From assembly GCA_040954595.2 (NCBI GenBank), contig CM082589.2:11234894-11298893 (forward strand): 64,000 nt of DNA, given 5' to 3'. The stretch is from Balanoglossus misakiensis. Lineage: Eukaryota; Animalia; Hemichordata. The translations under genes were made by a program, and so were the position numbers. Below, piece after piece: positions 1-64,000 of this stretch (positions within the stretch are counted from its first letter, which is position 1; each line of letters opens with the position of its first letter). Under the pieces are notes generated by a model. The model saw nothing but the letters and a program-made list of their open reading frames with translations. It did no database searches and was not told the DNA's origin.

Positions 1-2939
1 CAACTTTGTCTGCTGTATATGCTTCATAAAGATTGCAGAGTATTTTGAGAATACATTGTGTTAAGGCAGTGTGACCAGCTAAAAAGTACTGGCAAACACA
101 GCCAATGTGTAATGAAAAACATCTAATTTGGCTGAATAAAAGACATAAAACACAGCAAAAGCACTGTGACTAGCTGAGACATAATACTCCATTATGCAGT
201 TCCATCACTCCAAGTGTCAGGGATGTATCTGTGCCGGATGCCAAGATATAGGAATGTAGGTCAAAGTTTACCCAAGATCACCCAACATTTTGTCAAAAGA
301 TTTTGACCCCAAAGTTGTCCATGTCCAGGTTTCTACCGCAACTGGATAGCCTAGAATTAGATATGTACATATTTAATGAGGTTACCATGGATCAAGGCAG
401 TCCTAAGTAAACCATCAAATTTTTAGTTTCATGTTAATTCATGTTAATATAAAACGCTGTATCTCTAACCCACTGGTATGCCATTCTGTGTTTCATGCTA
501 CCCAATATGGGTAAGTAGGTAAAAAGTCACCCTAGGCCATTTGAAATTTTGCTGAAAAAATCACGTCTCTTACATATGTACATTTGGTAAAAGGGAAATT
601 TTAATCACGGAGTAGAACATATTCATAAAAAATATTTGAGGGAAAGAAGGAAGTTTTTCATAGCTTTGGTGCGTCAAATAGTAGAGAGGTTCCCTTGTTA
701 TCCTTAGACTCAAACTCAGAGTTTCCAATCTTTCAGTATTTTCATGATATTACTTTCCATCTTAGATTTGTTCATCTAAACAAACTGACTGATAGGTATA
801 CATGAACATTTTATTGACTAATGAATGTGCCTGTATGTTGCAATTTAAAGAAGTCAGATATTAAACGAGCGCCACACCTGTTTTAATCAGCCTCCATATG
901 GAGGGTACACATCGCAGAGAGATGACAAACCCCATGCAAATTCAAGTAATATGGCTCAATGGTGCTGATTTTAAAGGATAGGTGGATGATTTGAAAAATG
1001 TTATTGTGGAAAAAGATGTGTAAAATTTGGCAGCTTGTGAGGCTTTAATTGTAAAATCTTTGAAATGTGTTTTACTCTTTAGGTCCAATTTTGTATATGT
1101 CAATATACCATTGGGACCAATGTGAAATTGTTCTAAACTCAGAAACTCAAGAAGGTACTGGTCAGATTGCTTTAGAAATTGGTGTGTATTTATGTTATTG
1201 AGACTTTATACAGATTTTATTTTTCATTTTTGAAGTATATTTTGGGGTGATTTTGGTCGTCATATACTCAGAAACCTCTACCCACATTTTTTTTAAAATT
1301 TGGTTTGCATGTTCTTAGGTGTGATTTTATGACAATTTAACAAACCCAGTGATGGAAGTGACAATATTTTTTTTTTTTTTTGGCAATTACTGCCATTTTT
1401 GTCTGATTGCTTTGCAATTTAGTTTGCAGTTTCTAGGGAATTCTTACTGTGGTGCACAAAATTCACAAAGGTGATTTACTATCCTCATGCGCTTTGTTGA
1501 ACTGGCACCCTGTTGCAAAACAGACATTACAACACTCTTTGAATTGAATTCATAGCTACCAATTTTTCGGGGGTGTAGCACCTTTTTTATGCCTAAAACT
1601 TTGATCGAGAACTTCAAATTAAATGCAACCCTCCAAATATTTGCAATATTTCAGGTATAATGATTTAATTTTAAAGCATAAATTATGATGTATTCATAAT
1701 CATTAAGAGAAACACATTTTGAAAATAGAATATTAATCACACTAGCAGTCATAATACTTTTGAATCATCACTAAAGAACATATAGAAAAATTAAACAGGT
1801 GTTAATTATTTATATTTGAACGCAAAGCGTAAATTCCCTTGTGCCATGGAATTGACAATCTGCAACTGGTGGGGTCCTTCTGCCAGTAAAAAGCATCAGA
1901 TAAATTCTGCATGCTCATCACCGAGGCAATTTAGGTGTACTTTTGTACTTTAAGAACTGTCGGTTTTCGCAACTGAAACTCTGTTCACAGGACAGAGGAA
2001 AAACTAGAATGACAACAGCTATGTAAGCTAACAAAAGGAACACAGAGCATAGTTCTCCATACTCACATTTTAATGCAATAATTTTTGCTGAAACTGGGGC
2101 GTCCGTGGGCAGGCAAAGGCAGTTCTAACTCGACTTGCAAATAAGGCCCATGTCTCTTGTTCGCTGAGATTGTCTGGTTCTAATAATAGCTGTAAGAACT
2201 TGATCATTGACCGAACTGTTGGTTCAATTTTGCAACATTTTATGATTTCAAGCTGTGCAATATTTGCAACTCAGTTTCAACTTTGGTTGGAGGGATGATG
2301 ATGAAGCCATTTCACTGACAAAATAGCGCTACTGACTGATGTCAATGTTTGTTTACAGTCAAATGCATTGCCATCATAAAAATACATGTGAGAAATTTCT
2401 TATGTGTATGATACACACTTTTGTGCATGACTGCAAACTGTGTTACAGTTGTGAAATTCTAAGGGTTGAATTCATTGGGTAGAATTCATGTTTTTTGGAT
2501 TCTTAAACAACCAGTCACGAAAGCTAAGTGGTTACCTCAGAGAAACTGTGTTAAATTTGGTCATCAATTGCTTTAAATCACACAAGACATTCCCAGAGCT
2601 AAAGTTACTGCAGCAGTCAGTTTCAACTCAGCTTGCAAATTGGGATCATGTCTTGTGTTCATCGAGACTGTCTGTAGTCGAGTTGACAGTCCTATGGGGT
2701 CAATGATGAACCTACAAATGTTCTTTCCAATGAAATTGTTATAAATCTAATATTCAGGATTTGCATTCATACCTTAAACAATATAACTGTATTGCAAATA
2801 TGGCAACTCTTCTAAGTTACATTGGAACACCTTCTCGGCACTGTTTGTGCCAAAATGGTGAATAAGCTTTCATTTTCAAGCCTTAACATAGGCACCCAAA
2901 ACAAGACAACAGCATTGCAAATATGGCATTTTTTGTTCA

Positions 2940-3600
2940 ACTCTTCTCATTTGCATAGTCCAAAATGGCCGCCAAACTCCTCTAACATGTAAATTTCCTA
3001 TGGTCGTCTTAAATAGTGTGTAGTATCGCATTTGAAGGGTTTTCATCAATATGGGTACCTAAAACAATTTCAACGTGGTTGACATTGCAATGTTAGACAG
3101 CTGTTCTAATTTGCATGATCTAGAATGGCCGACAAACTTCTCTAACATGTAAATTTACTATGGTTGTCTTTAATAGTGTGTAATATCGCATTTGCAGGGT
3201 TTTCATCAATATGGGTACCTAAAACAATTTCAACGTCGTTGACATGGCAATATTAGACAGCTGTTCTAATTTGCATAATCCAAAATGGCCACCAAACTCT
3301 TCTTAAATGTAAATTTCCCTGTTTTGTCTTATATGGTGCCTAAAATCGCATTTGCAGGGTTTTCATCAATATGGGTAACTAAAACAATTTCAGCGTGGTT
3401 GACATGGCAATATTAGACAACTGTACTAATTTGCATAATCCAAAATGGCCGACAAACTTCTCTAACATGTAAATTTCCCTGGTTTGTCTTATATGGTGTG
3501 TAATATCGCATTTTCACGGTTTTAATTAATATGGGTACCTAAAACAATTTCAACGTGGTTGACATGGCAATATTAGACAACTGTTCTAATTTGCATAATT
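2940..3600. repeat. Tandem repeat, ~160-bp unit, ~4 diverged copies
   Basis: Motifs tttgcata..ccaaaatggcc and aatatgggtacctaaaacaatttcaacg recur every 160 bp (about 2950, 3110, 3270, 3430, 3590). Confidence 0.9.
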
Positions 3601-4208
3601 CGAGCACCTGCTGGATAATTTAATTTTTGCCCTTCTTGTCCCATGATTATATGTGTAATATCTCATTTTCAATGTGTTTACATGTATATATGCAGAATCC
3701 ATTTCAAACTAAGTGGGCATATTGTAGCGCCAATCTTATTTCTTAATCCGCACCACAGAACTGATGCAAGGTTTAGGACTGGAAATGTATGTGGCCACTG
3801 GCCGACACCCCGGGCGAGAGGTCTCCAATTATTTTCAGCACGTAGTGTGCTTCCCGGTTGATAACATCAATATGTGTAAATGCCAAAAACCCGACCTATT
3901 GTAATACCAGTCAAATTTTCTTTGTCATTTACCATTTTTCTCTTGCATATGAACGTTTTTCTTAAAGAGTACATACCCATATACATTTGTATGGGAGCAC
4001 ACATCCCCACCCCCTGCCAACAATAATTGGACAACTTTATTCTTCTTATACTTCTTTTTAGTCTAAACATTCATATAGAGAAGGCAACATGTTCTTGAAG
4101 CTGCTGACTATGGAAATATCATGAAGTACATTTTCCTAGTTGTACATGTACAGTATGATAGGCCCAATGTACCAATTGGAGATGTGTGCCTTACAGGCAA
4201 CATACATG

Positions 4209-6747
4209 TAGCTCTGCATGGCCTGGTTAATCAATGTTGACGCAAAGGTTGACCCTACCAAACACTCAAAATTAATGGGCACGACACTGGCCACTAGCTC
4301 TGCATGGCCTGGTTAATCAATGTTGATGCAAAGGTTGACCCCACCAAACACTCAAAACTGATGGGCACGACACTGGCCACTAGCTCTGCATGGCCTGGTT
4401 AATCAATGTTGACGCAAAGGTTGACCCCACCAAACACTCAAAATTGATGGGCACGACACTGGCCACTAGCTCTGCATGGCCTGGTTAATCAATGTTGACG
4501 CAAAGGTTGACCCCACCAAACACTCAAAATTGATGGGCACGACACTGGCCACTAGCTCTGCATGGCCTGGTTAATCAATGTTGACGCAAAGGTTGACCCC
4601 ACCAAACACTCAAAATTGATGGGCACGACAATGGCCACTAGCTCTGCATGGCCTGGTTAATCAATGTTGACGCAAAGGTTGACCCCACCAAACACTCAAA
4701 ATTAATGGGCGCGACACTGGCCACTAAGCTCTGGCCTGGCTAATCAAGGTTGACGCAAGGGATTACCCCACCAAACACTCAAAATTGATGGGCACGACAC
4801 TGGCCACTAAGCTCTGGCCTGGTTAATCAATGTTGACGCAAAGGTTGACCCCACCAAACACTCAAAATTAATGGGAACGACACTGGCCACTAGCTCTGCA
4901 TGGCCTGGTTTATCAATGTTGACGCAAAGGTTGACCCCACCAAACACTCAAAATTAATGGGCACGACACTGGCCACTAGCTCTGCATGGCCTGGTTAATC
5001 AATGTTGACGCAAAGGTTGACCCCACCAAACACTCAAAATTAATGGGCACGACACTGGCCACTAGCTCTGCATGGCCTGGTTAATCAATGTTGACGCAAA
5101 GGTTGACCCCACCAAACACTCAAAATTGATGGGCACGACACTGGCCACTAGCTCTGCATGGCCTGGCTAATCAAGGTTGACGCAAAGGTTGACCCCACCA
5201 AACACTCAAAATTGATGGGCACGACACTGGCCACTAGCTCTGCATGGCCTGGCTAATCAAGGTTGACGCAAAGGTTGATCCCACCAAACACTCAAAATTA
5301 ATGGGCGCGACACTGGCCACTAGCTCTGGCCTGGCTAATCAATGTTGACGCAAGGGTTGACCCCACCAAACACTCAAAATTGATGGGCACGACACTGGCC
5401 ACTAGCTCTGGCCTGGCTAATCAAGGTTGACGCAAAGGTTGACCCCACCAAACACTCAAAATTGATGGGCACGACACTGGCCACTAGCTCTGGCCTGGCT
5501 AATCAAGGTTGACGCAAGGGTTTACCCCACCAAACACTCAAAATTAATGGGCGCAACACTGGCCACTAAGCTCTGGCCTGGCTAATCAATGTTGACGCAA
5601 GGGTTGACCCCACCAAACACTCATAATTGATGGGCACGACACTGGCCACTAGCTCTGGCCTGGCTAATCAATGTTGACACAAGGGTTGACCCCACCAAAC
5701 ACTCATAATTGATGGGCACGACACTGGCCACTAGCTCTGGCCTGGCTAATCAAGGTTGACGCAAGGGTTGACCCCACCAAACACTCAAAATTGATGGGCA
5801 CGACACTGGCCACTAGCTCTGGCCTGGCTAATCAATATTGACGCAAGGGTTGACCCCACCAAACACTCAAAATTGATGGGCACGACACTGGCCACTAGCT
5901 CTGGCCTGGCTAATCCAGGTTGACGCAAGGGTTGACCCCACCAAACACTCAAAATTAATGGGCGCGACACTGGCCACTAAGCTCTGGCCTGGCTAATCAA
6001 GGTTGACGCAAGGGATTACCCCACCAAACACTCAAAATTGATGGGCACGACACTGGCCACTAAGCTCTGGCCTGGTTAATCAATGTTGACGCAAAGGTTG
6101 ACCCCACCAAACACTCAAAATTAATGGGAACGACACTGGCCACTAGCTCTGCATGGCCTGGTTTATCAATGTTGACGCAAAGGTTGACCCCACCAAACAC
6201 TCAAAATTAATGGGCACGACACTGGCCACTAGCTCTGCATGGCCTGGTTAATCAATGTTGACGCAAAGGTTGACCCCACCAAACACTCAAAATTAATGGG
6301 CACGACACTGGCCACTAGCTCTGCATGGCCTGGTTAATCAATGTTGACGCAAAGGTTGACCCCACCAAACACTCAAAATTAATGGGCACGACACTGGCTA
6401 CTAGCTCTGCATGGCATGGTTAATCAATGTTGACGCAAAGGTTGACCCCACCAAACACTCAAAATTAATGGGCATGACACTGGCCACTAGCTCTGCATGG
6501 CCTGGTTAATCAATGTTGACGCAAAGGTTGACCCCACCAAACACTCAAAATTAATGGGCACGACACTGGCCACTAGCTCTGCATGGCCTGGTTAATCAAT
6601 GTTGACGCAAAGGTTGACCCCACCAAACACTCAAAATTAATGGGCACGACACTGGCCACTAGCTCTGCATGGCCTGGTTAATCAATGTTGACGCAAAGGT
6701 TGACCCCACCAAACACTCAAAATTAATGGGCACGACACTGGCCACTA
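4209..6747. repeat. Satellite array, 83-86-bp unit, ~30 copies
   Basis: Unit tagctctgcatggcctggttaatcaatgttgacgcaaaggttgaccccaccaaacactcaaaattaatgggcacgacactggccac, with starts at 4209, 4295, 4381 and so on. Some variants lack the internal cat. Confidence 0.98.
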
Positions 6748-7749
6748 CATGTATTTGTGATATTTTACATGGTTAACCACGCCTTGATAAAAGTAATCAT
6801 AAGAGAACTTTGTTTCCAAAGTTAGGGGAGAATAATCTAACGGGAGATGGGAGTACCTCAGGCTACTGAGCTCGTTCCCTTCCTCATGTACTTTACTGGG
6901 CGTATTTGATGTACTATAATAATTCCGGACAATAAATGAACGTAAATCAAATACGTTTCTCCGTGGATCACGGTTCTCGTCAGAGCCCGTTACCTCATCG
7001 CTACAGATTCCCCGATGCATGAACAATCATGAGAAACCAGCGGTAATACAAGTGTCACGATTGAGTTTTAACGATCATAGATCTTGTTTATGATTACGTA
7101 AGAAGTCATTCACTTATATGGTTTTAGTCCAGTATTGACATTGGTACTTGACCCAGAGTAAACAACATTGTGTAATTGATACATGTCAGAACGAGATAGA
7201 GATATCACGCGCTAAGTTCATGTTTAAGAAATATCAAGATGACGTGTTCCTTTTATGACTTAATACTTGACTAACGTATTAATAAGGTGTGGTGAAATTT
7301 GAGATCACACATTTATCACCGGAGATCCGTGATGGGAGTCAACGAGCATGGATCGAGTCGTGTAATTCTTACGTGTGACCAGTAATAAACCAGAACTTTG
7401 TGTTACTCGGAAAACTTCTTGCAAGTCTCTGTCTACGAAAGGTTTACGATCTGCCGGGTACCTCTCTCGGACTTTATGAATATGTTGGGTGGAGAAGGAG
7501 ATGAAGAGAATGTACGCCGTCAGCTTTCGGACGTGGCTGATTCCCCACAGAAGCCGATGAGGTAAACGTCCGGAGGACGACCGGCCGTAACAACAAACTG
7601 CATGAATTAAAGTTCAACAATCCTTAGAAGACAGGAACGTCAGAGGTTGAATCTTGATGGGAAAAGGCGAGGTATCGCTGGTTATCATCGGCGTACTGAT
7701 GAAATTGTAGGATGTGGGGACGAATCGGTTTACTATAAAGTTGGGCTAT

Positions 7750-7925
7750 ATAAATGGTGAACAACAGAGGGGCAGTGGCACCCCGTATACGAGAGGTGAC
7801 TGTGAACTTGCAGTGTTTTCGATGATTACAGTTTGATATCTATATTGAAGGTAAGATGTAAACCATGTTAGTACTGTGTCTGAGATGCCAAGGTTCGATA
7901 GTCTACAAAGAAGTATCCCGTGATG
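7750..7925 (-). pseudogene. Fragment of a non-LTR retrotransposon (CR1/L2-like) reverse transcriptase
   Basis: Translation HGILLCRLSNLGISDTVLTWFTSYLQYRYQTVIIENTASSQSPLVYGVP matches the typical LINE RT segment preceding GVPQGS. It is truncated on both sides. Confidence 0.8.
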
Positions 7926-9672
7926 CAAATGTACAACTGAAGAAAAAAGGAATCACAAATCTTAAAACTAAGATGCCGTTAAGAATTAAATTTCGCGAAA
8001 AGGAAGTGACGAAATACGTACATTTTCAGGTGCTCTACAACAAGTAGTCTCCCTATCATCCCTATTGGAGCATGCAGCTAAAATTTACCATGACGTCATT
8101 GATTCTACGCGAACGTTTTTCTAATGGCGATAAACATATTTTGTATAAATTGTGCTCAAACGCCCGTGAATCTCACTCGCAAAAATTCACAAGTGGCGCA
8201 TACAACACTAGGAAGAAAATTGTTTAGCAGTCTATAGAGTTTGTGACCTGAGATTTGGAAGTAAAAGTTAAACTTAAAAGTTGAGACAGAAGTGATTGAA
8301 GAGTAAAGAAACTTTTGAAGTGTTAAGAAAGTTATCGCATTCCTGATGAAAAGAAAAGAAAATACAATACATTCATTGTTTTAAGGAACACAAGGAAGAC
8401 AAGTACTATGCAATCAGAGTATGCATGGATCATTCATCTAAAAATATATCTCCGCGTCTTTTGGCGGGTAAAAATAAAATGCTGGAACGGTCTTTTGGAT
8501 GGCGGACTATTTGTGTCCTTCTTGTCCTCAGAACGCAAGTGGTCGAGTAGGTTTATTTCATTAAATTCTTATATTCTCAGTTGCTACCATAAATACCCAG
8601 TGTTCGTGTCGATGTATCTGGACGTCAGCACGATTCCATATAGGTACCTCTCAGTATTAGCCAAGCGAGTTATCCCCATCGATAGAGTTTAATTCCCCGT
8701 TACATTCCCAACACCAATCCTCCCGCGTGACATTGAGGTTGAAGGTATACAAACCTTAGGAATCATGCAACCATCCAGAAAGTGTAATAAATTTTGAAGC
8801 TATGATGTGAGTTTTCAGTTCGTTTCTTGTTTTGATTTGTTGATGTAACATTGTGCGTTTTAAATAAAAGATAAAAAAATGTACAGCAATGACGTCACAA
8901 AATTCACTGGTATTGATAAAGCTATATTATATCATATATTATATGTGTTAAATACTACCGTATCTCATTATTGCAGTATTTCGTGCTTTAACACAAAATA
9001 CGCGAATAGGGTTTAATACAAAACTAAATGACACAATTTCTGTTTCTTTGCCAAAATTCTTAATCACAAGATCAACCCATCCTTACGCCTCTACTCTATT
9101 GCTAAGAGAAACCAGCGTCCGTAACATGCATTGTGAAACCCCTCAACAACATGCATGTCAACACTTCATTTTTTCTCCAGCATTGTCAGTTTGGTACCCT
9201 GACAACTCACGGGGCATCATGGGACAATATTAAAGCTGATTCAGTGTTTATGTGCATAAAACACACGGCGGTGGAAACATTCGTTTTAAATTATTGTGGA
9301 CGCGCGCACGCCCTTGTCTGTGTACAGGTACTTGATGCTTGTCTACAGTCACGTGAAACGCTGTTGGTAGTACCCAAGAAGATAGATATCTTTAATCAGA
9401 ACTTTGGTAAGGAAGGTTTGAGAAGTCCATTCTATGTAAAGAAAGTTTAAGAAGTGTGTTACCAAAGGGTGTGGGGGTGGCTGGGGGTCATCAATATATC
9501 ACTCTGCATCACGTTCACAGAAAAGGTCGCGACACGCCCACAAATCCACTCACGACTTGCGTCACCGGTTACAGGAGTTCGTACAAAAGTGTGGTTTATG
9601 CACATTTACACTGAATCAGTTTTTTTGGCCCATGATGCCCATGGGCCAATACAGGCCACGATGCCTCCAGAA

Positions 9673-9915
9673 TGATGATGGCAATGATGGTGATGATGAT
9701 GATTGTGGTGGTGGTGGTGGTGGTGGTGATTGAGCTTTAATTTCCCTTTCTTCCTGTCTAACCACTTCCTCTCTCACCTTCACTTATTCGGTCTCTCCCC
9801 TCCCCTTCTGTCAAAGTCCTCCCCTCATTCCCTTTCCATCCTGACATTCTCATTTCCGCCCTCTTGCTTTTCTTCTCCTTTCTCACATTCCTTTTCTCAC
9901 CTCTCTCCCCCCTCC
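9673..9915. repeat. (GAT/GGT)n microsatellite followed by a pyrimidine-rich low-complexity tract
   Basis: Directly visible in the sequence. Confidence 0.85.
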
Positions 9916-10551
9916 GTAACATGTTATGTAATATATAAAGTAAAAAAGTCCAAAGCATGATGTTATCACAGATGACATTTGGAATGTATTATTGTACTAT
10001 CTGGTTTAATTTCAAACATAGTGGAGTTATTTATTGGCCAGTATTTAAGCATGTTTAAAGAAGTCAAACAGCATAATAGGCACATTTCATATCAAACAAA
10101 ATTGACCAAATAAGCTCAAAAGAGGATTTGAACAATTTGTCCCTTTAAGTAATGTTCAATATTGGATTTACACTTGTGATTGTATGTCATCTCCCTTTTG
10201 TTAGAAACCTCACAGTCATATAATAAACAGGTGACCTGACAATCATTTGAAATACCAAACTTCGGCAGCTATTCCAGTTTGGTCCAAAAACCTAATTTTA
10301 ACTGGCACCTCAACTTTAGGACTATTATGGATGTTGCTGAAACTTGAAGTGGGCTGCTTGTGAAGAGGAAGACGTGGAGTGTCTCTCAGACAATGCTGCG
10401 CTCAGTCAGAGATAAAGTCAAAATATGGATTTGACTTGCAACAGTAATTTGTTAGTTAAGTCAAATTCAACTTAAATATGTCTCTTTGGGTCAGTCTTAA
10501 CGGGTGTAGCATGCTGGAAGGGTGTGCTTACCCATTTCCGACACCTAGTAC

Positions 10552-11001
10552 CACAGGGGGCTGCAAACATGAAAGTTATAAATGGCGAAGTACGTTCCAT
10601 TCTGCGTTTTCCCAACCTGTCTTATCATTTGCTAATCCAGAATAAAAGCTATCCATTTCCCATTAATCACCTGCTAACGACTTAATCTGTGTGCCCCATC
10701 CATGGATTAAGTTAATAAAGTAAACATCGGTCAGCGAGTACTGGGTATTCTCTTACCAAGTGAGAACTGACCGATGTTTACTTAATCCACTAAATCCGTG
10801 GATGGGGCACACAGATTAAGTCGTTAGCAGGTGCTTAATTGGAAATGCAATAGTTTGTATTCTGGATTAGCAACTGCTAAGACAGGTGGAGGTAACACAG
10901 AAAAATAAACAAGCACAAAGACTGTTCATCAATTAATGTTTATTGGGGGAAAATGCAGGAACTCCGCCATTTATAACTTTCATGTTTGCAGCCCCCCTGT
11001 G
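10552..11001. mobile_element. MITE / foldback non-autonomous DNA transposon with CACAG termini
   Basis: cacagggggctgcaaacatgaaagttataaatggcg (10552) is mirrored by cgccatttataactttcatgtttgcagcccccctgtg (to 11001). The internal arms at 10620-10740 and 10765-10890 are also inverted. Confidence 0.9.
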
Positions 11002-12952
11002 CGAGTACTACCACTTAGCAGTGGTTCAAGATGATCCTGTTGAAATTGTAAGTTTTTCTCTTATTTCTTTTTTGAACCTGGACCTGGTAATTAGCTTAGC
11101 TTGAGTAATATTGATTATTGGACCTGGTTTGATGTCTTAATATAACAACTACAGAAGAATCTCTGGACACAGTGAAATACACTCCAGGGTTATGGTAATG
11201 ACTGACAAATTGTCAGTTTAAAAAAGTAGACAAAGAACTCAGTTAAATATTATAATAAAAATATGCTTTTAATATAAGGAAAAGGTACAATTGATATACT
11301 TGTAATTAAAACATAAATATAATGATGAAATTCTTCAACTGTTCTGTAGTTGCACCAGTATTTGTATAAGCTAAAAATGTTGACTTCTGGCAGGACAACT
11401 CAAACAGATATTAAACTTATTTATAGTACTTCCACTTCATGACTTTGTTCAAAAATTTCCCAAACTTATTTCATTGTTGATGAGTTGTCACCTCCGAACA
11501 ACACAAAAAGGAACAGTTTGTATAAAAAAGTAATTTTGCATGAATCTTAAACATACATGCACAAGTTGAGTGAATAACACAATATAATCATATTCTACAA
11601 TGAATTACAATATCAAGATTAAGGGTTTCACATATGACATTACATTGCTACATTTTATATACATGAATTTAATTTGAAAAATTTCCATTGATCTATAACA
11701 CCATGAATAATATAAAAATATGCGAATAAATACTTTGAATTATTATATATACATGTCAGGTCTCAAAGTGAGTAACTATATTTCCATTCACCTATGAACT
11801 GGTTATTAACCAAATGAAATGATAGGATCTTTTATTTTGAGGATCTTATAATTGTGATCATACACATCCATATTCCAAAATTCGCATGCCAAACAAATAT
11901 CAGATTTATACGGCCAGTTGTAAAGACAGTACAAGGGGCAAAAAAATTGATAATAGTTAATCATCATCTCCCTTCTTTTACAGTCTTGGAGAATGGTGAC
12001 GGTTGAAGTCAAATTAAAGAAAAATATCAAGAAAAATATCAAAATTTGAAGCACTAATTCAGGAGGATATATATCATCGGGAGGTAGTCACTGAATATAT
12101 TGAGAGAAATAATTCATAATCTATGCATTTGGATGAAAAGACCTTCTATCTGATCAAGTTAAGGATAAATGCTGCCTTGTATGAATACAGAAGCAAGTCA
12201 GCATGCAAAGGGAGAGCTGAATTGGTACACTGTTAAATTTGTCCTCCAAATTCAACAAAAATATGTTGTTGTTTAGGAATTCTTGTATTATCATATCTTT
12301 TTCATTACACAATACCTTATAATAAGTCATAACAAATTTTTAAGGAAAATTCTTTAAAATATGTAAAATATATAGCCTTATAACCAACAACAACATAGAA
12401 AACATTTTCCAGTTTCCGAAAAATATAAATCTTGAGTAATTTCAACAGAAAAAATATGAAAAATCAGTAAAACTTGTGAATTTTGTATTTTTTTCAAAAG
12501 AAAAAAAAAACATGTAGCACTCATGTGTCTCATGCAGTATTTATTCAATTGAAAATTCACGTTTGATAATTTTCTGTCCGCAAAGATAGGTTACTTTGTA
12601 CAGTTGAAAAAAACGAAGTCATGTTATACATTTATCAAAGCATTTCATTTCAGCTGTTCAAGATAATTAACTAGTGTCACCCCTTTTATAGTTGAACAGT
12701 TCTTCATAAAATAATGAAAATAAATATAAATGTTTTGAAATTATAACTAAAATCGGTCGAATTTTCAGATAGCATGATAATATCATTTTTTACAAGAGAT
12801 TTATTCTACTGTCATGTGTTTTTTCATATTAGTCGGTCATTTTTGCAGAAAAGAGTTAATTTCAAATAAAACAATGAATATCCAATAAGAAAATGTTGGA
12901 ATTAAAGGCAGAGAATGGAAATGCGATTTTTTATTGGGAAAGGACTATGTGT

Positions 12953-14381
12953 CAGTGGCCAGACATGTCCGGACGCTCAGGAAGGCCGTCAGTGGCCAGA
13001 CATGTCCGGACGCTCAGGAAGACTGTCAGTGGCCAGACATGTCCGGACGCTCAGGAAGACCGTCAGTGGCCAGACATGTCCGGACGCTCAGGAAGGCCGT
13101 CAGTGGCCAGACATGTCCGGACGCTCAGGAAGACCGTCAGTGGCCAGACATGTCCGGACGCTCAGGAAGGCCGTCAGTGGCCAGACATGTCCGGACGCTC
13201 AGGAAGGCCGTCAGTGGCCAGACATGTCCGGACGCTCAGGAAGACCGTCAGTGGCCAGACATGTCCGGACGCTCAGGAAGGCCGTCAGTGGCCAGACATG
13301 TCCGGACGCTCAGGAAGACCGTCAGTGGCCAGACATGTCCGGACGCTCAGGAAGACCGTCAGTGGCCAGACATGTCCGGACGCTCAGGAAAGCGCTCAGT
13401 GGCCAGACATGTCCGGACGCTCAGGAAGACCGTCAGTGGCCAGACATGTCCGGACGCTCAGGAAGACCGTCAGTGGCCAGACATGTCCGGACGCTCAGGA
13501 AAGCTCTCAGTGGCCAGACATGTCCGGACGCTCAGGAAGACCGTCAGTGGCCAGACATGTCCGGACGCTCAGGAAGGCCGTCAGTGGCCAGACATGTCCG
13601 GACGCTCAGGAAGGCCGTCAGTGGCCAGACATGTCCGGACGCTCAGGAAGACTGTCAGTGGCCAGACATGTCCGGACGCTCAGGAAGACTGTCAGTGGCC
13701 AGACATGTCCGGACGCTCAGGAAGGCCGTCAGTGGCCAGACATGTCCGGACGCTCAGGAAGACTGTCAGTGGCCAGACATGTCCGGACGCTCAGGAAGGC
13801 CGTCAGTGGCCAGACATGTCCGGACGCTCAGGAAGGCCGTCAGTGGCCAGACATGTCCGGACGCTCAGAAAGGCCGTCAGTGGCCAGACATGTCCGGACG
13901 CTCAGGAAGACTGTCAGTGGCCAGACATGTCCGGACGCTCAGGAAGGCCGTCAGTGGCCAGACATGTCCGGACGCACAGGAAGACTGTCAGTGGCCAGAC
14001 ATGTCCGGACGCTCAGAAAGGCCGTCAGTGGCCAGACATGTCCGGACGCTCAGGAAGACTGTCAGTGGCCAGACATGTCCGGACGCTCAGGAAGGCCGTC
14101 AGTGGCCAGACATGTCCGGACGCTCAGGAAGGCCGTCAGTGGCCAGACATGTCCGGACGCTCAGGAAGACTGTCAGTGGCCAGACTTGTCCGGACGCTCA
14201 GGAAGACTGTCAGTGGCCAGACATGTCCGGACGCTCAGGAAGGCCGTCAGTGGCCAGACATGTCCGGACGCTCAGGAAAGCTCTCAGTGGCCAGACATGT
14301 CCGGACGCTCAGGAAGACTGTCAGTGGCCAGACATGTCCGGACGCTCAGAACGCTCTGTAAGTGGGGCTGGACATGTCCGG
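12953..14381 (+). repeat. Left subterminal tandem array, 37-bp unit, ~38 copies
   Basis: Unit cagtggccagacatgtccggacgctcaggaag(g/a)c(c/t)gt with period 37 (12953, 12990 and so on). Copies are nearly identical. Confidence 0.98.
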
Positions 14382-15253
14382 ACACTACACATTTAACACA
14401 AGTATGCCTGAACATGCAGATATATTTACAAAATAGAAATTCTTTATTAAAAATGAAAAGAACAACCATCAAGAACACTGTGGCCCTTTCTGGTGATTAT
14501 ACATAAACAGGTGTACACCAAAATTAAAACTACATTATATGCAAACATCACCAAAGTTGTACAACATCCTACTTCAATAACCATGGTGAACATGCCTACC
14601 AAAGCTTAAGGCAATCTGACGATCAAGTTAAAAGAATACAATGTTTATGAATAACTGCAAAATTCTCCTAAGAGCACAGATAATGCCAAAAATCGGCCAA
14701 AATTGCAAATTTTACAATAATTTGAGACCTTACATTTTTCATTCCAATATATCACATTATAAAAAAATTCGACTGGACATGCATATCAATTATTCAAAGC
14801 AATCTGACCAGAAGTTCTGGAATTTATTATTACAGAGTTTTGACAAGTTTTACATTTTCCCACTAATTTGCAATGACAACTTCATTTGAATGATATCTAC
14901 AGCCAGGTCTGCATCTACACACCAATTATGAATGTGATACACATAGTGGATTCCAATTTTTTGGTTTGGATGAACATACATACATACACATAAATACATG
15001 TACATACAGACCTATGTACATGCATGACGTTGACCTAACGATCCAATGAGGTAAAAGTAAGTAAAGTGGTTCTGTGGCTGTCATATTGACTCTTGAAAAA
15101 GTATGTTGCTGCGATATGAATGTCATGGCTATTTTTGTGACACTGTATTGTCCATGAAAAATTTCTGAAAACATAATCACTCATGGACGCAAAACAAAGA
15201 ATTTACCTTCTTTTATCTAAGTTGATATCCACATAGGTTTATAAAAGCTAAAA

Positions 15254-18200
15254 TTATGGATCATCCTCTTCCCAATCCATATTCTCTTCTGAATAATTCT
15301 CAACTGCTTGTGTCTCGCAACGAATACGGCAAAAGTCTGTCTTCATTTCATCATTGTCAACACCAACAGCATTTACACCATTGGCTAATGCTGTTACCAA
15401 GGCATTTCCTGAAAACAAAAAAATAGAGAAAGAGTTTCAGCTGTGCAGTAACACTACCTTGTACTTATGTTACAATGTCACCAAAGTAACACACCAGCCA
15501 CCAATCAAACTGATAGGAATGCGATGTGAATTAAAGTTTTATGAAGGTGTTCAGTAGTAATGTGTAACTGCTCACAGGGAATACAACTATACCACATAGT
15601 CCTGTTTAAACATCAGTGCACTTAAATTTCCTTTGGTGGCTAAATATCTATTAAAGTGGAACGTTGTGATCCGTTTTTGAGCCAATTCTGCGAAATGCGA
15701 TTAAAAAGTACTATGAAAAACGTTGGTTTCATTCACTTTCACTTACGCATAACAGAGCTACAGCCAGCCAAAAACTGCGCGAACCCGGAAGTGAGTGACG
15801 TCAGCAACTGTTGTCCGCTGCCGACGCGTTGGAGCGAGCTTATGCTTATACACGCCTGCACTCACGCGACCGACGACGTTAGCATAGCAACATATTCTCG
15901 GGTAGTAGGCTACAATTTTGAACCAGAGATTCCCTTCTACGACCAAGCGACTGAATTTTACAGAGGACAAAAGTTCATGCAGTTCTGATCTCCGATGTGT
16001 CCCGTTTGTCAAGGCTTACACTTGGTGTGGTTTCAGTGAAACCATAGACCCTAGAGTCTATGGTGAAACAGACAATGCTGCAATTAAACAATACCCTCCC
16101 TCGTTGTCTCTCCCTCGTTGTCACCTTTTCGAACCACTTTTCTTACAAAAATACTTAGTCACCTTTTATGGAGTTGAAAAGAACGCAGGTGCATCGTCCT
16201 GCTCTCCAGGTGTAGTACGTCCGTAGTATAATGGAAGCCAATGCTATAGTTATTGTATGCATGTTTCGTCTCTTGAAATGTATTAAAACTGCCCTTTTTA
16301 GTTGCTTTCATTTGATAACTATGCGATCGTCAATAAATGGAAATTAAACCCAAATACGTGTACCAAAAAACGTGCAGGAAGGATTTAATACGGTACGTTT
16401 ATTATTATCAGCGGCAGTTAGAACAACTTTGTATAGGCCTTACGGTTTGTTCATAAACGTCGACATGCATGGCATCATGGACATTGCAGGGTCTATGTCT
16501 GCACGCATCGACAAATACAATACTAGTACACGAAGAGCACTGCCTTTGAAAGAAACTTATCCCCGTCGATTTTCCGAATATGTTTTTAAAATCATGAACT
16601 TGACATTTCGCCATGTCAGATCCGCGCAAAATGTGTCTGTTTATTGGAAATGACACGTCGAACGTGTAAGTTGCTGACGTCACTGTAGTATTTTCAACGC
16701 GCGTCTACTGCTTGCGCAGGAAGTGAAAGTGAATTAACCCATCGGAACGTTGCCGTTTTTGACACCCGGATTGTACTTTGAAGCCCAAAATTGAGGGTGT
16801 CGTTCCACTTTAATATCTATTAATACTCTCAGGGATAAATATCATGTTTAAAGAATCTGAGAGGCTTTTTTTGAACAAGCAAGTCAGCTTAAATATTTCT
16901 CTGCATTACCTGATTATCAGGCAGTGAAACCAAACCAAAACAGACTTTGATAGTCCTGCACATTGCTGTATCATTGTACAAACTGCGGAATGGTATTTTA
17001 AAGTGTACAATACTCATCAATGAATTCTGCGTACTTGTCAAACATGTACTCTCAGCTGTGACAGCTGTCATATTTTTGGTTGTTTGTTTTGCTAGAGATG
17101 CTTATTTTTTTAGAATCATCTATATCATTGAAGCTTAGGTTTTTAAGTCAAATGAAGAATCTACAACCTTGTTTAAAAATTCTGGATCAGATGTCATTGT
17201 TGAAACATACCTGCGCCACATCTGCCGTCTAGCATCCATGATCCTTTATGGGTAAAATTCTTAATTATAATGTCATAGATTTTCCTGGGTTTCTGGTCGG
17301 CACAAACCATGCGTCCCTCAGCATCTCTGTCTGGCATGTCACTGGTAACAGTCCAAAAATTATGGTGGCCAGCCACAGACACTTGATCGTTGGTAACTCC
17401 ATTTGTTTCTGATGCATATGCAACAACAAATGCCTTGACAGCAGGTGTCATCGTGACTGTAGATACTATAGACATGAGAAGAGAAGAAAAGTATAAGAAA
17501 TATACCCTATACAATGTACATGTATTGTATCTGGTGCCATTTGATATTTACTTTTGCATTATGCAACAAGTAGCATCCATGGCATACAACATGACAGCAA
17601 TTTGAATTTACATTCCTATTCTGGAAAAATGAGATGAAAAAATAAACCAACAGCAAAGCTTATATGAGTAGAGCACAAATGTCTCATAGGAAGGCAAGTA
17701 TATATGCTCAGCTTTTCTCAGATCTTACCTGGTTTAGTATTTTCGATGTAATAAAATGCCTCCTCTATTTTTCGGAAGCATCTGGCTTCTTTCAGCGTAC
17801 TTCTTACCATAGACAACTTTTCAACGTCACAGAGTATCACTAGTCTATAGCTTCCTAATTTTGTATTTAGGTTCTTGACAACAATTGTCAACTCCCTCAG
17901 GTCTTCAGCTGTCCATTCCTGGATATTAAAAAGATCACACCAAAAAAGAATAAATCAGTTAGGATTTCCTTAGTTATTCAGAATATTTGTAAATACCAAA
18001 CTTTGACGGGCAGCGAACATGTATACTTCACACCAAATTTGAACTTGGTTGGCAATGTAGAATTTGGGAAGAAGTCATTCAAAGGTTTTCAGAAAATCCA
18101 ACATGGCTGCCAGGTCATGTGACTTATTAAATATTCATGAGTCACTGCACGACAACTCATTGGCCCCTATCAAGTTTGAGCCCAGTAGGTGCTGTGGTTT

Positions 18201-21200
18201 TTCAGATTTAGCTGGCCGAGAAAAATCAGGGAAGAAAAATAATAAGAACAAAAAATTCCAACAAAACCAATAAAGTACTTACAGCTGGTAAATCCATGAG
18301 GATTAACTCAAATCCTTCAGCGGTGACATCATTATCATCTAGATATTGTGGGTTTAGTTTAAGAACTTCAGTGTTGAACACTGCCCCTTGGCACTGGTGA
18401 CTGCCAGAAAAAACAGGGCAGAGCGCTTTCCTGGCAGCTTCATCCTTTGATGCAGCTCTCCTCAGTCGTCGACAATAACCCTTAAATGGTTCCGGTGCTG
18501 TTGGCTTGAAGTTTAGTGTAGCAAAACGTAGAAGACTACTACGATTTGTTGCATCTGGATACCTTTTCATAGCCTCGCTCCAATCTTCAACATCCATCTC
18601 AGAAATGAATGCCCGCTGAATTAGCAAGAGTTTTGTTAAAGTTTTGCTTTCTTTCACCATGTCATCAAGGCTGGTCCTCAGGTCTAAAACATCACGAACA
18701 AGTTCTTTTATGGTGTCTTCATCAAGGGAGCGCAGATGTTTAAACCGATACGGCTTTATATCAGGTTTGCTGATTCTGTCCTTTTTTAGCAGTCTCTGTT
18801 TTTTTATGTCACCTTGATCGTGAAGTTTGAACAGCTTCATAAACAAGGAATACAGATCCTCATCATACGATGCAATCATACATGCCATATCCACTTCCTG
18901 TGTGATCTTTTCCTGACAGACAAAAATAAAACAAATTAGTTATTTTCAGTAATTTAGATTCAGCAAGTAGCAATAGCCACCAATTTGCAAAGGAAAAACA
19001 AGTCAAAGCCACACTGTGAACATAGGTGACAATTGGCCAAATTTCCGATAAATCTTTTCATTTTAAACCACTAATGCAATGCACATATTGATGGATGCCC
19101 AGTGATTGGATCTGCTTATGAATATCAGTCAAACTAAAATTTACTAGGGGCTGCTTGGACTGCACTATTTCATCTTCAGTAATGAATGGTGTTTGTTAAA
19201 ATCTAGCAGTAAAAGTCACTCCAAGGTGCTATAATTGTTCTATGTAACTTAGTACCACTGCCAACATAATCAACATTGAATTACCTCATTTAGAATTATC
19301 TTGCATGAATTTTTCCACTCAGCCTGAGTGACATTCTCGGATATTGCTGATCGATTGGCACGGCAGATAGCCACCTATAATAAAAAATGTAACATAATGC
19401 CATTATGATCATGTACTGTAGTATACAGTGGTATGACAATGCAAGTCCAAACATGCAAAAATATAACAACTGAGAACATACCAGTATTAAAATTTGTGTT
19501 TGTGATCAGAGTTTATAAGGCTTCTCTCTTGGTGACCATTCACACACAAAATTGTGAAAGGCCAGGGATTGAGTGACCCTGCTTTATTTGATAGAATCTG
19601 AGCTCCTGCTCAAACAAACAGCATCAAAACCCGAATAATTTCTGACACCAATATCACATATTTACCTTGTCTTTAAACGACAGTCCATGGCGGAATTCGC
19701 CTGTTTTATTGTGTCGAACCCCAAGCCATTGTCTTTCTTCTTCACCAAGAGCAGCATACACAACACAGTTTAGCTTCTTGAACCGTTCTTCATTAGGGTG
19801 ACGCTTAGATAATTCCTGTGATGCAAGAAGTGTGTGGTTTCCTCCAATGACCTCATACTCATAACCATTAACCTGTTTAACATTTTAGGAAAATTAGAAA
19901 AATTAAGTGTCAAATCGACTTGTTACCAACTTGTGAACAATATACATATATAAATTTCTTCAAGGAAAAATTTTGCACTTTGACTCACCTTTGTCTTGTC
20001 AAATTGGGCTGTACTTGCTAACCCTTTCACTGATAGGCAGAGAGGCTGATAAGCTTCGTCCCTATAAACCTGCATGGACTTGATAAGACTTTTTAGGAAA
20101 ACTGGGTCCTGTTCTCTTACTTGTTGACTTCCAGTTTCTAAGGCACGTGTGCTGACCAAAAAATGACCTTGAATGCAAGAGGAACATGTTTTAGATCAAC
20201 AGACAATTTTCATCTTAACAGAGCTGTATGTTTTGGGGTATAATGATTATCTGTAAAAGTTCAATCCGCTGATCAGAACATCCAACTACTGAGAAAAGCA
20301 TGCAGATTTGAGTGTCCCATAGTAATGTTACAGAAACTAGTGGGAACACCATTTGCCTAAGCAGCACCTCCAACAAAATGAGTCTAATTTGGTGGTGCTT
20401 TTATTCTGTATTGGTTGAGGAGTGGGGATCATGACCTATGAGTGTCCAATTATGTACTATTGCAACATCATATAGATGTTAATTTCACATAAAAAAAATA
20501 GAATATAGTCACTGTAGCACTAGTAACGTTGTTATTTAGGATTTGCTCATTCTCTACTAAAAAGTAAAGTTTCCAGTAAATGGGAAAATTCATAACCTGC
20601 AAGTTGTTCAAAATTTTTCATGATTTGTGAATAATGTTTCTTGGAGCCTTTTTAATGAGTATTTAGCTTACAGTGGAACAGCATTACTAGTCTCACTATA
20701 TTTTTGAGCTCACAAAGTAACCTCATCCAGCTTTTTTGGGAATCGATTGGAAATCAAATTCAAATACAGTAACTTACCACAAAATGCACGCTGTACATTT
20801 GTTTCAACACTTAGTCTCTCATCATCTTGTGGTTTTTTCTTCAGTGATAAAGCACTCACAGATATGTCTGAAAGCTTGCGCTTCTTTGACCTGGCTCTGC
20901 TAACTAAACATGATTGAAAGAGACACATAATTGCTATGACAAAAACAACAATAGATCAGAATCAGAATACAGTGCCTCTTCATCCAACAAAATCATTATA
21001 CCCGAGATATTTCACATAGACTTAGCTATATTAACACTTACACTTTATCGAATGCTCTCTCTTTGTCAGCTCTACAGTGTGATTTTCCACTTCTTGGCGG
21101 GGTGCTGTCTTCTGACATACTGGATTCACACTCATCTTCTTCATCAATGGATGAAGTTGATTTCTCCAAGTTGACCTGCCCTCTCAGGGATTGAAATATT

Positions 21201-22061
21201 TCAACCATTTCCCCCGAAGAACAGGCTTCTCTAAACTTCTTGCTAAAGGGTGACTTGTTCCATTCGAAGAAATCTCTCTCCAAAATAAACCTAAATCCAG
21301 CTTCTTCGCTCCCTGTTACAAATTTAAACTGAAAAAAGAACGAATGGTTATCGATCAGAAATAGTCTTAGTTTTTGGGTAGTTCTCAGAAAATTATGAGT
21401 GCTGTACTATGGTCGAAAACGTGTAAACGTAGCTGTATCGCGGGGGTACAGGTCTGTGTGTTTCCGGTGTTACACGGCCGTGTACCGCCGGGAACACACG
21501 TACACAGACGTGTACGCAGGGCTAGGGTACCCACTATTCTCAATATACAGGCTCGGGCCGTTACTGTGGACGTACGTTCCCAGGCAAAACCTCGGACGAA
21601 CTCTGGTTTTGTGTCGTGTCTGAGCCTCGAGCTACGTAACAACTCGCTGTGGAGTCGTTGTACCATGGCTCTCCCTCGACAAGGGGATCGGATAGCGACT
21701 GTCCTTGAACGTGTAGTCGAGTGTACGCACATGGCTACGAACGCACAGAACTGCACTCTGTAGCTCTGTGTACAGGTCTGTGTCGCCGGGCTGGTCCCCG
21801 GCGTGGTGGAGGCCGTGTAACGCCGGGAACACACAGACCTGTGCGCAGAGCCAAGTCCCTCAACAGGGACTTCGCCTATATGTACCAGTATTACAAAAAT
21901 ATGCTTACCTTGAGCTTACCGTCGGCTACAGACATCGACTTAATCGCACCGAACTCGGTACCCTTCTTTCTATTCTTCATACGGCACCGCTTACCATTTT
22001 CCAGGCAGTAGAGATACACTTCGTCATCTACTTCTTCGAGCCACCACTTTCTCTTGCCCAT
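15254..22061 (-). CDS. Transposon-borne ParB/Srx-like domain plus beta-class amino-methyltransferase-like protein (~752 aa, 10 exons)
   Basis: Exons (GT-AG, phases consistent): 22061-21909 (ATG in ACCATGG), 21328-21042, 20899-20778, 20167-19989, 19872-19666, 19374-19285, 18912-18283, 17918-17729, 17456-17211, 15408-15254 (TAA). ParB-like part: QVRE..LKSLIKSM..YQPLCLSV..YEVIGGNHTLLA..RHN. MTase-like part: LILMDLPAEW (motif IV position), QKPRKIY, WMLDGRCGAGNALVTALANGVNAVGVD (motifs I-II). Confidence 0.8.
15655..16809. mobile_element. Non-autonomous Kolobok-like element in the last intron of the ParB-MTase gene
   Basis: TTAA|AGTGGAACG ... CGTTCCACT|TTAA. Internal inverted motifs: gtgacgtcagcaact/agttgctgacgtcac and ttcactttcactt/aagtgaaagtgaa. 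Confidence 0.8.
18030..18272 (-). repeat. Fragment of the dispersed repeat family at 40458-43930, inside a transposon intron
   Basis: caccaaatttgaact...atggctgccaggtcatgtgact...actcattggcccctatca matches 41440-41640. Confidence 0.75.
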
Positions 22062-22129
22062 GGTGAAATGTTGGACATCTCTCTACTAGGAAGCGTCTTA
22101 TATAGGTGAAAACTGCATTCATCTTAGAG

Positions 22130-22353
22130 CGTTAAACGGTTGACAAGGCTTGGATCACCACTGCTTTTGCAATTGTAGGTGTTAATTGTTTACCCGACGC
22201 TTGGCAATGCTCTACAGGGACGACGCTGTCACTTCCTGTTTACTTCCAGGCGCGCAAGCATCGTTTGGGCGAGTTTATTTCCAATGTTGAGTCCAAAGCA
22301 TTGGGCAATCTTTGATCAACTTTTAACGCGCAACATCGGCGAAACTTTTGAAC
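22130..22353. promoter_or_regulatory. Duplicated block upstream of the ParB-MTase gene (copy 1)
   Basis: cgttaaacggttgacaaggcttggatca...gtcacttcctgttta...gcgcaagcatcgttt...gttgagtccaaagca is also present at 24313-24582. It is CpG-rich and begins ~70 bp from the ATG. Confidence 0.5.
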
Positions 22354-24312
22354 AAAAATATGACAAGTCCGATGTTCTGCCAAGGCAGAACCATTTCCGG
22401 TTACCGCAAAAATAAACAAATAAATAAATACGCGGTCAATACACTTGTCTACGGCTCTCGAGCTCCGCGCAGTAACCCCCAAAAGAAATGGTGCTGGTCT
22501 TGACATCTTGATATCAACGATGCGAATTTTAACTTTTTCCTCCTTGGATCAATCCTAATTGTCCACATTCTCATGAAGTTTTGCTATACCCCTGTATATA
22601 TATGGCGGAATAAATTGCACACTTAGACAATGCACTGTGTTCTGGATGTCACTGTACAACTTTACATGTATTTTAGCACAACATTGAAAACTCGGACTAC
22701 TTCAGGTGGTCTGCGGGTAAAATGGGACGCGTGATGCTGACCACAACCATTTCATTATTTTTCCTTTTTTGGGCTGAGACGTAATGCAACTGTAGCAACA
22801 CCTGATTTGCAAGCCTACACTAAACTGAACGTGGAAGTGCTCGTCGACCCTACCAACATTTTCTAGCTCTGCGCGCGTACTGCAGGTCTGTGTGTTCCAC
22901 AGACCTGTGCGCAGAGCCTGACGCAGAGCTACACATTTTCGAGAGACATATCATTCTATTTTAGTATTTAACGGAATTTTACACAAAGAGGTTTGCAATT
23001 GTAACCATGCAATTTTATTCTAAAATGGCTTTAAACATCAAATTAGTAGCTACCAGGTTTCGCGCCATATGAGTGCTTACGCGTACGCTGTGCTTCGGAC
23101 CCAGCTGCCCACTGATCACATATAGACGGACGCCGCGCGGGCATCGTACGCGCACGCTCGCGTTGCAGAGCGATATACCAAAACTACAGTCACTCCACAC
23201 TGTACAGCTACATGTGATGTGAGAATCCACCGCAAATAGACTTTTATCTAGAGTAAAAGTAAACTTGGAGATTTGTGTGTTATTTTTTATGACGAGTGAA
23301 GTTGATCGTATAGTTTCGAACTTTTCACCAAAACACGTACACCGCGGCCCGCTAAATATGCAGCGGCGTTGGCTGGTTTATCACAGCGGCCCAACTGGCC
23401 TACCTGGGGTCTATATTAAGTTGGTGGAAATATGGGACATGTAAAATTGTTTTGCTGCCTTCACTTTTCATGTAATCTGACGATATCAATGTGCAAAACA
23501 GGTCGATTTGTTTCAAGGAATAGAGAAATCGATGGTCAGTGTACGGGTGTCAATCGGTTTCTTTTGCACCACGGAAACATAGACCAAAACATAGCTACCA
23601 TGACAAGTGAAAACTACTAGTATTTTATGTACCAGCCGCAGACAATGGTAGATGATAGAGAAGGTAGCGAGTGATCTTTTTCGAACATCCATGTATACAA
23701 GTCGTTTTTCAGGAGCCGTGCAACTTCCTAGGGCAACCTCGAGCTGCAGGCGAGAAGTTGTTCGCCAAGAGCTGTGAAAACGACGAATTGCATTTTTAAT
23801 GGGGAATGCCATGTATTCCAAAACCATTAATGTGACAGGATTTCAAAAAGTCTAAGAAACTTTCATTGTCGGCGAGGTCAAGTCAGTGCAGTCGGTCAGG
23901 ACATGTACGCGTTTCCGCGCAAATATTTATAAACGGTCGCTGCGACAGAATCTCAGCCTAGGACTTATAGAGTGTGACTTGTTTCCACATTTCGATGACT
24001 GGAGTTTCAGTTGTCAAGCGCTGAACTGGCCCGAAACCATTTCGGGATTTCTGTGTTTTTTTAGTTCGGCCGGTAAAGGTGACAAATGTCAGTTTGCACG
24101 AAAACAATTGCCCTTTTAATCGATCTAATCGTGACATAGCTGTGGTACTCAGCTTACCGGTATGGAATTTACCAAGAGAAAATGTCATGGAACCATAATT
24201 TTAAAGATCTTTACTGTAAATGCTAACGTTGTAAAATGTAAAATTTTCTGCATCTGGATTATTGATCTGTCCTCATTACGTCACACAGGTGGTGATTCAT
24301 GCGATAACGCCA

Positions 24313-24582
24313 CGTTAAACGGTTGACAAGGCTTGGATCACACCACTGCTTTTGTTATTGTTTATCCGACGCTTGGCAATGGCTCCACAGTGCCGGCGCA
24401 CCTGAACCTGTACTGGTTGCAGCTGTCACTTCCTGTTTATATAATTATAAGAAATGCAATGACTGACGCGCAAGCATCGTTTGAGCGAGTTTATTTCCAA
24501 AGTTGAGTCCAAAGCATGGGCAATCTTCGGTCAAACTACCTTGGTCAAACTTTAACACAAAACATTTGCGAAACTTTTGAAC
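24313..24582. promoter_or_regulatory. Duplicated block upstream of the transposase (copy 2)
   Basis: Direct-orientation copy of 22130-22353, ending ~220 bp before the transposase ATG. Confidence 0.5.
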
Positions 24583-24800
24583 CCCCCAAAACCCAAACTA
24601 ACAAACAAACAAACAAAATGACAGACTTTATACAAGCTCGAAGTTCATCTTTCGACACTTCCGTGTGACGTATGCCCGGGGACGTACGCATGGGCTCGTC
24701 CTACCCCGACCCCCCTCGAAAATAATAAACAGGTCAATGAGACGGACATCGAAAATCGTGTATAAAAAGTCGAGCTTGGCCAGTGACAGGGCAGTAAATC

Positions 24801-27800
24801 ATGGCGTGCACATCTCGAAGTAGAAGTCCAGGAGCCAGCAAAACCTTTTCAGGAGATTCCTCTTGTGAACTCCTGTTTGACGAATCAACTGACAGTGGAA
24901 GTTCAGGAGCCAGTGAATTTTTTTCAGGAGATTCCTCTTGTGAACTCCTGTTTGACGAATCAACTGACAGTGGTACCTTGCCAGATTCTGACGGTGAGTC
25001 CATCGGTAATGATGACAGCATTTCAGTTGACCTGCCAGTGCCACGCGATTTTGACCCAGAGAACGTTGACAGAAGTAAGGGTCGTGATGAGTGCCCCGGG
25101 TCAGATCAAGACGACACAACAGAAATTGTATACGATGATTATAGTTCTGACAGCGATGACGAGTCATCGGCTAGCAGTAGCAATAGCTACCTGGTAGGGA
25201 ACGAAGAGTTCGGCGTCGAGCAACCGACCCACAGGCGTCCGACGATGTCATCCTCTACACCGGCAAAGAAGAAACGACGTATTGGTGAAGTGGTTCGAAA
25301 CCCAGCCGAGGTTCTGATGAAATGTTGCTGCGAAGACCTGTGTCTTAGAAACGTTACAGTGAACGACATTATAGCCTGTGATCGAAGAATGAAAAACATG
25401 AACGAGTGTAGACAAAAACAATGGATACTTTCATGTATCCGCGATAATTCATATAAGCGGTTCATAAAATCGAAACCTGTGGTAGAAGTGAACCTAAGGA
25501 TCGCCGGAAGAAGTATTTGTCGTTTAGCCTGGCAAATTGCCCACAACGTTTCTGACTATCGTTTTGAAGAATGCATAAAGCTTTTTCGGGATGATGTTCA
25601 CTCTGTGAGACACGGCAACGAAGGTCGAAAACTCATGCGAGACAAAACGTCGGCTGCAATAGCATGGATGCGGTTTTATTTTGAACGAATGGGCGATTAC
25701 ATGCCGAACAACGCAGGCAAAGTCATTCTACCGTGTTCGTGGACAAAGTTGATGGTGTATGAAAGGATGAAGACGGAATTCGTGGAGAGATGTTTACCAA
25801 AAGAAGCTATCATCTGCTATGATTACTTTTGTAAAGTGTGGAAATTGCATCTCTGTGAGTTCGTTATAGGAAAGGTAAGTACTGTTCTGCAGCATGTAAA
25901 TTGTAGTTGCAATGATTGTGGTGGTGGTCAGTGGACGCTGCTTGACGTCCGCACAGACAGTGTCGTCAACCGAGTAGTACTCGCTATTTGCTGCCTAAGG
26001 CTGTATTTTATGACGATAAATGTCTCTTGTTCTAAATGAAAGTGTAACTTTTTTTATGTAGACCCACTGCGCCATTCTTTCTTCATATTGTTACAGTAAT
26101 TTTCTTGTTTTTATTTCTGTCTCAGGGACATGAGTTTGTTTGCTGTGATACATGTGTTCAACTCGATGAACAGTATGCCAAAGCGAAGACAGAGTATGAG
26201 AGAAATCAGATAAAGGCACTGGTTGCTCGTCATTTAAGCCAAGTTGAGTAAGTATCTTCAGAATATAATTCCTATCAAATACAATTTTAAAAAAGAACAA
26301 CAAGTCGTTCAACTTATAAGGGTAATTATTTTGTTATATCAACATATTGCATTGCCATAAATTTTGATGTATTATCCACACCATATACTGTTCTAGTCCA
26401 TGTAGCTTGTTAAAATGACTTTTCCCTATTTATTTGTTATAGGAATGAGCGCAAACGCTTCCACTATCACCGAGAGAAAGCTGAGAAGGAGCCGGATGAA
26501 ATAATGGCAATAATACAAGATGGAATGGATCAAAACAAGACTGATTTACCTCATCTTGTTAAAGAGGACAAGGCTACATCAAATTTATGGAGATTGAGAA
26601 CGCATGTCACAGGTACCATTTACATGTAATAGTCAAATAGTTTTATCTACATTCAGTGAATTATTTATATCGAATGACAACACATACTGTGGATGAGGTG
26701 TGTTACAGTTAGTGAAATTCTGTCTAAGTGGGATTGTACCCCAAATGACGCATTCCCAGATGAAACACATGCGCTATTGTTTATAAAATATTATATTTTT
26801 CTTTACACAGGTGACATTCTCCATACTGGAGTTGCCAGTGGAAAGATCCCGTATGTTTTTATTGATGTCAACGAAATTCCACACGACAGCAACTTGACTC
26901 TAAATATTCTGTTGGAGGTATTGGTTGCTGCCAAAGACAGACTGGCGAAGGCATTATACTTGCAACTAGATAACTGTTTTCGGGAAAACAAGAACCGTTA
27001 TCTTCTCAGTTTAATGGCCTTGATGGTCCAGCTGGAGATCTTTGATGAAGTAAGTATACACCTGTTTTATTATTACAATATGTTTTGACACAAACCAGCT
27101 GAACACAGAAACAAACTTTGGTTGTCTGATAGTTAATTTACAGGCGTTGCATGTAATTTCAGGTGACATGGTATTTAATAGTACATGTATATATAGGTTT
27201 ATTTACAACGTGCACAATCACAGTTTCTGTGGTGCAACCAAATTGATGAAAATATGGAGTAGATAGTCGACTTATTGCAGCTTTACAAATATTTTTATTA
27301 CACATCTATGTGAATTTTCTGCCGGTGGGTCATACACATGAAAACGTTGACCAAATGTTTTCAAAAATATCTGCGGGGTTGAAGAGAGCCAATGCCTACA
27401 CACTGGAAGGTGAGTCTAGGTTTGAATGTCTGAGTACAGATAAGGTGTGTGTGATAGACCTCTACACGTTTGCTACTTATTCTTATATTTTTAATATTGT
27501 CGAAACACTACCTTGTTGACTGTAATTGCCAATATTTAACCCCTTCCACAAAATACTCTGCCCATTCAAGTATTTATTGCTGTTAAATCCCAAGAGTGGA
27601 ATCAAATGTTTCAGAATATGTGATCAACTTTGCATTAAAAATCTGATGTTAAGGGGTTAACAGCACTATTATAAATAGAACTTTACATTCAGTAGTAAAT
27701 CAGTGCTTGTAAGTTGTAAAATTATATCCTGAAATTGGAAAATGGAAGACACTCTTCTGTACATACATGTATATCCTCTTTCAGATCTGATGACAATAAT

Positions 27801-29702
27801 CGCCAGCAGCTACACACCTACCATCAATGTCAAGCTACTGAAGAGCACCTTGAATATTAAAGAATGGTTGATTCCGCATATACATACAAGATTCTCTGGC
27901 CACTCACGTCCACACAATTTCCGTTTCCGAAAAGTAGATGGCAAGGCGTATATGAACTACAGGGAATGGTCGACTGACGCATGGCAGCCACTGAATAAGG
28001 ATGGTGCTGATTCACCAGGTCTTCTTTGCCTTAAGGTATGTGTCACACACGCATCACATGAGTAGGCTATTTTCATGACCTGCACATGACATTCGATCCT
28101 TTATTGTACAACAATGTACTTCCATTGGTATGAATTCATTCAGTCTGCTAAATAATAATACAATGAAGAACGAACTGAATTACCAAGGTGTACATGGAAA
28201 TGTCCTATTGCCATAGACCATTTGCTCTGTGCTGAATAACGTAATATTGTGTGACCATTGTATTTCTTACAGACTATCCCTGACATCAATGTGCCACCAC
28301 AGTGGGTTGTTCCCAGTTTATTGAAGCTGGATGTGGATAACCTTACCAGAAGTTTACCAAATGGGTTTAGGCACAGAATGCCTAGTCAAGCAGTTGAAAA
28401 CTAGAAAGAGTTCATGGCCAACATTAAAGACCTCGAGAAGGTAAATAATTTAACTGAATCCTTGTTGTGGTAACTTTTTCTCAAATATTTTTTCCTAGAC
28501 TGATAGGAAGAGGGTTTAAATGCAATTTTCACTCAAAGTTTGTGCCCCTGAGTGGTATTATCATTGATCACATCAGATATAAATCAACATTATATTCCGA
28601 AGTTTTATGTTTCAGATTAAATAAAACCATTCTCACATTTATACATCCAGGTTCCTCCTACCACTCCTCAAGAATGGCACCTTCACATTTTGAAGGAGGC
28701 AGCAGAAAGAAGGAGACAAGGCAGAGCACATGCGATGGAATGTATTCCTGATAATATCAAGAAGATAAGGGATAAATTGACTGTCCCATGCCCTCCAGTA
28801 AGTGTAAAATTGAAGTGCACTTTTTTTCTTGAAAGTTTGTTAATTGATATCTCTGTTTGCTGGTGCTTGCAATGTGAACTTGTATACACAGTACAATGTG
28901 TGTTCGTACTGTCTTGAAATTCTGAAGAATCTGTACAGAATCAAACATTTGTTTTTATAGGTAATAATAGGAGCCCAGGGTAGGGAAGTGCCAGCTCCAG
29001 TTCAGGAAATGGAGGATTTCAGCTCAGTGACGAGTGGAATGCTTGTGGCAGTATGGGCACCAGACAACGATGCCAGGCCCCAACTCGCAAAAGTTCTCGA
29101 TAGAGGGAAGGGAATGCTGAAAATACATTGGCTTGTGGGGAACTATAATGGCGCATGGAAGGAGGCATACCATGGCGTGGGAGCCCGAAGGACAGCATGG
29201 CTGGATGATATTCCAGTGCAGTCTTGTATTTTGTGGGACTTTGCTTTCACAAAGAGGAACCACCTTAAGAAGGCAACAGTGGACGAATTAAAAAAGAAAT
29301 ATTTCGAACTTGACACAATAAGGTAAGACCCCCTCTTTGCATTCACATAAATTTAATGTATTTGTTTTGTTTCCTCTGTTTATACATCACTCTTTATTAG
29401 GATACTCTGCCATATGGAGATGATGTCAAAACAGGTCATCTTGTATGTTTGATGCATTTTTCTTATTAATATACTGGTTTTTGCTTTATAAAATAGATTG
29501 AACAATACAGTTGCAGAGGAGTTATGGTGTGTTGTGAAGAATTGATGAAAATTACAAAAGCATATATGCTTACTTATTTGAAGAAATGAATTTGTGCTAG
29601 GGTTTTAGCCATGTTTATTGAAGTTTTCATAATTACTTCCTGTTATTTACAATTTGCAGTGATGATGACGATAGTGATGGTGCTGCGAACAGCCAGATGT
29701 GA
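24801..29702 (+). pseudogene. Sola-like (DUF7869-type) DDD transposase, ~890 codons, 10 exons, damaged
   Basis: Exons: 24801-25874, 26126-26247, 26443-26612, 26811-27049, 27304-27409, 27785-28035, 28273-28440, 28651-28797, 28961-29322, 29660-29702. Motifs: CCDTC..H, IIQDGMDQNKTDLP, HVTG, LYLQLDNCFRENKN, FLPVGHTHENVDQMFS. Lesions: CAC instead of CAG acceptor at 27301-27303, and an in-frame TAG at 28402-28404. Confidence 0.85.
27540..27656. mobile_element. Small TTAA-flanked MITE (piggyBac-like ends) in a transposase intron
   Basis: TTAA|CCCCTT ... AAGGGG|TTAA. Confidence 0.5.
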
Positions 29703-30033
29703 AGACCCTCCAGGGCTGACTGAATGAAGTCTCTTGTTATTTGTTTGTACAGACAATTTTTGATCAAAAATAATGATCTCTAGCACCGTTTGTAAGACTG
29801 CCATGCCACAAAACAGTTTATTTGGCCCTTTCCTTAATATATTTTTTACATTTCATATTTATATGTGGCTGCTTCCCAATGTCACCCCTGTTTTTTATTC
29901 TGGTGTATATCTAATTCTGTGCAATCCTCAAATGGGACCGCAGTGCCCTTGATGCTATTGTTGTAAATAAAGGCATTACAGTAAACAAATGAGAAGTTGT
30001 TTGTTAGTTCATATTGTCTTGGCTCCTTCCTCA

Positions 30034-30590
30034 CTGAGTTTCGGGACATGTCTGGCCACTCAGCTTGCTGAGTTTCCGGACATGTCCGGCCACTCAATGG
30101 GCTGAATTTCCGGACATGTCCGGCCACTCAGCTTGCTGAGTTTCCGGACATGTCCGGCCACTCAATGGGCTGAATTTCCGGACATGTCCGGCCACTCAGC
30201 TTGCTGAGTTTCCGGACATGTCCGGCCACTCAATGGGCTGAGTTTCAAGACATGTCCGGCCACTCAGCTTGCTGAGTTTCCGGACATGTCCGGCCACTCA
30301 ATGGGCTGAATTTCCGGACATGTCCGGCCACTCAGCTTGCTGAGTTTCCGGACATGTCCGGCCACTCAATGGGCTGAATTTCCGGACATGTCCGGCCACT
30401 CAGCTTGCTGAGTTTCCGGACATGTCCGGCCACTCAATGGGCTGAATTTCCGGACATGTCCGGCCACTCAGCTTGCTGAGTTTCCGGACATGTCCGGCCT
30501 CTCAGCAAGCTGAGTTTCCAGTGAGTTGAACGGCTGGACATGTCTTGAAACTCAGCCCGTTGAGTGGCCGGACATGTCCGGAAACTCAGG
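30034..30590 (-). repeat. Right subterminal tandem array, 34-bp unit alternating as a 68-bp dimer, ~14 copies plus 2 inverted copies
   Basis: Units ctga(g/a)tttccggacatgtccggccactca(gcttg/atggg). The reverse complement tgagtggccggacatgtccggaaactcag resembles the left-array unit. Orientation flips after ~30520. Confidence 0.95.
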
Positions 30591-31186
30591 CAGCTTGGTA
30601 ATGACATTACTTTGACTGGTAGGGCATATTTTTATACAAAAGTTTATATTCTATTGATATATTCATTTTTTCACATTGAAAATTGCAAAATATTTGAATG
30701 CCGTAATTTTTTTTTTATTTTAAGTGCAATAAGCAAAAATATGTATTACTTTTTGGTGCTTACATTATTTCTTCAGAATTTTCTCAGATTGAGATTAGAA
30801 AAACAAAATCCCATAAATTATTGCAGTAAAGAGGCAAAAAATAAAATTATTAAATAAATATAGTTTTTTCTGTGGTAATAATGAGAAATAGTCTGTTTTT
30901 CGGAAACTGGGAAATGTTTTCTATACTGTTCAACATACTTTAAAGATGATTATTTATGATCATTTCATTCAGATGTTGCTAAGAGTGTAATAATAAAGAT
31001 CTGTTTCACTCCAACCAATTTAATGTGCGCTTATCACAGTACTGTCGTCTGACAAAGCATAACTATTATTGTTATCATTTATGGGATTATACCAAGCTTA
31101 TCACAGTACTGTGTCAACTCACAAAATGAAAACCATTCTAGTTATCATTTGAATTATACCATACATGTACACACAGAGATGGCACA

Positions 31187-34100
31187 TTAGAAGTATCTGT
31201 CTCCGTGACTCTCATGAAATAGTTCATTTCTACTCTTAAGAGGCCTTGGTCTCCATTCCTCACTTCCACTGGCACTACCACTGTCGCCACTATACATGGG
31301 ATTGTAGTGATAGATTTCTCTGAAGGCTTCCTCATCTTCCACACTTTTCCCTGCCTTGCTATCAACATCATCTGTATCATCAAACCAATGGATATCCATA
31401 GTTGCCTCTTGTTCTTCCCAGCCTGGATGTTTCTTTCCTCCAAGAGCACACCTGAATGTCAAATAGTTGAACATCATCAATGTGGGATTTGTTGTGATGT
31501 TGTTACTACTGTAGAATAACGCAGGTGGTTGTTGGACACTTTGCGGTCTGGTCGCGTGACTTTGCCTTGTTAGCCGCCATGCATGTTGAACGCAAATTAT
31601 ACCATGATGCACTGCAGTTACCCTATACGCGAATAGGTCTATGCATGAACTCTTTGAATAAATTTGCTTCCACGATACAGATGTGATTATTTTTCACGTT
31701 GCCTCATGCATGTATGGAAAGATACAGGTAAATTCCCAGTTTTCTGATGGGCAACATTTCTACAGCTGTCTCGATTCTACTCTGGTAGTACTAAATAACT
31801 TACCGTTGGTACATGAGTAACATTATTACACCAAGCACTAACACAGCCGCTAAACCTCCCGCAACACCACCAATGATGACAGCTGTGTCAACGGAGGAAT
31901 CTGTAAGAGTTTAAATATTTCTATTTGTCACGGGGGCGATATGCTACGATAAAAGCAAGACAACCATTCATTATGATGCTTAACTATTGTAAAATGGTTA
32001 GTTGACCAAAAATCTAGTTATACTGCAGATGTTGCAGTTTCACCATTTTCACAAATATTTTCAAGACAACGTAAACTGTAATCATGTAGATCAAACAAAT
32101 GTGTAAACTTTAGTGAATATTGTTTTTCAATCTTGAGTTATTAAAAGACAAAGAAATGTATACACACCTTTAACTTGCATTGGTATTCTCTGGCGGCAAG
32201 TTTCACCTTGATATTCATCAGTACATTCACAAACAGGATTGCCATCACTGTCCTTGATGCAAACAGCATTGTTTGAGCAGAACCCTTCACATTTATCTAG
32301 ACACAAGAATAAAATCACATCACATTATTCTACCTGACGAACCATTTGTATTAGACAAGAACTAAACCCACTTGCAGATTCATTTCTTACAAACGGAATG
32401 GAAGTTGTGTGCTGTCGAACGTTGATTCACTATATATCCACATGTACCGGGTGAATAACATAAACAGTGTCTTGTATCAAACATAATTAATGGAAAAAGG
32501 GCAGCAAGAGAGATACTAAATCAACAGTAGTTTCTACGTTTTAGCTGTACATATTTCTGTTGACATTTCAGTTGTAGATAGTTACATACCTGTACAAGTT
32601 ATTCCATCACCAGTGAAACCAGTTTTGCAAGTGCATTCATATCCTGGTACAAGATTCCTGCAAGTGACATTTGGGTGACAGTCATCCAGACCAAGACGAC
32701 ATTCATGTGCATCTAGAAAACAAAAATTCTTGCAATGTCTTTAACTGACCACCAAATAAAACTATGGGATCTTCATACATATCACCAGTTAAAGGTATAC
32801 GGTCACCTATGGAAAATTAGCTATAGTTACCATGGCAAAAGGAGATCTAGCCAATCACAGATTTTCAGTGGGTGGCACATGCAAAAAAGAGCGCCACCAT
32901 ATGTTCTTTAGAACTCTCATATACTCCATTTCAGCCATATATGGGCGTTTGTAAATTGGAGGTGACTGTATACCTTTAAGTTAGATGACTACCCAGATGC
33001 AGTGCATGGTTATCACATTCCATAGCCTAACATGTAGAATTCTGAGAAAACAGTATTACAATATTGTTATTTCCGTGAAATTTTCAGAAAAGGTGTTAAA
33101 AGAGGAGCATTATTAAATTATATAAAAATATTGGATCACACAACATATCAAATGATACTCTAAATAAAGAAGAAAATTTCTTATAATGAAGTGTTTGTGT
33201 CAGATTGAACAGTTAAGGTTGATCTCCACAAGCACTTCATGCATGTTATCAGTTCTATGATTATGAAAAATTTATTCCTACCATCACATTCTGTTTCATA
33301 TAGGGCACCCTCTCTGCCTGTAGTGTAGCCAGTTGGGCATGGTTGACAAGCATCCTGGTTGAATTCAAAGTTATATGTTCCAACAGGGCATTTCTCACAT
33401 CTATAGGACTCCTGATTCAAGTACCAACCAACATTGCAGTAAGCTGTTGATGGAATGGAAAAAGAGCATAGAATAAAATTGGAGGACTATCATTATTTTG
33501 AACAACTGAGGCACAATAATACAACCTTCAGTTCAGTACAGTTGAGATACAACATGAAAAGTTGTATACATAATACTTACAAACATTACAATCTTCACTT
33601 AAGGTTGAACCGACTGTTCTTGTGGTGAAGCCAAATGGGCACGGCATACAAGATGGCTGAAGTTCAGCATTTGATCGATAGGTTCCCATGGGACACGACT
33701 CACAAGACCCATTGACACTAAGTTGGACTCCCACTGATTTACATACCTCTGTAATTGAGAAGATTAATTTTTTGATATTCACGATTATCTGCTTTTCACT
33801 CACGTGAATTTGTTAAACTGTTGAATATGTTACATATCTGGCGGTTCTAAAGTAAAAACCTACTCGGAAAAAAGTTTACTGGATGCCGAAATATTGCTTG
33901 CCTGTCACTTACAAATGATAACGCCATGGGTACGTCACATGGCCAGATCATGTGATTGATAGTCAAGAATAGCAAATAACACAAGTACCTACCCTGACAT
34001 TGTGACTCATCAGTAGCTCCTTCAACTAATGTAAGCATTCCCTTTGGGCAAGTATTACACACAAACTTTCCTTCTTCTGATTGCCAGAATCCAATGGGGC

Positions 34101-37100
34101 AGCTTTGGCACTGAGAAGTCCCGTTGTCAAAGTAGTGACCAACATCGCACCTCTCTGCAATAGACATCATTGTTGAAAAATTATTTTTTCAACCAAAGAG
34201 ATGAACATTCCAATTGTCATTCTTTCCATATTGGATCACACCACAATAATTTGATATATACGTCACAATTCCCGGCAAGGGGTATGGGGTTTTATCGGGC
34301 CAGTGGCATGAGTGAGGCTAGACGCTAGTTTTGGAATACGGCTAGATACTAGGCTATGGCTGTGGACGAGGAGGAGATATTGCCTTCTGTTATACATACC
34401 AAAACACTGCAAGATGGATAATGATCTCTTTCCCCTGGTGACTCCATTATTTGGACAGGCATTGCATGCTGTTTGTCCTTCAAGGGGTTGATAATATCCA
34501 ATTGCACAAGGATGGCACTGACTCAGCTCAGTGTCATGGTACGACCCTTCAGGACACAATACTGTGGAAATACAAAATGTTGAAGGCAGATGTATACATT
34601 GTTCATGTACTGATCATTATGCATTAATGGTTTAAAACACAACTACAATTGTAACACACAGCATTCATTTTGGCCAGTTTTTCACTCTTGTGTCTACAAG
34701 TGGGATTGCAGTTGTGTGTGGTTGAATGTTGATTCACTATATATCCACATGTAGAATAACATTAACTGTGTCTTCTATCAAACATAATTAATGGAAAAAG
34801 GGCAGCGAGAAAGAGACTTTGTCCCTCCTTGGTATGAGCATATCAAATCAATTATTTCCTTATATCACCTCTTGGTTGGGTTGTATTTACCACTCACACT
34901 TGTCTTTAATTTGTACACTGCGACTCACAACCACACTCGCAGCAATACGGCCCACCTAACAGGTCATATCAGGCGATATAAACATATTAACATCTACACC
35001 TTTTTATAATATTAATTTTGGACACAGTTTTAATCCTTTCACCACCATGGTTCAGTCCAAACCAATTGTTTTCTATGGTAAGGTTTGACCTCTATAGAGG
35101 AAACTGGGAGTGAAAGGGTTAAAGTACATAACAACTGAGGAGTATAGGCACTCACCACATTCTTCTCCAACAAGAACACTACCATTGGAACAGAATATTG
35201 TACTTTCAACTTGTAATGTCTCAGCGTCGACCGAATATTCAGCTGTATCAAAAGGACCATTCTTGACTGCATCTTCAATAACTACAGCTGCAGCATCAGC
35301 AGAGCTAATGGATAAAACAACAGGCAAAAAATTCTTACATATGCCACATTACAATACCAACCAGAAGTGTGTACTGTAAACTGAATTGTTTTCACGACAG
35401 GAAATTTTCGCGATATTAAAAGAGGCGACTGTTACGTGAGGACGAATTTTCGAGTTCTCGTATTTCACTAACTGCATCATTATCTCCAAAAACATTTTAC
35501 ACAACTTTTTATTTTAACGTTTTTTTGACCAGCACATGTTTTGCAGAAATTTACTGCTCGCGAAAATAACACGTTTTGCAGTATATTTCGAATGCATGAA
35601 TCTTTAGAATACAGGATGCCGCAACATGAAGGAAGGTGGGCAGAAATGATGGGGTTGCCAAAAACTGAAAATGTTTGAGTGTTAAGACACAAAATAATTT
35701 GTTTTCACTTGCATGAATGGAATATTTTGCAATAATGCAAACACCAGCTGTATAGGGAATACAGAGCTGGTCCTCACACAGCCTGGGATCAGTACCCTAG
35801 ACATGTCACCAAAGTCATTTCAATAGAACAGAAGGGGAATGAAATACTCGAAAAATAACAATTACTACTCACGCATTGGTTGTGAAACTGAACTGAACCA
35901 CAAGCTGAGTATCAGCCTGTCTCTTTCTTCGGTTTGAGGCGCCGCAGGTTATTTCAAGGTCATCAAAGTTGCATTCACCGCCACAAATACCAAACAAATC
36001 ATTCAGATAGTTGATAGTGTTCATAAAACTGATCCTCAATTGCTGGATGACACCATTGTTACATGTACCAGCCTGTGAATTGTATGACACGCCACAATTC
36101 ACTCCACGTTGAGTCTTCCCAGGAGCTGCAGTAGAACAATACAAACAAACAAATTTTGTTAAAGATGCAATTTTCAATCTAGCGAACGATGTATTGACTT
36201 AGACTGCGAAACCGCTTAGCCAATCAGGAAAGTTACAGCTGCTTACCCAGAACAAAATATTAAGAAAATAGCTCAAATGTACTGGAGCTTTATATTGGGG
36301 TAAGCAGATATGATGTTAACAAATTATCTACCTGTAATCACAACCTTGACATACTGTAAAGCAAGAATTTGCATTACTCATATTTCTCTTTTCATTTATA
36401 ACTAAAAGAAAATTGTCTCAATGCTGGAATACCCCCTCTCACAACTCTCTCTCTCTTTGGAGAATTTTCTGAATGTGCATGTGCAACCTGATTATATTTC
36501 TTTACTGATACCAAATCATTTTTTTCTCACCTGAACATCCAGGGAAGGTGAATTCCTCGTCTGGATTCTCAGGATTAAAAGATCCTTCACTATGGCAGAG
36601 ATAGTAAGGTGCTGGCAGGCTTGCAAACTTGTATCCTGGTAAACAATCCACCTGACAGGACACACCCGACTCAAACTCATTACAGATGGAAATACCTTTA
36701 ACTGGTGGTGCTGGCTTTTCACAATCAAATGATGTAAAAGAAAGGAGAACACAGTTTATTTGTCTATATATATATTTTTAATTTTATTTCATCTATCATC
36801 CAACAGGCAAATACTACCCAAATGTCTGTGTCTCATATATCATCCAACAGGCAAATACTACCCAAATGTCCAGGTCTAGGTAACGAACCCACAACCCTAG
36901 CCACTAGGGCACAATGCCTCTTTTACCAGGTTCACACAGGGTAAAATTTGAGACACTATTTGCCAGTGCTAACCACAGAGCATTAATCCTTTGAGTCATG
37001 TTGTGTCCACACACACAAAGTTTATGTATGGGCGCTGAGGCTCGGCCCCATAGACAATCTGAGACGTTTCAGGACCACTTACACCGTCCACACATGTTTT

Positions 37101-40100
37101 TTAAGACAGTATCAATTCTGAGATGCTTCAGAACTGTCTTAATGGTGTATGTGTGACACCCATATTTATTACACAGTCAAATCTTTTAAACAGAACACCA
37201 ACACATTAACATGTTTCTATGTAAAAGGGACTAGGAAAAGCTGTTGGTTGAAGAGAGGTTTCCCGATTAGACAGGGTTTGTTTTAGACGGGTTTGAGTGT
37301 CCTTGTATGTTCTGAATGATGTTGTTATAATTTTTGATAGTTACATAGGGACAAAAGTGATAATGATGCAATCATATTACTGTAAAACGGCAAATTTTCC
37401 CAAACTTCGGCAAAAAAGAAGAAGAAAATAAAGTCGCATAAAATGTTTTTCAGAGATAACAGAGTAGTTAGTAAAATACTAGAATGCGGAAATTTAATTC
37501 TCGTGTCACAGTTGCCTCTTTTGATATATTGCAAAATATTTTCTGTCACGAAAATGTCCCGTTTTACAGTATGTGACAAGACATAACAAGGGGTAGAGAT
37601 GACAATTTGTCAAGATATTAATTAATTTGTAAAGTTTATGTATGAATGATAAAAAAATTCACTCACGCAGTACATAGAGTAAAAAGTTGCACTGTGCATT
37701 GTTGCCAGCTGTATCTGAAGCAACATAGCTGATCTGGTAGGTTCCCAAGGAAAAGGTGTCACCTGTAAGAACAAAATTATGCACATCATTACAGGCATGG
37801 GTGCCAAAGCCAAAATAGCTTCCGTTTCTTGAATGTTTTTCATGATTTTCTTTTCAAACTTAGAATGGTCCATTTAAGTGAGCTATCTGGTGGGTATACA
37901 CAGGCATATTATCAACTCCTGATTGTGACTGTACATATAAACATGAACAAGATATGTATACTAAACAGATATGGTGCCGCACACGTTTATTCAACTGCCC
38001 ATTGTAAGAGAACACAACATTTGTGGTATGGGTATCCCCAGTAGTAGTGGAGAATATTAAGTACTTTACTGATTAAAGGCCTTGCTCAACAGTTGGTCAA
38101 ATCTTTTGTTTCCAATAAACAATTACGTGCAAACACAAATGCTTTCGAGTTTTAACTTCATTGTACTGCCCTGGGATCGAGGAAAGGGCCTATAAACATA
38201 TGGTAATAGTATCAGCAATTGAGGCTTTAATACTTGGAAGCAAGATCATCTGTCGCACATAGGATGTGCTAGCCATATATGAGTAACGGCCACAAGAATA
38301 AACTGTACCAGTATGCTTCATACTGACCATAATCTTAGGAAAGTTGTCTCAGCTTGTTGGTTTCTGTTTAGATCAACTCCCCACCCCACCCCGATAAAAA
38401 AAACTTAGTTAGTGTGAATGTTATATATTATCTATAATCAGAAATGATATTTTATAGGAAACTTACCCATTGTGTAGGTTTGTGTCACATTGGCAATGGC
38501 GACATCATCTGTAAATATAGGCTCCTGCCATACTCCTGTTGTCAAGCTATTAGGACTAATTATACGGGTCGTATTGGGACAGTAAATGACTTCAGGAGCG
38601 TGTTTATCTGAAGAAAAAAAAATGAAAGAATAACAAATGTTTGTAAATTAAACAACTGGTCCACACCCCCTATGCATACACTGGTACATTTAGGTAAATG
38701 CACTACTAGATGTTAATATCTGTCACATATTCATGAGAAATCCAGATATTGTTAAGTGCTTGTTTTCTGATACATGTGAATAGACTAGATCACTGTCAAG
38801 AAACACTACAAGATAGGACAGGAGTCATGAGATGGTATCCATAGGCATAATAACTGATATGATCAATTACACTCATGATAAGCCTAGTTCTTGGAACAGC
38901 AGAAACTGATGATGATGATGGTGATGATGATGGTGGTGGTGGTGGTAGTGGTGATGATGATTATGATGATGATGATGGTGATGGTGGTTGTGAATAGTAT
39001 CATTACATTCAGTGTTAAATACATGTACGGTAGAAACAAAAAGAGTGAGCGATACAGGCATGGGCAGATGATGATTCCCTATACTTCCTAAAGTAGGGAG
39101 ATTGCAGGCTGTGTGATTGGAGTACAACACACAGCAGCTAGGGGCTGGTGAATGTACACAGGAAAAACTACTCAAAATTTCACACAGTTTTCCCTGGACA
39201 GACACAACATTACAAGGAGAGCTGTGTTAAAGTAAGGATTTAGGATTAATCAACTCTGTGAATATGACCCAATATTTCCTCGTCAGATTATGCATAAAAT
39301 TGTTTGATAGTAATGAATAAGGCTATTTACCAACAGGTGTGCATGGTGAACCAGAGTAACCAATTGGGCACCTGGTACTTCCACAAGCTGATGGCTGGAT
39401 TTTGACCACACTACCCAATAACTCTTGATCCATTTCAACCCACATGACATGATTGCCAAGTGGACTTTGTGAACAGTTCAAAGCCAGACTCTGGATTTCA
39501 ACAGGAGTCAATACATAATCGTATACATTCATCTGTGTAACATCACCATGGAAGCTAAAATAGTTGTCAAGGAGTCCATTTTCGTCATAGCTTTGACCAA
39601 GAATTACCATACAGCTGTTGAAAAACAAGGGAATAATGAATTCATTAAAAGTGCTGGTAAGAAGTTGTCAAAAATAAACTGTGAAAATCAGTATCGTTCC
39701 GCATAAGTTTGAATTTGAAAGTGCCACGAAGATAGCTTTGCTGATGTCCATAGTTTGCTCCCTTGATTTTTTTGGCCAGTTTTGTTGTAAGTCGCAACAT
39801 GTTATGATGATATTGTATTGTCATGTAGGAGTAAGACAAGCTACCTAGCAGATAAGTTATAAACAAGATAACTGCTTCACAAATAAATGGTTCACTTCTC
39901 TTGAGGCTTGGGAAAACTTGACAGTATAGGAAAATATAGAATTTTAACATGTGATGATGACAATTTTCTATGGCTTTGTAGGAGTTAAAAATGTTCGGAG
40001 TTCCACTAGCAACTTACTTTTCTGAGTCATCGATACCTGTCCAGGATGGAAGGGGTGATGTTACTGCAACACCATTCAAGTAAACTGCCACAATGCCTTC

Positions 40101-40218
40101 TTCAATTACCATGACAACATTATGCCACGAGTTGTCATCTACTGATACGGTTACACCATTTGTACTGACAGATAGACTTCTGTCCAGGACAAGAAGGGTA
40201 CTATCAACTTGGGTTAAG
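31187..40218 (-). CDS. 3' part of a large Uninflatable/SVEP1-like type I membrane protein (pentraxin/LamG, HYR, sushi, ephrin-receptor-like Cys repeats, EGF, TM, NPxY tail)
   Basis: Approximate exons: 40218-40018 and 39614-39331 (DNSWHNV, LGQSYD..FHGDVTQMNVYD, pentraxin/LamG); 38607-38467 and 37762-37667 (HYR: PEVIYCP, TFSLGTYQISY); ~36715-36531 (sushi-like); 36126-35873 (RRKR furin-like site); 35303-35156; four Cys-rich CPxG exons at 34561-34400, 34154-33993, 33748-33581 and 33443-33282; EGF at 32712-32590 and 32297-32169; TM at 31900-31804 (AVIIGGVAGGLAAVLVLGVIMLLMY); tail at 31451-31187 with YNPMY. The 5' exons were not found in the window. Confidence 0.85.
32793..32975. mobile_element. 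Kolobok-like MITE
   Basis: TTAA|AGGTATACGGTCACC ... GGTGACTGTATACCT|TTAA. Confidence 0.8.
35372..35584. mobile_element. MITE with TACTGTA...GCAGTA ends
   Basis: tactgtaaactgaattgttttcacg is imperfectly mirrored by cgcgaaaataacacgttttgcagta. Confidence 0.55.
37378..37571. mobile_element. MITE with TACTGTAAAACGG termini
   Basis: tactgtaaaacggcaaattttc ... gaaaatgtcccgttttacagta. Confidence 0.75.
38905..38990. repeat. (GAT/GGT)n microsatellite
   Basis: Directly visible; it produces the spurious poly-His and poly-Met ORFs. Confidence 0.9.
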
Positions 40219-40457
40219 CTGCCAAGAAATTCAAAACAGAGATTAGACATAAATCGGTGCATCAGCTGGTACTTTTGGGAAATTATCACACTTTTTTCAA
40301 ACTGCACCACCTTTAGCCCATACAGAAGTATGCACTGAACTATCTACAAGTATTATGAACCCTAAGTATGAGTGCATATGCAAGTTTAAACCAGACAAAT
40401 AATAAATCTTCGCCGCAAAGGAATATGGTCGCCACCGTGAGAAAATGCAAAATACAA

Positions 40458-43400
40458 TTAAAGTTGCAAGCAGCGTTGGCGGGGCACAAGCGGTTCCCAT
40501 GGTAACAAGCAAATGCCAAGGCTGTATCTGCTGTGGATACCAAGATATTGGAAAGTAGGTCAAAGGTCACCAGAGGTCACCCCAAATTTGGGCAAAAAAA
40601 TCGGACCCCATACTAGTCTAGGTCCAACAAAAACCAAACACCTAGCTCTATTGGTTCGCCTAGAATTAGGTATGCGCATAATTAATGAGGTCTTGTGTAA
40701 GACTCCATATCTGCTCCATCGGCCCTCCAAAAGTCAGGACTCTAACTGCTGTGGATGCTGAGATATGGGAAATTAGATCAAAGGTCATCCAAGGTCACCC
40801 AAAATTTGGGCATAAAATGTTGACCCCAGAGTGGGCCATGTCCAACTAAAACCAGACCTCTAGCCCTATTGGTTAGCCTGGAATTAGATATGCAGAAAAA
40901 TGATGTTTTAGAAATAGGTCAAGGGTCATTGCCAAAATTACCAAAATAGTTGTGTCATGTCCTGGCAGCATTGGTACCCATGTCCACAAAATTCATGACT
41001 GTGGTGCTTTTACAAGAGGAGGTATGGGGATATGCATATATAATTAGTTGTTTTAAAACTGGGTCAAAGGTCATGTCAAAATTGCCCCGAAAAATTGTAA
41101 CAACTTCCGGTCATATGATGACTCATATCCAAAAAAAGAATTTACGTGCTGTCAACATTTTGGCTACAAAGCAGAATTTTCATTTTTCAATGGTTTTCCG
41201 AAAATCCAACATGGCCGCCATAATGATCGACCAATCACAGTGCGCTTCGCAAACTTGATAAAAATAGGTTAGGTGACCACATACCCCGAATCCTGTGACT
41301 CGGCAATCGCTGGTTCTGGAGAAGAAGATTTTTAAAGTTTTAAGTAGTTTTTCAGAAAAACAATTGTAGCAAAAAAACTTTATGTGTGACGTCATGATTT
41401 CAATGGGGTAAAATGATGGACAGAAGGTAGGCTACCTGCACACCAAATTTGAACTCGATCGGCCCAGTAGTTTTTGAGAAGGACTCGTTTAACGATTGTC
41501 AGGAAATGCAATATGGCCGCCAGGTCACGTGACTAATTAAATATTCACGAGCCACTGCACGTCTACTCATTGGCCCCTATCACCCTACCAAGTTTCAGCC
41601 CCCAAGGTGCAGCGGTTTTCCAGATCTACCTGGCCGAATTTCTCGGAAGAAGAAGAAGAAGAAGAATTAAAGCTGCAAGCAGCATTGTCCGGGCCCAAGC
41701 TCTATTATCTGATCTGATTATTAGATATGCACATAATTAATGAGTAGAAACATAATGCTGTGTTTTATCCCATGAAATATCAAGATTATATCTATGTTTA
41801 GTGCTGATATAGTGTTAAGTAGGTCAGAGGTCACCCACAGTTTGTGCAGAAAATTTTGACCCATAGTGGTCCATGTCCAACAAAAACCAGACCTCTAACC
41901 CTTTTGGTTAGCCCGGAATTAGGTATGCACATAAATAATGAGTTAAGCAGGTGTCACAGGTGACCCAAAACTTTGGCTTTTCATTATGGCCCCATACCTC
42001 CAAACGCCAAGGCTGTATCTGCTGTGGATGCTGAGATTTGCGAAATTAGGTCAAAGGTCACCAGAGGTCACCCAAAATTTGGGTAAAAAATTTTGACCCT
42101 ATACTTGTCCTGTCCAACAAAAACAAAACCTCTAGGTCTATTGGTTCACCTGTAATTAGGTATGCGCATATTTAATGAGGTCAGCAGAGGTCAAAGGGGT
42201 CATGAAAAGTACCAAAATTTTTTGATCACATACAAATCCACATACATCAAAAACCAAACTTATAGCCCTATTGGTTAGCCTGGAATTAGATATGCAGAAA
42301 AATGATGCGTCAAAAGTAGGTCAAAGGTCATTGCCAAAATTACCAAAATATTTATAGCTTATTCTTGTCATATGATGATTCATATCCATAAAAAGAATTT
42401 CTGTGCTATCAATTTTTAGGCTAGAAAAGGAATTTTTACTTTTTAATCGTTTTTCACAAAATCCAATATGGCCGCCATAATCTTCGACCAATCACATTCC
42501 CCTTCGCAAACTTGATAGACATCTGTTTAATGATCACACACACCAAATCTTGTGACTCGGTTATCGCCAGTTCTGGAGAAGAAGATTTTTGAAATTTTAC
42601 TAGGGTTTTTCGAAAATCCAATATGGCCGCCATAATCTTCGACCAATCACAATGATCTTCGCAAACTTGATAGACATCTGTTAGGTGACCACATACCCCA
42701 AACGGCGTGACTCGGTTATCGTCGGTTCTGGAGAAGAAGATTTTTGAAATTTAAGCCAGATTTCAGAAAAAAAATTGTAGCAAAAAAACTGCAACATTGT
42801 CAGCATAATTTCCAATTACAAAAATGATAGGCAAAAGGTAGTCTACCAGCATGCCAAATTTGAAGTTGATCTGACTTGTAGTTTCTGAGATCTGAGATTT
42901 GCATTTTTTTAGAAAATCCAAGATGGCCGCCAGGTCACGTGACTAATTAAAAATTCACAGGTTCAATGCACGACTACTCATTGACCTTGACCACTGTAGC
43001 AAGTTTCAGAAGTGTACCTGCAGCGGTGTCTGAGATCTAGAGCGACAAAGAATTGACACAAGAATAAAGAAAGAAAGAAGAAAGAAGGAAAGACAGAAAA
43101 ACCCAGACGAAACCAATAGGGCCCAAGCGCTGGTATGCGCTTGGGCCCTAAAAAACCCCAACGAAACCAATAGGGCCCAAGCGCTGGTATGCGCTTGGGC
43201 CCTAATTAAAGCTGCGAGCAGCATTGTTGGGCCCAAGCGCTGATCTTGAATTATATATGCACAGTATGAATGAGAAGAAACAGAATTTTCTATCGGATGT
43301 ATTATCTCATGACATAACAAGGATGTGTGTATTTTTGCTGCTGAAATAGGGTGAAGTAGGTCAAAGGTCACCTGAGGTCACCCAACATTTGGGCAATTTT

Positions 43401-43930
43401 TTTTTACCCATACTGGTCCATGTCCAACAAAAACCAAAACTCTAGCTCTATTGGTTCGCCTGTAATTAGGTATGTGCATAATTAATGAGGTCAGCAGAGG
43501 TCAAAGGGGTCATGAAAAGTAGCAAAATATTTTGATCACACACTAATCCACATTCATCAAAAACCAAACCTCTAGCCCTATAGGTTAGCCTGGAATTAGA
43601 TATGCAGAAATAATAACGCGTGATAATTAGGTCAAAGGTCATGTGAAAAATCGCCAAAAATTTTTTATATATTTTAGTCACATGACGATTGATATCCATA
43701 AAAAGAATTTGTATGCTATCAATTTTTGGACTAGAAAAAGGAATTTCAATTTTTCTCTGTTTTTTACAAAATCCAATATGGCCGCCATAATCTTCGACCA
43801 ATCACAATGCTCTTTGCAAACATGATAGACATCAGTGTAGTGACCATACTCCCCGAATCTTGCGACTCAGTCATCGCTCGTTCTGGAGAAGAAGATTTTT
43901 GGAGTTTAACTATGGTTTTACAAAAAACAA
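40458..43930 (-). mobile_element. Head-to-tail tandem of three non-autonomous Helentron/HINE(DINE-1)-like elements
   Basis: Units begin on + at 40458, 41667 and 43206 with ttaaag(c/t)tgc(a/g)agcagc..ggg(c/g)c(c/a)caagc (stem-loop plus subTIR). The opposite end has an (AAG)n microsatellite and the hairpin tagggcccaagcg..cgcttgggcccta (twice, 43117-43204). Internal ggtcaaaggtca-rich repeats are present. Confidence 0.6.
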
Positions 43931-46900
43931 TAAACCTGCTGTACCTCCGCATGTCTCCACAAGAGCTAGGAGCTCAAAATCAGTCGGACGCAGACCAGCG
44001 GTCTGTCAGGTGTAGTAACCGTAACACCAATAAAGGTAGGTTTTCATTGATTCTAATAGGTCTCCGTTCATCAACATTTCAAATATTCTCCATAATCCAG
44101 TAGTTGCCACTGTACTTGAATGAAATATTTCCTTTCAAACTTCCAAATGGTAACCGAATCTCAAATCGCAAATCTTTCCATTTTAATAACGAAGTCGGAT
44201 GCCGAAATTACCAACTCACTTTTTCTATCGGACTCCATCATTCTAATACTTTACTTCAATGTTCAAAAATTGTGTAAAACAATATCCACTCTCAATCTAT
44301 ATTTCAGGTTTAACGGCGTAATGGCATCCCCGGCCTTTGCTCTATCATAGAGGCAAATGGTATTATCTCTTCCAGTGGAAAAGTTGCGGAGCTGTACGTA
44401 TTCTCCCTTCTATAATCTGTTCAGCCACTTCGGATTTTCTTTCCAGAATTTAAGTTCCAGAACGTTGCCATCGTGCTGCATACAAGGCACGCTAAACAGT
44501 TTCCCGTTGGCGGAATTCCGGATCTCGACATCCTCCATGACGCGCAATTTCACAGCCATGCCTTGGCTGGTTGCAGATGATGGAGCTAAGGTACGTAACA
44601 ATCGCACCCCGAAACGCCTGGGCCCTTTTTTGTGTGTAGTCATTGTGGGTATGTTAACCTCCCATGTCCTTCATTTTTAGAAATTTAGTATACAAAACTG
44701 GATGACCGATTATGTTTTAGAGACCTTTCCCGAATCCACCTGAAGCCCAGTCGGAATGTCTTAGGATGTTACCTAAATTCAATATGGCCGCCTCCATGCG
44801 TTCACTTGCATTTGAAAATACGTTGATTTTATCGTCGATTAGCGGTGTTTATTCTCAGTATCAATTTAAACGCGGCACTCGCTCACAAGTCATATTCTAG
44901 AAAGAAAGAAAAAATGATAGTTTTGAGTACAGATTACACGTATTTTAAAACGAGGTTTGGTAACAATGGTATCACTACTAAATGACTTACAATCGATGTT
45001 TTTAATTGTCTTTGCACCACAGTATGAATCCGGTGATGGTAAATCGCATTCAACTTAGAAGGCATGGAGAAAGCGCAACTGATGGTAACTGGGATGCCAA
45101 ACTGAAACTTTTGGGAGAGAAAACCTTGCCATGTACGGACGTGGGTGTCACAGTTAAACTTGGGTTAAATACTACAGCGACAACCGAAGTCCCGTTGAGA
45201 TATGATATGTGGTAGTGCATGTCCACATGAGTGCCGTGTACTAGCCTCTCTCTCTGTAAATCCATCCAGGCTACTGCTTTCTGTACATTGGAGAGAAATG
45301 AGAACAAGATGGTTAAATCATATTTTGTATAAGTTGGTGTTGACGAAAATAAGATGCATGTGAATTGTAGGACTGAAATGTTTCTGTAATGAATACTAAA
45401 TTAAAAGTTCACAACTTGCATGCAGATAGTAAGTGCTGGGGAAGTTGCAGGGTGGAGATTGCTTTGGTTTAGTTAACTTACTCAATCTTTGTGACTGTTG
45501 CATTTCTTGATTGATAGAGTAGTGTACATGCATTGGCAGGTTTTCTAATATGGCCTCCTCTGTACCCAAGGTCTGGCATAAGGTGGGACACTGTAAGTAT
45601 TTGCCGTCTGACACAGAAGATGCCACTTCTAGAAAAAAATAAAAAGGACAGAATGTGATTGGTAAGACACAGAGACGTGAACATGTACACAAAATGATAG
45701 GAAATTGGTGGAAGCAAGTACTGCAGTTAATACTTACTCATCTATGTCTATTCCCTCAAATATCCCTTCTACCATATCATCACCATTTGGTTCTTTTAAC
45801 ACCTTAGGGAAAAATTGAGAGTTACATTAGAAGCACCGACAATAGGAGGGGGGGGGGGTAAGGTTTGCAGAGAACAGGTTTTTTTATGAACATTTGTGAA
45901 AATCAGAAATTAGTGACATGTAGGATTTCAATTTTATGATGTAACATTGTTTTCTTTTCAACATCAGTTCTCTGAGTAAAAAGATGGCCATGTAAATTTT
46001 CTCTAAGTTTGTTAGAGAAATAAAGTACATGTACAACTTTAGTGTTTCACTAATTGAGTTTCAGTGTTCTTGTATTGTCTCCTTTGCCCCATGTCAACCT
46101 CAAAGTAAATATCAAATTTGCCATTTTTGACTTATTTGTCCTTGCAGTGGGCCACATAGCATTTTAGTGCAACTTATGAAAATCTGAAGAACCAAATGCC
46201 TAATTTACCCACTCTGCACAGATTTATGTCAATGGTACTGACTTGATGATCGGTATAGCGCCCTCTGTGGTAGGGGGTGGGGGGTTAACCTTGCCTTTAT
46301 ATGTTTATCCCTGTCCGGTTCCATTCCAATTGTATCTATGGTAACCTTATTATCAGCAGTAAATGCCACAATTGTAAAACAGCAATAATTTTAGTATCAA
46401 GCACTCTGTGGAATTAAATATACCCTGTGTATTCTTTGTTTCCCATTAGTAATCATGCAACTTTGCCATTTTGGGCCTTCTGATTTGCTGTATGTGCTCA
46501 CTAGTCCTTCCCAACGTCTCTGAATTAGAAGGCCATTGTCATTTGTATAGTGTAGACACATTTCATTTTAGTACAACTGATGAAAGTCTCGTGAAAAACC
46601 AAATGCTTAATTTACCCACTGTGCAAAGATTATCTGAATGATATTGTGTTGATCGTCATATAGTATAGCGCCCTCTGCGATAGTATTTGGATGATTGTGC
46701 CAGGGAGAAGGGGGTACTGAGGGAGCAGATGCAGATGACAGCAAGGCATATCCACTGAACAATGAGACGGTACGTGTTGTCAGCATTCAGGGAGAGTAAA
46801 AAGGGGAGCGCAAGAGACCAGGATGAAGAGACGAGCAGTATTGCATCATCTGTGGAAATAAATGCCAAGAGAAGGTAAATGTGGAAGACAAGCACTTAGT

Positions 46901-46989
46901 GGTTATAAACAAATGTTTTTTTGTGGACAGTTTTAGTATCAAGCATTGTGGAATTAAATATACACAGTGTGTGTTGTGTGTTAGATAGG

Positions 46990-47247
46990 TACATACATAC
47001 ATACATACATACATACATACATACATACATACATACATACATACATACATACATACATACATGCATACATACATACATACATACATACATACATACATAC
47101 ATACATACATACATACATACATACATACATACATTGTATGTATGCATGCATACATGCATGCATGCATGCATGCATGCATGCATGCATGCATGCATACATA
47201 CATACATACATACATACATACATACATACATACATACATACATACAT
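46990..47247. repeat. Compound (ACAT)n/(GCAT)n microsatellite
   Basis: Directly visible. Confidence 0.97.
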
Positions 47248-47281
47248 GGAAAACACACAGCAAATGGACTCCTTTTTTATC

Positions 47282-47353
47282 ATCCTCACCAGGAATCGAA
47301 CCAGGATCCCTTATCACAAAGTGACAAGTGCGTTAACCATTACACCATGAGGA
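47282..47353 (-). pseudogene. tRNA-derived sequence (pseudo-tRNA or SINE head)
   Basis: TCCTCATGGTGTAATGGTTAACGCACTTGTCACTTTGTGATAAGGGATCCTGGTTCGATTCCTGGTGAGGA has an A box, a B box (GGTTCGATTCC) and acceptor pairing TCCTCA/TGAGGA. The anticodon arm is irregular. Confidence 0.65.
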
Positions 47354-47626
47354 TTGTTTTATCTCCACTAACTGCCAACACACTGTCCAATTGCACATTC
47401 ACTCACTGACATATTCAACACACCAGTTTTTTTATTTCAATAAAAATTCACAAATGCATGTGAGAAATAACAGAGAGTCAGAAATTGGCATCCACAGGAG
47501 TTACTGCATTGCTATATGGTATTATAGAGCAGCCAATGCAGTCTAACACTTTTATTAGCTTATTAAAGGCAGAAAGTCTCTTTGCTGCCCTTTTTTAATA
47601 ATTATGTGTGATACAAGAGACTGTTA

Positions 47627-47813
47627 ATGTGGATATATAGTGAATCAACGTTCGACCACACACAGCTTCCATCCCGTTTGTAGGATATGACAGTAAAAAC
47701 TCGCCCAAAATGAATAAATGGTAAAGACCAATTATTCATTTTGGCAAGATTTTTCACTCTCGTGTCTACAAGCAGTGTGTGTTGTTGAATGTTGATTCAC
47801 TATATATCCACAT
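47627..47813. mobile_element. Palindromic MITE; partial copies near 32400 and 34700
   Basis: atgtggatatatagtgaatcaac ... gttgattcactatatatccacat. Confidence 0.7.
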
Positions 47814-49086
47814 GTACATTAACATAAATGGTGTCTTGCATCAAACATAATTAATGGAAAAGGGTCCCTTTAATTTATATACTTATCAAATTGTAAGCTA
47901 ACCAATATGGTTAGAAGTCCGATTTGCTTGGACGTGAACCAATATGATCTATCAAAATTTTCTGGTAAAAGTTTGAGTAACTATAACTTGTGCTTTCACC
48001 TTTTTTCATCATGTTGCTTGGGCCCTGACAATGCTGCTTTATAGCTACTACAGGATTAGATTACTTCCATTTGGCAGTAGCATATAAGTGTAATGGTGTA
48101 GAAAGTTTATCCTGTTTACTGAAAGAGGAATTGCAAGAGAAACCATGTGTTATAAAAAAAAACTAGAAGATATTAAATAGCCTTAGTAAACATTTCCCAG
48201 AAACATTTCAATGAACAGTTACCATAATGTACTTTACATTAGAGTCAGAGGTGACTAAAAGGCTAATATTGTCATTTGTGAAATGTACACAATTGTATTT
48301 ATATTGTCGGTGAACTGTTTAGCTGTGTTGTCAGTTATGTTGAGCTTATTAGATTGGGTGATTGTCTTATTGGGTGAGTGGTGTCACTGTCTGTCACTTT
48401 TCTTTACTGAAACCACGGGGCCAATTACTTTGAAATTTAGTATGCAGGTTCCTAGGGTGAAGTTGGTAGAGTTTATGTAAATTGTGGTGAAATGTGTAAT
48501 TTTTGATCAATTTTAGTTGTGTTTAGTTAAATTCTTTGTACAATTACTTTGAAATTTAGTGTGTAGGTCCTTGGGGTTGATTTTACTGGAATTTGCTCAA
48601 TTTGTGACAGAATGTGGAATATGTTATTTCGGAAGCAATTGCTTGTTTGGTCTTTTTTATTTCATAAACCAGATACTGTGATTGTTTTTCTGTTCTTTTT
48701 TGTATGTGTGTCTATTTTCACAATTGAAATAAATTAATATAAGGCTATATAAAATAAATTGGTGTTTTATGCTTTTTGTTATTGATATTGTTTGTATGGT
48801 TGATATCAGATATCATATGTCTTATAGTGAGAAAGAAACCACTACACAATCCCTAGTAGTATTTGTGGTAATATATCTGTTTTGAGAATATAGCCCATTA
48901 GTATATTGTAGTCTTTGTACAACTTTTCTTCAAAATGTGTTATATGAACAAATAAAATATGGCAAGAAGATGAATTGTTTCGAAGAATGAATCATAATAA
49001 ACAGTAGAATTTGGTCAATTTTTGTTCAGGCATAAAGAAATAGCTTGTACATGAGCTTGCACGACGGTATTTGGTCAATACAGGGC

Positions 49087-51600
49087 GCATGCATGCATGC
49101 ATGTATGTATGTATGTATGTATGTATGTATGTATGTATGTATGTATGTATGTATGTATGTATGTATGTATGTATGTATGTATGTATGTATGTATGTATGT
49201 ATGTATGTATGTATGTATGTATGTATGTATGTATGTATGTATGTATGTATGTATGTATGTATGTATGTATGTATGTATGTATGTATGTATGTATGTATGT
49301 ATGTATGTATGTATGTATGTATGTATGTATGTATGTATGTATGTATGTATGTATGTATGTATGTATGTATGTATGTATGTATGTATGTATGTATGTATGT
49401 ATGTATGTATGTATGTATGTATGTATGTATGTATGTATGTATGTATGTATGTATGTATGTATGTATGTATGTATGTATGTATGTATGTATGTATGTATGT
49501 ATGTATGTATGTATGTATGTATGTATGTATGTATGTATGTATGTATGTATGTATGTATGTATGTATGTATGTATGTATGTATGTATGTATGTATGTATGT
49601 ATGTATGTATGTATGTATGTATGTATGTATGTATGTATGTATGTATGTATGTATGTATGTATGTATGTATGTATGTATGTATGTATGTATGTATGTATGT
49701 ATGTATGTATGTATGTATGTATGTATGTATGTATGTATGTATGTATGTATGTATGTATGTATGTATGTATGTATGTATGTATGTATGTATGTATGTATGT
49801 ATGTATGTATGTATGTATGTATGTATGTATGTATGTATGTATGTATGTATGTATGTATGTATGTATGTATGTATGTATGTATGTATGTATGTATGTATGT
49901 ATGTATGTATGTATGTATGTATGTATGTATGTATGTATGTATGTATGTATGTATGTATGTATGTATGTATGTATGTATGTATGTATGTATGTATGTATGT
50001 ATGTATGTATGTATGTATGTATGTATGTATGTATGTATGTATGTATGTATGTATGTATGTATGTATGTATGTATGTATGTATGTATGTATGTATGTATGT
50101 ATGTATGTATGTATGTATGTATGTATGTATGTATGTATGTATGTATGTATGTATGTATGTATGTATGTATGTATGTATGTATGTATGTATGTATGTATGT
50201 ATGTATGTATGTATGTATGTATGTATGTATGTATGTATGTATGTATGTATGTATGTATGTATGTATGTATGTATGTATGTATGTATGTATGTATGTATGT
50301 ATGTATGTATGTATGTATGTATGTATGTATGTATGTATGTATGTATGTATGTATGTATGTATGTATGTATGTATGTATGTATGTATGTATGTATGTATGT
50401 ATGTATGTATGTATGTATGTATGTATGTATGTATGTATGTATGTATGTATGTATGTATGTATGTATGTATGTATGTATGTATGTATGTATGTATGTATGT
50501 ATGTATGTATGTATGTATGTATGTATGTATGTATGTATGTATGTATGTATGTATGTATGTATGTATGTATGTATGTATGTATGTATGTATGTATGTATGT
50601 ATGTATGTATGTATGTATGTATGTATGTATGTATGTATGTATGTATGTATGTATGTATGTATGTATGTATGTATGTATGTATGTATGTATGTATGTATGT
50701 ATGTATGTATGTATGTATGTATGTATGTATGTATGTATGTATGTATGTATGTATGTATGTATGTATGTATGTATGTATGTATGTATGTATGTATGTATGT
50801 ATGTATGTATGTATGTATGTATGTATGTATGTATGTATGTATGTATGTATGTATGTATGTATGTATGTATGTATGTATGTATGTATGTATGTATGTATGT
50901 ATGTATGTATGTATGTATGTATGTATGTATGTATGTATGTATGTATGTATGTATGTATGTATGTATGTATGTATGTATGTATGTATGTATGTATGTATGT
51001 ATGTATGTATGTATGTATGTATGTATGTATGTATGTATGTATGTATGTATGTATGTATGTATGTATGTATGTATGTATGTATGTATGTATGTATGTATGT
51101 ATGTATGTATGTATGTATGTATGTATGTATGTATGTATGTATGTATGTATGTATGTATGTATGTATGTATGTATGTATGTATGTATGTATGTATGTATGT
51201 ATGTATGTATGTATGTATGTATGTATGTATGTATGTATGTATGTATGTATGTATGTATGTATGTATGTATGTATGTATGTATGTATGTATGTATGTATGT
51301 ATGTATGTATGCATGCATGCATGCATGCATGCATGCATGCATGCATGCATGCATGCATGCATGCATGCATGCATGCATGCATGCATGCATGCATGCATGC
51401 ATGCATGCATGCATGCATGCATGCATGCATGCATGCATGCATGCATGCATGCATGCATGCATGCATGCATGCATGCATGCATGCATGCATGCATGCATGC
51501 ATGCATGCATGCATGCATGCATGCATGCATGCATGCATGCATGCATGCATGCATGCATGCATGCATGCATGCATGCATGCATGCATGCATGCATGCATGC
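49087..51600. repeat. Perfect microsatellite: ~550 x ATGT followed by ~73 x ATGC
   Basis: ATGT from 49101 to 51308 and ATGC from 51309 to 51600, with no visible interruptions. Confidence 0.99.
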
Positions 51601-53329
51601 GGTGGCTTGAACGTGTAAGAGTTGATGGTATTGGTTATGTAGTTGTGTTTTATCTAATGGTAGTGTGATTTTAATTGTGTATGAGGCGATGGCAGTTTTG
51701 TCAGGCTTTTTTTATTTTCGTGTCGAGCGACATCCAATATGGCGGTTGTCGTTATATACTGAAAGGGTTTCGTTTGTATGCATGTTTTGGCAAATTGTAT
51801 ATATGTTAAGATGGTGAAGTTTGCTTGAAGGAATAGAAACATCAGAGGCTGGGTACATCGGAGTTTCTATTTAATTCCATACAAGTTGAAATTAAGCTTA
51901 TTTTTGGAGTGTATACAGGTACATATGATTATTTAGAAACGGTTTTAGGCAAGTGAATCTGCTGAATTCGGGCGATCGGTCTTGTATCGTGTGTATGAAA
52001 CGTACAAGCAGTGGTAGGATATTATTTTGGGATGTGTACTTCAATAGTTTCCATGTCTCTTATATGTATTTGTCAAAAAATAAACAGTAGTAAAAATGGA
52101 TTGTATTTTCCATTATTTTTTCTGTTAATATTGTATGTTTACATGACCAAAAGCCTTAAGGTTTTCATTGGAATTTATATCAGGGTAATCAATTTGTTTA
52201 TGATAATTATTTGCTTCAAATATGGAACAATCTGTGTGAGTACATAACAGAAACATTGCTAGATAATTTGACATTTGAATTGTTCGTAAGAATGTGAGGA
52301 CAAGCATAGAATGGCCAAATTATGCTGGTGACCACTCTGTTTAGTGTGTATGCTTTCTAGTCGTGACAGGCATGTTAAAAACATAGACAATGAAATCTGG
52401 TTGGAGCATGAAAAGTAGAGTTGACTTGTTAACATATTTTGATGCCATGAAACCATTATGTGGACAGGACAATTTATGTGACCAAGAATTGATTTTCTGA
52501 ATATCACAAGGTTGATAGTGAATTCATTGTAATTTGTTGTCCTGTTTAAGTAGTGGGGTTATTGTAAAAAAATCATCATTCGCTATCTTGTACTTGGAGT
52601 GATGTCATCTCGACATTGATACATTATGGCTATTGAGAGGTGTGTGTTATGCAGGCAAGTGTATATCTTGATGTACTTGTTTAAATACACAATTATACTT
52701 AATGATTTAATTTAAAAGTTTTGTTTATTTTCTTGACAGTTTTGGCTACCAAAGAGTTCTCAAGGTGAGTGTTGGTGTACATCAGTGCAAAGTATCATGT
52801 ACAAACTAAGAGATCAACACACTCAAATGTGTATTGTGTCGTGTACGAATTAGTTTCGTAAATCATTTGTAGATGACGTGTTTAGTTTTGTGGTAAGTGA
52901 CACTGAGGTTTCAGATCGGATAGGATGATTGTCCAGTGCCATGCATTGTGTGTTAACATGTGAAAGCACTAGCCTAATTTGTTTGAAATTTGGTATTCAG
53001 GGATGATGTAAGAAAAAATAATTTTAACAGTTCATAGAATCAGTGTTTATTAATACTTCAAAAAGGTATGTGACTTGAATGTGTGCAGTACATCATTGTG
53101 CTATGTGGTGTTAACACCATTGAATAGTGCCATTACTTACAGCAATCTTACAGCAATGGCTTCAGTAAAACATTGAGTATGATTTGTGTGATTCCTGATA
53201 CCCCTGTCTTGTCATTTGTGATGTTTTACTGTGTACTTTTTGAAATAAAGAAACTGGTGTGTTAGTTGAATATGTCAGTGAGTGAATGTGCAATTGGACA
53301 GTGTGTTGGCAGTTAGTGGAGATAAAAAA

Positions 53330-53401
53330 TCCTCATGGTGTAATGGTTAACACACTTGTCACTTTGTGATAAGAGATCCAGGTTCGATTCCTGGTGGGGA
53401 T
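53330..53401 (+). pseudogene. Second copy of the tRNA-derived sequence
   Basis: tcctcatggtgtaatggttaacacacttgtcactttgtgataagagatccaggttcgattcctggtgggga, in inverted orientation to 47282-47353. Confidence 0.65.
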
Positions 53402-56400
53402 GATGAAAAAAAGAGTCCATTAGGTGTGTGTTTGAGTATGAGTGTAATATATGTATGTACGTATTTATGCATGTATGTAGCCAGCAAACACACAAAACAT
53501 ATTGTGTATATTCAATTCCATACAGTGTTTGATAATAAATATGTTGCTGTTTTACAATTTGGCATTCACTGCTGATAATTAGGTTTCCATAGATACAAGC
53601 GGAATGCAATAGAAGAGGGATAACCATATACATGTATAGAAAAGGTAGGTTACCCCTTCCCCTATCATCCAAATACTACCACAGAGGGTGCTATACTATA
53701 TGACCATCAACTGAGTATCATTCAAATACTCTGTGCACAGTGGGTAAATACACATTTGTTTTTTTAGGAGACTTTCATCAGTTGCAGTAAAATACAACAT
53801 GACTACACTATATACACCAATGAGAATGGCCATGTAATTCAGAGAGTGCTTGATATTAAAACTGTTTCATAGTTGTGGCCTTTACTGCTGATAATTAGGT
53901 TACCATAGATACAAGCCCAATGCAACATGACAGGGATAAACATATGCAAAGACAAGATTTAACCCCACCTCCATAATCAAAATACTACCACAGAGGGCGC
54001 TATACTATATGACCATCAACTGAGTATCCTTCAAATACTCTGTGCACAGTGGGTAAAGACACATTTGGTTTTTTAGGAGACTTTCACCAGTTGCAGTAAA
54101 ATACAACGTGACTACACTATATGCACCAATGAGAATGGCCGTGTAATTCAGAGTGCTTGATATTAAAACTGTTTCAAAGCTGTGGCCTTTACTGCTGATA
54201 ATTAGGTTACCATAGATACAAGTGGAATGGAACCGGACAGGGATAAACATACAAAGGCTAGGTTAACCCCCCCCCCAATACTACCACAGAGGGCGCTATA
54301 CTGATCATCAAGTCTGTACCATTGAAATAAATCTGTGCAGAGTGGGTAAATTAGGCATTTGGTTCTTCAGATTTTCATAAGTTGCACTAAAATGCTATGT
54401 GGCCCACTACAAGGACAAATAAGTCAAAAATGGCAAATTTGACGTTTACTTTGAGGTTGGCATGGGGCAAACGAGACAATACAAGAACACTGAAACTCAA
54501 TTAGTGAAACACTAAAGTTGTACTTTATTTCTCTAACAAACTTAGAGAAAATTTACATGGCCATCTTTTTACTCAGAGACCTGATGTTGAATAGAAATGT
54601 GGTAGTGCAGGTCCACATGAGTGCCGTGTACTAGCCTCTCTCTCTGCAAATCCATCCACAACTTGCATGCAGATAGTGGGAGTCTGATGTAAGCAACTAC
54701 TGCAGTTACAGTCAGGACGTAAGTGGGATAATTAAACAGCAGGGGATCATGCAATGCAAACACTTGAACTGGCCAGTAACGTTTGAATTGCTCATTTGCA
54801 TACAGTTTTTCAACTTTTTTCACAACGAAAGTTAAGCAACTAGCAACCCATTTCTGACAATTATTTCACCCCAGGCACATTACTGGTACTATGAGTGTAC
54901 TACTTGTGATTTTTCATGAAGTTTTATCGAGAAGAATTTCTTTACTTCCACTGACAAAATTGTGATCTCGAAATTCAAAGTGACCTTGAAGTTACAAAAA
55001 AAAAAATATCAGCCATACCCACACAAAAATTAACCCCCTCAGGTTTTAGAAACATTATTAAACTCCTCTATTCATAATTTTGACATGAATATATCCATGC
55101 CGAGAGTCAAGGACCACAATTTACTGTGCCATAGGTCAGTCCTGAGAAGTCAGTCAGCGTGAATAGTGTATAGACTCCTTATGTAATATGCTAATGAGAG
55201 ATAACGACGCGTTGAAAAGGAAGCCATTACGTCATGGGTTAACATGCGTTGACCTACTTCAATGCATACACATATGGCAAACACGGCTGTACTCGTCGAT
55301 GGCGAAGGCAATTTTTACACCGTCATTACTCCACAACGGAGCGGCTCACACTATTATAATTTCACGGTAACTTAGTTCAATATCTTCCTAACCTACCCAA
55401 TTTTTTTCAAGACAAGAAATCTTTGCCGAGAGTCAAGGACCACAATTTAAACCAACATACCGAAACTGTCTTTCTCGGGAAAGCGTCGTTAAAACTTCAC
55501 GAAAAATCATCCTATCATTGACTATGGTGTTTCATACACGTCTTAGAAAAATGGGTGCACTACGATCACTTGTAGTACCGAAAATCTCCGTTTGAAAATT
55601 TTTCGAACTGGCCGTAACTGCCACTCAGCGACTTTCACATTCAAATAGATCTCTTTGATCTCACCGCCGTAATTACCCCACTTTCGTCCTGACTGGTTAA
55701 TACTTACAAAGTGTATTACCTCCAACACCCCATGGACGGTATCATGTCATCACCAGTAGCTATAGGTTCTTTTAACACCTTGAGAGAAAAAAATGGATTG
55801 TTACTGATAGATTACAAAGCACTGACAATACAAGAGGGGGAGGGGTAAGGTTTGTTGAGAGCAGTTGTTTTTTGCTAAACATTAGTGAAAATATGAAATT
55901 ATTGACATGTAGGATTTCAATTTTATGATGTAAGAGTATTTTATAATATCTCACCGGGACTTCAGTTGTCGCTGTAGTATTTAACCCAAGTTTAACTGTG
56001 CCACCCACGTCCATGCATGGCAAGGTTTTCTCTCCCAAAAGTTTCAGTTTGGTATCCCAGTTACCATCAGTTGCACTTACTCCACGCCTTCTAAGTTGAA
56101 TGCGATTTACCATCACAGGATTCATACTGTGGTGCAAAGACAATTAAAAACATCGATTGTAAGTCATTTAGTAGTGATACCATTGTGACCAAACCTCGTT
56201 TTAAAATACATGTAATCTGTACTCGAAACTATCATTTTTTTCTTTCTAGAATATTAGAACGAAAATGCGACCTGTAAGCGAGTGCCGCGTTTCAATTGGT
56301 ACTGACGATAAACACCGCCACTCGGAGATAAAATCAACGTTTTTTTTTTAATGCAAGTGAACGCATGGAGGCGGCCATATTGAATTTAGGTTACATCCCA

Positions 56401-56597
56401 AGACATTCCGACTGGGCTTCAGGTGGATTCGGGAAAGGTCTCTAAAACATAATCGGTCATCCAATTTTGTATACTAAATTTCTAAAAATGTAGGACATGG
56501 GAGGTTAACATACCCACAATGACTACACACAAAAAAGGGCCCAGGCGTTTCGGGGTGCGATTGTTACGTACCTTAGCTCCATCATCTGCAACCATGC

Positions 56598-57472
56598 AGC
56601 CAAGGCGTGGCAGTGAAATTGTGCCTCATTGAGGATACAGTCTAGATCCGGAATTCAGCCAACGGCAAACTGTTTAGCGTGCCTTGTATGCAGCAGGATG
56701 GCAACGTTCTGGAACTTAAATTCTGGAAAGAAAATCCGAAATAGCTGAACAGATAACAGAAGAGAGAATACATACAGCTCCGCAACTTTTCCACTGGAAG
56801 ATATAATACCATTTGCCTCTATGATAGAGCAAAGGTATGTTATAATCGCACCCCGAAACTTATGGGCCTTTTTTTTGACGTAGTCATTTTGGGTATCTTA
56901 ACCTCCCATCTTCTACATTTTTAGAAATTTACTCTACAAAATTGAATGACCCATTACATTTTAGAGACCTTTCCCGAATTCAACCGAAGCCTAATCGGAA
57001 GGTCTTCGGATGTAATCCAATATGGCAGCCTCCATGCGATCACGTACATTGAAAATCCATTGATTTCATCGCCGATTACCGATGTTTATCGTCAATACCG
57101 ATTCAAACGCGGCACTCGTTTACAAGTCGCATTTATTTTTGATCGCGTTCCAATATTTTAAACAAACTAGATTACTGATAAAAATGCTCAAAAGTTTTAT
57201 TTATTTTTGATCGCGTTCCAATATTTTAAACAAACTAGATTACTGATAAAAATGCTCAAAAGTTTTCCTCCAAATGCCATCTTTACGGATTCAGTCACAC
57301 AACTTACAGACTACGCCAAACTTTTTTCCAGATCATACCTTGCGGGCGTAAAGCGATGGATATACCTGAAAAATTGGTAACAGAATTGTATCATCCGCCA
57401 CAAATAATGATATCAGAAGTCGAGATATCTCCACAGAAGAAGAGGGTGTGCGTTGTAGGAAAAGTCCATGAT
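56598..57472 (+). pseudogene. OB-fold gene fragment (exon A with stops, plus exon B)
   Basis: 56598-56834 is a copy of exon 59884-60153 with in-frame stops. AG-GT exon 57332-57472 reads IIPCGRKAMDIPEKLVTELYHPPQIMISEVEISPQKKRVCVVGKVHD. Confidence 0.65.
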
Positions 57473-59883
57473 GTGAGTACTGTCAAATGTTGCACAAATA
57501 GCCGTTAAACCTGAAATATAGATTGAAAGTGGATATTGTTTTACACAATTTTTGAACATTGAAGTAAAGTATTAGAATGATGGAATCCGATAAAAAAAGT
57601 GAGTTGGTAATTTCGGCATCCGACTTCGTTATTAAAAATGGAAAGGTTTGCGATTCGGTTCAAGTAGTATTTGCAAGTTTGAAAGGAAATATTTCATTGA
57701 AGTACAGTGGCAACTACTGCATTATTGAGAATCTTTGAAATGTTGATGAACGGAGACTTATAATAGAATAAATGAAAACCTACCTTTAACGGTGTTAGGG
57801 TTACTACACCTGACAGACCGCTGGTCTGCGTCCGACCGATTCTGAGCTCCTAGCTCTTGTGGAGACATGCGGAGGTACAGCGGGTTAACGGTTAGGAAGT
57901 GTTGATGAAAGGAATGATTAATTACATAGGCCAATCAGGATCCTGGAGTTAGATATTCGAGTGAAATGGTGGAAAAACGGGAATGCCGATTGGTTCAATT
58001 TAACCGGAGGGAAATTGCTACATTATATGACGTCAGTTGCGAACGATAATGCATATATTAAGCTAAGGTTGAATCCGGTTTTTCCATCAAGCACAAGCAT
58101 ATTTCAGTCATAAAAAAAACGAAGAGAATAACACTAAAAAAATATTTCCTTTTTAAAAACTTCACTATAGCATTATTATAATGATGTACGTCGTACATAA
58201 AATGATACACGTGACATCGACTTGTTCAGAGTTTTAAAACAGGTAGAGAGTGCCCATGGGTAACCCGAAAACACACAAACCGGGTAAAAAATGAAAGTCC
58301 TGCGAAGGCCAGGAGTATACACTGAAAAATTACAATAAATCTAGTACAAAGGTTTGTATCCTCACGAATAATTAACTCTGATTGCATAAGTTTATTTCCG
58401 TCTCATTACCTTCTGAAAGCAAATCACTCACTTGCCAGTAAAAGTTGAGTAAAATACTACATCTAAACTGCATAGCGATGGCGGCCCATAAAAATAATTG
58501 CCCAGTGTCCCACTCGCAATGCACAACTTTTTAGGCCAAGTGCTAATGATATTCGAATTTTCGAAGGTTACGCAATATACACATACATGTATAAATATTA
58601 ATTTATGAACAATTTCCAGTGTTCACGCTGGGATTTCTTTCGTTCTAGTTTACTCGTTATATAATGTACCAATTCCCTCCGGTAAGTTGAGCCGATTCCC
58701 ATCACTTTGAGCCAATCGATATTCATGGTTTTTCAGCATTTCAGTCGACTATATTTACACCTGTTGCATGTCTTTGCAGTTTTTGACTTGACGCTTACAA
58801 CCGAGTCGCACCGCACGCAGTACTATCTTGTTGTCTTCATGTTTAGTTGTTGTTTTGCGCACACTATTTGCACAAAAATATCTGCTCGTTTTGTTATCAA
58901 CGATCGAGTATATGTTAGGAAGTCCGACATAGAGAACTTTGTTCTAAATATTCAATGCCCCACAAATGATATACTACACTGCTCGACACAACACACCCCA
59001 GCCATACTCCATTAGTACACGCCACAAACACCGTATTTATACAGCCTGAGGGATTTCAGCTTCGAACTTATTGCCCAATCATATTCGACTATTTCCAACC
59101 AATCCCCTTCTGACTAATTGACCAATCACACGCTTCGAGCATAATTTCCAAAAAAGGGAAAACTAACGAATTTGCTACATCTTTCCGGTTTCATCTTCAA
59201 CAGTTTCTAACATTTTTTTGGACCCCCCCCCCCTCGATAAACACCCATACTCAAAGGGTAACTTCATTTAATTGTCAGTAAATAAAATCAATTCACAGTC
59301 TTATTACATGTACTATTTATAATATACTCAAATTTCCACTACAAAATATCTGTATATGTGCGTTAAATTCTGAAATCTTTCCACCCAAACCTCTAGTTAT
59401 GCAAATTTAAATTGCTGTCTGTTGCGTTCGCCTACGGTTTCTCATTTTCGGACATTCGAATCTAACTCCTGATTGGCCTATAAACTTATTTCTTTCATCA
59501 ACACTTTCTAACCGTTAACCCGCTGTACCTCCGCATGTCTCCACAAGAGCTAGGAGCTCAGAATCGGATGAACGAGACAAGCGGTCTCTCACGTTTAGTA
59601 ACCGTAACACCGTTAAAGGTAGGTTTTCATTGATTCTAATAAGTCTCCGTTCATCAACATTTCAAAAATTCTCCATAACCCAGTAGTTGCCACTGTGCTT
59701 CACTTGCAAATGGTAACCGAATCTCAAATCGCAAATCTTTCCATTTTTAATAACGAAGTCGGATGCCGCAATCACCAACTCACTTTTTTATCGGACTCCA
59801 TCATTCTAATACTTTACTTCAATTGTCAAAAATTGTGTAAAACAATATCCACTCTCAATCTATATTTCAGGTTTAACGGCGTT

Positions 59884-60777
59884 ATGGCATCCCCGGCTCC
59901 CGGTCCCTCATCCCCAACCAGCCAAGGCGTGGCACTGAAATTGCGCCTCATGGAGGATGTCGAGATCCGGAATTCCGCCAACGGGAAACTGTTTAGCGTG
60001 CCTTGTATGCAGCAGGATGGCAACGTTCTGGAACTTAAATTCTGGAAAGAAAATCCGAAGTGGCTGAACAGATTACAGAAGGGAGAATACGTACAGCTCC
60101 GCAACTTTTCCACTGGAAGAGATAATACCATTTGCCTCTATGATAGAGCAAAGGTACGTTATAATCGCACCCCGAAACTTATGGGCCTGACTTTTTTTTT
60201 GCCGTAGTCATTTTGGGTATCTTAACCTCCCATCTTCTACATTTTTAGAAATTTACTCTACAAAATTGAATGACCCATTACATTTTAGAGACCTTTCCCG
60301 AATTCAACCGAAGCCCAATGGGAAGGTCTTCAGATGTAATCCAATATGGCAGCCTCCATGCGATCACGTACATTGAAAATCCATTTATATGATACAACCA
60401 TGCCTTGTCAACTCACCTCGGGTCAAAATTACTGCCATCGATTCATCATTTTGCAGTTCAAATTTTAAAAAGCAACTGACAAAAAACAACCACTCTTGCA
60501 CTATTTCTCCACAACATTTACTACTCGTAATTATTAACATTCAATGTTTTCCATTTTATTTCCACTACAGTATGAATCAGTGACACATACATCGAATTCT
60601 ACAAAGAGACGTAAACTGACCATAACTGATGGCACAAGAGATGCTGAAGTCAACCTTTGGGGTGAGAAAACAGCGCTGCCACTGGATGTAGGTGCCACAG
60701 TTAAACTAGGCCCATTGGTTATCAACAGATATAAAACATCGTCCACATTAAATACAACAGCGACAACTGAAGTGGAG
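59884..60777 (+). pseudogene. RPA/SSB-like tandem OB-fold gene fragment (exons A and C)
   Basis: 59884-60153 reads MASPAPG..QQDGNVLELKFWKENPKWLNRLQKGEYVQLRNFS..RAK. 60571-60777 reads KRRKLTITDGTRDAEVNLWGEKTALPLDVGATVKL..YKTSSTLNTTATTEVE, a typical OB-fold pattern. The middle exon is absent from this copy. Confidence 0.65.
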
Positions 60778-60799
60778 GTGAGACATAAAATACTGTTCC

Positions 60800-62190
60800 T
60801 GATGCTCCGTGAGAACTGTCAAGTAGCCACGGTTCTAGGCGACATAGGATGGATGTCCACGGTACGGGAGGAGGCCATGCATGTATACGGGAAGGAAAAG
60901 AATGAAGCCAACCTGCCCGTACCATCCGACGCAGCCATAAAAACCTGCACACTACCTCGGGAGTTCAATCCAGGCCGCGTACGTGGGGGATTCGTTGGCC
61001 ATATCTCCCCGCAGTAGCCCACAAGAACCACCACCGCAGCTGACGACCTGGAGGAAACTTTGAGCATCTTCCGGGATCCGCAGCTGGAAAAACAGGTACT
61101 CGGTGGCGACAAGGACCAGGCGATGGAGGTGTCGGAAGGGCCAGACCCACCCCGCACCCGTGTATCACCCCCAATAGCAGTAGCGAGAGACGGGGGAAAC
61201 CAAGGGCTGCTGCAGGAGCCATCACCCCCACGCCAAGAAATGCTGCCGCTGCAGTCACTGATCAACCCATTGGAGCTGGAGGCGACGTTGGAGGCGGGGG
61301 AATATCTAATCCCCTGGGAACTTCGACGCCACCCCGGCAGCCCTACTAGGTCCAGATCCCCAACCCGGTCGCCGCGACCGGAGCGTTCTCGAGAGGAAAG
61401 GCGGGACCGCCCACCTTCCCGTGAACGACCATCCTTTTCACGCTGGGGAGATCTCAGCCCCAGACGTCGATCACCGATCCGGTATCCGACGCCGGAACCG
61501 CCCAAAGAAGACGAACGCCGCTGGAGGAGCGCCAGGCCGGCCCGAAGGAGCCCCCTATCCTCTGTTCCACATTACTCATCAGGCCCTTCTCCATGTCCGT
61601 TCCCGGGAGGCCGGAGGTCCACGCGCAAACTGAAGAAACACGCCTTTCAGTGCCACCTTCCAGTTATTTTTACTGAGAAGCCGGTAGTATTCCGCGAGCG
61701 GGACGCGGTTGAGGCGTTAGAGAAACTCACCTATACTGGCTGTGTGGTCCAGGAAATGAAATACCCGACCTGCTAGACTTCTATATCCGCAGGGGCGGAC
61801 CTGGACGGATCCCTACGGAATCCTTTTGTTCACCGGAGTCCATGGTGATGATGAAGCGCCTGTGCGTCTTCCAGGGGTGGGAGGTGCCGAACAGGTTCCG
61901 ACTGAGCTCCCCCACCACACCAGCGATTCTCATCCACTGGCGTGTCCTTAGCATACTGCTGAGGTGGGTATCCCAATCACGACAGGAAGAATTCCGGGAA
62001 ATCCGACCTCACCGGAAAACATCATCAATCCGGACACAGCAACCAGAGAGGACGGGGGCGGAAGCAGTCGCACAGAATCCATCGACGCAGGGGGAGCGAG
62101 GACGCGCCAGGGGTTTTTGATGCATTTTTTATCCCCCAAGCGTGCGCGGAGGAGTGCCGAGTGGAAGACGCGCCCACCACCATAGATGAC
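60800..62190 (+). mobile_element. GC-rich disrupted ORF of a probable mobile element (RS/Pro-rich region, degenerate C2H2-like motif)
   Basis: GC content rises abruptly. Frames 61060-61776 and 61842-62120 contain RSRSPTRSP, CPFPGG..KLKKHAFQCHLP and LIHWRVLSILL, and are broken by stops or frameshifts. The segment ends near the Gypsy LTR. Confidence 0.45.
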
Positions 62191-62219
62191 CTCACTGACT
62201 ACGATGTTGGTGTCCCCCC

Positions 62220-62422
62220 TGTTATGTTTCCATCAACATGGGAATAATAATGCGATCATAAGGTATAACAACAACCTATTATTGATCGGCTGAAAAGACT
62301 CAACAATGTGCTTCGCCTTATCTGGGCGGAAGTGACGTCGTACAGCAATTCATAAACAAGTGGAACACCAACAATGCAACACTAGAGGGCGCTATATTGA
62401 TCGTAGCTGTCAGAATACTACA
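62220..62422 (-). mobile_element. 3' LTR (~203 bp) of a Gypsy retrotransposon
   Basis: On the - strand, the PPT AAAGAAGAGGGGA is immediately followed by TGTAGTATT, and the segment ends AACATAACA (TG...CA). Confidence 0.75.
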
Positions 62423-62641
62423 TCCCCTCTTCTTTAAGATAAATTGTTTCAAAACTCTTTTTGAATACGAATGTCACTGTGAATTGTCCTGTGCAAACTC
62501 TGCATTCATCTTGAATCAGTCTTTGTCAAAATCAAACGCAACGAACATGAAAAATACTCTGGGAAAAATGTGATAAATTTTCCTCTGTATAACTCAACTT
62601 TCTGTGGAACAAATGGCGTATCTCAATATCAGAAAAAGCTA

Positions 62642-64000
62642 TCAATCAGTCACATAATCTTTGTATCGAGACGGCTTTTGTATATTTGTACTGGTTCGTG
62701 TTGATCTCAACGATTCTTGGGCTGGTGACGCTGGCATTGCGGGTTGTTGAGGCGGTGTTCCGTCTGTGACTGCTGGTGCAATATTGTGTTGATCCATCCC
62801 TGTCTGTGCTGGTTTCAGTTCTGCGCTGACTGGTTTCATGTGGATCCTGTTGCGTCGCATTTGTTTCCCGTTGTCTAACTTCACGGTGTAGGACCTAGGT
62901 GTGTTTGCTGGGGCTACAACTCTCGCTGGACTCCATGTTTTGCTGATTGGGCTTTGTACATGGACTTGTTGACCTGTCAGCAATTCTGGTAGTTGTCTGG
63001 AGTGCTGGTCGTGGCTGGAAGTCTGGGCCTGCTGTTGAGATGTCAGGTATTGACGAACTTCCTCCCCGTTTCTTGCTGGGTGAATTTTGGCTGGGAGAGT
63101 TGTCTTGTATGCTCTGCTGTTCAGCAACTCAGCTGGTGATGGTATGTTGGACTTCAATGGAGTCGCGCGAAGTGCCAACAATGCTAGATTCGGATCATCT
63201 CCGGACTCTTTGCACTTCATCAGGATGTTCTTCACGGTCTGTACATGTCGCTCGATAAAACCGTGCCCTTTGGGATAGTGTGGTGATGATGTGACTATCG
63301 CAAAACTATACTTCTCAGTTAGGCTGTGGAAGTCTCTAGCTGTAAACTGAGATCCGTTGTCACAAACTAGTTTCTCGGGTATTCCTTGCTCTGCAAATAG
63401 AATTCGGAGGGCTCTCATAATGGTACTGGCTCTGAGGTCTTCAAGTTTCCTAATGAAGGGGAACTTGAAGTAGTAGTCAGCAACTATCATGTACCATGTT
63501 TGGTTCACGTAGAATAGGTCTGCTCCAATTGTGTGCCACGGTCGTGGTGGAATTTCCATTGGAATCATCGGTTCCTTCTGCTGGGAATTCTGGAATTTCT
63601 GGCACGCGTTGCATCCTGTTACTAGTCTCTCTATATCTTTACAAATTCCAGGCCAGTACATGCTGGATCTGGCTCTCAGCTTGCATTTCTCGATCCCCAG
63701 GTGACTGCTATGAATGCGTTGTAGCATTCCATCTCTCATTACTGCTGGTATGAGGAGTCGGCTGCCTATCAGGATAATACCATCTTCGATAGCGATATCG
63801 TCTCGAATAGACCAGTAGGGTCGAATATCAGCGTGAATGTCCTTGATGCTATCTGGCCATCCTTTCAGGACTTGCTGGATCAATAATTGAAGAATTTCAT
63901 CTTTGGTAGTTTCTTCTTTGATCTCCATCTGTCTCATTGGTGTGATCTTCACCAGGTGGTGTATCTAGACTTTCATGTCACTGATTTCGTTCTGATCTTG
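62642..64000 (-). pseudogene. Ty3/Gypsy pol C-terminus (integrase), element truncated by the window edge
   Basis: HHCC zinc motif (HSSHLG..CNAC), DDE core (GADLF, CDNGSQF, GFIERHVQ) and PRSY..RRNR tail. An in-frame TAG lies at 63965-63967, upstream of the listed ORF. Confidence 0.92.

Follow-up and report, generated by a model that had tools for sequence, protein, structure and literature searches.

What does the second gene of a giant transposon do for the element that carries it? The question is raised by the window analysed here, a stretch of 64,000 nucleotides from the acorn worm Balanoglossus misakiensis. An earlier note, made from the sequence alone, had described in it a two-gene DNA transposon whose ParB-methyltransferase-like cargo protein would bind or mark palindromic arrays at the ends of its own element. 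The terminal inverted repeat (TIR) element, the folds of the cargo and the co-occurrence of the two genes were borne out; the novelty was not, and the marking and the self-containment are weakened. The cargo is tentatively read here, with slightly less than even confidence, as a non-catalytic, array-binding helper of a two-gene cut-and-paste element in which the cargo is intact and the transposase broken.

The element spans 18.5 kb, is of the cut-and-paste type and ends in 26-bp TIRs with one mismatch. The left TIR (12398..12423, forward strand, its exact end uncertain by 1–3 bases) and the right TIR (30896..30921, reverse strand) are identical at 25 of 26 bases, as the earlier note had reported. 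They are the terminal inverted repeats sought for a Sola1 element and are unique within the window: a 28-base pattern made up of the TIR and its flanking TA has exactly two occurrences in the 64 kb and turns up in none of 100 shuffles. The target-site duplication (TSD) is ambiguous. The candidate copies CATA (12394..12397, forward strand) and TATA (30922..30925, forward strand) differ by one mismatch, TA alone fits too, and shifted TIR ends give exact 2-bp candidates (TA, AT or AC). A 7-bp sequence, CAACATA, is also found again 9 bases beyond the right end. A TSD of 4 bp is reported for Sola2 and, in the accessible text of its description, for Sola1-1_Ec32 (PMC12477816), in which it is biased to end in A, as in the CATA/TATA candidate here. 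An Rfam scan of positions 11000–32000 matched no family.

Two subterminal arrays lie inside the TIRs in mirror orientation. The left array (12951..14381, forward strand), 527 bp inside its TIR, consists of about 38 units of 37 bp, and the right array (30034..30589, reverse strand), 306 bp inside its TIR, of about 14 alternating 34-bp units and one reversed unit. Counted as tandem repeats, they hold 37.8 units at 12951–14349 and 14.3 alternating units at 30034–30519. The arrays differ in unit size yet share a core: both contain GTGGCC(A/G)GACATGTCCGGA, in opposite orientation. The core palindrome is a perfect 14 bp in the right array, which carries the perfect palindrome CCGGACATGTCCGG, and 8 bp (GACATGTC) in the left array. 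When the 19-bp palindromic core was sought with up to 3 mismatches, all 63 matches in the window fell within the two arrays, in agreement with the inverted arrays and common palindromic core claimed earlier. In 37 units of the left array, the 29 core columns hold 2 substitutions and the linker nearly all of the variation. That the core is confined to mirrored arrays and far less variable than the linker argues for an array-binding helper. The arrays contain long open reading frames, but these are repeat artefacts, and a coding function of the arrays was rejected.

Gene A, the cargo gene, lies on the reverse strand (15254..22064) and encodes 755 amino acids in one open frame of 10 GT-AG exons (22064-21909, 21328-21042, 20896-20778, 20167-19989, 19872-19666, 19374-19285, 18912-18283, 17918-17729, 17465-17211 and 15408-15254). 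The exon structures of this gene and of gene B are based on reading frame and homology. Aligned over 726 columns, the protein shares 49.6% identity with one from Ptychodera flava. Its predicted order is an N-terminal beta domain, an acidic linker, a ParB-like domain, a helical region and a beta-class amino-methyltransferase fold. A Pfam scan of 8 gene A exons matched nothing, and an Atlas search with exon 7 gave no usable match.

The folds were taken from a proxy, the model of P0152, an acorn-worm relative 34% identical to the window protein. Residues 198–326, approximately, superimpose onto the ParB fold of PadC with a Z of 10.8 (r.m.s.d. 2.7 over 96 aligned residues), and this region gives a Z of 9.1 with both KorB and Srx, so that a ParB/Srx fold is present in the proxy model. 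With pNOB8 ParB (residues 192–460, Z 9.9) and Spo0J (residues 222–447, Z 6.2), the superimposed span takes in the helical region, which aligns up to residues 447–460 with r.m.s.ds of 4–5 and is a candidate HTH. A Myxococcus ParB matches the proxy with an E of 3e-6; a sequence profile of the ParB region matched no ParB among PDB sequences. The equivalent of ParB Box II, GGNHT (19831..19845, reverse strand), lacks the GxxR arginine that serves nucleotide binding. This arginine is present in none of 12 cargo clusters, and the signature of a ParB CTPase is thus missing. Its replacement by alanine abolishes NTP binding, according to the accessible part of PMC12704722.

The proxy also contains a methyltransferase fold, so that both folds that had been proposed for the cargo are found in it. 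The Z values range from 19 to 23 with CcrM (23.4, r.m.s.d. 2.6 over 213 aligned residues), PvuII and the rotifer N4CMT (19.6), and the fold is of the permuted beta class, with motif IV ahead of motif I (profile E 1.8e-7). PHROG DNA methyltransferases match the cargo down to an E of 2e-16. The SAM-binding motif I is represented by DGRCGA(G) (17212..17229, reverse strand); D-x-x-x-G-x-G is found in 7 of 11 clusters, relatives mostly having DxCxGTG, and a QK motif is kept in most full-length relatives. Judged by sequence, the kept SAM-binding and QK motifs would fit a working or SAM-regulated enzyme and speak against a non-catalytic helper. The cargo might then be an active methyltransferase with a DxPxxW site, in which a tryptophan two places on stands in for the aromatic residue, depositing 6mA or 4mC in palindromes of the element itself (for example in GACATGTC or CCGG). 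The same idea was put forward for algal elements in the accessible text of PMC12477816. Position 6 of motif IV is indeed tryptophan in 12 of 15 clusters, and D, N or S is common at position 1. Yet the catalytic motif (D/S/N)PP(Y/F/W) is replaced in the window by DLPAEW, split by intron 7 (17913..18294, reverse strand). Position 4 is aromatic in none of the 54 cargo clusters with those columns filled, many of these rows being single-exon fragments and some misaligned; DxPxxW is found instead. The first proline, too, has mostly given way to other residues. Motif I is itself deviant in the window (DGRCGAG) and lost in 3–4 of the 11 relatives. In the accessible parts of the sources, changing SPPY to APPA abolishes the activity of N4CMT (PMC8885841), and all copies of the transposon-borne DIRS1 methylases are called likely inactive (PMC4738411). 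An active methyltransferase is considered unlikely, and the cargo protein, by its motifs, is probably no longer an enzyme. The proposal that it marks the arrays is weakened, since every relative examined departs from (D/S/N)PP(Y/F/W) at the catalytic motif. The apparent loss of the catalytic signatures of both ParB and methylase would instead suit a helper.

Gene B (24801..29702, forward strand) encodes a broken DUF7869 (Sola-like) transposase in a 10-exon model of 893 codons (24801-25874, 26126-26247, 26443-26612, 26811-27049, 27304-27409, 27785-28035, 28273-28440, 28651-28797, 28961-29322 and 29660-29702). It is 68% identical to a Saccoglossus protein over 607 columns. DUF7869, which we take to be the Sola1 transposase family, was matched in three of its exons (E 1.9e-25). 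The acidic motifs QDGMDQ, QLDNC and HENVD are present, and are conserved in all relatives covering them; their acidic residues presumably form the catalytic triad. The transposase fold was taken from the proxy P0164, a 68% identical relative, in a model with a mean pLDDT of 59. Residues 124–305, approximately, superimpose onto the cores of integrases and transposases (Z 8.6 at best, r.m.s.d. 3.2 over 135 aligned residues), and an SH3-like barrel forms the C-terminus. The RNase H-like DDE/D core sought for Sola1 is thus present in this model, in line with the DDE/D-type transposase assigned earlier to the TIR element, which is likely of the Sola1 kind. Foldseek with the transposase model gave no match at an E of 0.001, and a search with exon 1 recovered none of 770 candidates.

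The transposase gene carries two lesions. The expected acceptor of exon 5 reads AC (27302..27303, forward strand); one contig of read run X2 spans 27037–27625 without any difference to the window, this lesion included. An in-frame TAG at codon 698 (28402..28404, forward strand) stays under both splice models. An alternative splice was considered as a rescue and rejected, since it restores the frame and leaves the stop. The two divergent 10-exon genes of the earlier note hold as head-to-head models, but the break in gene B had been overlooked. Since the transposase of this copy is broken, the idea of a self-contained module is weakened, and the window copy could move only with transposase supplied in trans.

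Two lesions set against an open cargo frame of 755 residues could also indicate a fixed relic, in which the cargo has no further part in transposition and either survives because the host makes use of it or simply has yet to decay. Nested insertions and read depth point the same way. A high-copy non-autonomous insertion (15651..16809), which has short inverted ends and a TTAA at each junction, is nested in intron 9 of gene A; one contig of read run X1 lacks it. The depth of run X1 is even, at 51–74, over unique interior bins and reaches thousands over nested repeats, and runs X3 and X5 cover mainly nested repeats. A current burst is not indicated, because the interior depth is low and even in one sample; the read sample gives no independent support, as it may be the assembly's own source. 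A fixed relic is nevertheless very improbable. A young insertion would fit the near-identity of the TIRs and the 95% likeness of the array units; among the coding differences listed for gene A, 3 of 6 change the residue; and broken transposases of giant algal families are reported to be mobile in trans (PMC12477816, accessible text).

The co-occurrence of the two genes, which had been suggested from the window, recurs in other acorn worms. All three acorn-worm transposase relatives for which a contig is recorded match the contig size of a cargo relative, the linkage being deduced from equal contig sizes and accession order. In Saccoglossus, XP_077868634.1 (transposase) and XP_077868635.1 (cargo) have consecutive accessions and a 36,011-bp contig, and XP_077864883.1 and XP_006815821.2 share a contig size of 576,650 bp. 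The Ptychodera pair, XP_070534490.1 and XP_070534462.1, on 53,098,162 bp, is a weak match taken alone. For cargo and transposase alike, the pairs rank in the same order by identity to the window (54, 50 and 40% for the cargo; 78, 70 and 64% for the transposase), and the four paired rows are not resolved in the transposase tree. The two genes are thus shown, indirectly, to be linked in two other species. None of three transposase relatives from outside the acorn worms had a cargo partner among the cargo clusters compared (17 of 162 cargo matches, with 2 and 1 further).

The combination of genes had been taken to be undescribed. It is found already in Sola1-1_Ec32, a 21.5-kb element of the brown alga Ectocarpus with a ParB and N4/N6-methyltransferase gene on the opposite strand, for whose product self-binding and self-modification were proposed (PMC12477816, accessible text, as for the comparisons that follow). 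A previously annotated family with the same cargo had been named in advance as grounds for abandoning the claim; as Sola1-1_Ec32 carries that cargo, such a family exists in kind, although it is algal and not animal. A categorically new design was therefore rejected. Both are Sola-type elements of about 20 kb, and the algal layout is reproduced here: a ParB-like and then an N4/N6-methyltransferase domain, on the strand opposite to the transposase and inside the TIRs. The algal TIR is imperfect, of 282 bp with AACCG termini, versus 26 bp and GAAAA here, and the accessory protein has 1104 residues versus 755, the likeness of the two proteins being one of domain description. The accessible text on Sola1-1_Ec32 mentions neither palindromic arrays nor loss of the catalytic motif, both of which are seen here. 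What is new is the animal family and the loss of both catalytic signatures.

Other systems resemble parts of the element. In the accessible text of bioRxiv 10.1101/2025.02.11.637652, the Plavaka (EnSpm) elements of Bostrychia with PAG2/PAG3, of 17–19 kb, carry a ParB-domain accessory gene that adjoins tandem inverted-repeat arrays and is proposed to bind them. Their transposase belongs to another superfamily, their ParB is part of a fusion with a 2OG oxygenase, the methylase has a gene of its own, and the arrays lie beside PAG3 and are not described there as mirrored at both ends, as they are here. VANC of Arabidopsis VANDAL is likewise a helper encoded by a transposon, and the motifs that it targets multiply into tandem repeats in its own element (PMC5735166, accessible part); its domains are unrelated, its backbone is Mutator, and its activity was shown by experiment, whereas the role of the cargo is predicted. 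By analogy, Sola1-1_Ec32, Plavaka PAG3 and VANC may serve as precedents for a helper. N4CMT of bdelloid rotifers is another beta-class amino-methyltransferase that an animal has obtained from bacteria, but it is a host gene with a catalytic SPPY and a chromodomain and silences transposons (PMC8885841, accessible part), while the cargo is transposon-borne, fused to ParB and without an SPPY-type motif. A search of the open literature gave no report of a ParB-methylase cargo in animal transposons, though one may exist in subscription journals, in Iyer 2011 or in Repbase Reports.

The best viral-model matches of the proxy are phage ParB-methylase fusions, over about 600 columns, the top one being named ParB/Sulfiredoxin. 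The cargo has the same domain order over this length as the fusions of ParB-terminase loci, which are intronless and predicted to methylate DNA during packaging (PMC4738411, accessible part); it has 10 exons and, unlike them, lacks both catalytic signatures. Such a fusion is likely the ancestor of the cargo, which would have come from a phage. As a helper, a cargo dimer would bind the two-fold symmetric core of 14–19 bp through its ParB and helical regions. Many copies bound per inverted array could draw the distant ends together for the transposase; alternatively, bound cargo might shield the ends from host silencing. Bound cores would keep the element ends usable for transposition. A promoter-like segment, named so from its position just upstream of gene A (22130..22353, forward strand), is 66% alike to a second copy upstream of gene B (24313..24582, forward strand), and this duplication may provide co-expression of both genes.

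A second protein is not needed to account for the arrays, because a transposase often binds the subterminal repeats of its own element, and transposase sites typically lie in subterminal positions as mirror images of each other. The cargo could then work elsewhere; it might, for instance, regulate the shared promoter or act together with the transposase as a chromatin or protein partner. The promoter-like segment duplicated upstream of both genes is consistent with this, as is the extra N-terminal domain of the cargo, with weak PH/PTB-like matches (Z 5.5–6.0). This assignment is quite unlikely, however: the arrays lie 300–530 bp from the TIRs and have no core in common with them, and in red algae inverted-repeat arrays adjoin the ParB gene across families (bioRxiv 10.1101/2025.02.11.637652, accessible text).

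The array-binding helper would be an animal counterpart of the sequence-specific anti-silencing or end-pairing helpers of plants; an enzyme would give animal genomes an unrecognised source of 6mA or 4mC that works through a new active site. In either case, the ParB-methylase transposon design is extended from algae to animals. As the animal family examined lacks both catalytic signatures, the self-methylation proposed in algae may be self-binding. The algal proposal becomes directly testable, because the element offers both an intact protein and a candidate site of 19 bp that comes in about 50 copies across the two ends.

A profile search with the cargo returned 5 proteins, and relatives were found in hemichordates, echinoderms and one cnidarian. 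One cargo cluster at ≥90% identity comprises 8 proteins from P. flava, spread over contigs of 6 different sizes, as would be expected of a mobile gene. It is conceivable, though doubtful, that these form an unrecognised phage-derived ParB-methylase family of acorn worms, echinoderms and sea anemones, carried on giant Sola-like transposons and reading, in a parS-like manner, the palindromic arrays at both ends of their own element, either as a double pseudo-enzyme that pairs and shields the ends or as a writer of 6mA or 4mC through DxPxxW. No relatives of gene A or gene B were found in the viral contigs searched. Metagenome contigs yielded one locus of 1,994 bp, without usable flanks; streptophyte clusters came up in the Atlas at 0.89 and 0.86 and are taken as leads only.

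The element at 12398–30921 (about 18.5 kb) is almost certainly a genuine two-gene transposon. The parts claimed for it in the earlier note, namely terminal inverted repeats (TIRs), mirrored arrays with a common core and two genes, were all recovered in the window. The TIRs (12398–12423 and 30896–30921) are inverted copies with 25 of 26 bases equal, and their pattern, absent from all 100 shuffles, was found at two places in the window. One subterminal array consists of 37.8 units of 37 bp with 95% matches, the other of 14.3 units of 34 bp, with two alternating units. Both share, in mirror orientation, the core GTGGCC(A/G)GACATGTCCGGA, and all 63 matches found in the window with at most three mismatches lie within the two arrays. 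Over 37 units of the left array, two substitutions were found across 29 core columns, the remaining variation being in the linker, a contrast that is suggestive only, as array units are not independent events. Candidate target-site duplications are CATA/TATA, with one mismatch, and TA, AT or AC with shifted ends. The left flank CAACATA (12391–12397) is found again 9 bases beyond the right end (30922–30937), and the 9 bases outside this end are an inverted copy of the left flank at 7 of 9 positions, so that the target site looks palindromic.

Gene A, the cargo gene on the minus strand, comprises 10 GT–AG exons that join into a single open frame of 755 residues. Identity of the spliced product to a Ptychodera flava protein, 49.6% in 726 aligned columns, confirms the exons chosen and puts the window close to acorn worms. 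With exon 7 as query, phmmer returned 162 relatives with E of 0.001 or better from 1.84 billion representatives; the 20 cargo clusters looked up include proteins of P. flava, Saccoglossus kowalevskii, Holothuria, Apostichopus, Lytechinus and Exaiptasia. The fold was observed in relatives and not in the window proteins, using the model of a 768-residue Saccoglossus protein (P0152, 34% identical, mean pLDDT 85). It contains a ParB/Srx domain resembling PadC (Z 10.8) and, with the helical region counted, pNOB8 ParB (Z 9.9), and a beta-class amino-methyltransferase domain resembling CcrM (Z 23.4) and rotifer N4CMT (Z 19.6). The best matches among viral models span about 600 columns, the top one being a phage ParB protein of 494 residues, and the Atlas contains phage ParB-methylase clusters, which are leads only; the ancestor of gene A is therefore likely a phage ParB-methylase. 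Exons 1 and 2 (21909–22064 and 21042–21328; residues 1–120 of P0152) encode a well-predicted N-terminal beta domain with weak PH/PTB/FERM-like matches (Z 5.5–6.0), absent from the annotated form of several relatives.

Gene B, on the plus strand, matches the DUF7869 (Sola-like) transposase in three exons (E 1.9e-25, 4.6e-13 and 2.5e-11), and the product of its 10-exon model shares 68% identity with a protein of Saccoglossus and 40% with one of Acanthaster. The low-confidence model of the Saccoglossus transposase (P0164, pLDDT 59) resembles integrase and transposase cores (Z 8.6). Its residues 500–600 (gene B exon 9, 28961–29322) form a C-terminal SH3-like barrel that in this model weakly resembles PWWP, chromo, Tudor or BAH domains (Z 6–6.5) and might direct insertion by reading chromatin. 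Gene B of the window copy is broken, as an acceptor is AC where relatives run on gap-free and codon 698 is TAG. An alternative splice regained the frame and left the stop in place. In run X2, one contig is identical to the window in the AC acceptor region. An in-frame 75-bp tandem duplication in exon 1 (24819–24973) is a single unit in one contig of this run. The interior was found in one sample as long contigs with about 0.5% differences from the window, at a depth of 51–74 in unique bins versus thousands over nested repeats; contig depth is no measure of copy number, but no sign of a high-copy family was seen.

That the two genes travel together is supported indirectly in acorn worms, where all three transposase relatives with a contig on record, among the six proteins returned by the transposase search, match the exact contig size of a cargo relative, linkage being judged by equal contig size and accession order. 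One pair has consecutive accessions (XP_077868634.1 and XP_077868635.1) on a 36,011-bp contig, another lies on a 576,650-bp contig, and the third, weak alone, lies on a 53,098,162-bp contig with accessions 28 apart. No cargo partner was found among the 20 clusters looked up for the Acanthaster, Amphiura and a third transposase relative. Identity to the window descends in the same order for cargo (54, 50 and 40%) and transposase (78, 70 and 64%), an order resolved with support in the cargo tree and left unresolved in the transposase tree. One P. flava cargo cluster has eight near-identical members on contigs of six sizes, some of which may be haplotypes.

The earlier note suspected an undescribed combination, but the algal Sola1-1_Ec32 already has it: according to excerpts of PMC12477816, this 21.5-kb element carries an opposite-strand gene for a ParB and N4/N6 methyltransferase protein of 1104 residues, compared with 755 for the animal gene A product. 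In Bostrychia, ParB accessory genes adjoin tandem inverted repeats (excerpts of bioRxiv 10.1101/2025.02.11.637652). By these two sources, both the design and the hypothesis that the cargo binds and modifies its own transposon are in print for algae. A literature search, with Repbase and subscription journals outside its reach, returned no animal case and no mention of lost catalytic motifs. The case is an animal version of the ParB-methylase helpers of transposons, one apparently without catalysis and whose candidate binding site is unusually clear.

Catalytic motifs were surveyed in 175 proteins, grouped into 149 clusters at 90% identity. The Box II GxxR arginine, required for nucleotide binding (excerpts of PMC12704722), was present in none of the 12 clusters covering that motif. 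An aromatic fourth residue of motif IV was present in none of the 54 clusters covering it, many of these rows being single-exon fragments and some misaligned; N4CMT activity requires SPPY (excerpts of PMC8885841). Both chemistries of the cargo, ParB nucleotide binding and methyl transfer, thus look lost or changed. A tryptophan occupies the sixth place of motif IV (DxPxxW) in 12 of 15 clusters, and motif I reads D-x-x-x-G-x-G in 7 of 11; an active methylase using DxPxxW is conceivable, if somewhat improbable. The divergent relatives from Lytechinus (P0161 and P0141) and Exaiptasia (P0160), in which even motif I is gone, are possibly further decayed or domesticated.

The cargo is tentatively regarded as an array-binding helper. 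A dimer would use its ParB and helical regions to bind the symmetric core. Bound cargo would coat both arrays and may then help the transposase to unite ends 18 kb apart or keep them free of silencing. The silencing-escape role has a model in VANC proteins, the targets of which expand into tandem repeats (excerpts of PMC5735166). Copies of one segment, 66% alike over 284 columns, lie upstream of the two start codons and hint at joint expression. It is considered unlikely that the transposase binds the arrays and the cargo has another role. A relic is considered very improbable. The array-binding helper remains the preferred reading.

Gene A introns house three nested high-copy repeats. That at 15651–16809 is a non-autonomous 1,159-bp insertion, polymorphic and missing from one contig; it carries TTAA at each junction and, within these, AG...CT, and is presumably Kolobok-like. 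Those at 18026–18251 and 21448–21851 have, respectively, a 76% match to 41436–41666 and internal inverted repeats. The element sits about 270 bp beyond the last exon of a minus-strand host gene (31187–39667). This gene, presumably SVEP1-like, encodes cysteine-rich repeats, and one of its exons is pentraxin-like. A mixed 82–86 bp tandem array (4123–6873) and a 160-bp array (2938–3599) bear no relation to the core of the element. Long duplications, inverted and direct, relate 44334–46284 to 54270–60393 with 95–98% identity and flank a 2.5-kb ATGT microsatellite (49089–51599). A 440-residue open reading frame at 62642–63964 has, by eye, the look of an LTR-retrotransposon integrase.

What the first reader, a model, noticed from the sequence alone, without database searches (positions are those of the whole stretch)
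12953..14381. Left array: ~38 copies of a perfect p53-type half-site among palindromic MTase-like target sites
Seen: nearly every 37-bp unit contains AGACATGTCC, which fits RRRCWWGYYY, plus TGGCCA, ACATGT and TCCGGA palindromes. Variation is almost confined to the linker between cores, and core CpGs show essentially no decay. Established: RRRCWWGYYY is the p53-family half-site, and transposon subterminal repeats are often transposase-binding sites. Inference: a protein-binding array for the transposase, the ParB-like cargo or host p53/p63. The 27-bp gap between half-sites is longer than in canonical p53 elements.
Basis: partly seen in the sequence, partly recalled or inferred. Interest (0 to 1): 0.7.

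Follow-up and report, generated by a model that had tools for sequence, protein, structure and literature searches.

The report
Transposon palindrome array with ParB-like partner
This row of 39 near-identical repeats is one of two matching palindrome arrays near the ends of an 18.5-kb jumping gene, likely docking sites for a bacterial-type ParB-like protein that the element itself encodes; the match to the p53 motif is likely coincidence, since related elements carry arrays of other palindromes.

Summary
The array is real: 38 units of 37 bp plus one degenerate unit, all 39 fitting RRRCWWGYYY. It is the left subterminal array of a DNA transposon at 12389-30930 (35-bp TIRs, 4-bp TSD CAAC, empty site seen in contigs). 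A 34-bp array near the right end shares 24 of 29 core positions. The conserved unit is a ~30-bp dyad, not a 10-bp decamer. The element encodes a DUF7869 transposase (one in-frame stop) and, divergently, an open gene whose homolog folds as ParB-like plus beta-class amino-methyltransferase; the catalytic motif is degenerate. Related elements carry the same gene pair and dyad arrays of other sequences; 0 of 11 arrays hold a p53 half-site. No canonical p53 site exists (gap 27 bp). Best reading: parS-like self-recognition sites for the element's ParB-like protein (0.6); transposase binding is the main rival. The design was proposed for algal transposons in 2025 (Ectocarpus Sola1-1_Ec32, Bostrychia PAG3), untested; this looks like an animal member.

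The parts
12385..12388 (.). Left target-site duplication CAAC
   Evidence: Same 4 bp at 30931-30934; contigs of runs X1/X2 run through the flank to 12389 and go on with letters identical to window 30936 onward, i.e. the empty site
12389..12423 (+). Left terminal inverted repeat (starts AAC)
   Evidence: 91% match over 35 bp to 30896-30930; summed contig depth falls from about 3000 to 60 in X1 across this point
12951..14382 (+). Left subterminal array: 38 x 37 bp plus one degenerate unit; each unit an imperfect ~30-bp dyad centred on GACA|TGTC plus an 8-bp variable linker
15254..22061 (-). Accessory gene, about 10 exons, about 720-760 aa: ParB/Srx-like domain, helical region, beta-class amino-methyltransferase fold with degenerate motif IV (DLPA)
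   Evidence: Exons match Ptychodera P0121 at 40-63%; no internal stop in an automated exon model whose junctions are approximate; fold from a model of homolog P0272; PF01555 E 6.6e-14 in P0272; PHROG ParB-like hit in P0121 E 3e-4
15650..16706 (.). High-depth repeat nested in the last intron of the accessory gene (approximate limits)
   Evidence: Depth about 4000-5800 against about 55 in X1; one 1052-bp contig in X3/X4
24801..29326 (+). DUF7869 (PF25273) DDE-type transposase gene, 9 exons, one in-frame stop near 28402-28404
   Evidence: Pfam; tblastn with Saccoglossus P0001, 36-72% in the exon-level matches; invariant D336, near-invariant D420 and E459 in A1; weak RNase H/transposase Foldseek hits, E 0.002-0.05; exon model
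30034..30590 (-). Right subterminal array: 14 units of 34 bp (68-bp dimer) inverted relative to the left array, then 2 flipped units; near-perfect 30-bp dyad
   Evidence: best 29-nt match to the left unit 25 against at most 20 in 300 shuffles
30896..30930 (-). Right terminal inverted repeat (ends GTT)
30931..30934 (.). Right target-site duplication CAAC

Best explanation
The array is the left of two matching rows of ~30-bp palindromic sites inside an 18.5-kb DNA transposon, and it is likely a parS-like loading platform for the ParB-like accessory protein that the element encodes. Shown: element limits, TSD and empty site; both genes; the shared dyad at both ends; the folds of a homolog; dyad arrays of other sequences in related elements. 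Inferred: a dimer of the accessory protein reads each dyad through the helical region behind its ParB-like domain. Many dimers would then load near both ends and coat the element, regulating its two divergent genes and likely shielding it from host silencing. In relatives the arrays lie in the divergent intergenic region, which points to gene regulation rather than end cutting. The methyltransferase domain is likely a non-catalytic or altered DNA-binding module in this lineage. Copy number is likely raised by slippage or unequal exchange, with selection keeping the dyad. The p53 half-site at the dyad centre is likely coincidental.
For: (1) The left 37-bp and right 34-bp units share 24 of 29 core positions but not the linker, and the core is dyad-symmetric out to 14-15 bp. 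(2) The model of homolog P0272 matches ParB-family structures (PadC Z 10.2, rmsd 2.7, 96 aligned; Pnob8-like ParB Z 9.8, rmsd 4.8, 207 aligned over residues 192-457; Myxococcus ParB Foldseek E 4e-6) and beta-class methyltransferases (CcrM Z 22.6, rmsd 2.8, 215 aligned). (3) The gene pair is conserved: consecutive accessions at two Ptychodera loci, and scaffolds of identical length at two Saccoglossus loci. 10 of 80 metagenome loci have accessory-gene hits. (4) 12 of 80 loci carry three or more copies of a perfect dyad against 0 of 80 shuffled. A relaxed pattern gives 11 arrays of TCGATRC-NNN-GYATCGA, six of them (L027, L028, L030, L046, L047, L050) between a divergent accessory gene and the transposase. 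When only one arm is used for selection, the other arm is 94% conserved and the linker 63% (10 arrays). (5) Dyad variants follow transposase subclades. (6) L063, a distant relative, has a divergent ParB-like ORF and its own dyad. (7) The same association is reported in red algae (bioRxiv 10.1101/2025.02.11.637652, passages).
Against: No binding data exist here or in the passages read. The fold is from a homolog (32-57% identical in matched exons), and a helix-turn-helix was not isolated and searched alone. The ParB motif reads GG.H followed by T/N/C/L/S, without the arginine of CTP-clamp ParBs (motif recalled). The 11 TCGAT arrays belong to one clade and count as one lineage. Among 23 loci with at least 2 kb upstream, accessory-gene hit and strict dyad array co-occur in 4, occur alone in 4 and 4, and are both absent in 11. 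L086 has ParB-like and DPPF motifs but no repeated dyad in its contig. Here the arrays are subterminal at both ends, as transposase-bound repeats are, and no dyad lies between the two genes. L085 and L087 have non-palindromic 22-bp terminal arrays with an OTU cargo instead.
Confidence: 0.6

Rival explanations
1. The arrays are transposase-binding subterminal repeats that help pair the two ends, as in CACTA or hAT elements (recalled); the accessory gene does something else.
For: Arrays sit 560 bp and 340 bp inside the two termini in inverted orientation. The TIRs are short (35 bp). Relatives L085/L087 have terminal tandem arrays without a ParB-like hit.
Against: In six relatives the dyad arrays lie between the two genes, not at the ends. 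The dyad shares no sequence with the TIR (one search lists no such match in the part shown). Dyad arrays accompany ParB-like genes in unrelated transposon superfamilies in red algae.
Confidence: 0.2
2. The arrays are neutral minisatellites: one ancestral site near each end was amplified by slippage, and core conservation reflects recent homogenisation.
For: The left array is very young (2 core differences in 1073 positions) and the linker bias rests on 3-6 events, P up to 0.07. Other tandem arrays occur nearby.
Against: Left and right units differ in period and linker yet keep 24 of 29 core positions and dyad symmetry. Older arrays in relatives keep both arms while linkers and spacing diverge.
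Confidence: 0.08
3. The arrays were selected as binding sites for host p53/p63, coupling the element to DNA-damage signalling or serving host repression.
For: All 39 left and 16 right cores fit RRRCWWGYYY, mostly with a CATG centre. The single core change in unit 34 still fits. p53 elements occur in a zebrafish DNA transposon (PMC3485254, abstract and passages).
Against: No two decamers lie 0-13 bp apart, the canonical definition in PMC3485254. Conservation extends about 10 bp beyond the decamer on each side. 0 of 11 arrays in relatives hold a half-site. A palindromic decamer arises easily at the centre of a dyad. No animal relative's array could be read, so an animal-specific gain is not excluded.
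Confidence: 0.07
4. The arrays are substrates that the accessory methyltransferase marks with 4mC or 6mA, and the mark is the functional signal.
For: Beta-class fold is intact in the homolog model, motif I-like and QKP residues are kept, and non-animal relatives keep DIPY or DPPF. Self-modification is proposed in PMC12477816.
Against: Motif IV reads DLPA here and DVPN, DTPQ, DVPD, DMPK, DMPQ, DKPK or DMDE in animal homologs, never with the aromatic residue. SPPY is needed for activity in rotifer N4CMT (PMC8885841, passage).
Confidence: 0.05

Closest known systems
Sola1-1_Ec32 of Ectocarpus (PMC12477816; passages and supplementary table rows read; figures not seen)
   Same: Giant DNA transposon (21.5 kb against 18.5 kb); 4-bp TSD; termini begin AAC and end GTT (AACCG-CGGTT there); accessory gene on the opposite strand with ParB-like and N4C/N6A methyltransferase domains; nested insertions
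   Different: Brown alga against a probable hemichordate-like animal; 282-bp against 35-bp TIR; no palindrome arrays mentioned in the passages read; motif IV is degenerate here; sequence homology to that element could not be tested
Plavaka accessory gene PAG3 of red algae (bioRxiv 10.1101/2025.02.11.637652; passages read; supplements closed)
   Same: ParB-like accessory gene with tandem arrays of inverted repeats, proposed to bind its own element
   Different: EnSpm/Plavaka transposase; ParB fused to a 2OG oxygenase, with the methylase in a separate SET fusion (PAG2); arrays beside the gene rather than at both ends
Plasmid centromere arrays such as F sopC/SopB, and KorB operators (recalled; structural hits to ParB, KorB and Spo0J)
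   Same: Tandem units each holding a palindrome, next to a ParB-fold protein
   Different: Eukaryotic transposon; no ParA-like gene was seen; CTP-binding arginine absent; longer dyad; methyltransferase fusion
p53 response elements in zebrafish EnSpm-N6_DR (PMC3485254; abstract and passages)
   Same: RRRCWWGYYY decamers inside a DNA transposon
   Different: There paired decamers form full sites in a 346-bp non-autonomous element; here single decamers lie 24-27 bp apart inside a longer dyad

Membership tests
Canonical p53 response element | Decamer RRRCWWGYYY | tested here: met
   39 left and 16 right matches
Canonical p53 response element | Two decamers with a 0-13 bp spacer (definition in PMC3485254) | tested here: not met
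   No such pair in the window; gaps 27 or 30 bp left, 24 or 40 bp right
Canonical p53 response element | Binding and response to a p53-family protein | not testable with these tools
   Needs ChIP or reporter assay
Sola1 DNA transposon | 4-bp TSD | tested here: met
   CAAC on both sides, empty site in contigs; 4 bp for Sola1-1_Ec32
Sola1 DNA transposon | Termini like Sola1-1_Ec32 (AACCG-CGGTT) | tested here: inconclusive
   AACA..TGTT: first three bases agree; one reference element only
Sola1 DNA transposon | Transposase homologous to Repbase Sola1 proteins | not testable with these tools
   The defining paper was not held and no Sola1 sequence was found in supplements. The transposase is DUF7869 with liverwort relatives; the Ectocarpus element's best hit is Sola1-1_PPa, a moss family by recall
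CMCT clade (EnSpm/CACTA, Chapaev, Plavaka) | CA..TG termini in most members (PMC12730594) | tested here: not met
   Termini AAC..GTT
CMCT clade (EnSpm/CACTA, Chapaev, Plavaka) | C(2)C and H(3-4)H between second D and last E | tested here: not met
   The conserved C276/C279 lie before the first putative catalytic D336; between D420 and E459 only GHTH is invariant; catalytic residues inferred from conservation
ParB/parS-type system | ParB/Srx-fold domain | tested here: met
   Homolog model: PadC Z 10.2, Pnob8-like ParB Z 9.8, Foldseek E 4e-6; GG.H and HN invariant
ParB/parS-type system | Linked array of palindromic sites | tested here: met
ParB/parS-type system | Helix-turn-helix DNA-binding domain behind the ParB domain | tested here: inconclusive
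   Alignment ranges to 5k5d and Spo0J span residues up to 457 and 447 but with rmsd 4.5-4.8; domain not folded alone
ParB/parS-type system | GxxR CTP-binding motif of clamp ParBs (recalled) | tested here: not met
   GG.H followed by T, C, N, L or S in 12 of 12 rows
ParB/parS-type system | Sequence-specific binding and spreading | not testable with these tools
   Needs EMSA or ChIP
Beta-class N4C/N6A DNA methyltransferase | Fold and motif order | tested here: met
   CcrM Z 22.6, M.PvuII Z 19.4, N4CMT Z 18.7; PF01555 above cut-off in P0272, P0125, P0274
Beta-class N4C/N6A DNA methyltransferase | Catalytic motif IV (D/N/S)PP(Y/F/W) | tested here: not met
   DLPA in the window; no aromatic in animal homologs; DIPY in L030, L035, L037, L047 and DPPF in L086

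The most novel reading that the evidence does not exclude
An animal transposon lineage runs a bacterial-style ParB/parS self-recognition system in which a ParB-like protein with a disarmed methyltransferase loads on end arrays and spreads over the element. In this lineage the site has also converged on a perfect p53 half-site, so that host p53-family proteins and the element's protein compete for the same 55 sites and tie transposon activity to DNA damage.
Probability: 0.1. Interest if true: 0.85.

Novelty: new member of a known kind. Interest (0 to 1): 0.52.

Why it matters
Eukaryotic transposons that recognise and regulate their own DNA with a dedicated protein are rare; the Bostrychia preprint names only VANDAL elements as known cases. 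ParB-type accessory genes were proposed in algae in 2025 without tests. This locus gives an animal example with an open gene and a defined 30-bp candidate site in 55 copies. Related elements whose sites differ by lineage allow a direct swap test of protein against site. No report of such a system in animals turned up in ten full-text searches; Repbase Reports and subscription journals were not searched, and earlier unchecked notes of this scan describe a similar animal element.

Tried and rejected
No whole genome is held, so sister copies and their arrays in this host could not be read. No RNA holder was listed. Word-based search with the largest accessory exon found nothing; the ESM Atlas gave no usable hit; phmmer then found 162 relatives. 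Pfam gave no hit for the accessory exons alone. A three-core GACATGTC pattern in viral contigs gave 16 loci, none with a transposase hit. The transposase was not found in viral contigs. Runs X3/X4 cover mainly the high-depth repeats at low depth and gave no information on the array. Positions 12763-12945 had no contig cover; not interpreted. Sola2 was considered: the Sola2 alignment file had no GHTH or DNC string (PDF spacing may hide them). Lanisha was considered: the passages give no defining features and the supplements could not be read. A 2-bp TSD reading (AC with ATAG termini) was rejected because the empty site requires 12389-30930 with CAAC. Five further fold searches found the machine busy, so the transposase has only weak Foldseek hits and the ParB region no second look. 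phmmer of the L086 ParB-like part against PDB gave 0 hits; the profile match of A3 to the L063 ORF is weak (probability 27%). Earlier-finding look-ups by place and sequence were empty. The CpG-protection argument was rejected for lack of power.

Full report
Observation. The array lies at 12951-14382: 38 units at exact 37-bp spacing and a 39th degenerate core. All 39 cores fit RRRCWWGYYY; 37 of 38 full units read AGACATGTCC. Over units 1-37 (38 and 39 left out as edge units) the core has 2 differences in 1073 positions and the linker 39 in 296. These come from only 2 and 6 distinct alleles, so P is 0.002 at best and 0.02-0.07 when linked variants are merged. Intact core CpGs (74 of 74) say little: the array is too young, the linker CpG has decayed in 10 of 37 units, and the element is not CpG-poor.

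The real unit. A second array at 30034-30590 has 34-bp units in inverted orientation. Left and right share 24 of 29 core positions and not the linker; the best 29-nt match is 25 against at most 20 in 300 shuffles. The core is an imperfect dyad of about 30 bp centred on GACA|TGTC, near-perfect on the right. The p53-type decamer is its centre. No two decamers in the window lie 0-13 bp apart, the canonical spacing given in PMC3485254 (passage).

The element. Inverted repeats of 35 bp at 12389-12423 and 30896-30930 are flanked by CAAC on both sides. In runs X1 and X2, high-depth contigs follow the left flank to 12389 and continue with letters identical to window 30936 onward, which is the empty site; a contig holding the element's left end is laid only from 12389. 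The interior is tiled by unbranched contigs of 0.7-2.7 kb with about 0.5% differences at depth 45-60 in X1. That suggests a low-copy element inside a high-copy repeat; the tool warns that depth is no copy number.

Genes. The plus strand holds a nine-exon DUF7869 gene with conserved D, D, E residues, weak structural hits to RNase H-like transposases (E 0.002-0.05) and one in-frame stop near 28402. The minus strand holds an open gene of about ten exons (junctions approximate). Its relatives occur in Ptychodera, Saccoglossus, Holothuria and Exaiptasia. A model of the Saccoglossus homolog P0272 (mean pLDDT 80.7) matches beta-class amino-methyltransferases (CcrM Z 22.6) and ParB-family domains (PadC Z 10.2; Pnob8-like ParB Z 9.8). 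Motif IV is DLPA here and lacks the aromatic residue in all animal homologs read. The nearest relatives of both genes are from acorn worms, so the host is probably a hemichordate or related animal (inference). The two genes have consecutive accessions at two Ptychodera loci and share scaffold lengths at two Saccoglossus loci.

Relatives. A scan of metagenome contigs returned 80 loci, the best of 500 confirmed. Ten have tblastn hits to the accessory gene; Pfam or PHROG add ParB-like or methylase ORFs in L051, L063, L086 and L094. Twelve of 80 carry three or more copies of one perfect dyad, against 0 of 80 shuffled. Eleven arrays are built on TCGATRC-NNN-GYATCGA, mostly at 31-54 bp spacing; none holds a p53 half-site. 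Six lie between a divergent accessory gene and the transposase; the other five contigs end within about 2.2 kb upstream. Selecting on one arm only, the other arm is 94% conserved and the linker 63% (10 arrays, L050 dropped for too few exact arms). Arm variants follow transposase subclades, but these loci form one clade next to liverwort proteins and count once. L063, L092 and L054 have other dyads. Against my reading: among 23 loci with 2 kb or more upstream, gene hit and strict array co-occur in 4, occur alone in 4 and 4, and neither occurs in 11. L086 has the gene and no array in its contig. L085 and L087 have non-palindromic terminal arrays with an OTU cargo.

Mechanism. Shown: a two-gene transposon whose ends carry rows of one long dyad, in a family where dyad rows are common and their sequence is lineage-specific. 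Inferred: the binder is element-encoded, and the ParB-like protein is the best candidate, because ParB-family proteins bind palindrome arrays as dimers (recalled, and stated) and because in relatives the arrays sit in the divergent promoter region, away from the ends. I infer that it loads on the arrays and regulates or shields its own element (0.6). CTP-driven sliding is not supported, as the arginine motif is missing. Transposase binding is the main rival (0.2) because the arrays here are subterminal. A neutral minisatellite (0.08), host p53 (0.07) and a methylation target (0.05) follow. Incidental p53 binding to so many half-sites is possible under any reading.

What is known. Ectocarpus Sola1-1_Ec32 is a 21.5-kb element with 4-bp TSD, AACCG-CGGTT termini and an opposite-strand ParB-like plus N4C/N6A methyltransferase gene, proposed to bind and modify its own sequence (PMC12477816; passages and supplement rows). 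Red-algal Plavaka elements carry a ParB-like gene beside tandem arrays of inverted repeats (bioRxiv 10.1101/2025.02.11.637652; passages; its supplements are closed and may bear on the comparison). The window's element works like these; Sola1 membership is likely but untested by sequence, and CMCT membership fails two features (PMC12730594, passages). Also read in passages: PMC4738411, PMC8885841, PMC3627910 with supplements, PMC8245031 and its preprint, PMC5751038, PMC4455052, and a supplement search of PMC3985635. Bao 2009 and Yuan and Wessler 2011 were not held. Ten searches found no animal case in print. Unchecked notes of this scan, seen only after my reading was formed, describe similar elements, one in an animal.

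Verdict. This is a probable animal member of a recently proposed, untested class of self-recognising transposons. Interest 0.52.

Noticed in passing
window 28970-29323 (+): The last transposase exon matches the extreme C-terminus of human NIPBL in PDB 6wge_E/6wg3_E (phmmer E 1.3e-9 over 90 aa; family profile E 2.4e-16), and a Saccoglossus cluster member is auto-named Nipped-B-like. The NIPBL tail may derive from this transposon family, or the reverse; one literature search gave three listings whose titles do not concern it.
   Followed up: partly
L051:2360-5743, L094:4516-5970, L086:1095-5099: Distant DUF7869 elements carry N6_N4 methylase ORFs; L051 and L094 are fused to SET, like red-algal PAG2, and L086 has an intact DPPF and a ParB-like motif.
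   Followed up: partly
L085:711-4283 and L087:3-1151: DUF7869 elements with a divergent OTU-protease ORF and a 22-bp non-palindromic terminal array.
   Followed up: no
L023, L027, L028 arrays: Successive dyads alternate in orientation, shown by the flipping 3-bp centre; the window's right array also ends in two flipped units.
   Followed up: no
window about 11000-12388 and 30935 onward: The element interrupts an unidentified high-depth repeat, next to a 300-bp palindrome at 10600-10902.
   Followed up: no
window 15650-16706, 18026-18251, about 21450-21850, 22130-22353, 29709-29826: High-depth repeats nested in introns and non-coding parts of the element.
   Followed up: no
window about 33000-40500 (-): Exons of a large host gene with cysteine-rich repeats and sushi-like segments (domain names recalled, not scanned).
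   Followed up: no
window 62645-63964 (-): Integrase ORF (rve and H2C2 zinc-binding domains) of an LTR retroelement at the window's end.
   Followed up: no
window 4209-6747 and 49089-51599: An 86-bp x 30 minisatellite and a 2.5-kb (ATGT)n tract; no link to the element found.
   Followed up: no
window 26830-26902 and joint 29623 to 26706: Contigs with clustered differences and a backward joint suggest a second, diverged or tandem copy of the transposase region in runs X1/X2.
   Followed up: no

Follow-up and report, generated by a model that had tools for sequence, protein, structure and literature searches.

A gene joining ParB/Srx-like and methyltransferase-like domains within a candidate 18.5-kb DNA transposon of the hemichordate Balanoglossus misakiensis

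Analysis of a 64,000-nucleotide stretch of the Balanoglossus misakiensis genome (the window) revealed an intron-containing gene on the minus strand (15254..22061), the product of which combines a ParB/Srx-like domain with a beta-class methyltransferase-like domain. The gene lies within an 18.5-kb unit bounded by terminal inverted repeats (TIRs), next to a transposase-like gene and between two inverted arrays of a short palindrome. We consider it fairly probable that it is an accessory gene of a DNA transposon, whose protein likely binds the palindrome arrays and would serve to mark or organise the DNA of the element itself.

Results

The original prediction was of an intron-rich gene with an open spliced frame of about 752 codons. 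In the model obtained here, the frame runs from the ATG at 22061 to the stop codon at 15256-15254, and ten exons are located on the minus strand at 22061-21909, 21328-21042, 20899-20778, 20167-19989, 19872-19666, 19374-19285, 18912-18283, 17918-17729, 17465-17211 and 15408-15254. The spliced gene of 2268 nt comprises a stop-free frame of 755 codons, counted from the ATG, followed by the stop codon; the nine introns and the open frame were thus borne out, and the codon count was revised upwards. All nine introns have GT...AG borders, with the donor GTAAGT in three of them. The peptide strings on which the prediction was built (QQVREQDP, LIKSM, YQPLCL, YEVIGGNH, GVRHNKTG, LILMDLP, DQKP and LDGRCGAG) were all found on the minus strand.

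Two word-based searches, covering 5.8 billion proteins, returned two homologs and no further match. An annotated protein of Ptychodera flava (P0001, 722 aa) showed 51.6% identity to the spliced protein over 704 aligned columns, and a colinear Saccoglossus protein (P0002, 433 aa) showed 49.2% identity over 419 columns. The three hemichordate sequences are roughly equidistant (49-52% identity) and share long invariant stretches, e.g., WLGVRHNKTGEFRH. Colinearity with the Ptychodera protein, which is without the last exon, spans all exon junctions but the last. As the exon 9/10 junction is beyond the reach of this homolog, its support comes instead from a phage-methylase HMM alignment running across it, as described below. 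The colinear gene model and its homologs far exceed chance expectation, and the gene as first described is confirmed as real.

Other searches added little. The 237-aa ORF of exon 7 as a query against longer proteins gave no homolog, and exon 7 brought no usable match from the Atlas. With the Ptychodera protein, the Atlas search returned two eukaryotic hypothetical clusters (scores 0.90 and 0.89), and its nearest named clusters were viral PF01555+PF02195 (score 0.79), all of which are treated as leads only. Searches of PDB sequences, using a portion of the exon 9 ORF or the Ptychodera protein, gave noise only. The sole locus from two metagenome scans (L014) was discarded, its 18-residue match being spurious.

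Exons 1-2 (21042..22061) encode a conserved, beta-rich N-terminal domain with pLDDT values of 78-92 in the structure predicted by AF2 for the Saccoglossus homolog. It is possibly PH/PTB-like, with weak VIA-align matches to PH, PTB and FERM-F3 domains (Z 5.2-6.9).

The ParB/Srx-type domain claimed by the original prediction was located in exons 4-6 (19306..20165; protein residues about 189-339). In a tblastn search of exon 5 against phages, the matches (best E 5e-4) included mycobacteriophage proteins annotated as 'ParB-like nuclease domain', and Mycobacterium phages accounted for 57 of the 84 records at E<=10; the Escherichia, Salmonella and Listeria rows among the matches shown (E about 8) look like noise. 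A local HMM of five phage ParB-like proteins scored 25.1 bits, with 5.6 bits as the best of 2000 shuffles. Profile comparison by hhalign of the three hemichordate sequences with 47 phage ParB-like sequences gave a probability of 95.6% (E 1.1e-8) over 129 columns in exons 4-6, and a PHROGs search with the Ptychodera protein returned two ParB-like families (E 3.3e-4 and 0.005).

The fold was assessed by modelling the Saccoglossus homolog (49% identical, colinear) with AF2, rather than the window protein itself, with phage rows making up 45 of the 51 rows of the alignment. Across residues 181-350 of this model, pLDDT was 80-95, and all eight Foldseek matches in the PDB at E<=1e-3 were ParB, Noc or PadC. 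VIA-align superpositions on PadC, ParB and Noc had Z scores of 8.8-10.2 (rmsd 2.4-4.4, 90-101 residues aligned), led by PadC (Z 10.2, rmsd 3.3, 98 aligned) and Myxococcus ParB (Z 10.1); sulfiredoxin followed with Z 7-8. The structural check that had been suggested for this part of the protein thus recovered the ParB fold, and we conclude that the middle of the protein is predicted by its homolog's model to adopt the ParB/Srx fold.

The corresponding Pfam check had the opposite outcome, with neither the single exons nor the Ptychodera protein matching PF02195 (ParB_N) at E<=1, let alone reaching the gathering score. A phage protein with the same domain pair, described below, itself scored 16.2 bits on PF02195, under the cutoff of 26.3. 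The phage ParB-like templates gave no Pfam, NCBIfam or PDB-sequence match and only noise in a PDB profile search; their link to ParB runs via PHROGs and the fold search only.

In canonical ParB, GERRxRA is the arginine-rich box for CTP binding. This box is replaced by GGNHTLLA in the window protein and by GGQHTLLA in both homologs, so that the CTP-binding arginines are absent. Having no GERRxRA box, and with no ParA-like gene among the ORFs of the element, the protein does not conform to a canonical CTP-switch ParB of the ParABS type.

Exon 7 (18283..18912) encodes a helical region that is possibly a ParB-type HTH, followed by the start of the methylase-like part and ending with motif IV (LILMDLPA). 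In an AF2 model of the Ptychodera protein from a 5-row alignment (mean pLDDT 48.8, both domains below 50, no Foldseek match at E<=1e-3), residues 325-457 resembled the HTH domain found in Myxococcus ParB and in Spo0J (Z 5.2-7.0), a weak score given that the domain is helical.

The methyltransferase-like domain (15257..18456; residues about 499-746) starts in the last part of exon 7 and reaches into exon 10. In a phage search with exon 9, annotated methylases made up seven of the nine matched records, each weak singly (E 4-10). A local HMM of six phage methylases gave 30.1 bits (E 3.3e-8), with 8.5 bits as the best of 2000 shuffles, and aligned across the exon 9/10 junction. By hhalign, the hemichordate C-terminus matched phage PF01555 proteins with a probability of 97.0% (8 sequences) or 93.1% (72 sequences) over 205-238 colinear columns, running from LILMDLPA to the C-terminus and covering the whole 250-aa methylase including motif IV. 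The phage methylases serving as templates are themselves PF01555 at E 1e-29. Motif IV is followed by motif X (QKP) and then motif I, colinear with phage PF01555 methylases; the permuted, beta-class order had been correctly read. By profile and motif order, the C-terminal part is assigned as a homolog of PF01555 beta-class methyltransferases.

As for ParB, the suggested Pfam check failed for the methylase family. The Ptychodera protein, in which the last exon is absent, scored 17.5 bits (E 0.0042) on N6_N4_Mtase, below the cutoff of 26.7, and eight single-exon ORFs gave nothing relevant in Pfam at E<=1. That protein gave a PHROG DNA methyltransferase match at E 0.0096 and no match in NCBIfam. 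The C-terminal region of its model (pLDDT below 50) was weakly similar to COMT, RsmC and MnmM (Z 4.8-5.4). A mixed 52-row alignment misplaced the N-terminal halves of the methylases and was left out of folding.

The catalytic motif IV of amino-methyltransferases is (D/S)PP(Y/F/W). It reads DLPAEW in the window protein and DVPNDW in Ptychodera, against DLPYG or DPPYG in the nearest phage methylases, so that the second proline and the aromatic residue are missing; in addition, CADQKP stands where HPTQKP is expected. Of the amino-methyltransferase architecture originally proposed, homology and motif order hence held, and the catalytic motif did not. As motif IV is DLPAEW instead of DPPY, catalysis is doubtful, and enzymatic N4C/N6A methylation by this domain is graded as doubtful from its residues. 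These replacements are what would be expected if the same accessory gene encoded a catalytically dead domain, retained as a DNA- or SAM-binding module in a ParB-like end-organiser or transposition regulator that leaves no methyl mark. We give this reading appreciable weight, short of regarding it as likely. It is countered by D-x-P-x-[DE]-W being common to two sequences that are merely 52% identical, and by the retention of QKP and of the SAM-loop pattern D-G-x-x-G-x-G (LDGRCGAG); the conserved variant of motif IV together with the kept SAM loop and QKP argues for constraint on the pocket.

The whole candidate DNA transposon (12389..30930) measures 18,542 bp and holds both genes and both palindrome arrays. 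Its ends were located by blastn, a generic inverted-repeat listing being dominated by the right array. The left TIR (12389..12423, plus strand) pairs with the right TIR (30896..30930, minus strand) over 35 bp at 91% identity (E 1.9e-8 for the search space used), and this 29-35-bp inverted repeat has two copies in the whole window, both at the element ends. The ends are flanked by a candidate target-site duplication, CAAC, read directly on the plus strand at 12385..12388 and again at 30931..30934 (GTTG on the minus strand); at a fixed boundary, a 4-bp match would arise by chance with a probability of about 1/256.

A multi-exon DUF7869 transposase-like gene (24801..29326, plus strand) is intact and lies head-to-head with the ParB-like/methylase-like gene. 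PF25273 is colinear with three of its exons, at profile positions 15-97 (E 5.5e-27), 91-127 (E 5.7e-13) and 123-192 (E 2.6e-12); the splice chain is a candidate. The carriage by a transposon that had been suggested for the accessory gene is supported by this neighbour, the TIRs, the candidate duplication and the inverted arrays. TIRs and a duplication enclosing a transposase gene are the configuration of a cut-and-paste transposon; as one copy of the element is visible in the window, its mobility, exact ends and 4-bp duplication rest on a single instance. An assignment to Sola1 was considered and set aside, since CAAC, though of the right length, does not fit the 4-bp duplication at AWWT targets given as the Sola1 hallmark in the accessible part of PMC3845634 (citing Bao et al. 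2009).

The left subterminal array (12951..14381, plus strand) consists of a 37-bp unit with the core CCAGACATGTCCGG in about 38 copies (TRF: 37.8 copies, 95% match; 38 motif matches). The right array (30034..30589, minus strand) consists of a 34-bp unit in about 16 copies (TRF) with the perfect palindrome CCGGACATGTCCGG and 13 perfect motif matches. The two arrays are inverted relative to each other, as evident from a blastn plus/minus alignment of 74-75% over 505 bp. In total, 51 copies of the 14-bp palindrome were counted, all of them in the two arrays and none elsewhere in the window; chance alone would give 0.01 copies.

Discussion

In the proposed mechanism, the ParB-like part, perhaps with the following HTH, would recognise the palindromes as ParB recognises parS, and this recognition would bring the methylase-like part onto an element that presumably moves by cut-and-paste. 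Arrays of subterminal repeats that bind the transposase are common in large DNA transposons. Such repeats being the usual place of transposase binding, the arrays need not be ParB sites; they may be ordinary binding sites of the DUF7869 transposase, with the ParB-methylase-like protein acting elsewhere, e.g., against host silencing, and the connection between ParB-like domain and arrays is what we infer. We hold the reading as transposase sites to be rather unlikely. The 14-bp core is palindromic, perfectly so in the right array, as would suit binding by a dimeric HTH protein, the established mode in which ParB binds parS according to the accessible text of bioRxiv 10.1101/2025.02.11.637652, and the region following the ParB-like domain weakly resembles the HTH of ParB/Spo0J. 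Arrays adjoining ParB-domain genes moreover recur in red-algal Plavaka transposons, as described in the same text.

The single annotated homolog in each hemichordate, with one cluster member for the Ptychodera protein, would also fit a domesticated host gene of hemichordate-like animals that arose from an old transposon or phage ParB-methylase gene, the transposon parts seen here being a relic or coincidence. The near-equal distances between the three sequences, their invariant stretches and the many introns with canonical splice sites are in line with domestication, which we nevertheless judge improbable: the gene is enclosed in a TIR-bounded unit with inverted arrays on both sides and an intact transposase-like gene arranged head-to-head with it, and about 50% identity between species is also possible for transposon families. 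That a decayed or non-coding region presents a chance set of motifs is hardly credible since, despite single exons having no Pfam match, it is contradicted by the 755-codon open frame, the canonical introns, the colinear homologs and the significant matches to profiles of two phage families, which follow the expected order.

The favoured reading, an accessory gene of the transposon, can be extended to a deuterostome transposon with its own parS/ParB-like system, in which a ParB-fold protein would sit on about 50 end palindromes while a fused D-x-P-x-x-W amino-methyltransferase would write 6mA/4mC on the element, an epigenetic self-marking device descended from phages and retained by hemichordates over hundreds of millions of years. 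This extended version is put forward as speculation with a low chance of being correct. An ancient horizontal acquisition, as first suggested, is one possible history of the ParB-methylase-like gene, and a phage origin is plausible; a different eukaryotic transposon may have been the immediate donor, as eukaryotic (algal) transposon relatives are in print.

ParB-plus-methyltransferase accessory genes that would bind and modify their own element were proposed as a class of transposon cargo in 2025, for algae only. Our literature searches for a transposon gene with ParB and methyltransferase domains near palindrome arrays found reports for algae only and none for animals. The present example is intact, is located in an animal genome and has two conserved hemichordate homologs. 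The 14-bp palindrome, repeated in inverted arrays near either end of the element, is a clear candidate for the binding site and makes the bind-and-modify proposal directly testable. That proposal bears on the disputed question of whether there is amino-methylated DNA with a dedicated writer in animals. Since the family escapes Pfam thresholds and standard annotation, it is probably under-counted.

Comparison with known systems

N4CMT of bdelloid rotifers is encoded by a host gene, carries a chromodomain fusion, is active in writing 4mC and, to our knowledge, has no ParB domain. It shares with the present gene that a bacterial-type amino-methyltransferase gene is resident in an animal genome but differs in that no transposon carriage is reported in the accessible parts of PMC8885841 and PMC10406627.

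Fusions of ParB and N6_N4 methylase domains, which the original prediction had pointed to, are known from phages. The Pfam pair PF02195+PF01555 is reported as enriched in phages in the accessible part of PMC12704722, and an IMG/VR phage contig (L091) encodes a 414-aa ORF that fuses a ParB-like domain of the GNHTLLA type to a PF01555 domain. The phage fusions (this contig and PHROG 498) agree with the window protein in domain order and in having a beta-class methylase in which motif IV precedes QKP and motif I; the ParB subtype of the contig agrees as well (EVLAGNHTLLA versus EVIGGNHTLLA). They differ in being intronless, about 400 aa long and equipped with canonical DPPY/DLPY motifs, in having neither the N-terminal beta domain nor the roughly 200-aa helical region, and in their low identity to the window protein (pairwise BLASTP E 0.002, ParB part only). 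The best sequence matches to the ParB-like exon are stand-alone ParB-like proteins of actinobacteriophages (Saguaro gp1, Finch gp210), which carry the GNHTLLA box and whose genes adjoin a gene for a DNA-modification enzyme; these are bacteriophage proteins with a separate transglycosylase (DpdA/queuine tRNA-ribosyltransferase) as partner instead of a fused methylase. A viral-contig scan seeded with exon 9 yielded three stand-alone phage methylase loci. Two of these were inspected, and one (L012) adjoins a terminase gene, whereas the other (L013) does not.

Among eukaryotic transposons, the accessible text on red-algal Plavaka (bioRxiv 10.1101/2025.02.11.637652) describes transposon-borne proteins with ParB and N6-adenine-methylase domains (PAG2/PAG3) and tandem inverted-repeat arrays adjoining the ParB-domain gene. 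In Plavaka, however, the ParB domain has a 2OG oxygenase as its fusion partner, a second protein fuses the methylase with a SET domain, and the transposon belongs to another superfamily.

The Ectocarpus transposon Sola1-1_Ec32, likened here by description only, is a brown-algal element whose accessory protein has 1104 aa versus 755 aa here. The transposase of the present element is assigned to Pfam DUF7869 only, its flanking CAAC departs from AWWT, motif IV deviates from the canonical form, and the genes lie between palindrome arrays. According to the accessible part of PMC12477816, the Ectocarpus element is a large DNA transposon (21.5 kb there, 18.5 kb here) in which, as in the present one, a ParB-like domain and an N4C/N6A-type DNA methyltransferase domain are combined in one protein, encoded on the strand opposite the transposase, and the authors of that report propose that their accessory protein binds and modifies its own element.

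Gene model and conservation of the accessory gene

The accessory gene is encoded on the minus strand of the window, from an ATG at 22061 to a stop codon at 15256–15254. Scoring of frame-keeping GT/AG pairs yielded a chain of ten exons (22061–21909, 21328–21042, 20899–20778, 20167–19989, 19872–19666, 19374–19285, 18912–18283, 17918–17729, 17465–17211 and 15408–15254), totalling 2268 nt with 755 open codons. The introns separating them range from 116 to 1802 nt, and all nine are of the GT...AG type with mostly strong donors. The open, multi-intron spliced frame of the original prediction was borne out, and all sequence strings quoted in its support were present in minus-strand stop-to-stop ORFs. 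A GC-rich stretch within intron 1 (21385–21915), in which both strands carry long Cys/Arg/Thr/Pro-rich open frames reaching 176 aa, yielded no tandem-repeat call and probably represents either a degenerate repeat or the insertion of another element.

Using the longest exon as query, no match was found among longer proteins, and the 69-aa ParB-like exon retrieved two: P0001 from Ptychodera flava (722 aa, uncharacterised) and P0002 from Saccoglossus kowalevskii (433 aa, partial). Searching a 5.8-billion-protein collection with whole P0001, for proteins of 397–1264 aa, returned nothing beyond these two, the search being word-based and able to miss distant relatives. The three proteins are colinear and roughly equidistant, with 51.6% identity over 704 columns for window versus Ptychodera, 49.2% over 419 columns for window versus Saccoglossus and 51.4% over 426 columns for Ptychodera versus Saccoglossus. 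P0001 agrees with the window model at all junctions but the last, where its annotation reads into the last intron. On the basis of these homologs, the window probably comes from a hemichordate or from an animal in a comparable phylogenetic position. Exons 1–2 (22061–21042, minus; P0002 residues 1–116) encode a conserved N-terminal domain (MGKRKWWLE...FEWNKSPFSKKFRE), which is confidently modelled as beta-rich and weakly resembles PH/PTB/FERM-F3 domains (Z 5.2–6.9).

ParB-like domain

In a tblastn search of exon 5 against phages, the best matches (E 5e-4) were actinobacteriophage proteins annotated as 'ParB-like nuclease domain/partition', and Mycobacterium phages made up 57 of the 84 records at E ≤ 10; among the matches listed, those to Escherichia, Salmonella and Listeria phages, at E about 8, are apparently noise. 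The actinobacteriophage box reads EVLAGNHTLLA, compared with EVIGGNHTLLA in the window. An HMM of five phage ParB-like proteins scored 25.1 bits on the spliced protein, the best of 2000 shuffles reaching 5.6 bits. Upon hhalign comparison of the three hemichordate sequences with 47 phage ParB-like proteins, taken from the 79 IMG/VR loci that their alignment had retrieved, with apparent duplicates omitted, 129 columns in exons 4 to 6 were aligned at a probability of 95.6% (E 1.1e-8). The phage ParB-like proteins themselves matched no Pfam, NCBIfam or PDB sequence profile; they matched several PHROGs named ParB-like partition protein (E down to 7e-87) as well as PHROG 498, a 'DNA methyltransferase' family of 633 positions, in its N-terminal third. 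Among the PHROGs, P0001 matched a pair of ParB-like families, at E 3.3e-4 and E 0.005, and a single DNA methyltransferase family, at E 0.0096; their order along the protein is the expected one.

For structural comparison, P0002 was modelled with an alignment of 51 rows (2 hemichordate proteins, 4 window exons, 45 phage sequences), whose core had first been confirmed to be correctly aligned. Mean pLDDT was 72.6, with residues 181–350 at 80–95. All eight Foldseek matches in the PDB at E ≤ 1e-3 were ParB, Noc or PadC, and VIA-align gave the highest score for PadC (Z 10.2, rmsd 3.3, 98 aligned), followed by ParB and Noc structures, CTP-analogue-bound ones among them (10.1–8.8), sulfiredoxin (Z 7–8) and SbnI (6.5–6.9). 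Based on these matches, the domain is of the ParB/Srx fold, as judged from the model of a homolog aligned mostly with phage rows. The Pfam profile ParB_N (PF02195) matched neither the single window exons nor P0001.

Methylase-like domain

Seven of the nine phage records matching exon 9 are annotated as DNA methylases, and all of these match via QKP...LDGRCGAG, none being significant taken singly. An HMM of six phage methylases scored 30.1 bits on the spliced protein (E 3.3e-8), compared with 8.5 for the best shuffle, and was aligned across the exon 9/10 junction (LDGRCGAG|NALVTALANGVNAVGVDNDE versus lDntlGsGttgvaaknlgrkfigiekd). By hhalign, the window and Ptychodera C-termini matched eight phage methylases at a probability of 97.0% (E 1.2e-10) and a larger set, 72 different sequences drawn from 80 IMG/VR loci, at 93.1% (E 3.1e-7), in 205–238 colinear columns from GFELILMDLPAEW (opposite siDMILCDLPYGTT) to the C-terminus. 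The template phage methylases belong to the beta-class family N6_N4_Mtase (PF01555; E about 1e-29). With the Pfam N6_N4_Mtase profile, P0001, which lacks the last exon, reached 17.5 bits, below the cutoff of 26.7. The beta-class order, with motif IV preceding QKP and motif I, holds. Motif IV is non-canonical, being DLPAEW in the window and DVPNDW in Ptychodera; D-x-P-x-[DE]-W is kept in both, and neither sequence has the second proline or the aromatic residue. In the one structural model covering this C-terminal region, that of P0001, pLDDT is below 50 over the domain.

Phage counterparts

An equivalent fusion was found in the IMG/VR locus L091, confirming the phage-style architecture. In its 414-aa protein, a ParB-like domain with the GNHTLLA box precedes a beta-class methylase with a DPPY motif (Pfam N6_N4_Mtase, E 7.5e-18; ParB_N, just E 0.011). 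The hemichordate N-terminal beta-rich domain, in contrast, is absent from the phage fusions. Fusions of a ParB fold with an N6_N4 methyltransferase are reported to be enriched in phages (PMC12704722). A phage source of the accessory gene is plausible from sequence comparison, since the best named matches of both domains are in phages and the fusion exists in a phage.

In four of the five records examined, the phage ParB-like gene directly precedes a DpdA/queuine-tRNA-ribosyltransferase gene; in the fifth (StAugustine) a DnaQ-like gene separates them, and in Phelemich the adjoining gene is without annotation. By locus, the two genes are adjacent in L001, L007 and L008 and one gene apart in L009. 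Because of this neighbourhood, the GNHTLLA-type ParB subtype seems to be tied to DNA-modification enzymes generally. The DLPY-type phage methylases nearest to the window C-terminus (viral loci L012, 1967–4327, and L002, 1–2145) lie immediately before the terminase large-subunit gene, a 'ParB-terminase locus' context mentioned in PMC4738411.

Putative transposon context

The transposase-like DUF7869 gene lies divergently, 2.7 kb upstream of the accessory gene, on the plus strand (24801–29326). It is multi-exonic, and three exons match the Pfam profile colinearly (positions 15–97, 91–127 and 123–192; E 5.5e-27 to 2.6e-12); a candidate DDE-type triad is suggested by the residues DQNK, DNCFRENKN and GHTHENVD of this gene. 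The first coding exon contains an in-frame 75-bp tandem duplication (24819–24973; 2.1 copies, 91% match).

Both genes are enclosed by two mutually inverted tandem arrays, the left (12951–14381) of about 38 copies of a 37-bp unit and the right (30034–30589) of about 16 copies of a 34-bp unit. Common to both is the palindrome CCGGACATGTCCGG, for which all 51 matches in the window at ≤1 mismatch are inside the arrays (expected 0.01). Outside the arrays lies a 35-bp inverted repeat (12389–12423/30930–30896; 91%, E 1.9e-8), the sole such pair within the window, abutted by CAAC on either flank. From the arrays, inverted repeats, CAAC flanks and enclosed genes, 12389–30930 is read as one putative 18,542-bp transposon. 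A candidate 4-bp duplication fits Sola1 in length, but CAAC does not conform with its AWWT hallmark (PMC3845634), and a Sola1 assignment was not adopted.

Elsewhere, an isolated hairpin-like inverted repeat (10654–10847; 94-nt arms, 86% complementary, 6 nt apart) lies outside the element. ACAT/ATGC-type tetranucleotide microsatellites of about 2.7 kb (48992–51711) and 0.5 kb (46787–47409) show strong GC skew and translate as ...IHTY.../...CMYV... in every frame. A 440-aa minus-strand ORF (62642–63964) is an LTR-retrotransposon integrase by its Integrase_H2C2 and rve domains; the adjoining plus-strand ORFs (59623–62120) are Ser/Arg/Pro-rich with no Pfam match.

Proposed function and comparison with known elements

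Beyond the domain identities, element structure and conservation established here, we infer that the ParB-fold domain, possibly with the following helical region, recognises the palindromes as ParB does parS; this helical region aligns weakly with the ParB/Spo0J HTH domain (Z 5.2–7.0). Such binding would place the fused methylase-like domain at high local concentration on the element, leading either to DNA methylation or, should the domain be catalytically dead, to a structural role. That the gene is a transposon-borne ParB-methylase-like accessory gene we consider likely; the specific binding-and-marking mechanism is a tentative prediction, possible rather than probable.

Full-text literature searches found neither this arrangement described in animals nor the term 'DUF7869'. 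For eukaryotic adenine methylases, a survey from 2015 brings up ParB solely in connection with chlorophyte/chytrid Dam-like proteins and phage ParB-terminase loci, and in the sections consulted it names no animal clade of the ParB-methylase kind (PMC4738411). In red-algal Plavaka elements, a ParB-2OG-oxygenase gene adjoins tandem inverted-repeat arrays (bioRxiv 10.1101/2025.02.11.637652). The 21.5-kb Ectocarpus element Sola1-1_Ec32 encodes, opposite its transposase, a 1104-aa protein with ParB-like and N4C/N6A DNA-methyltransferase domains; similar accessory proteins are described from green and red algal elements, and a class of accessory proteins binding and modifying their own transposon is proposed (PMC12477816).
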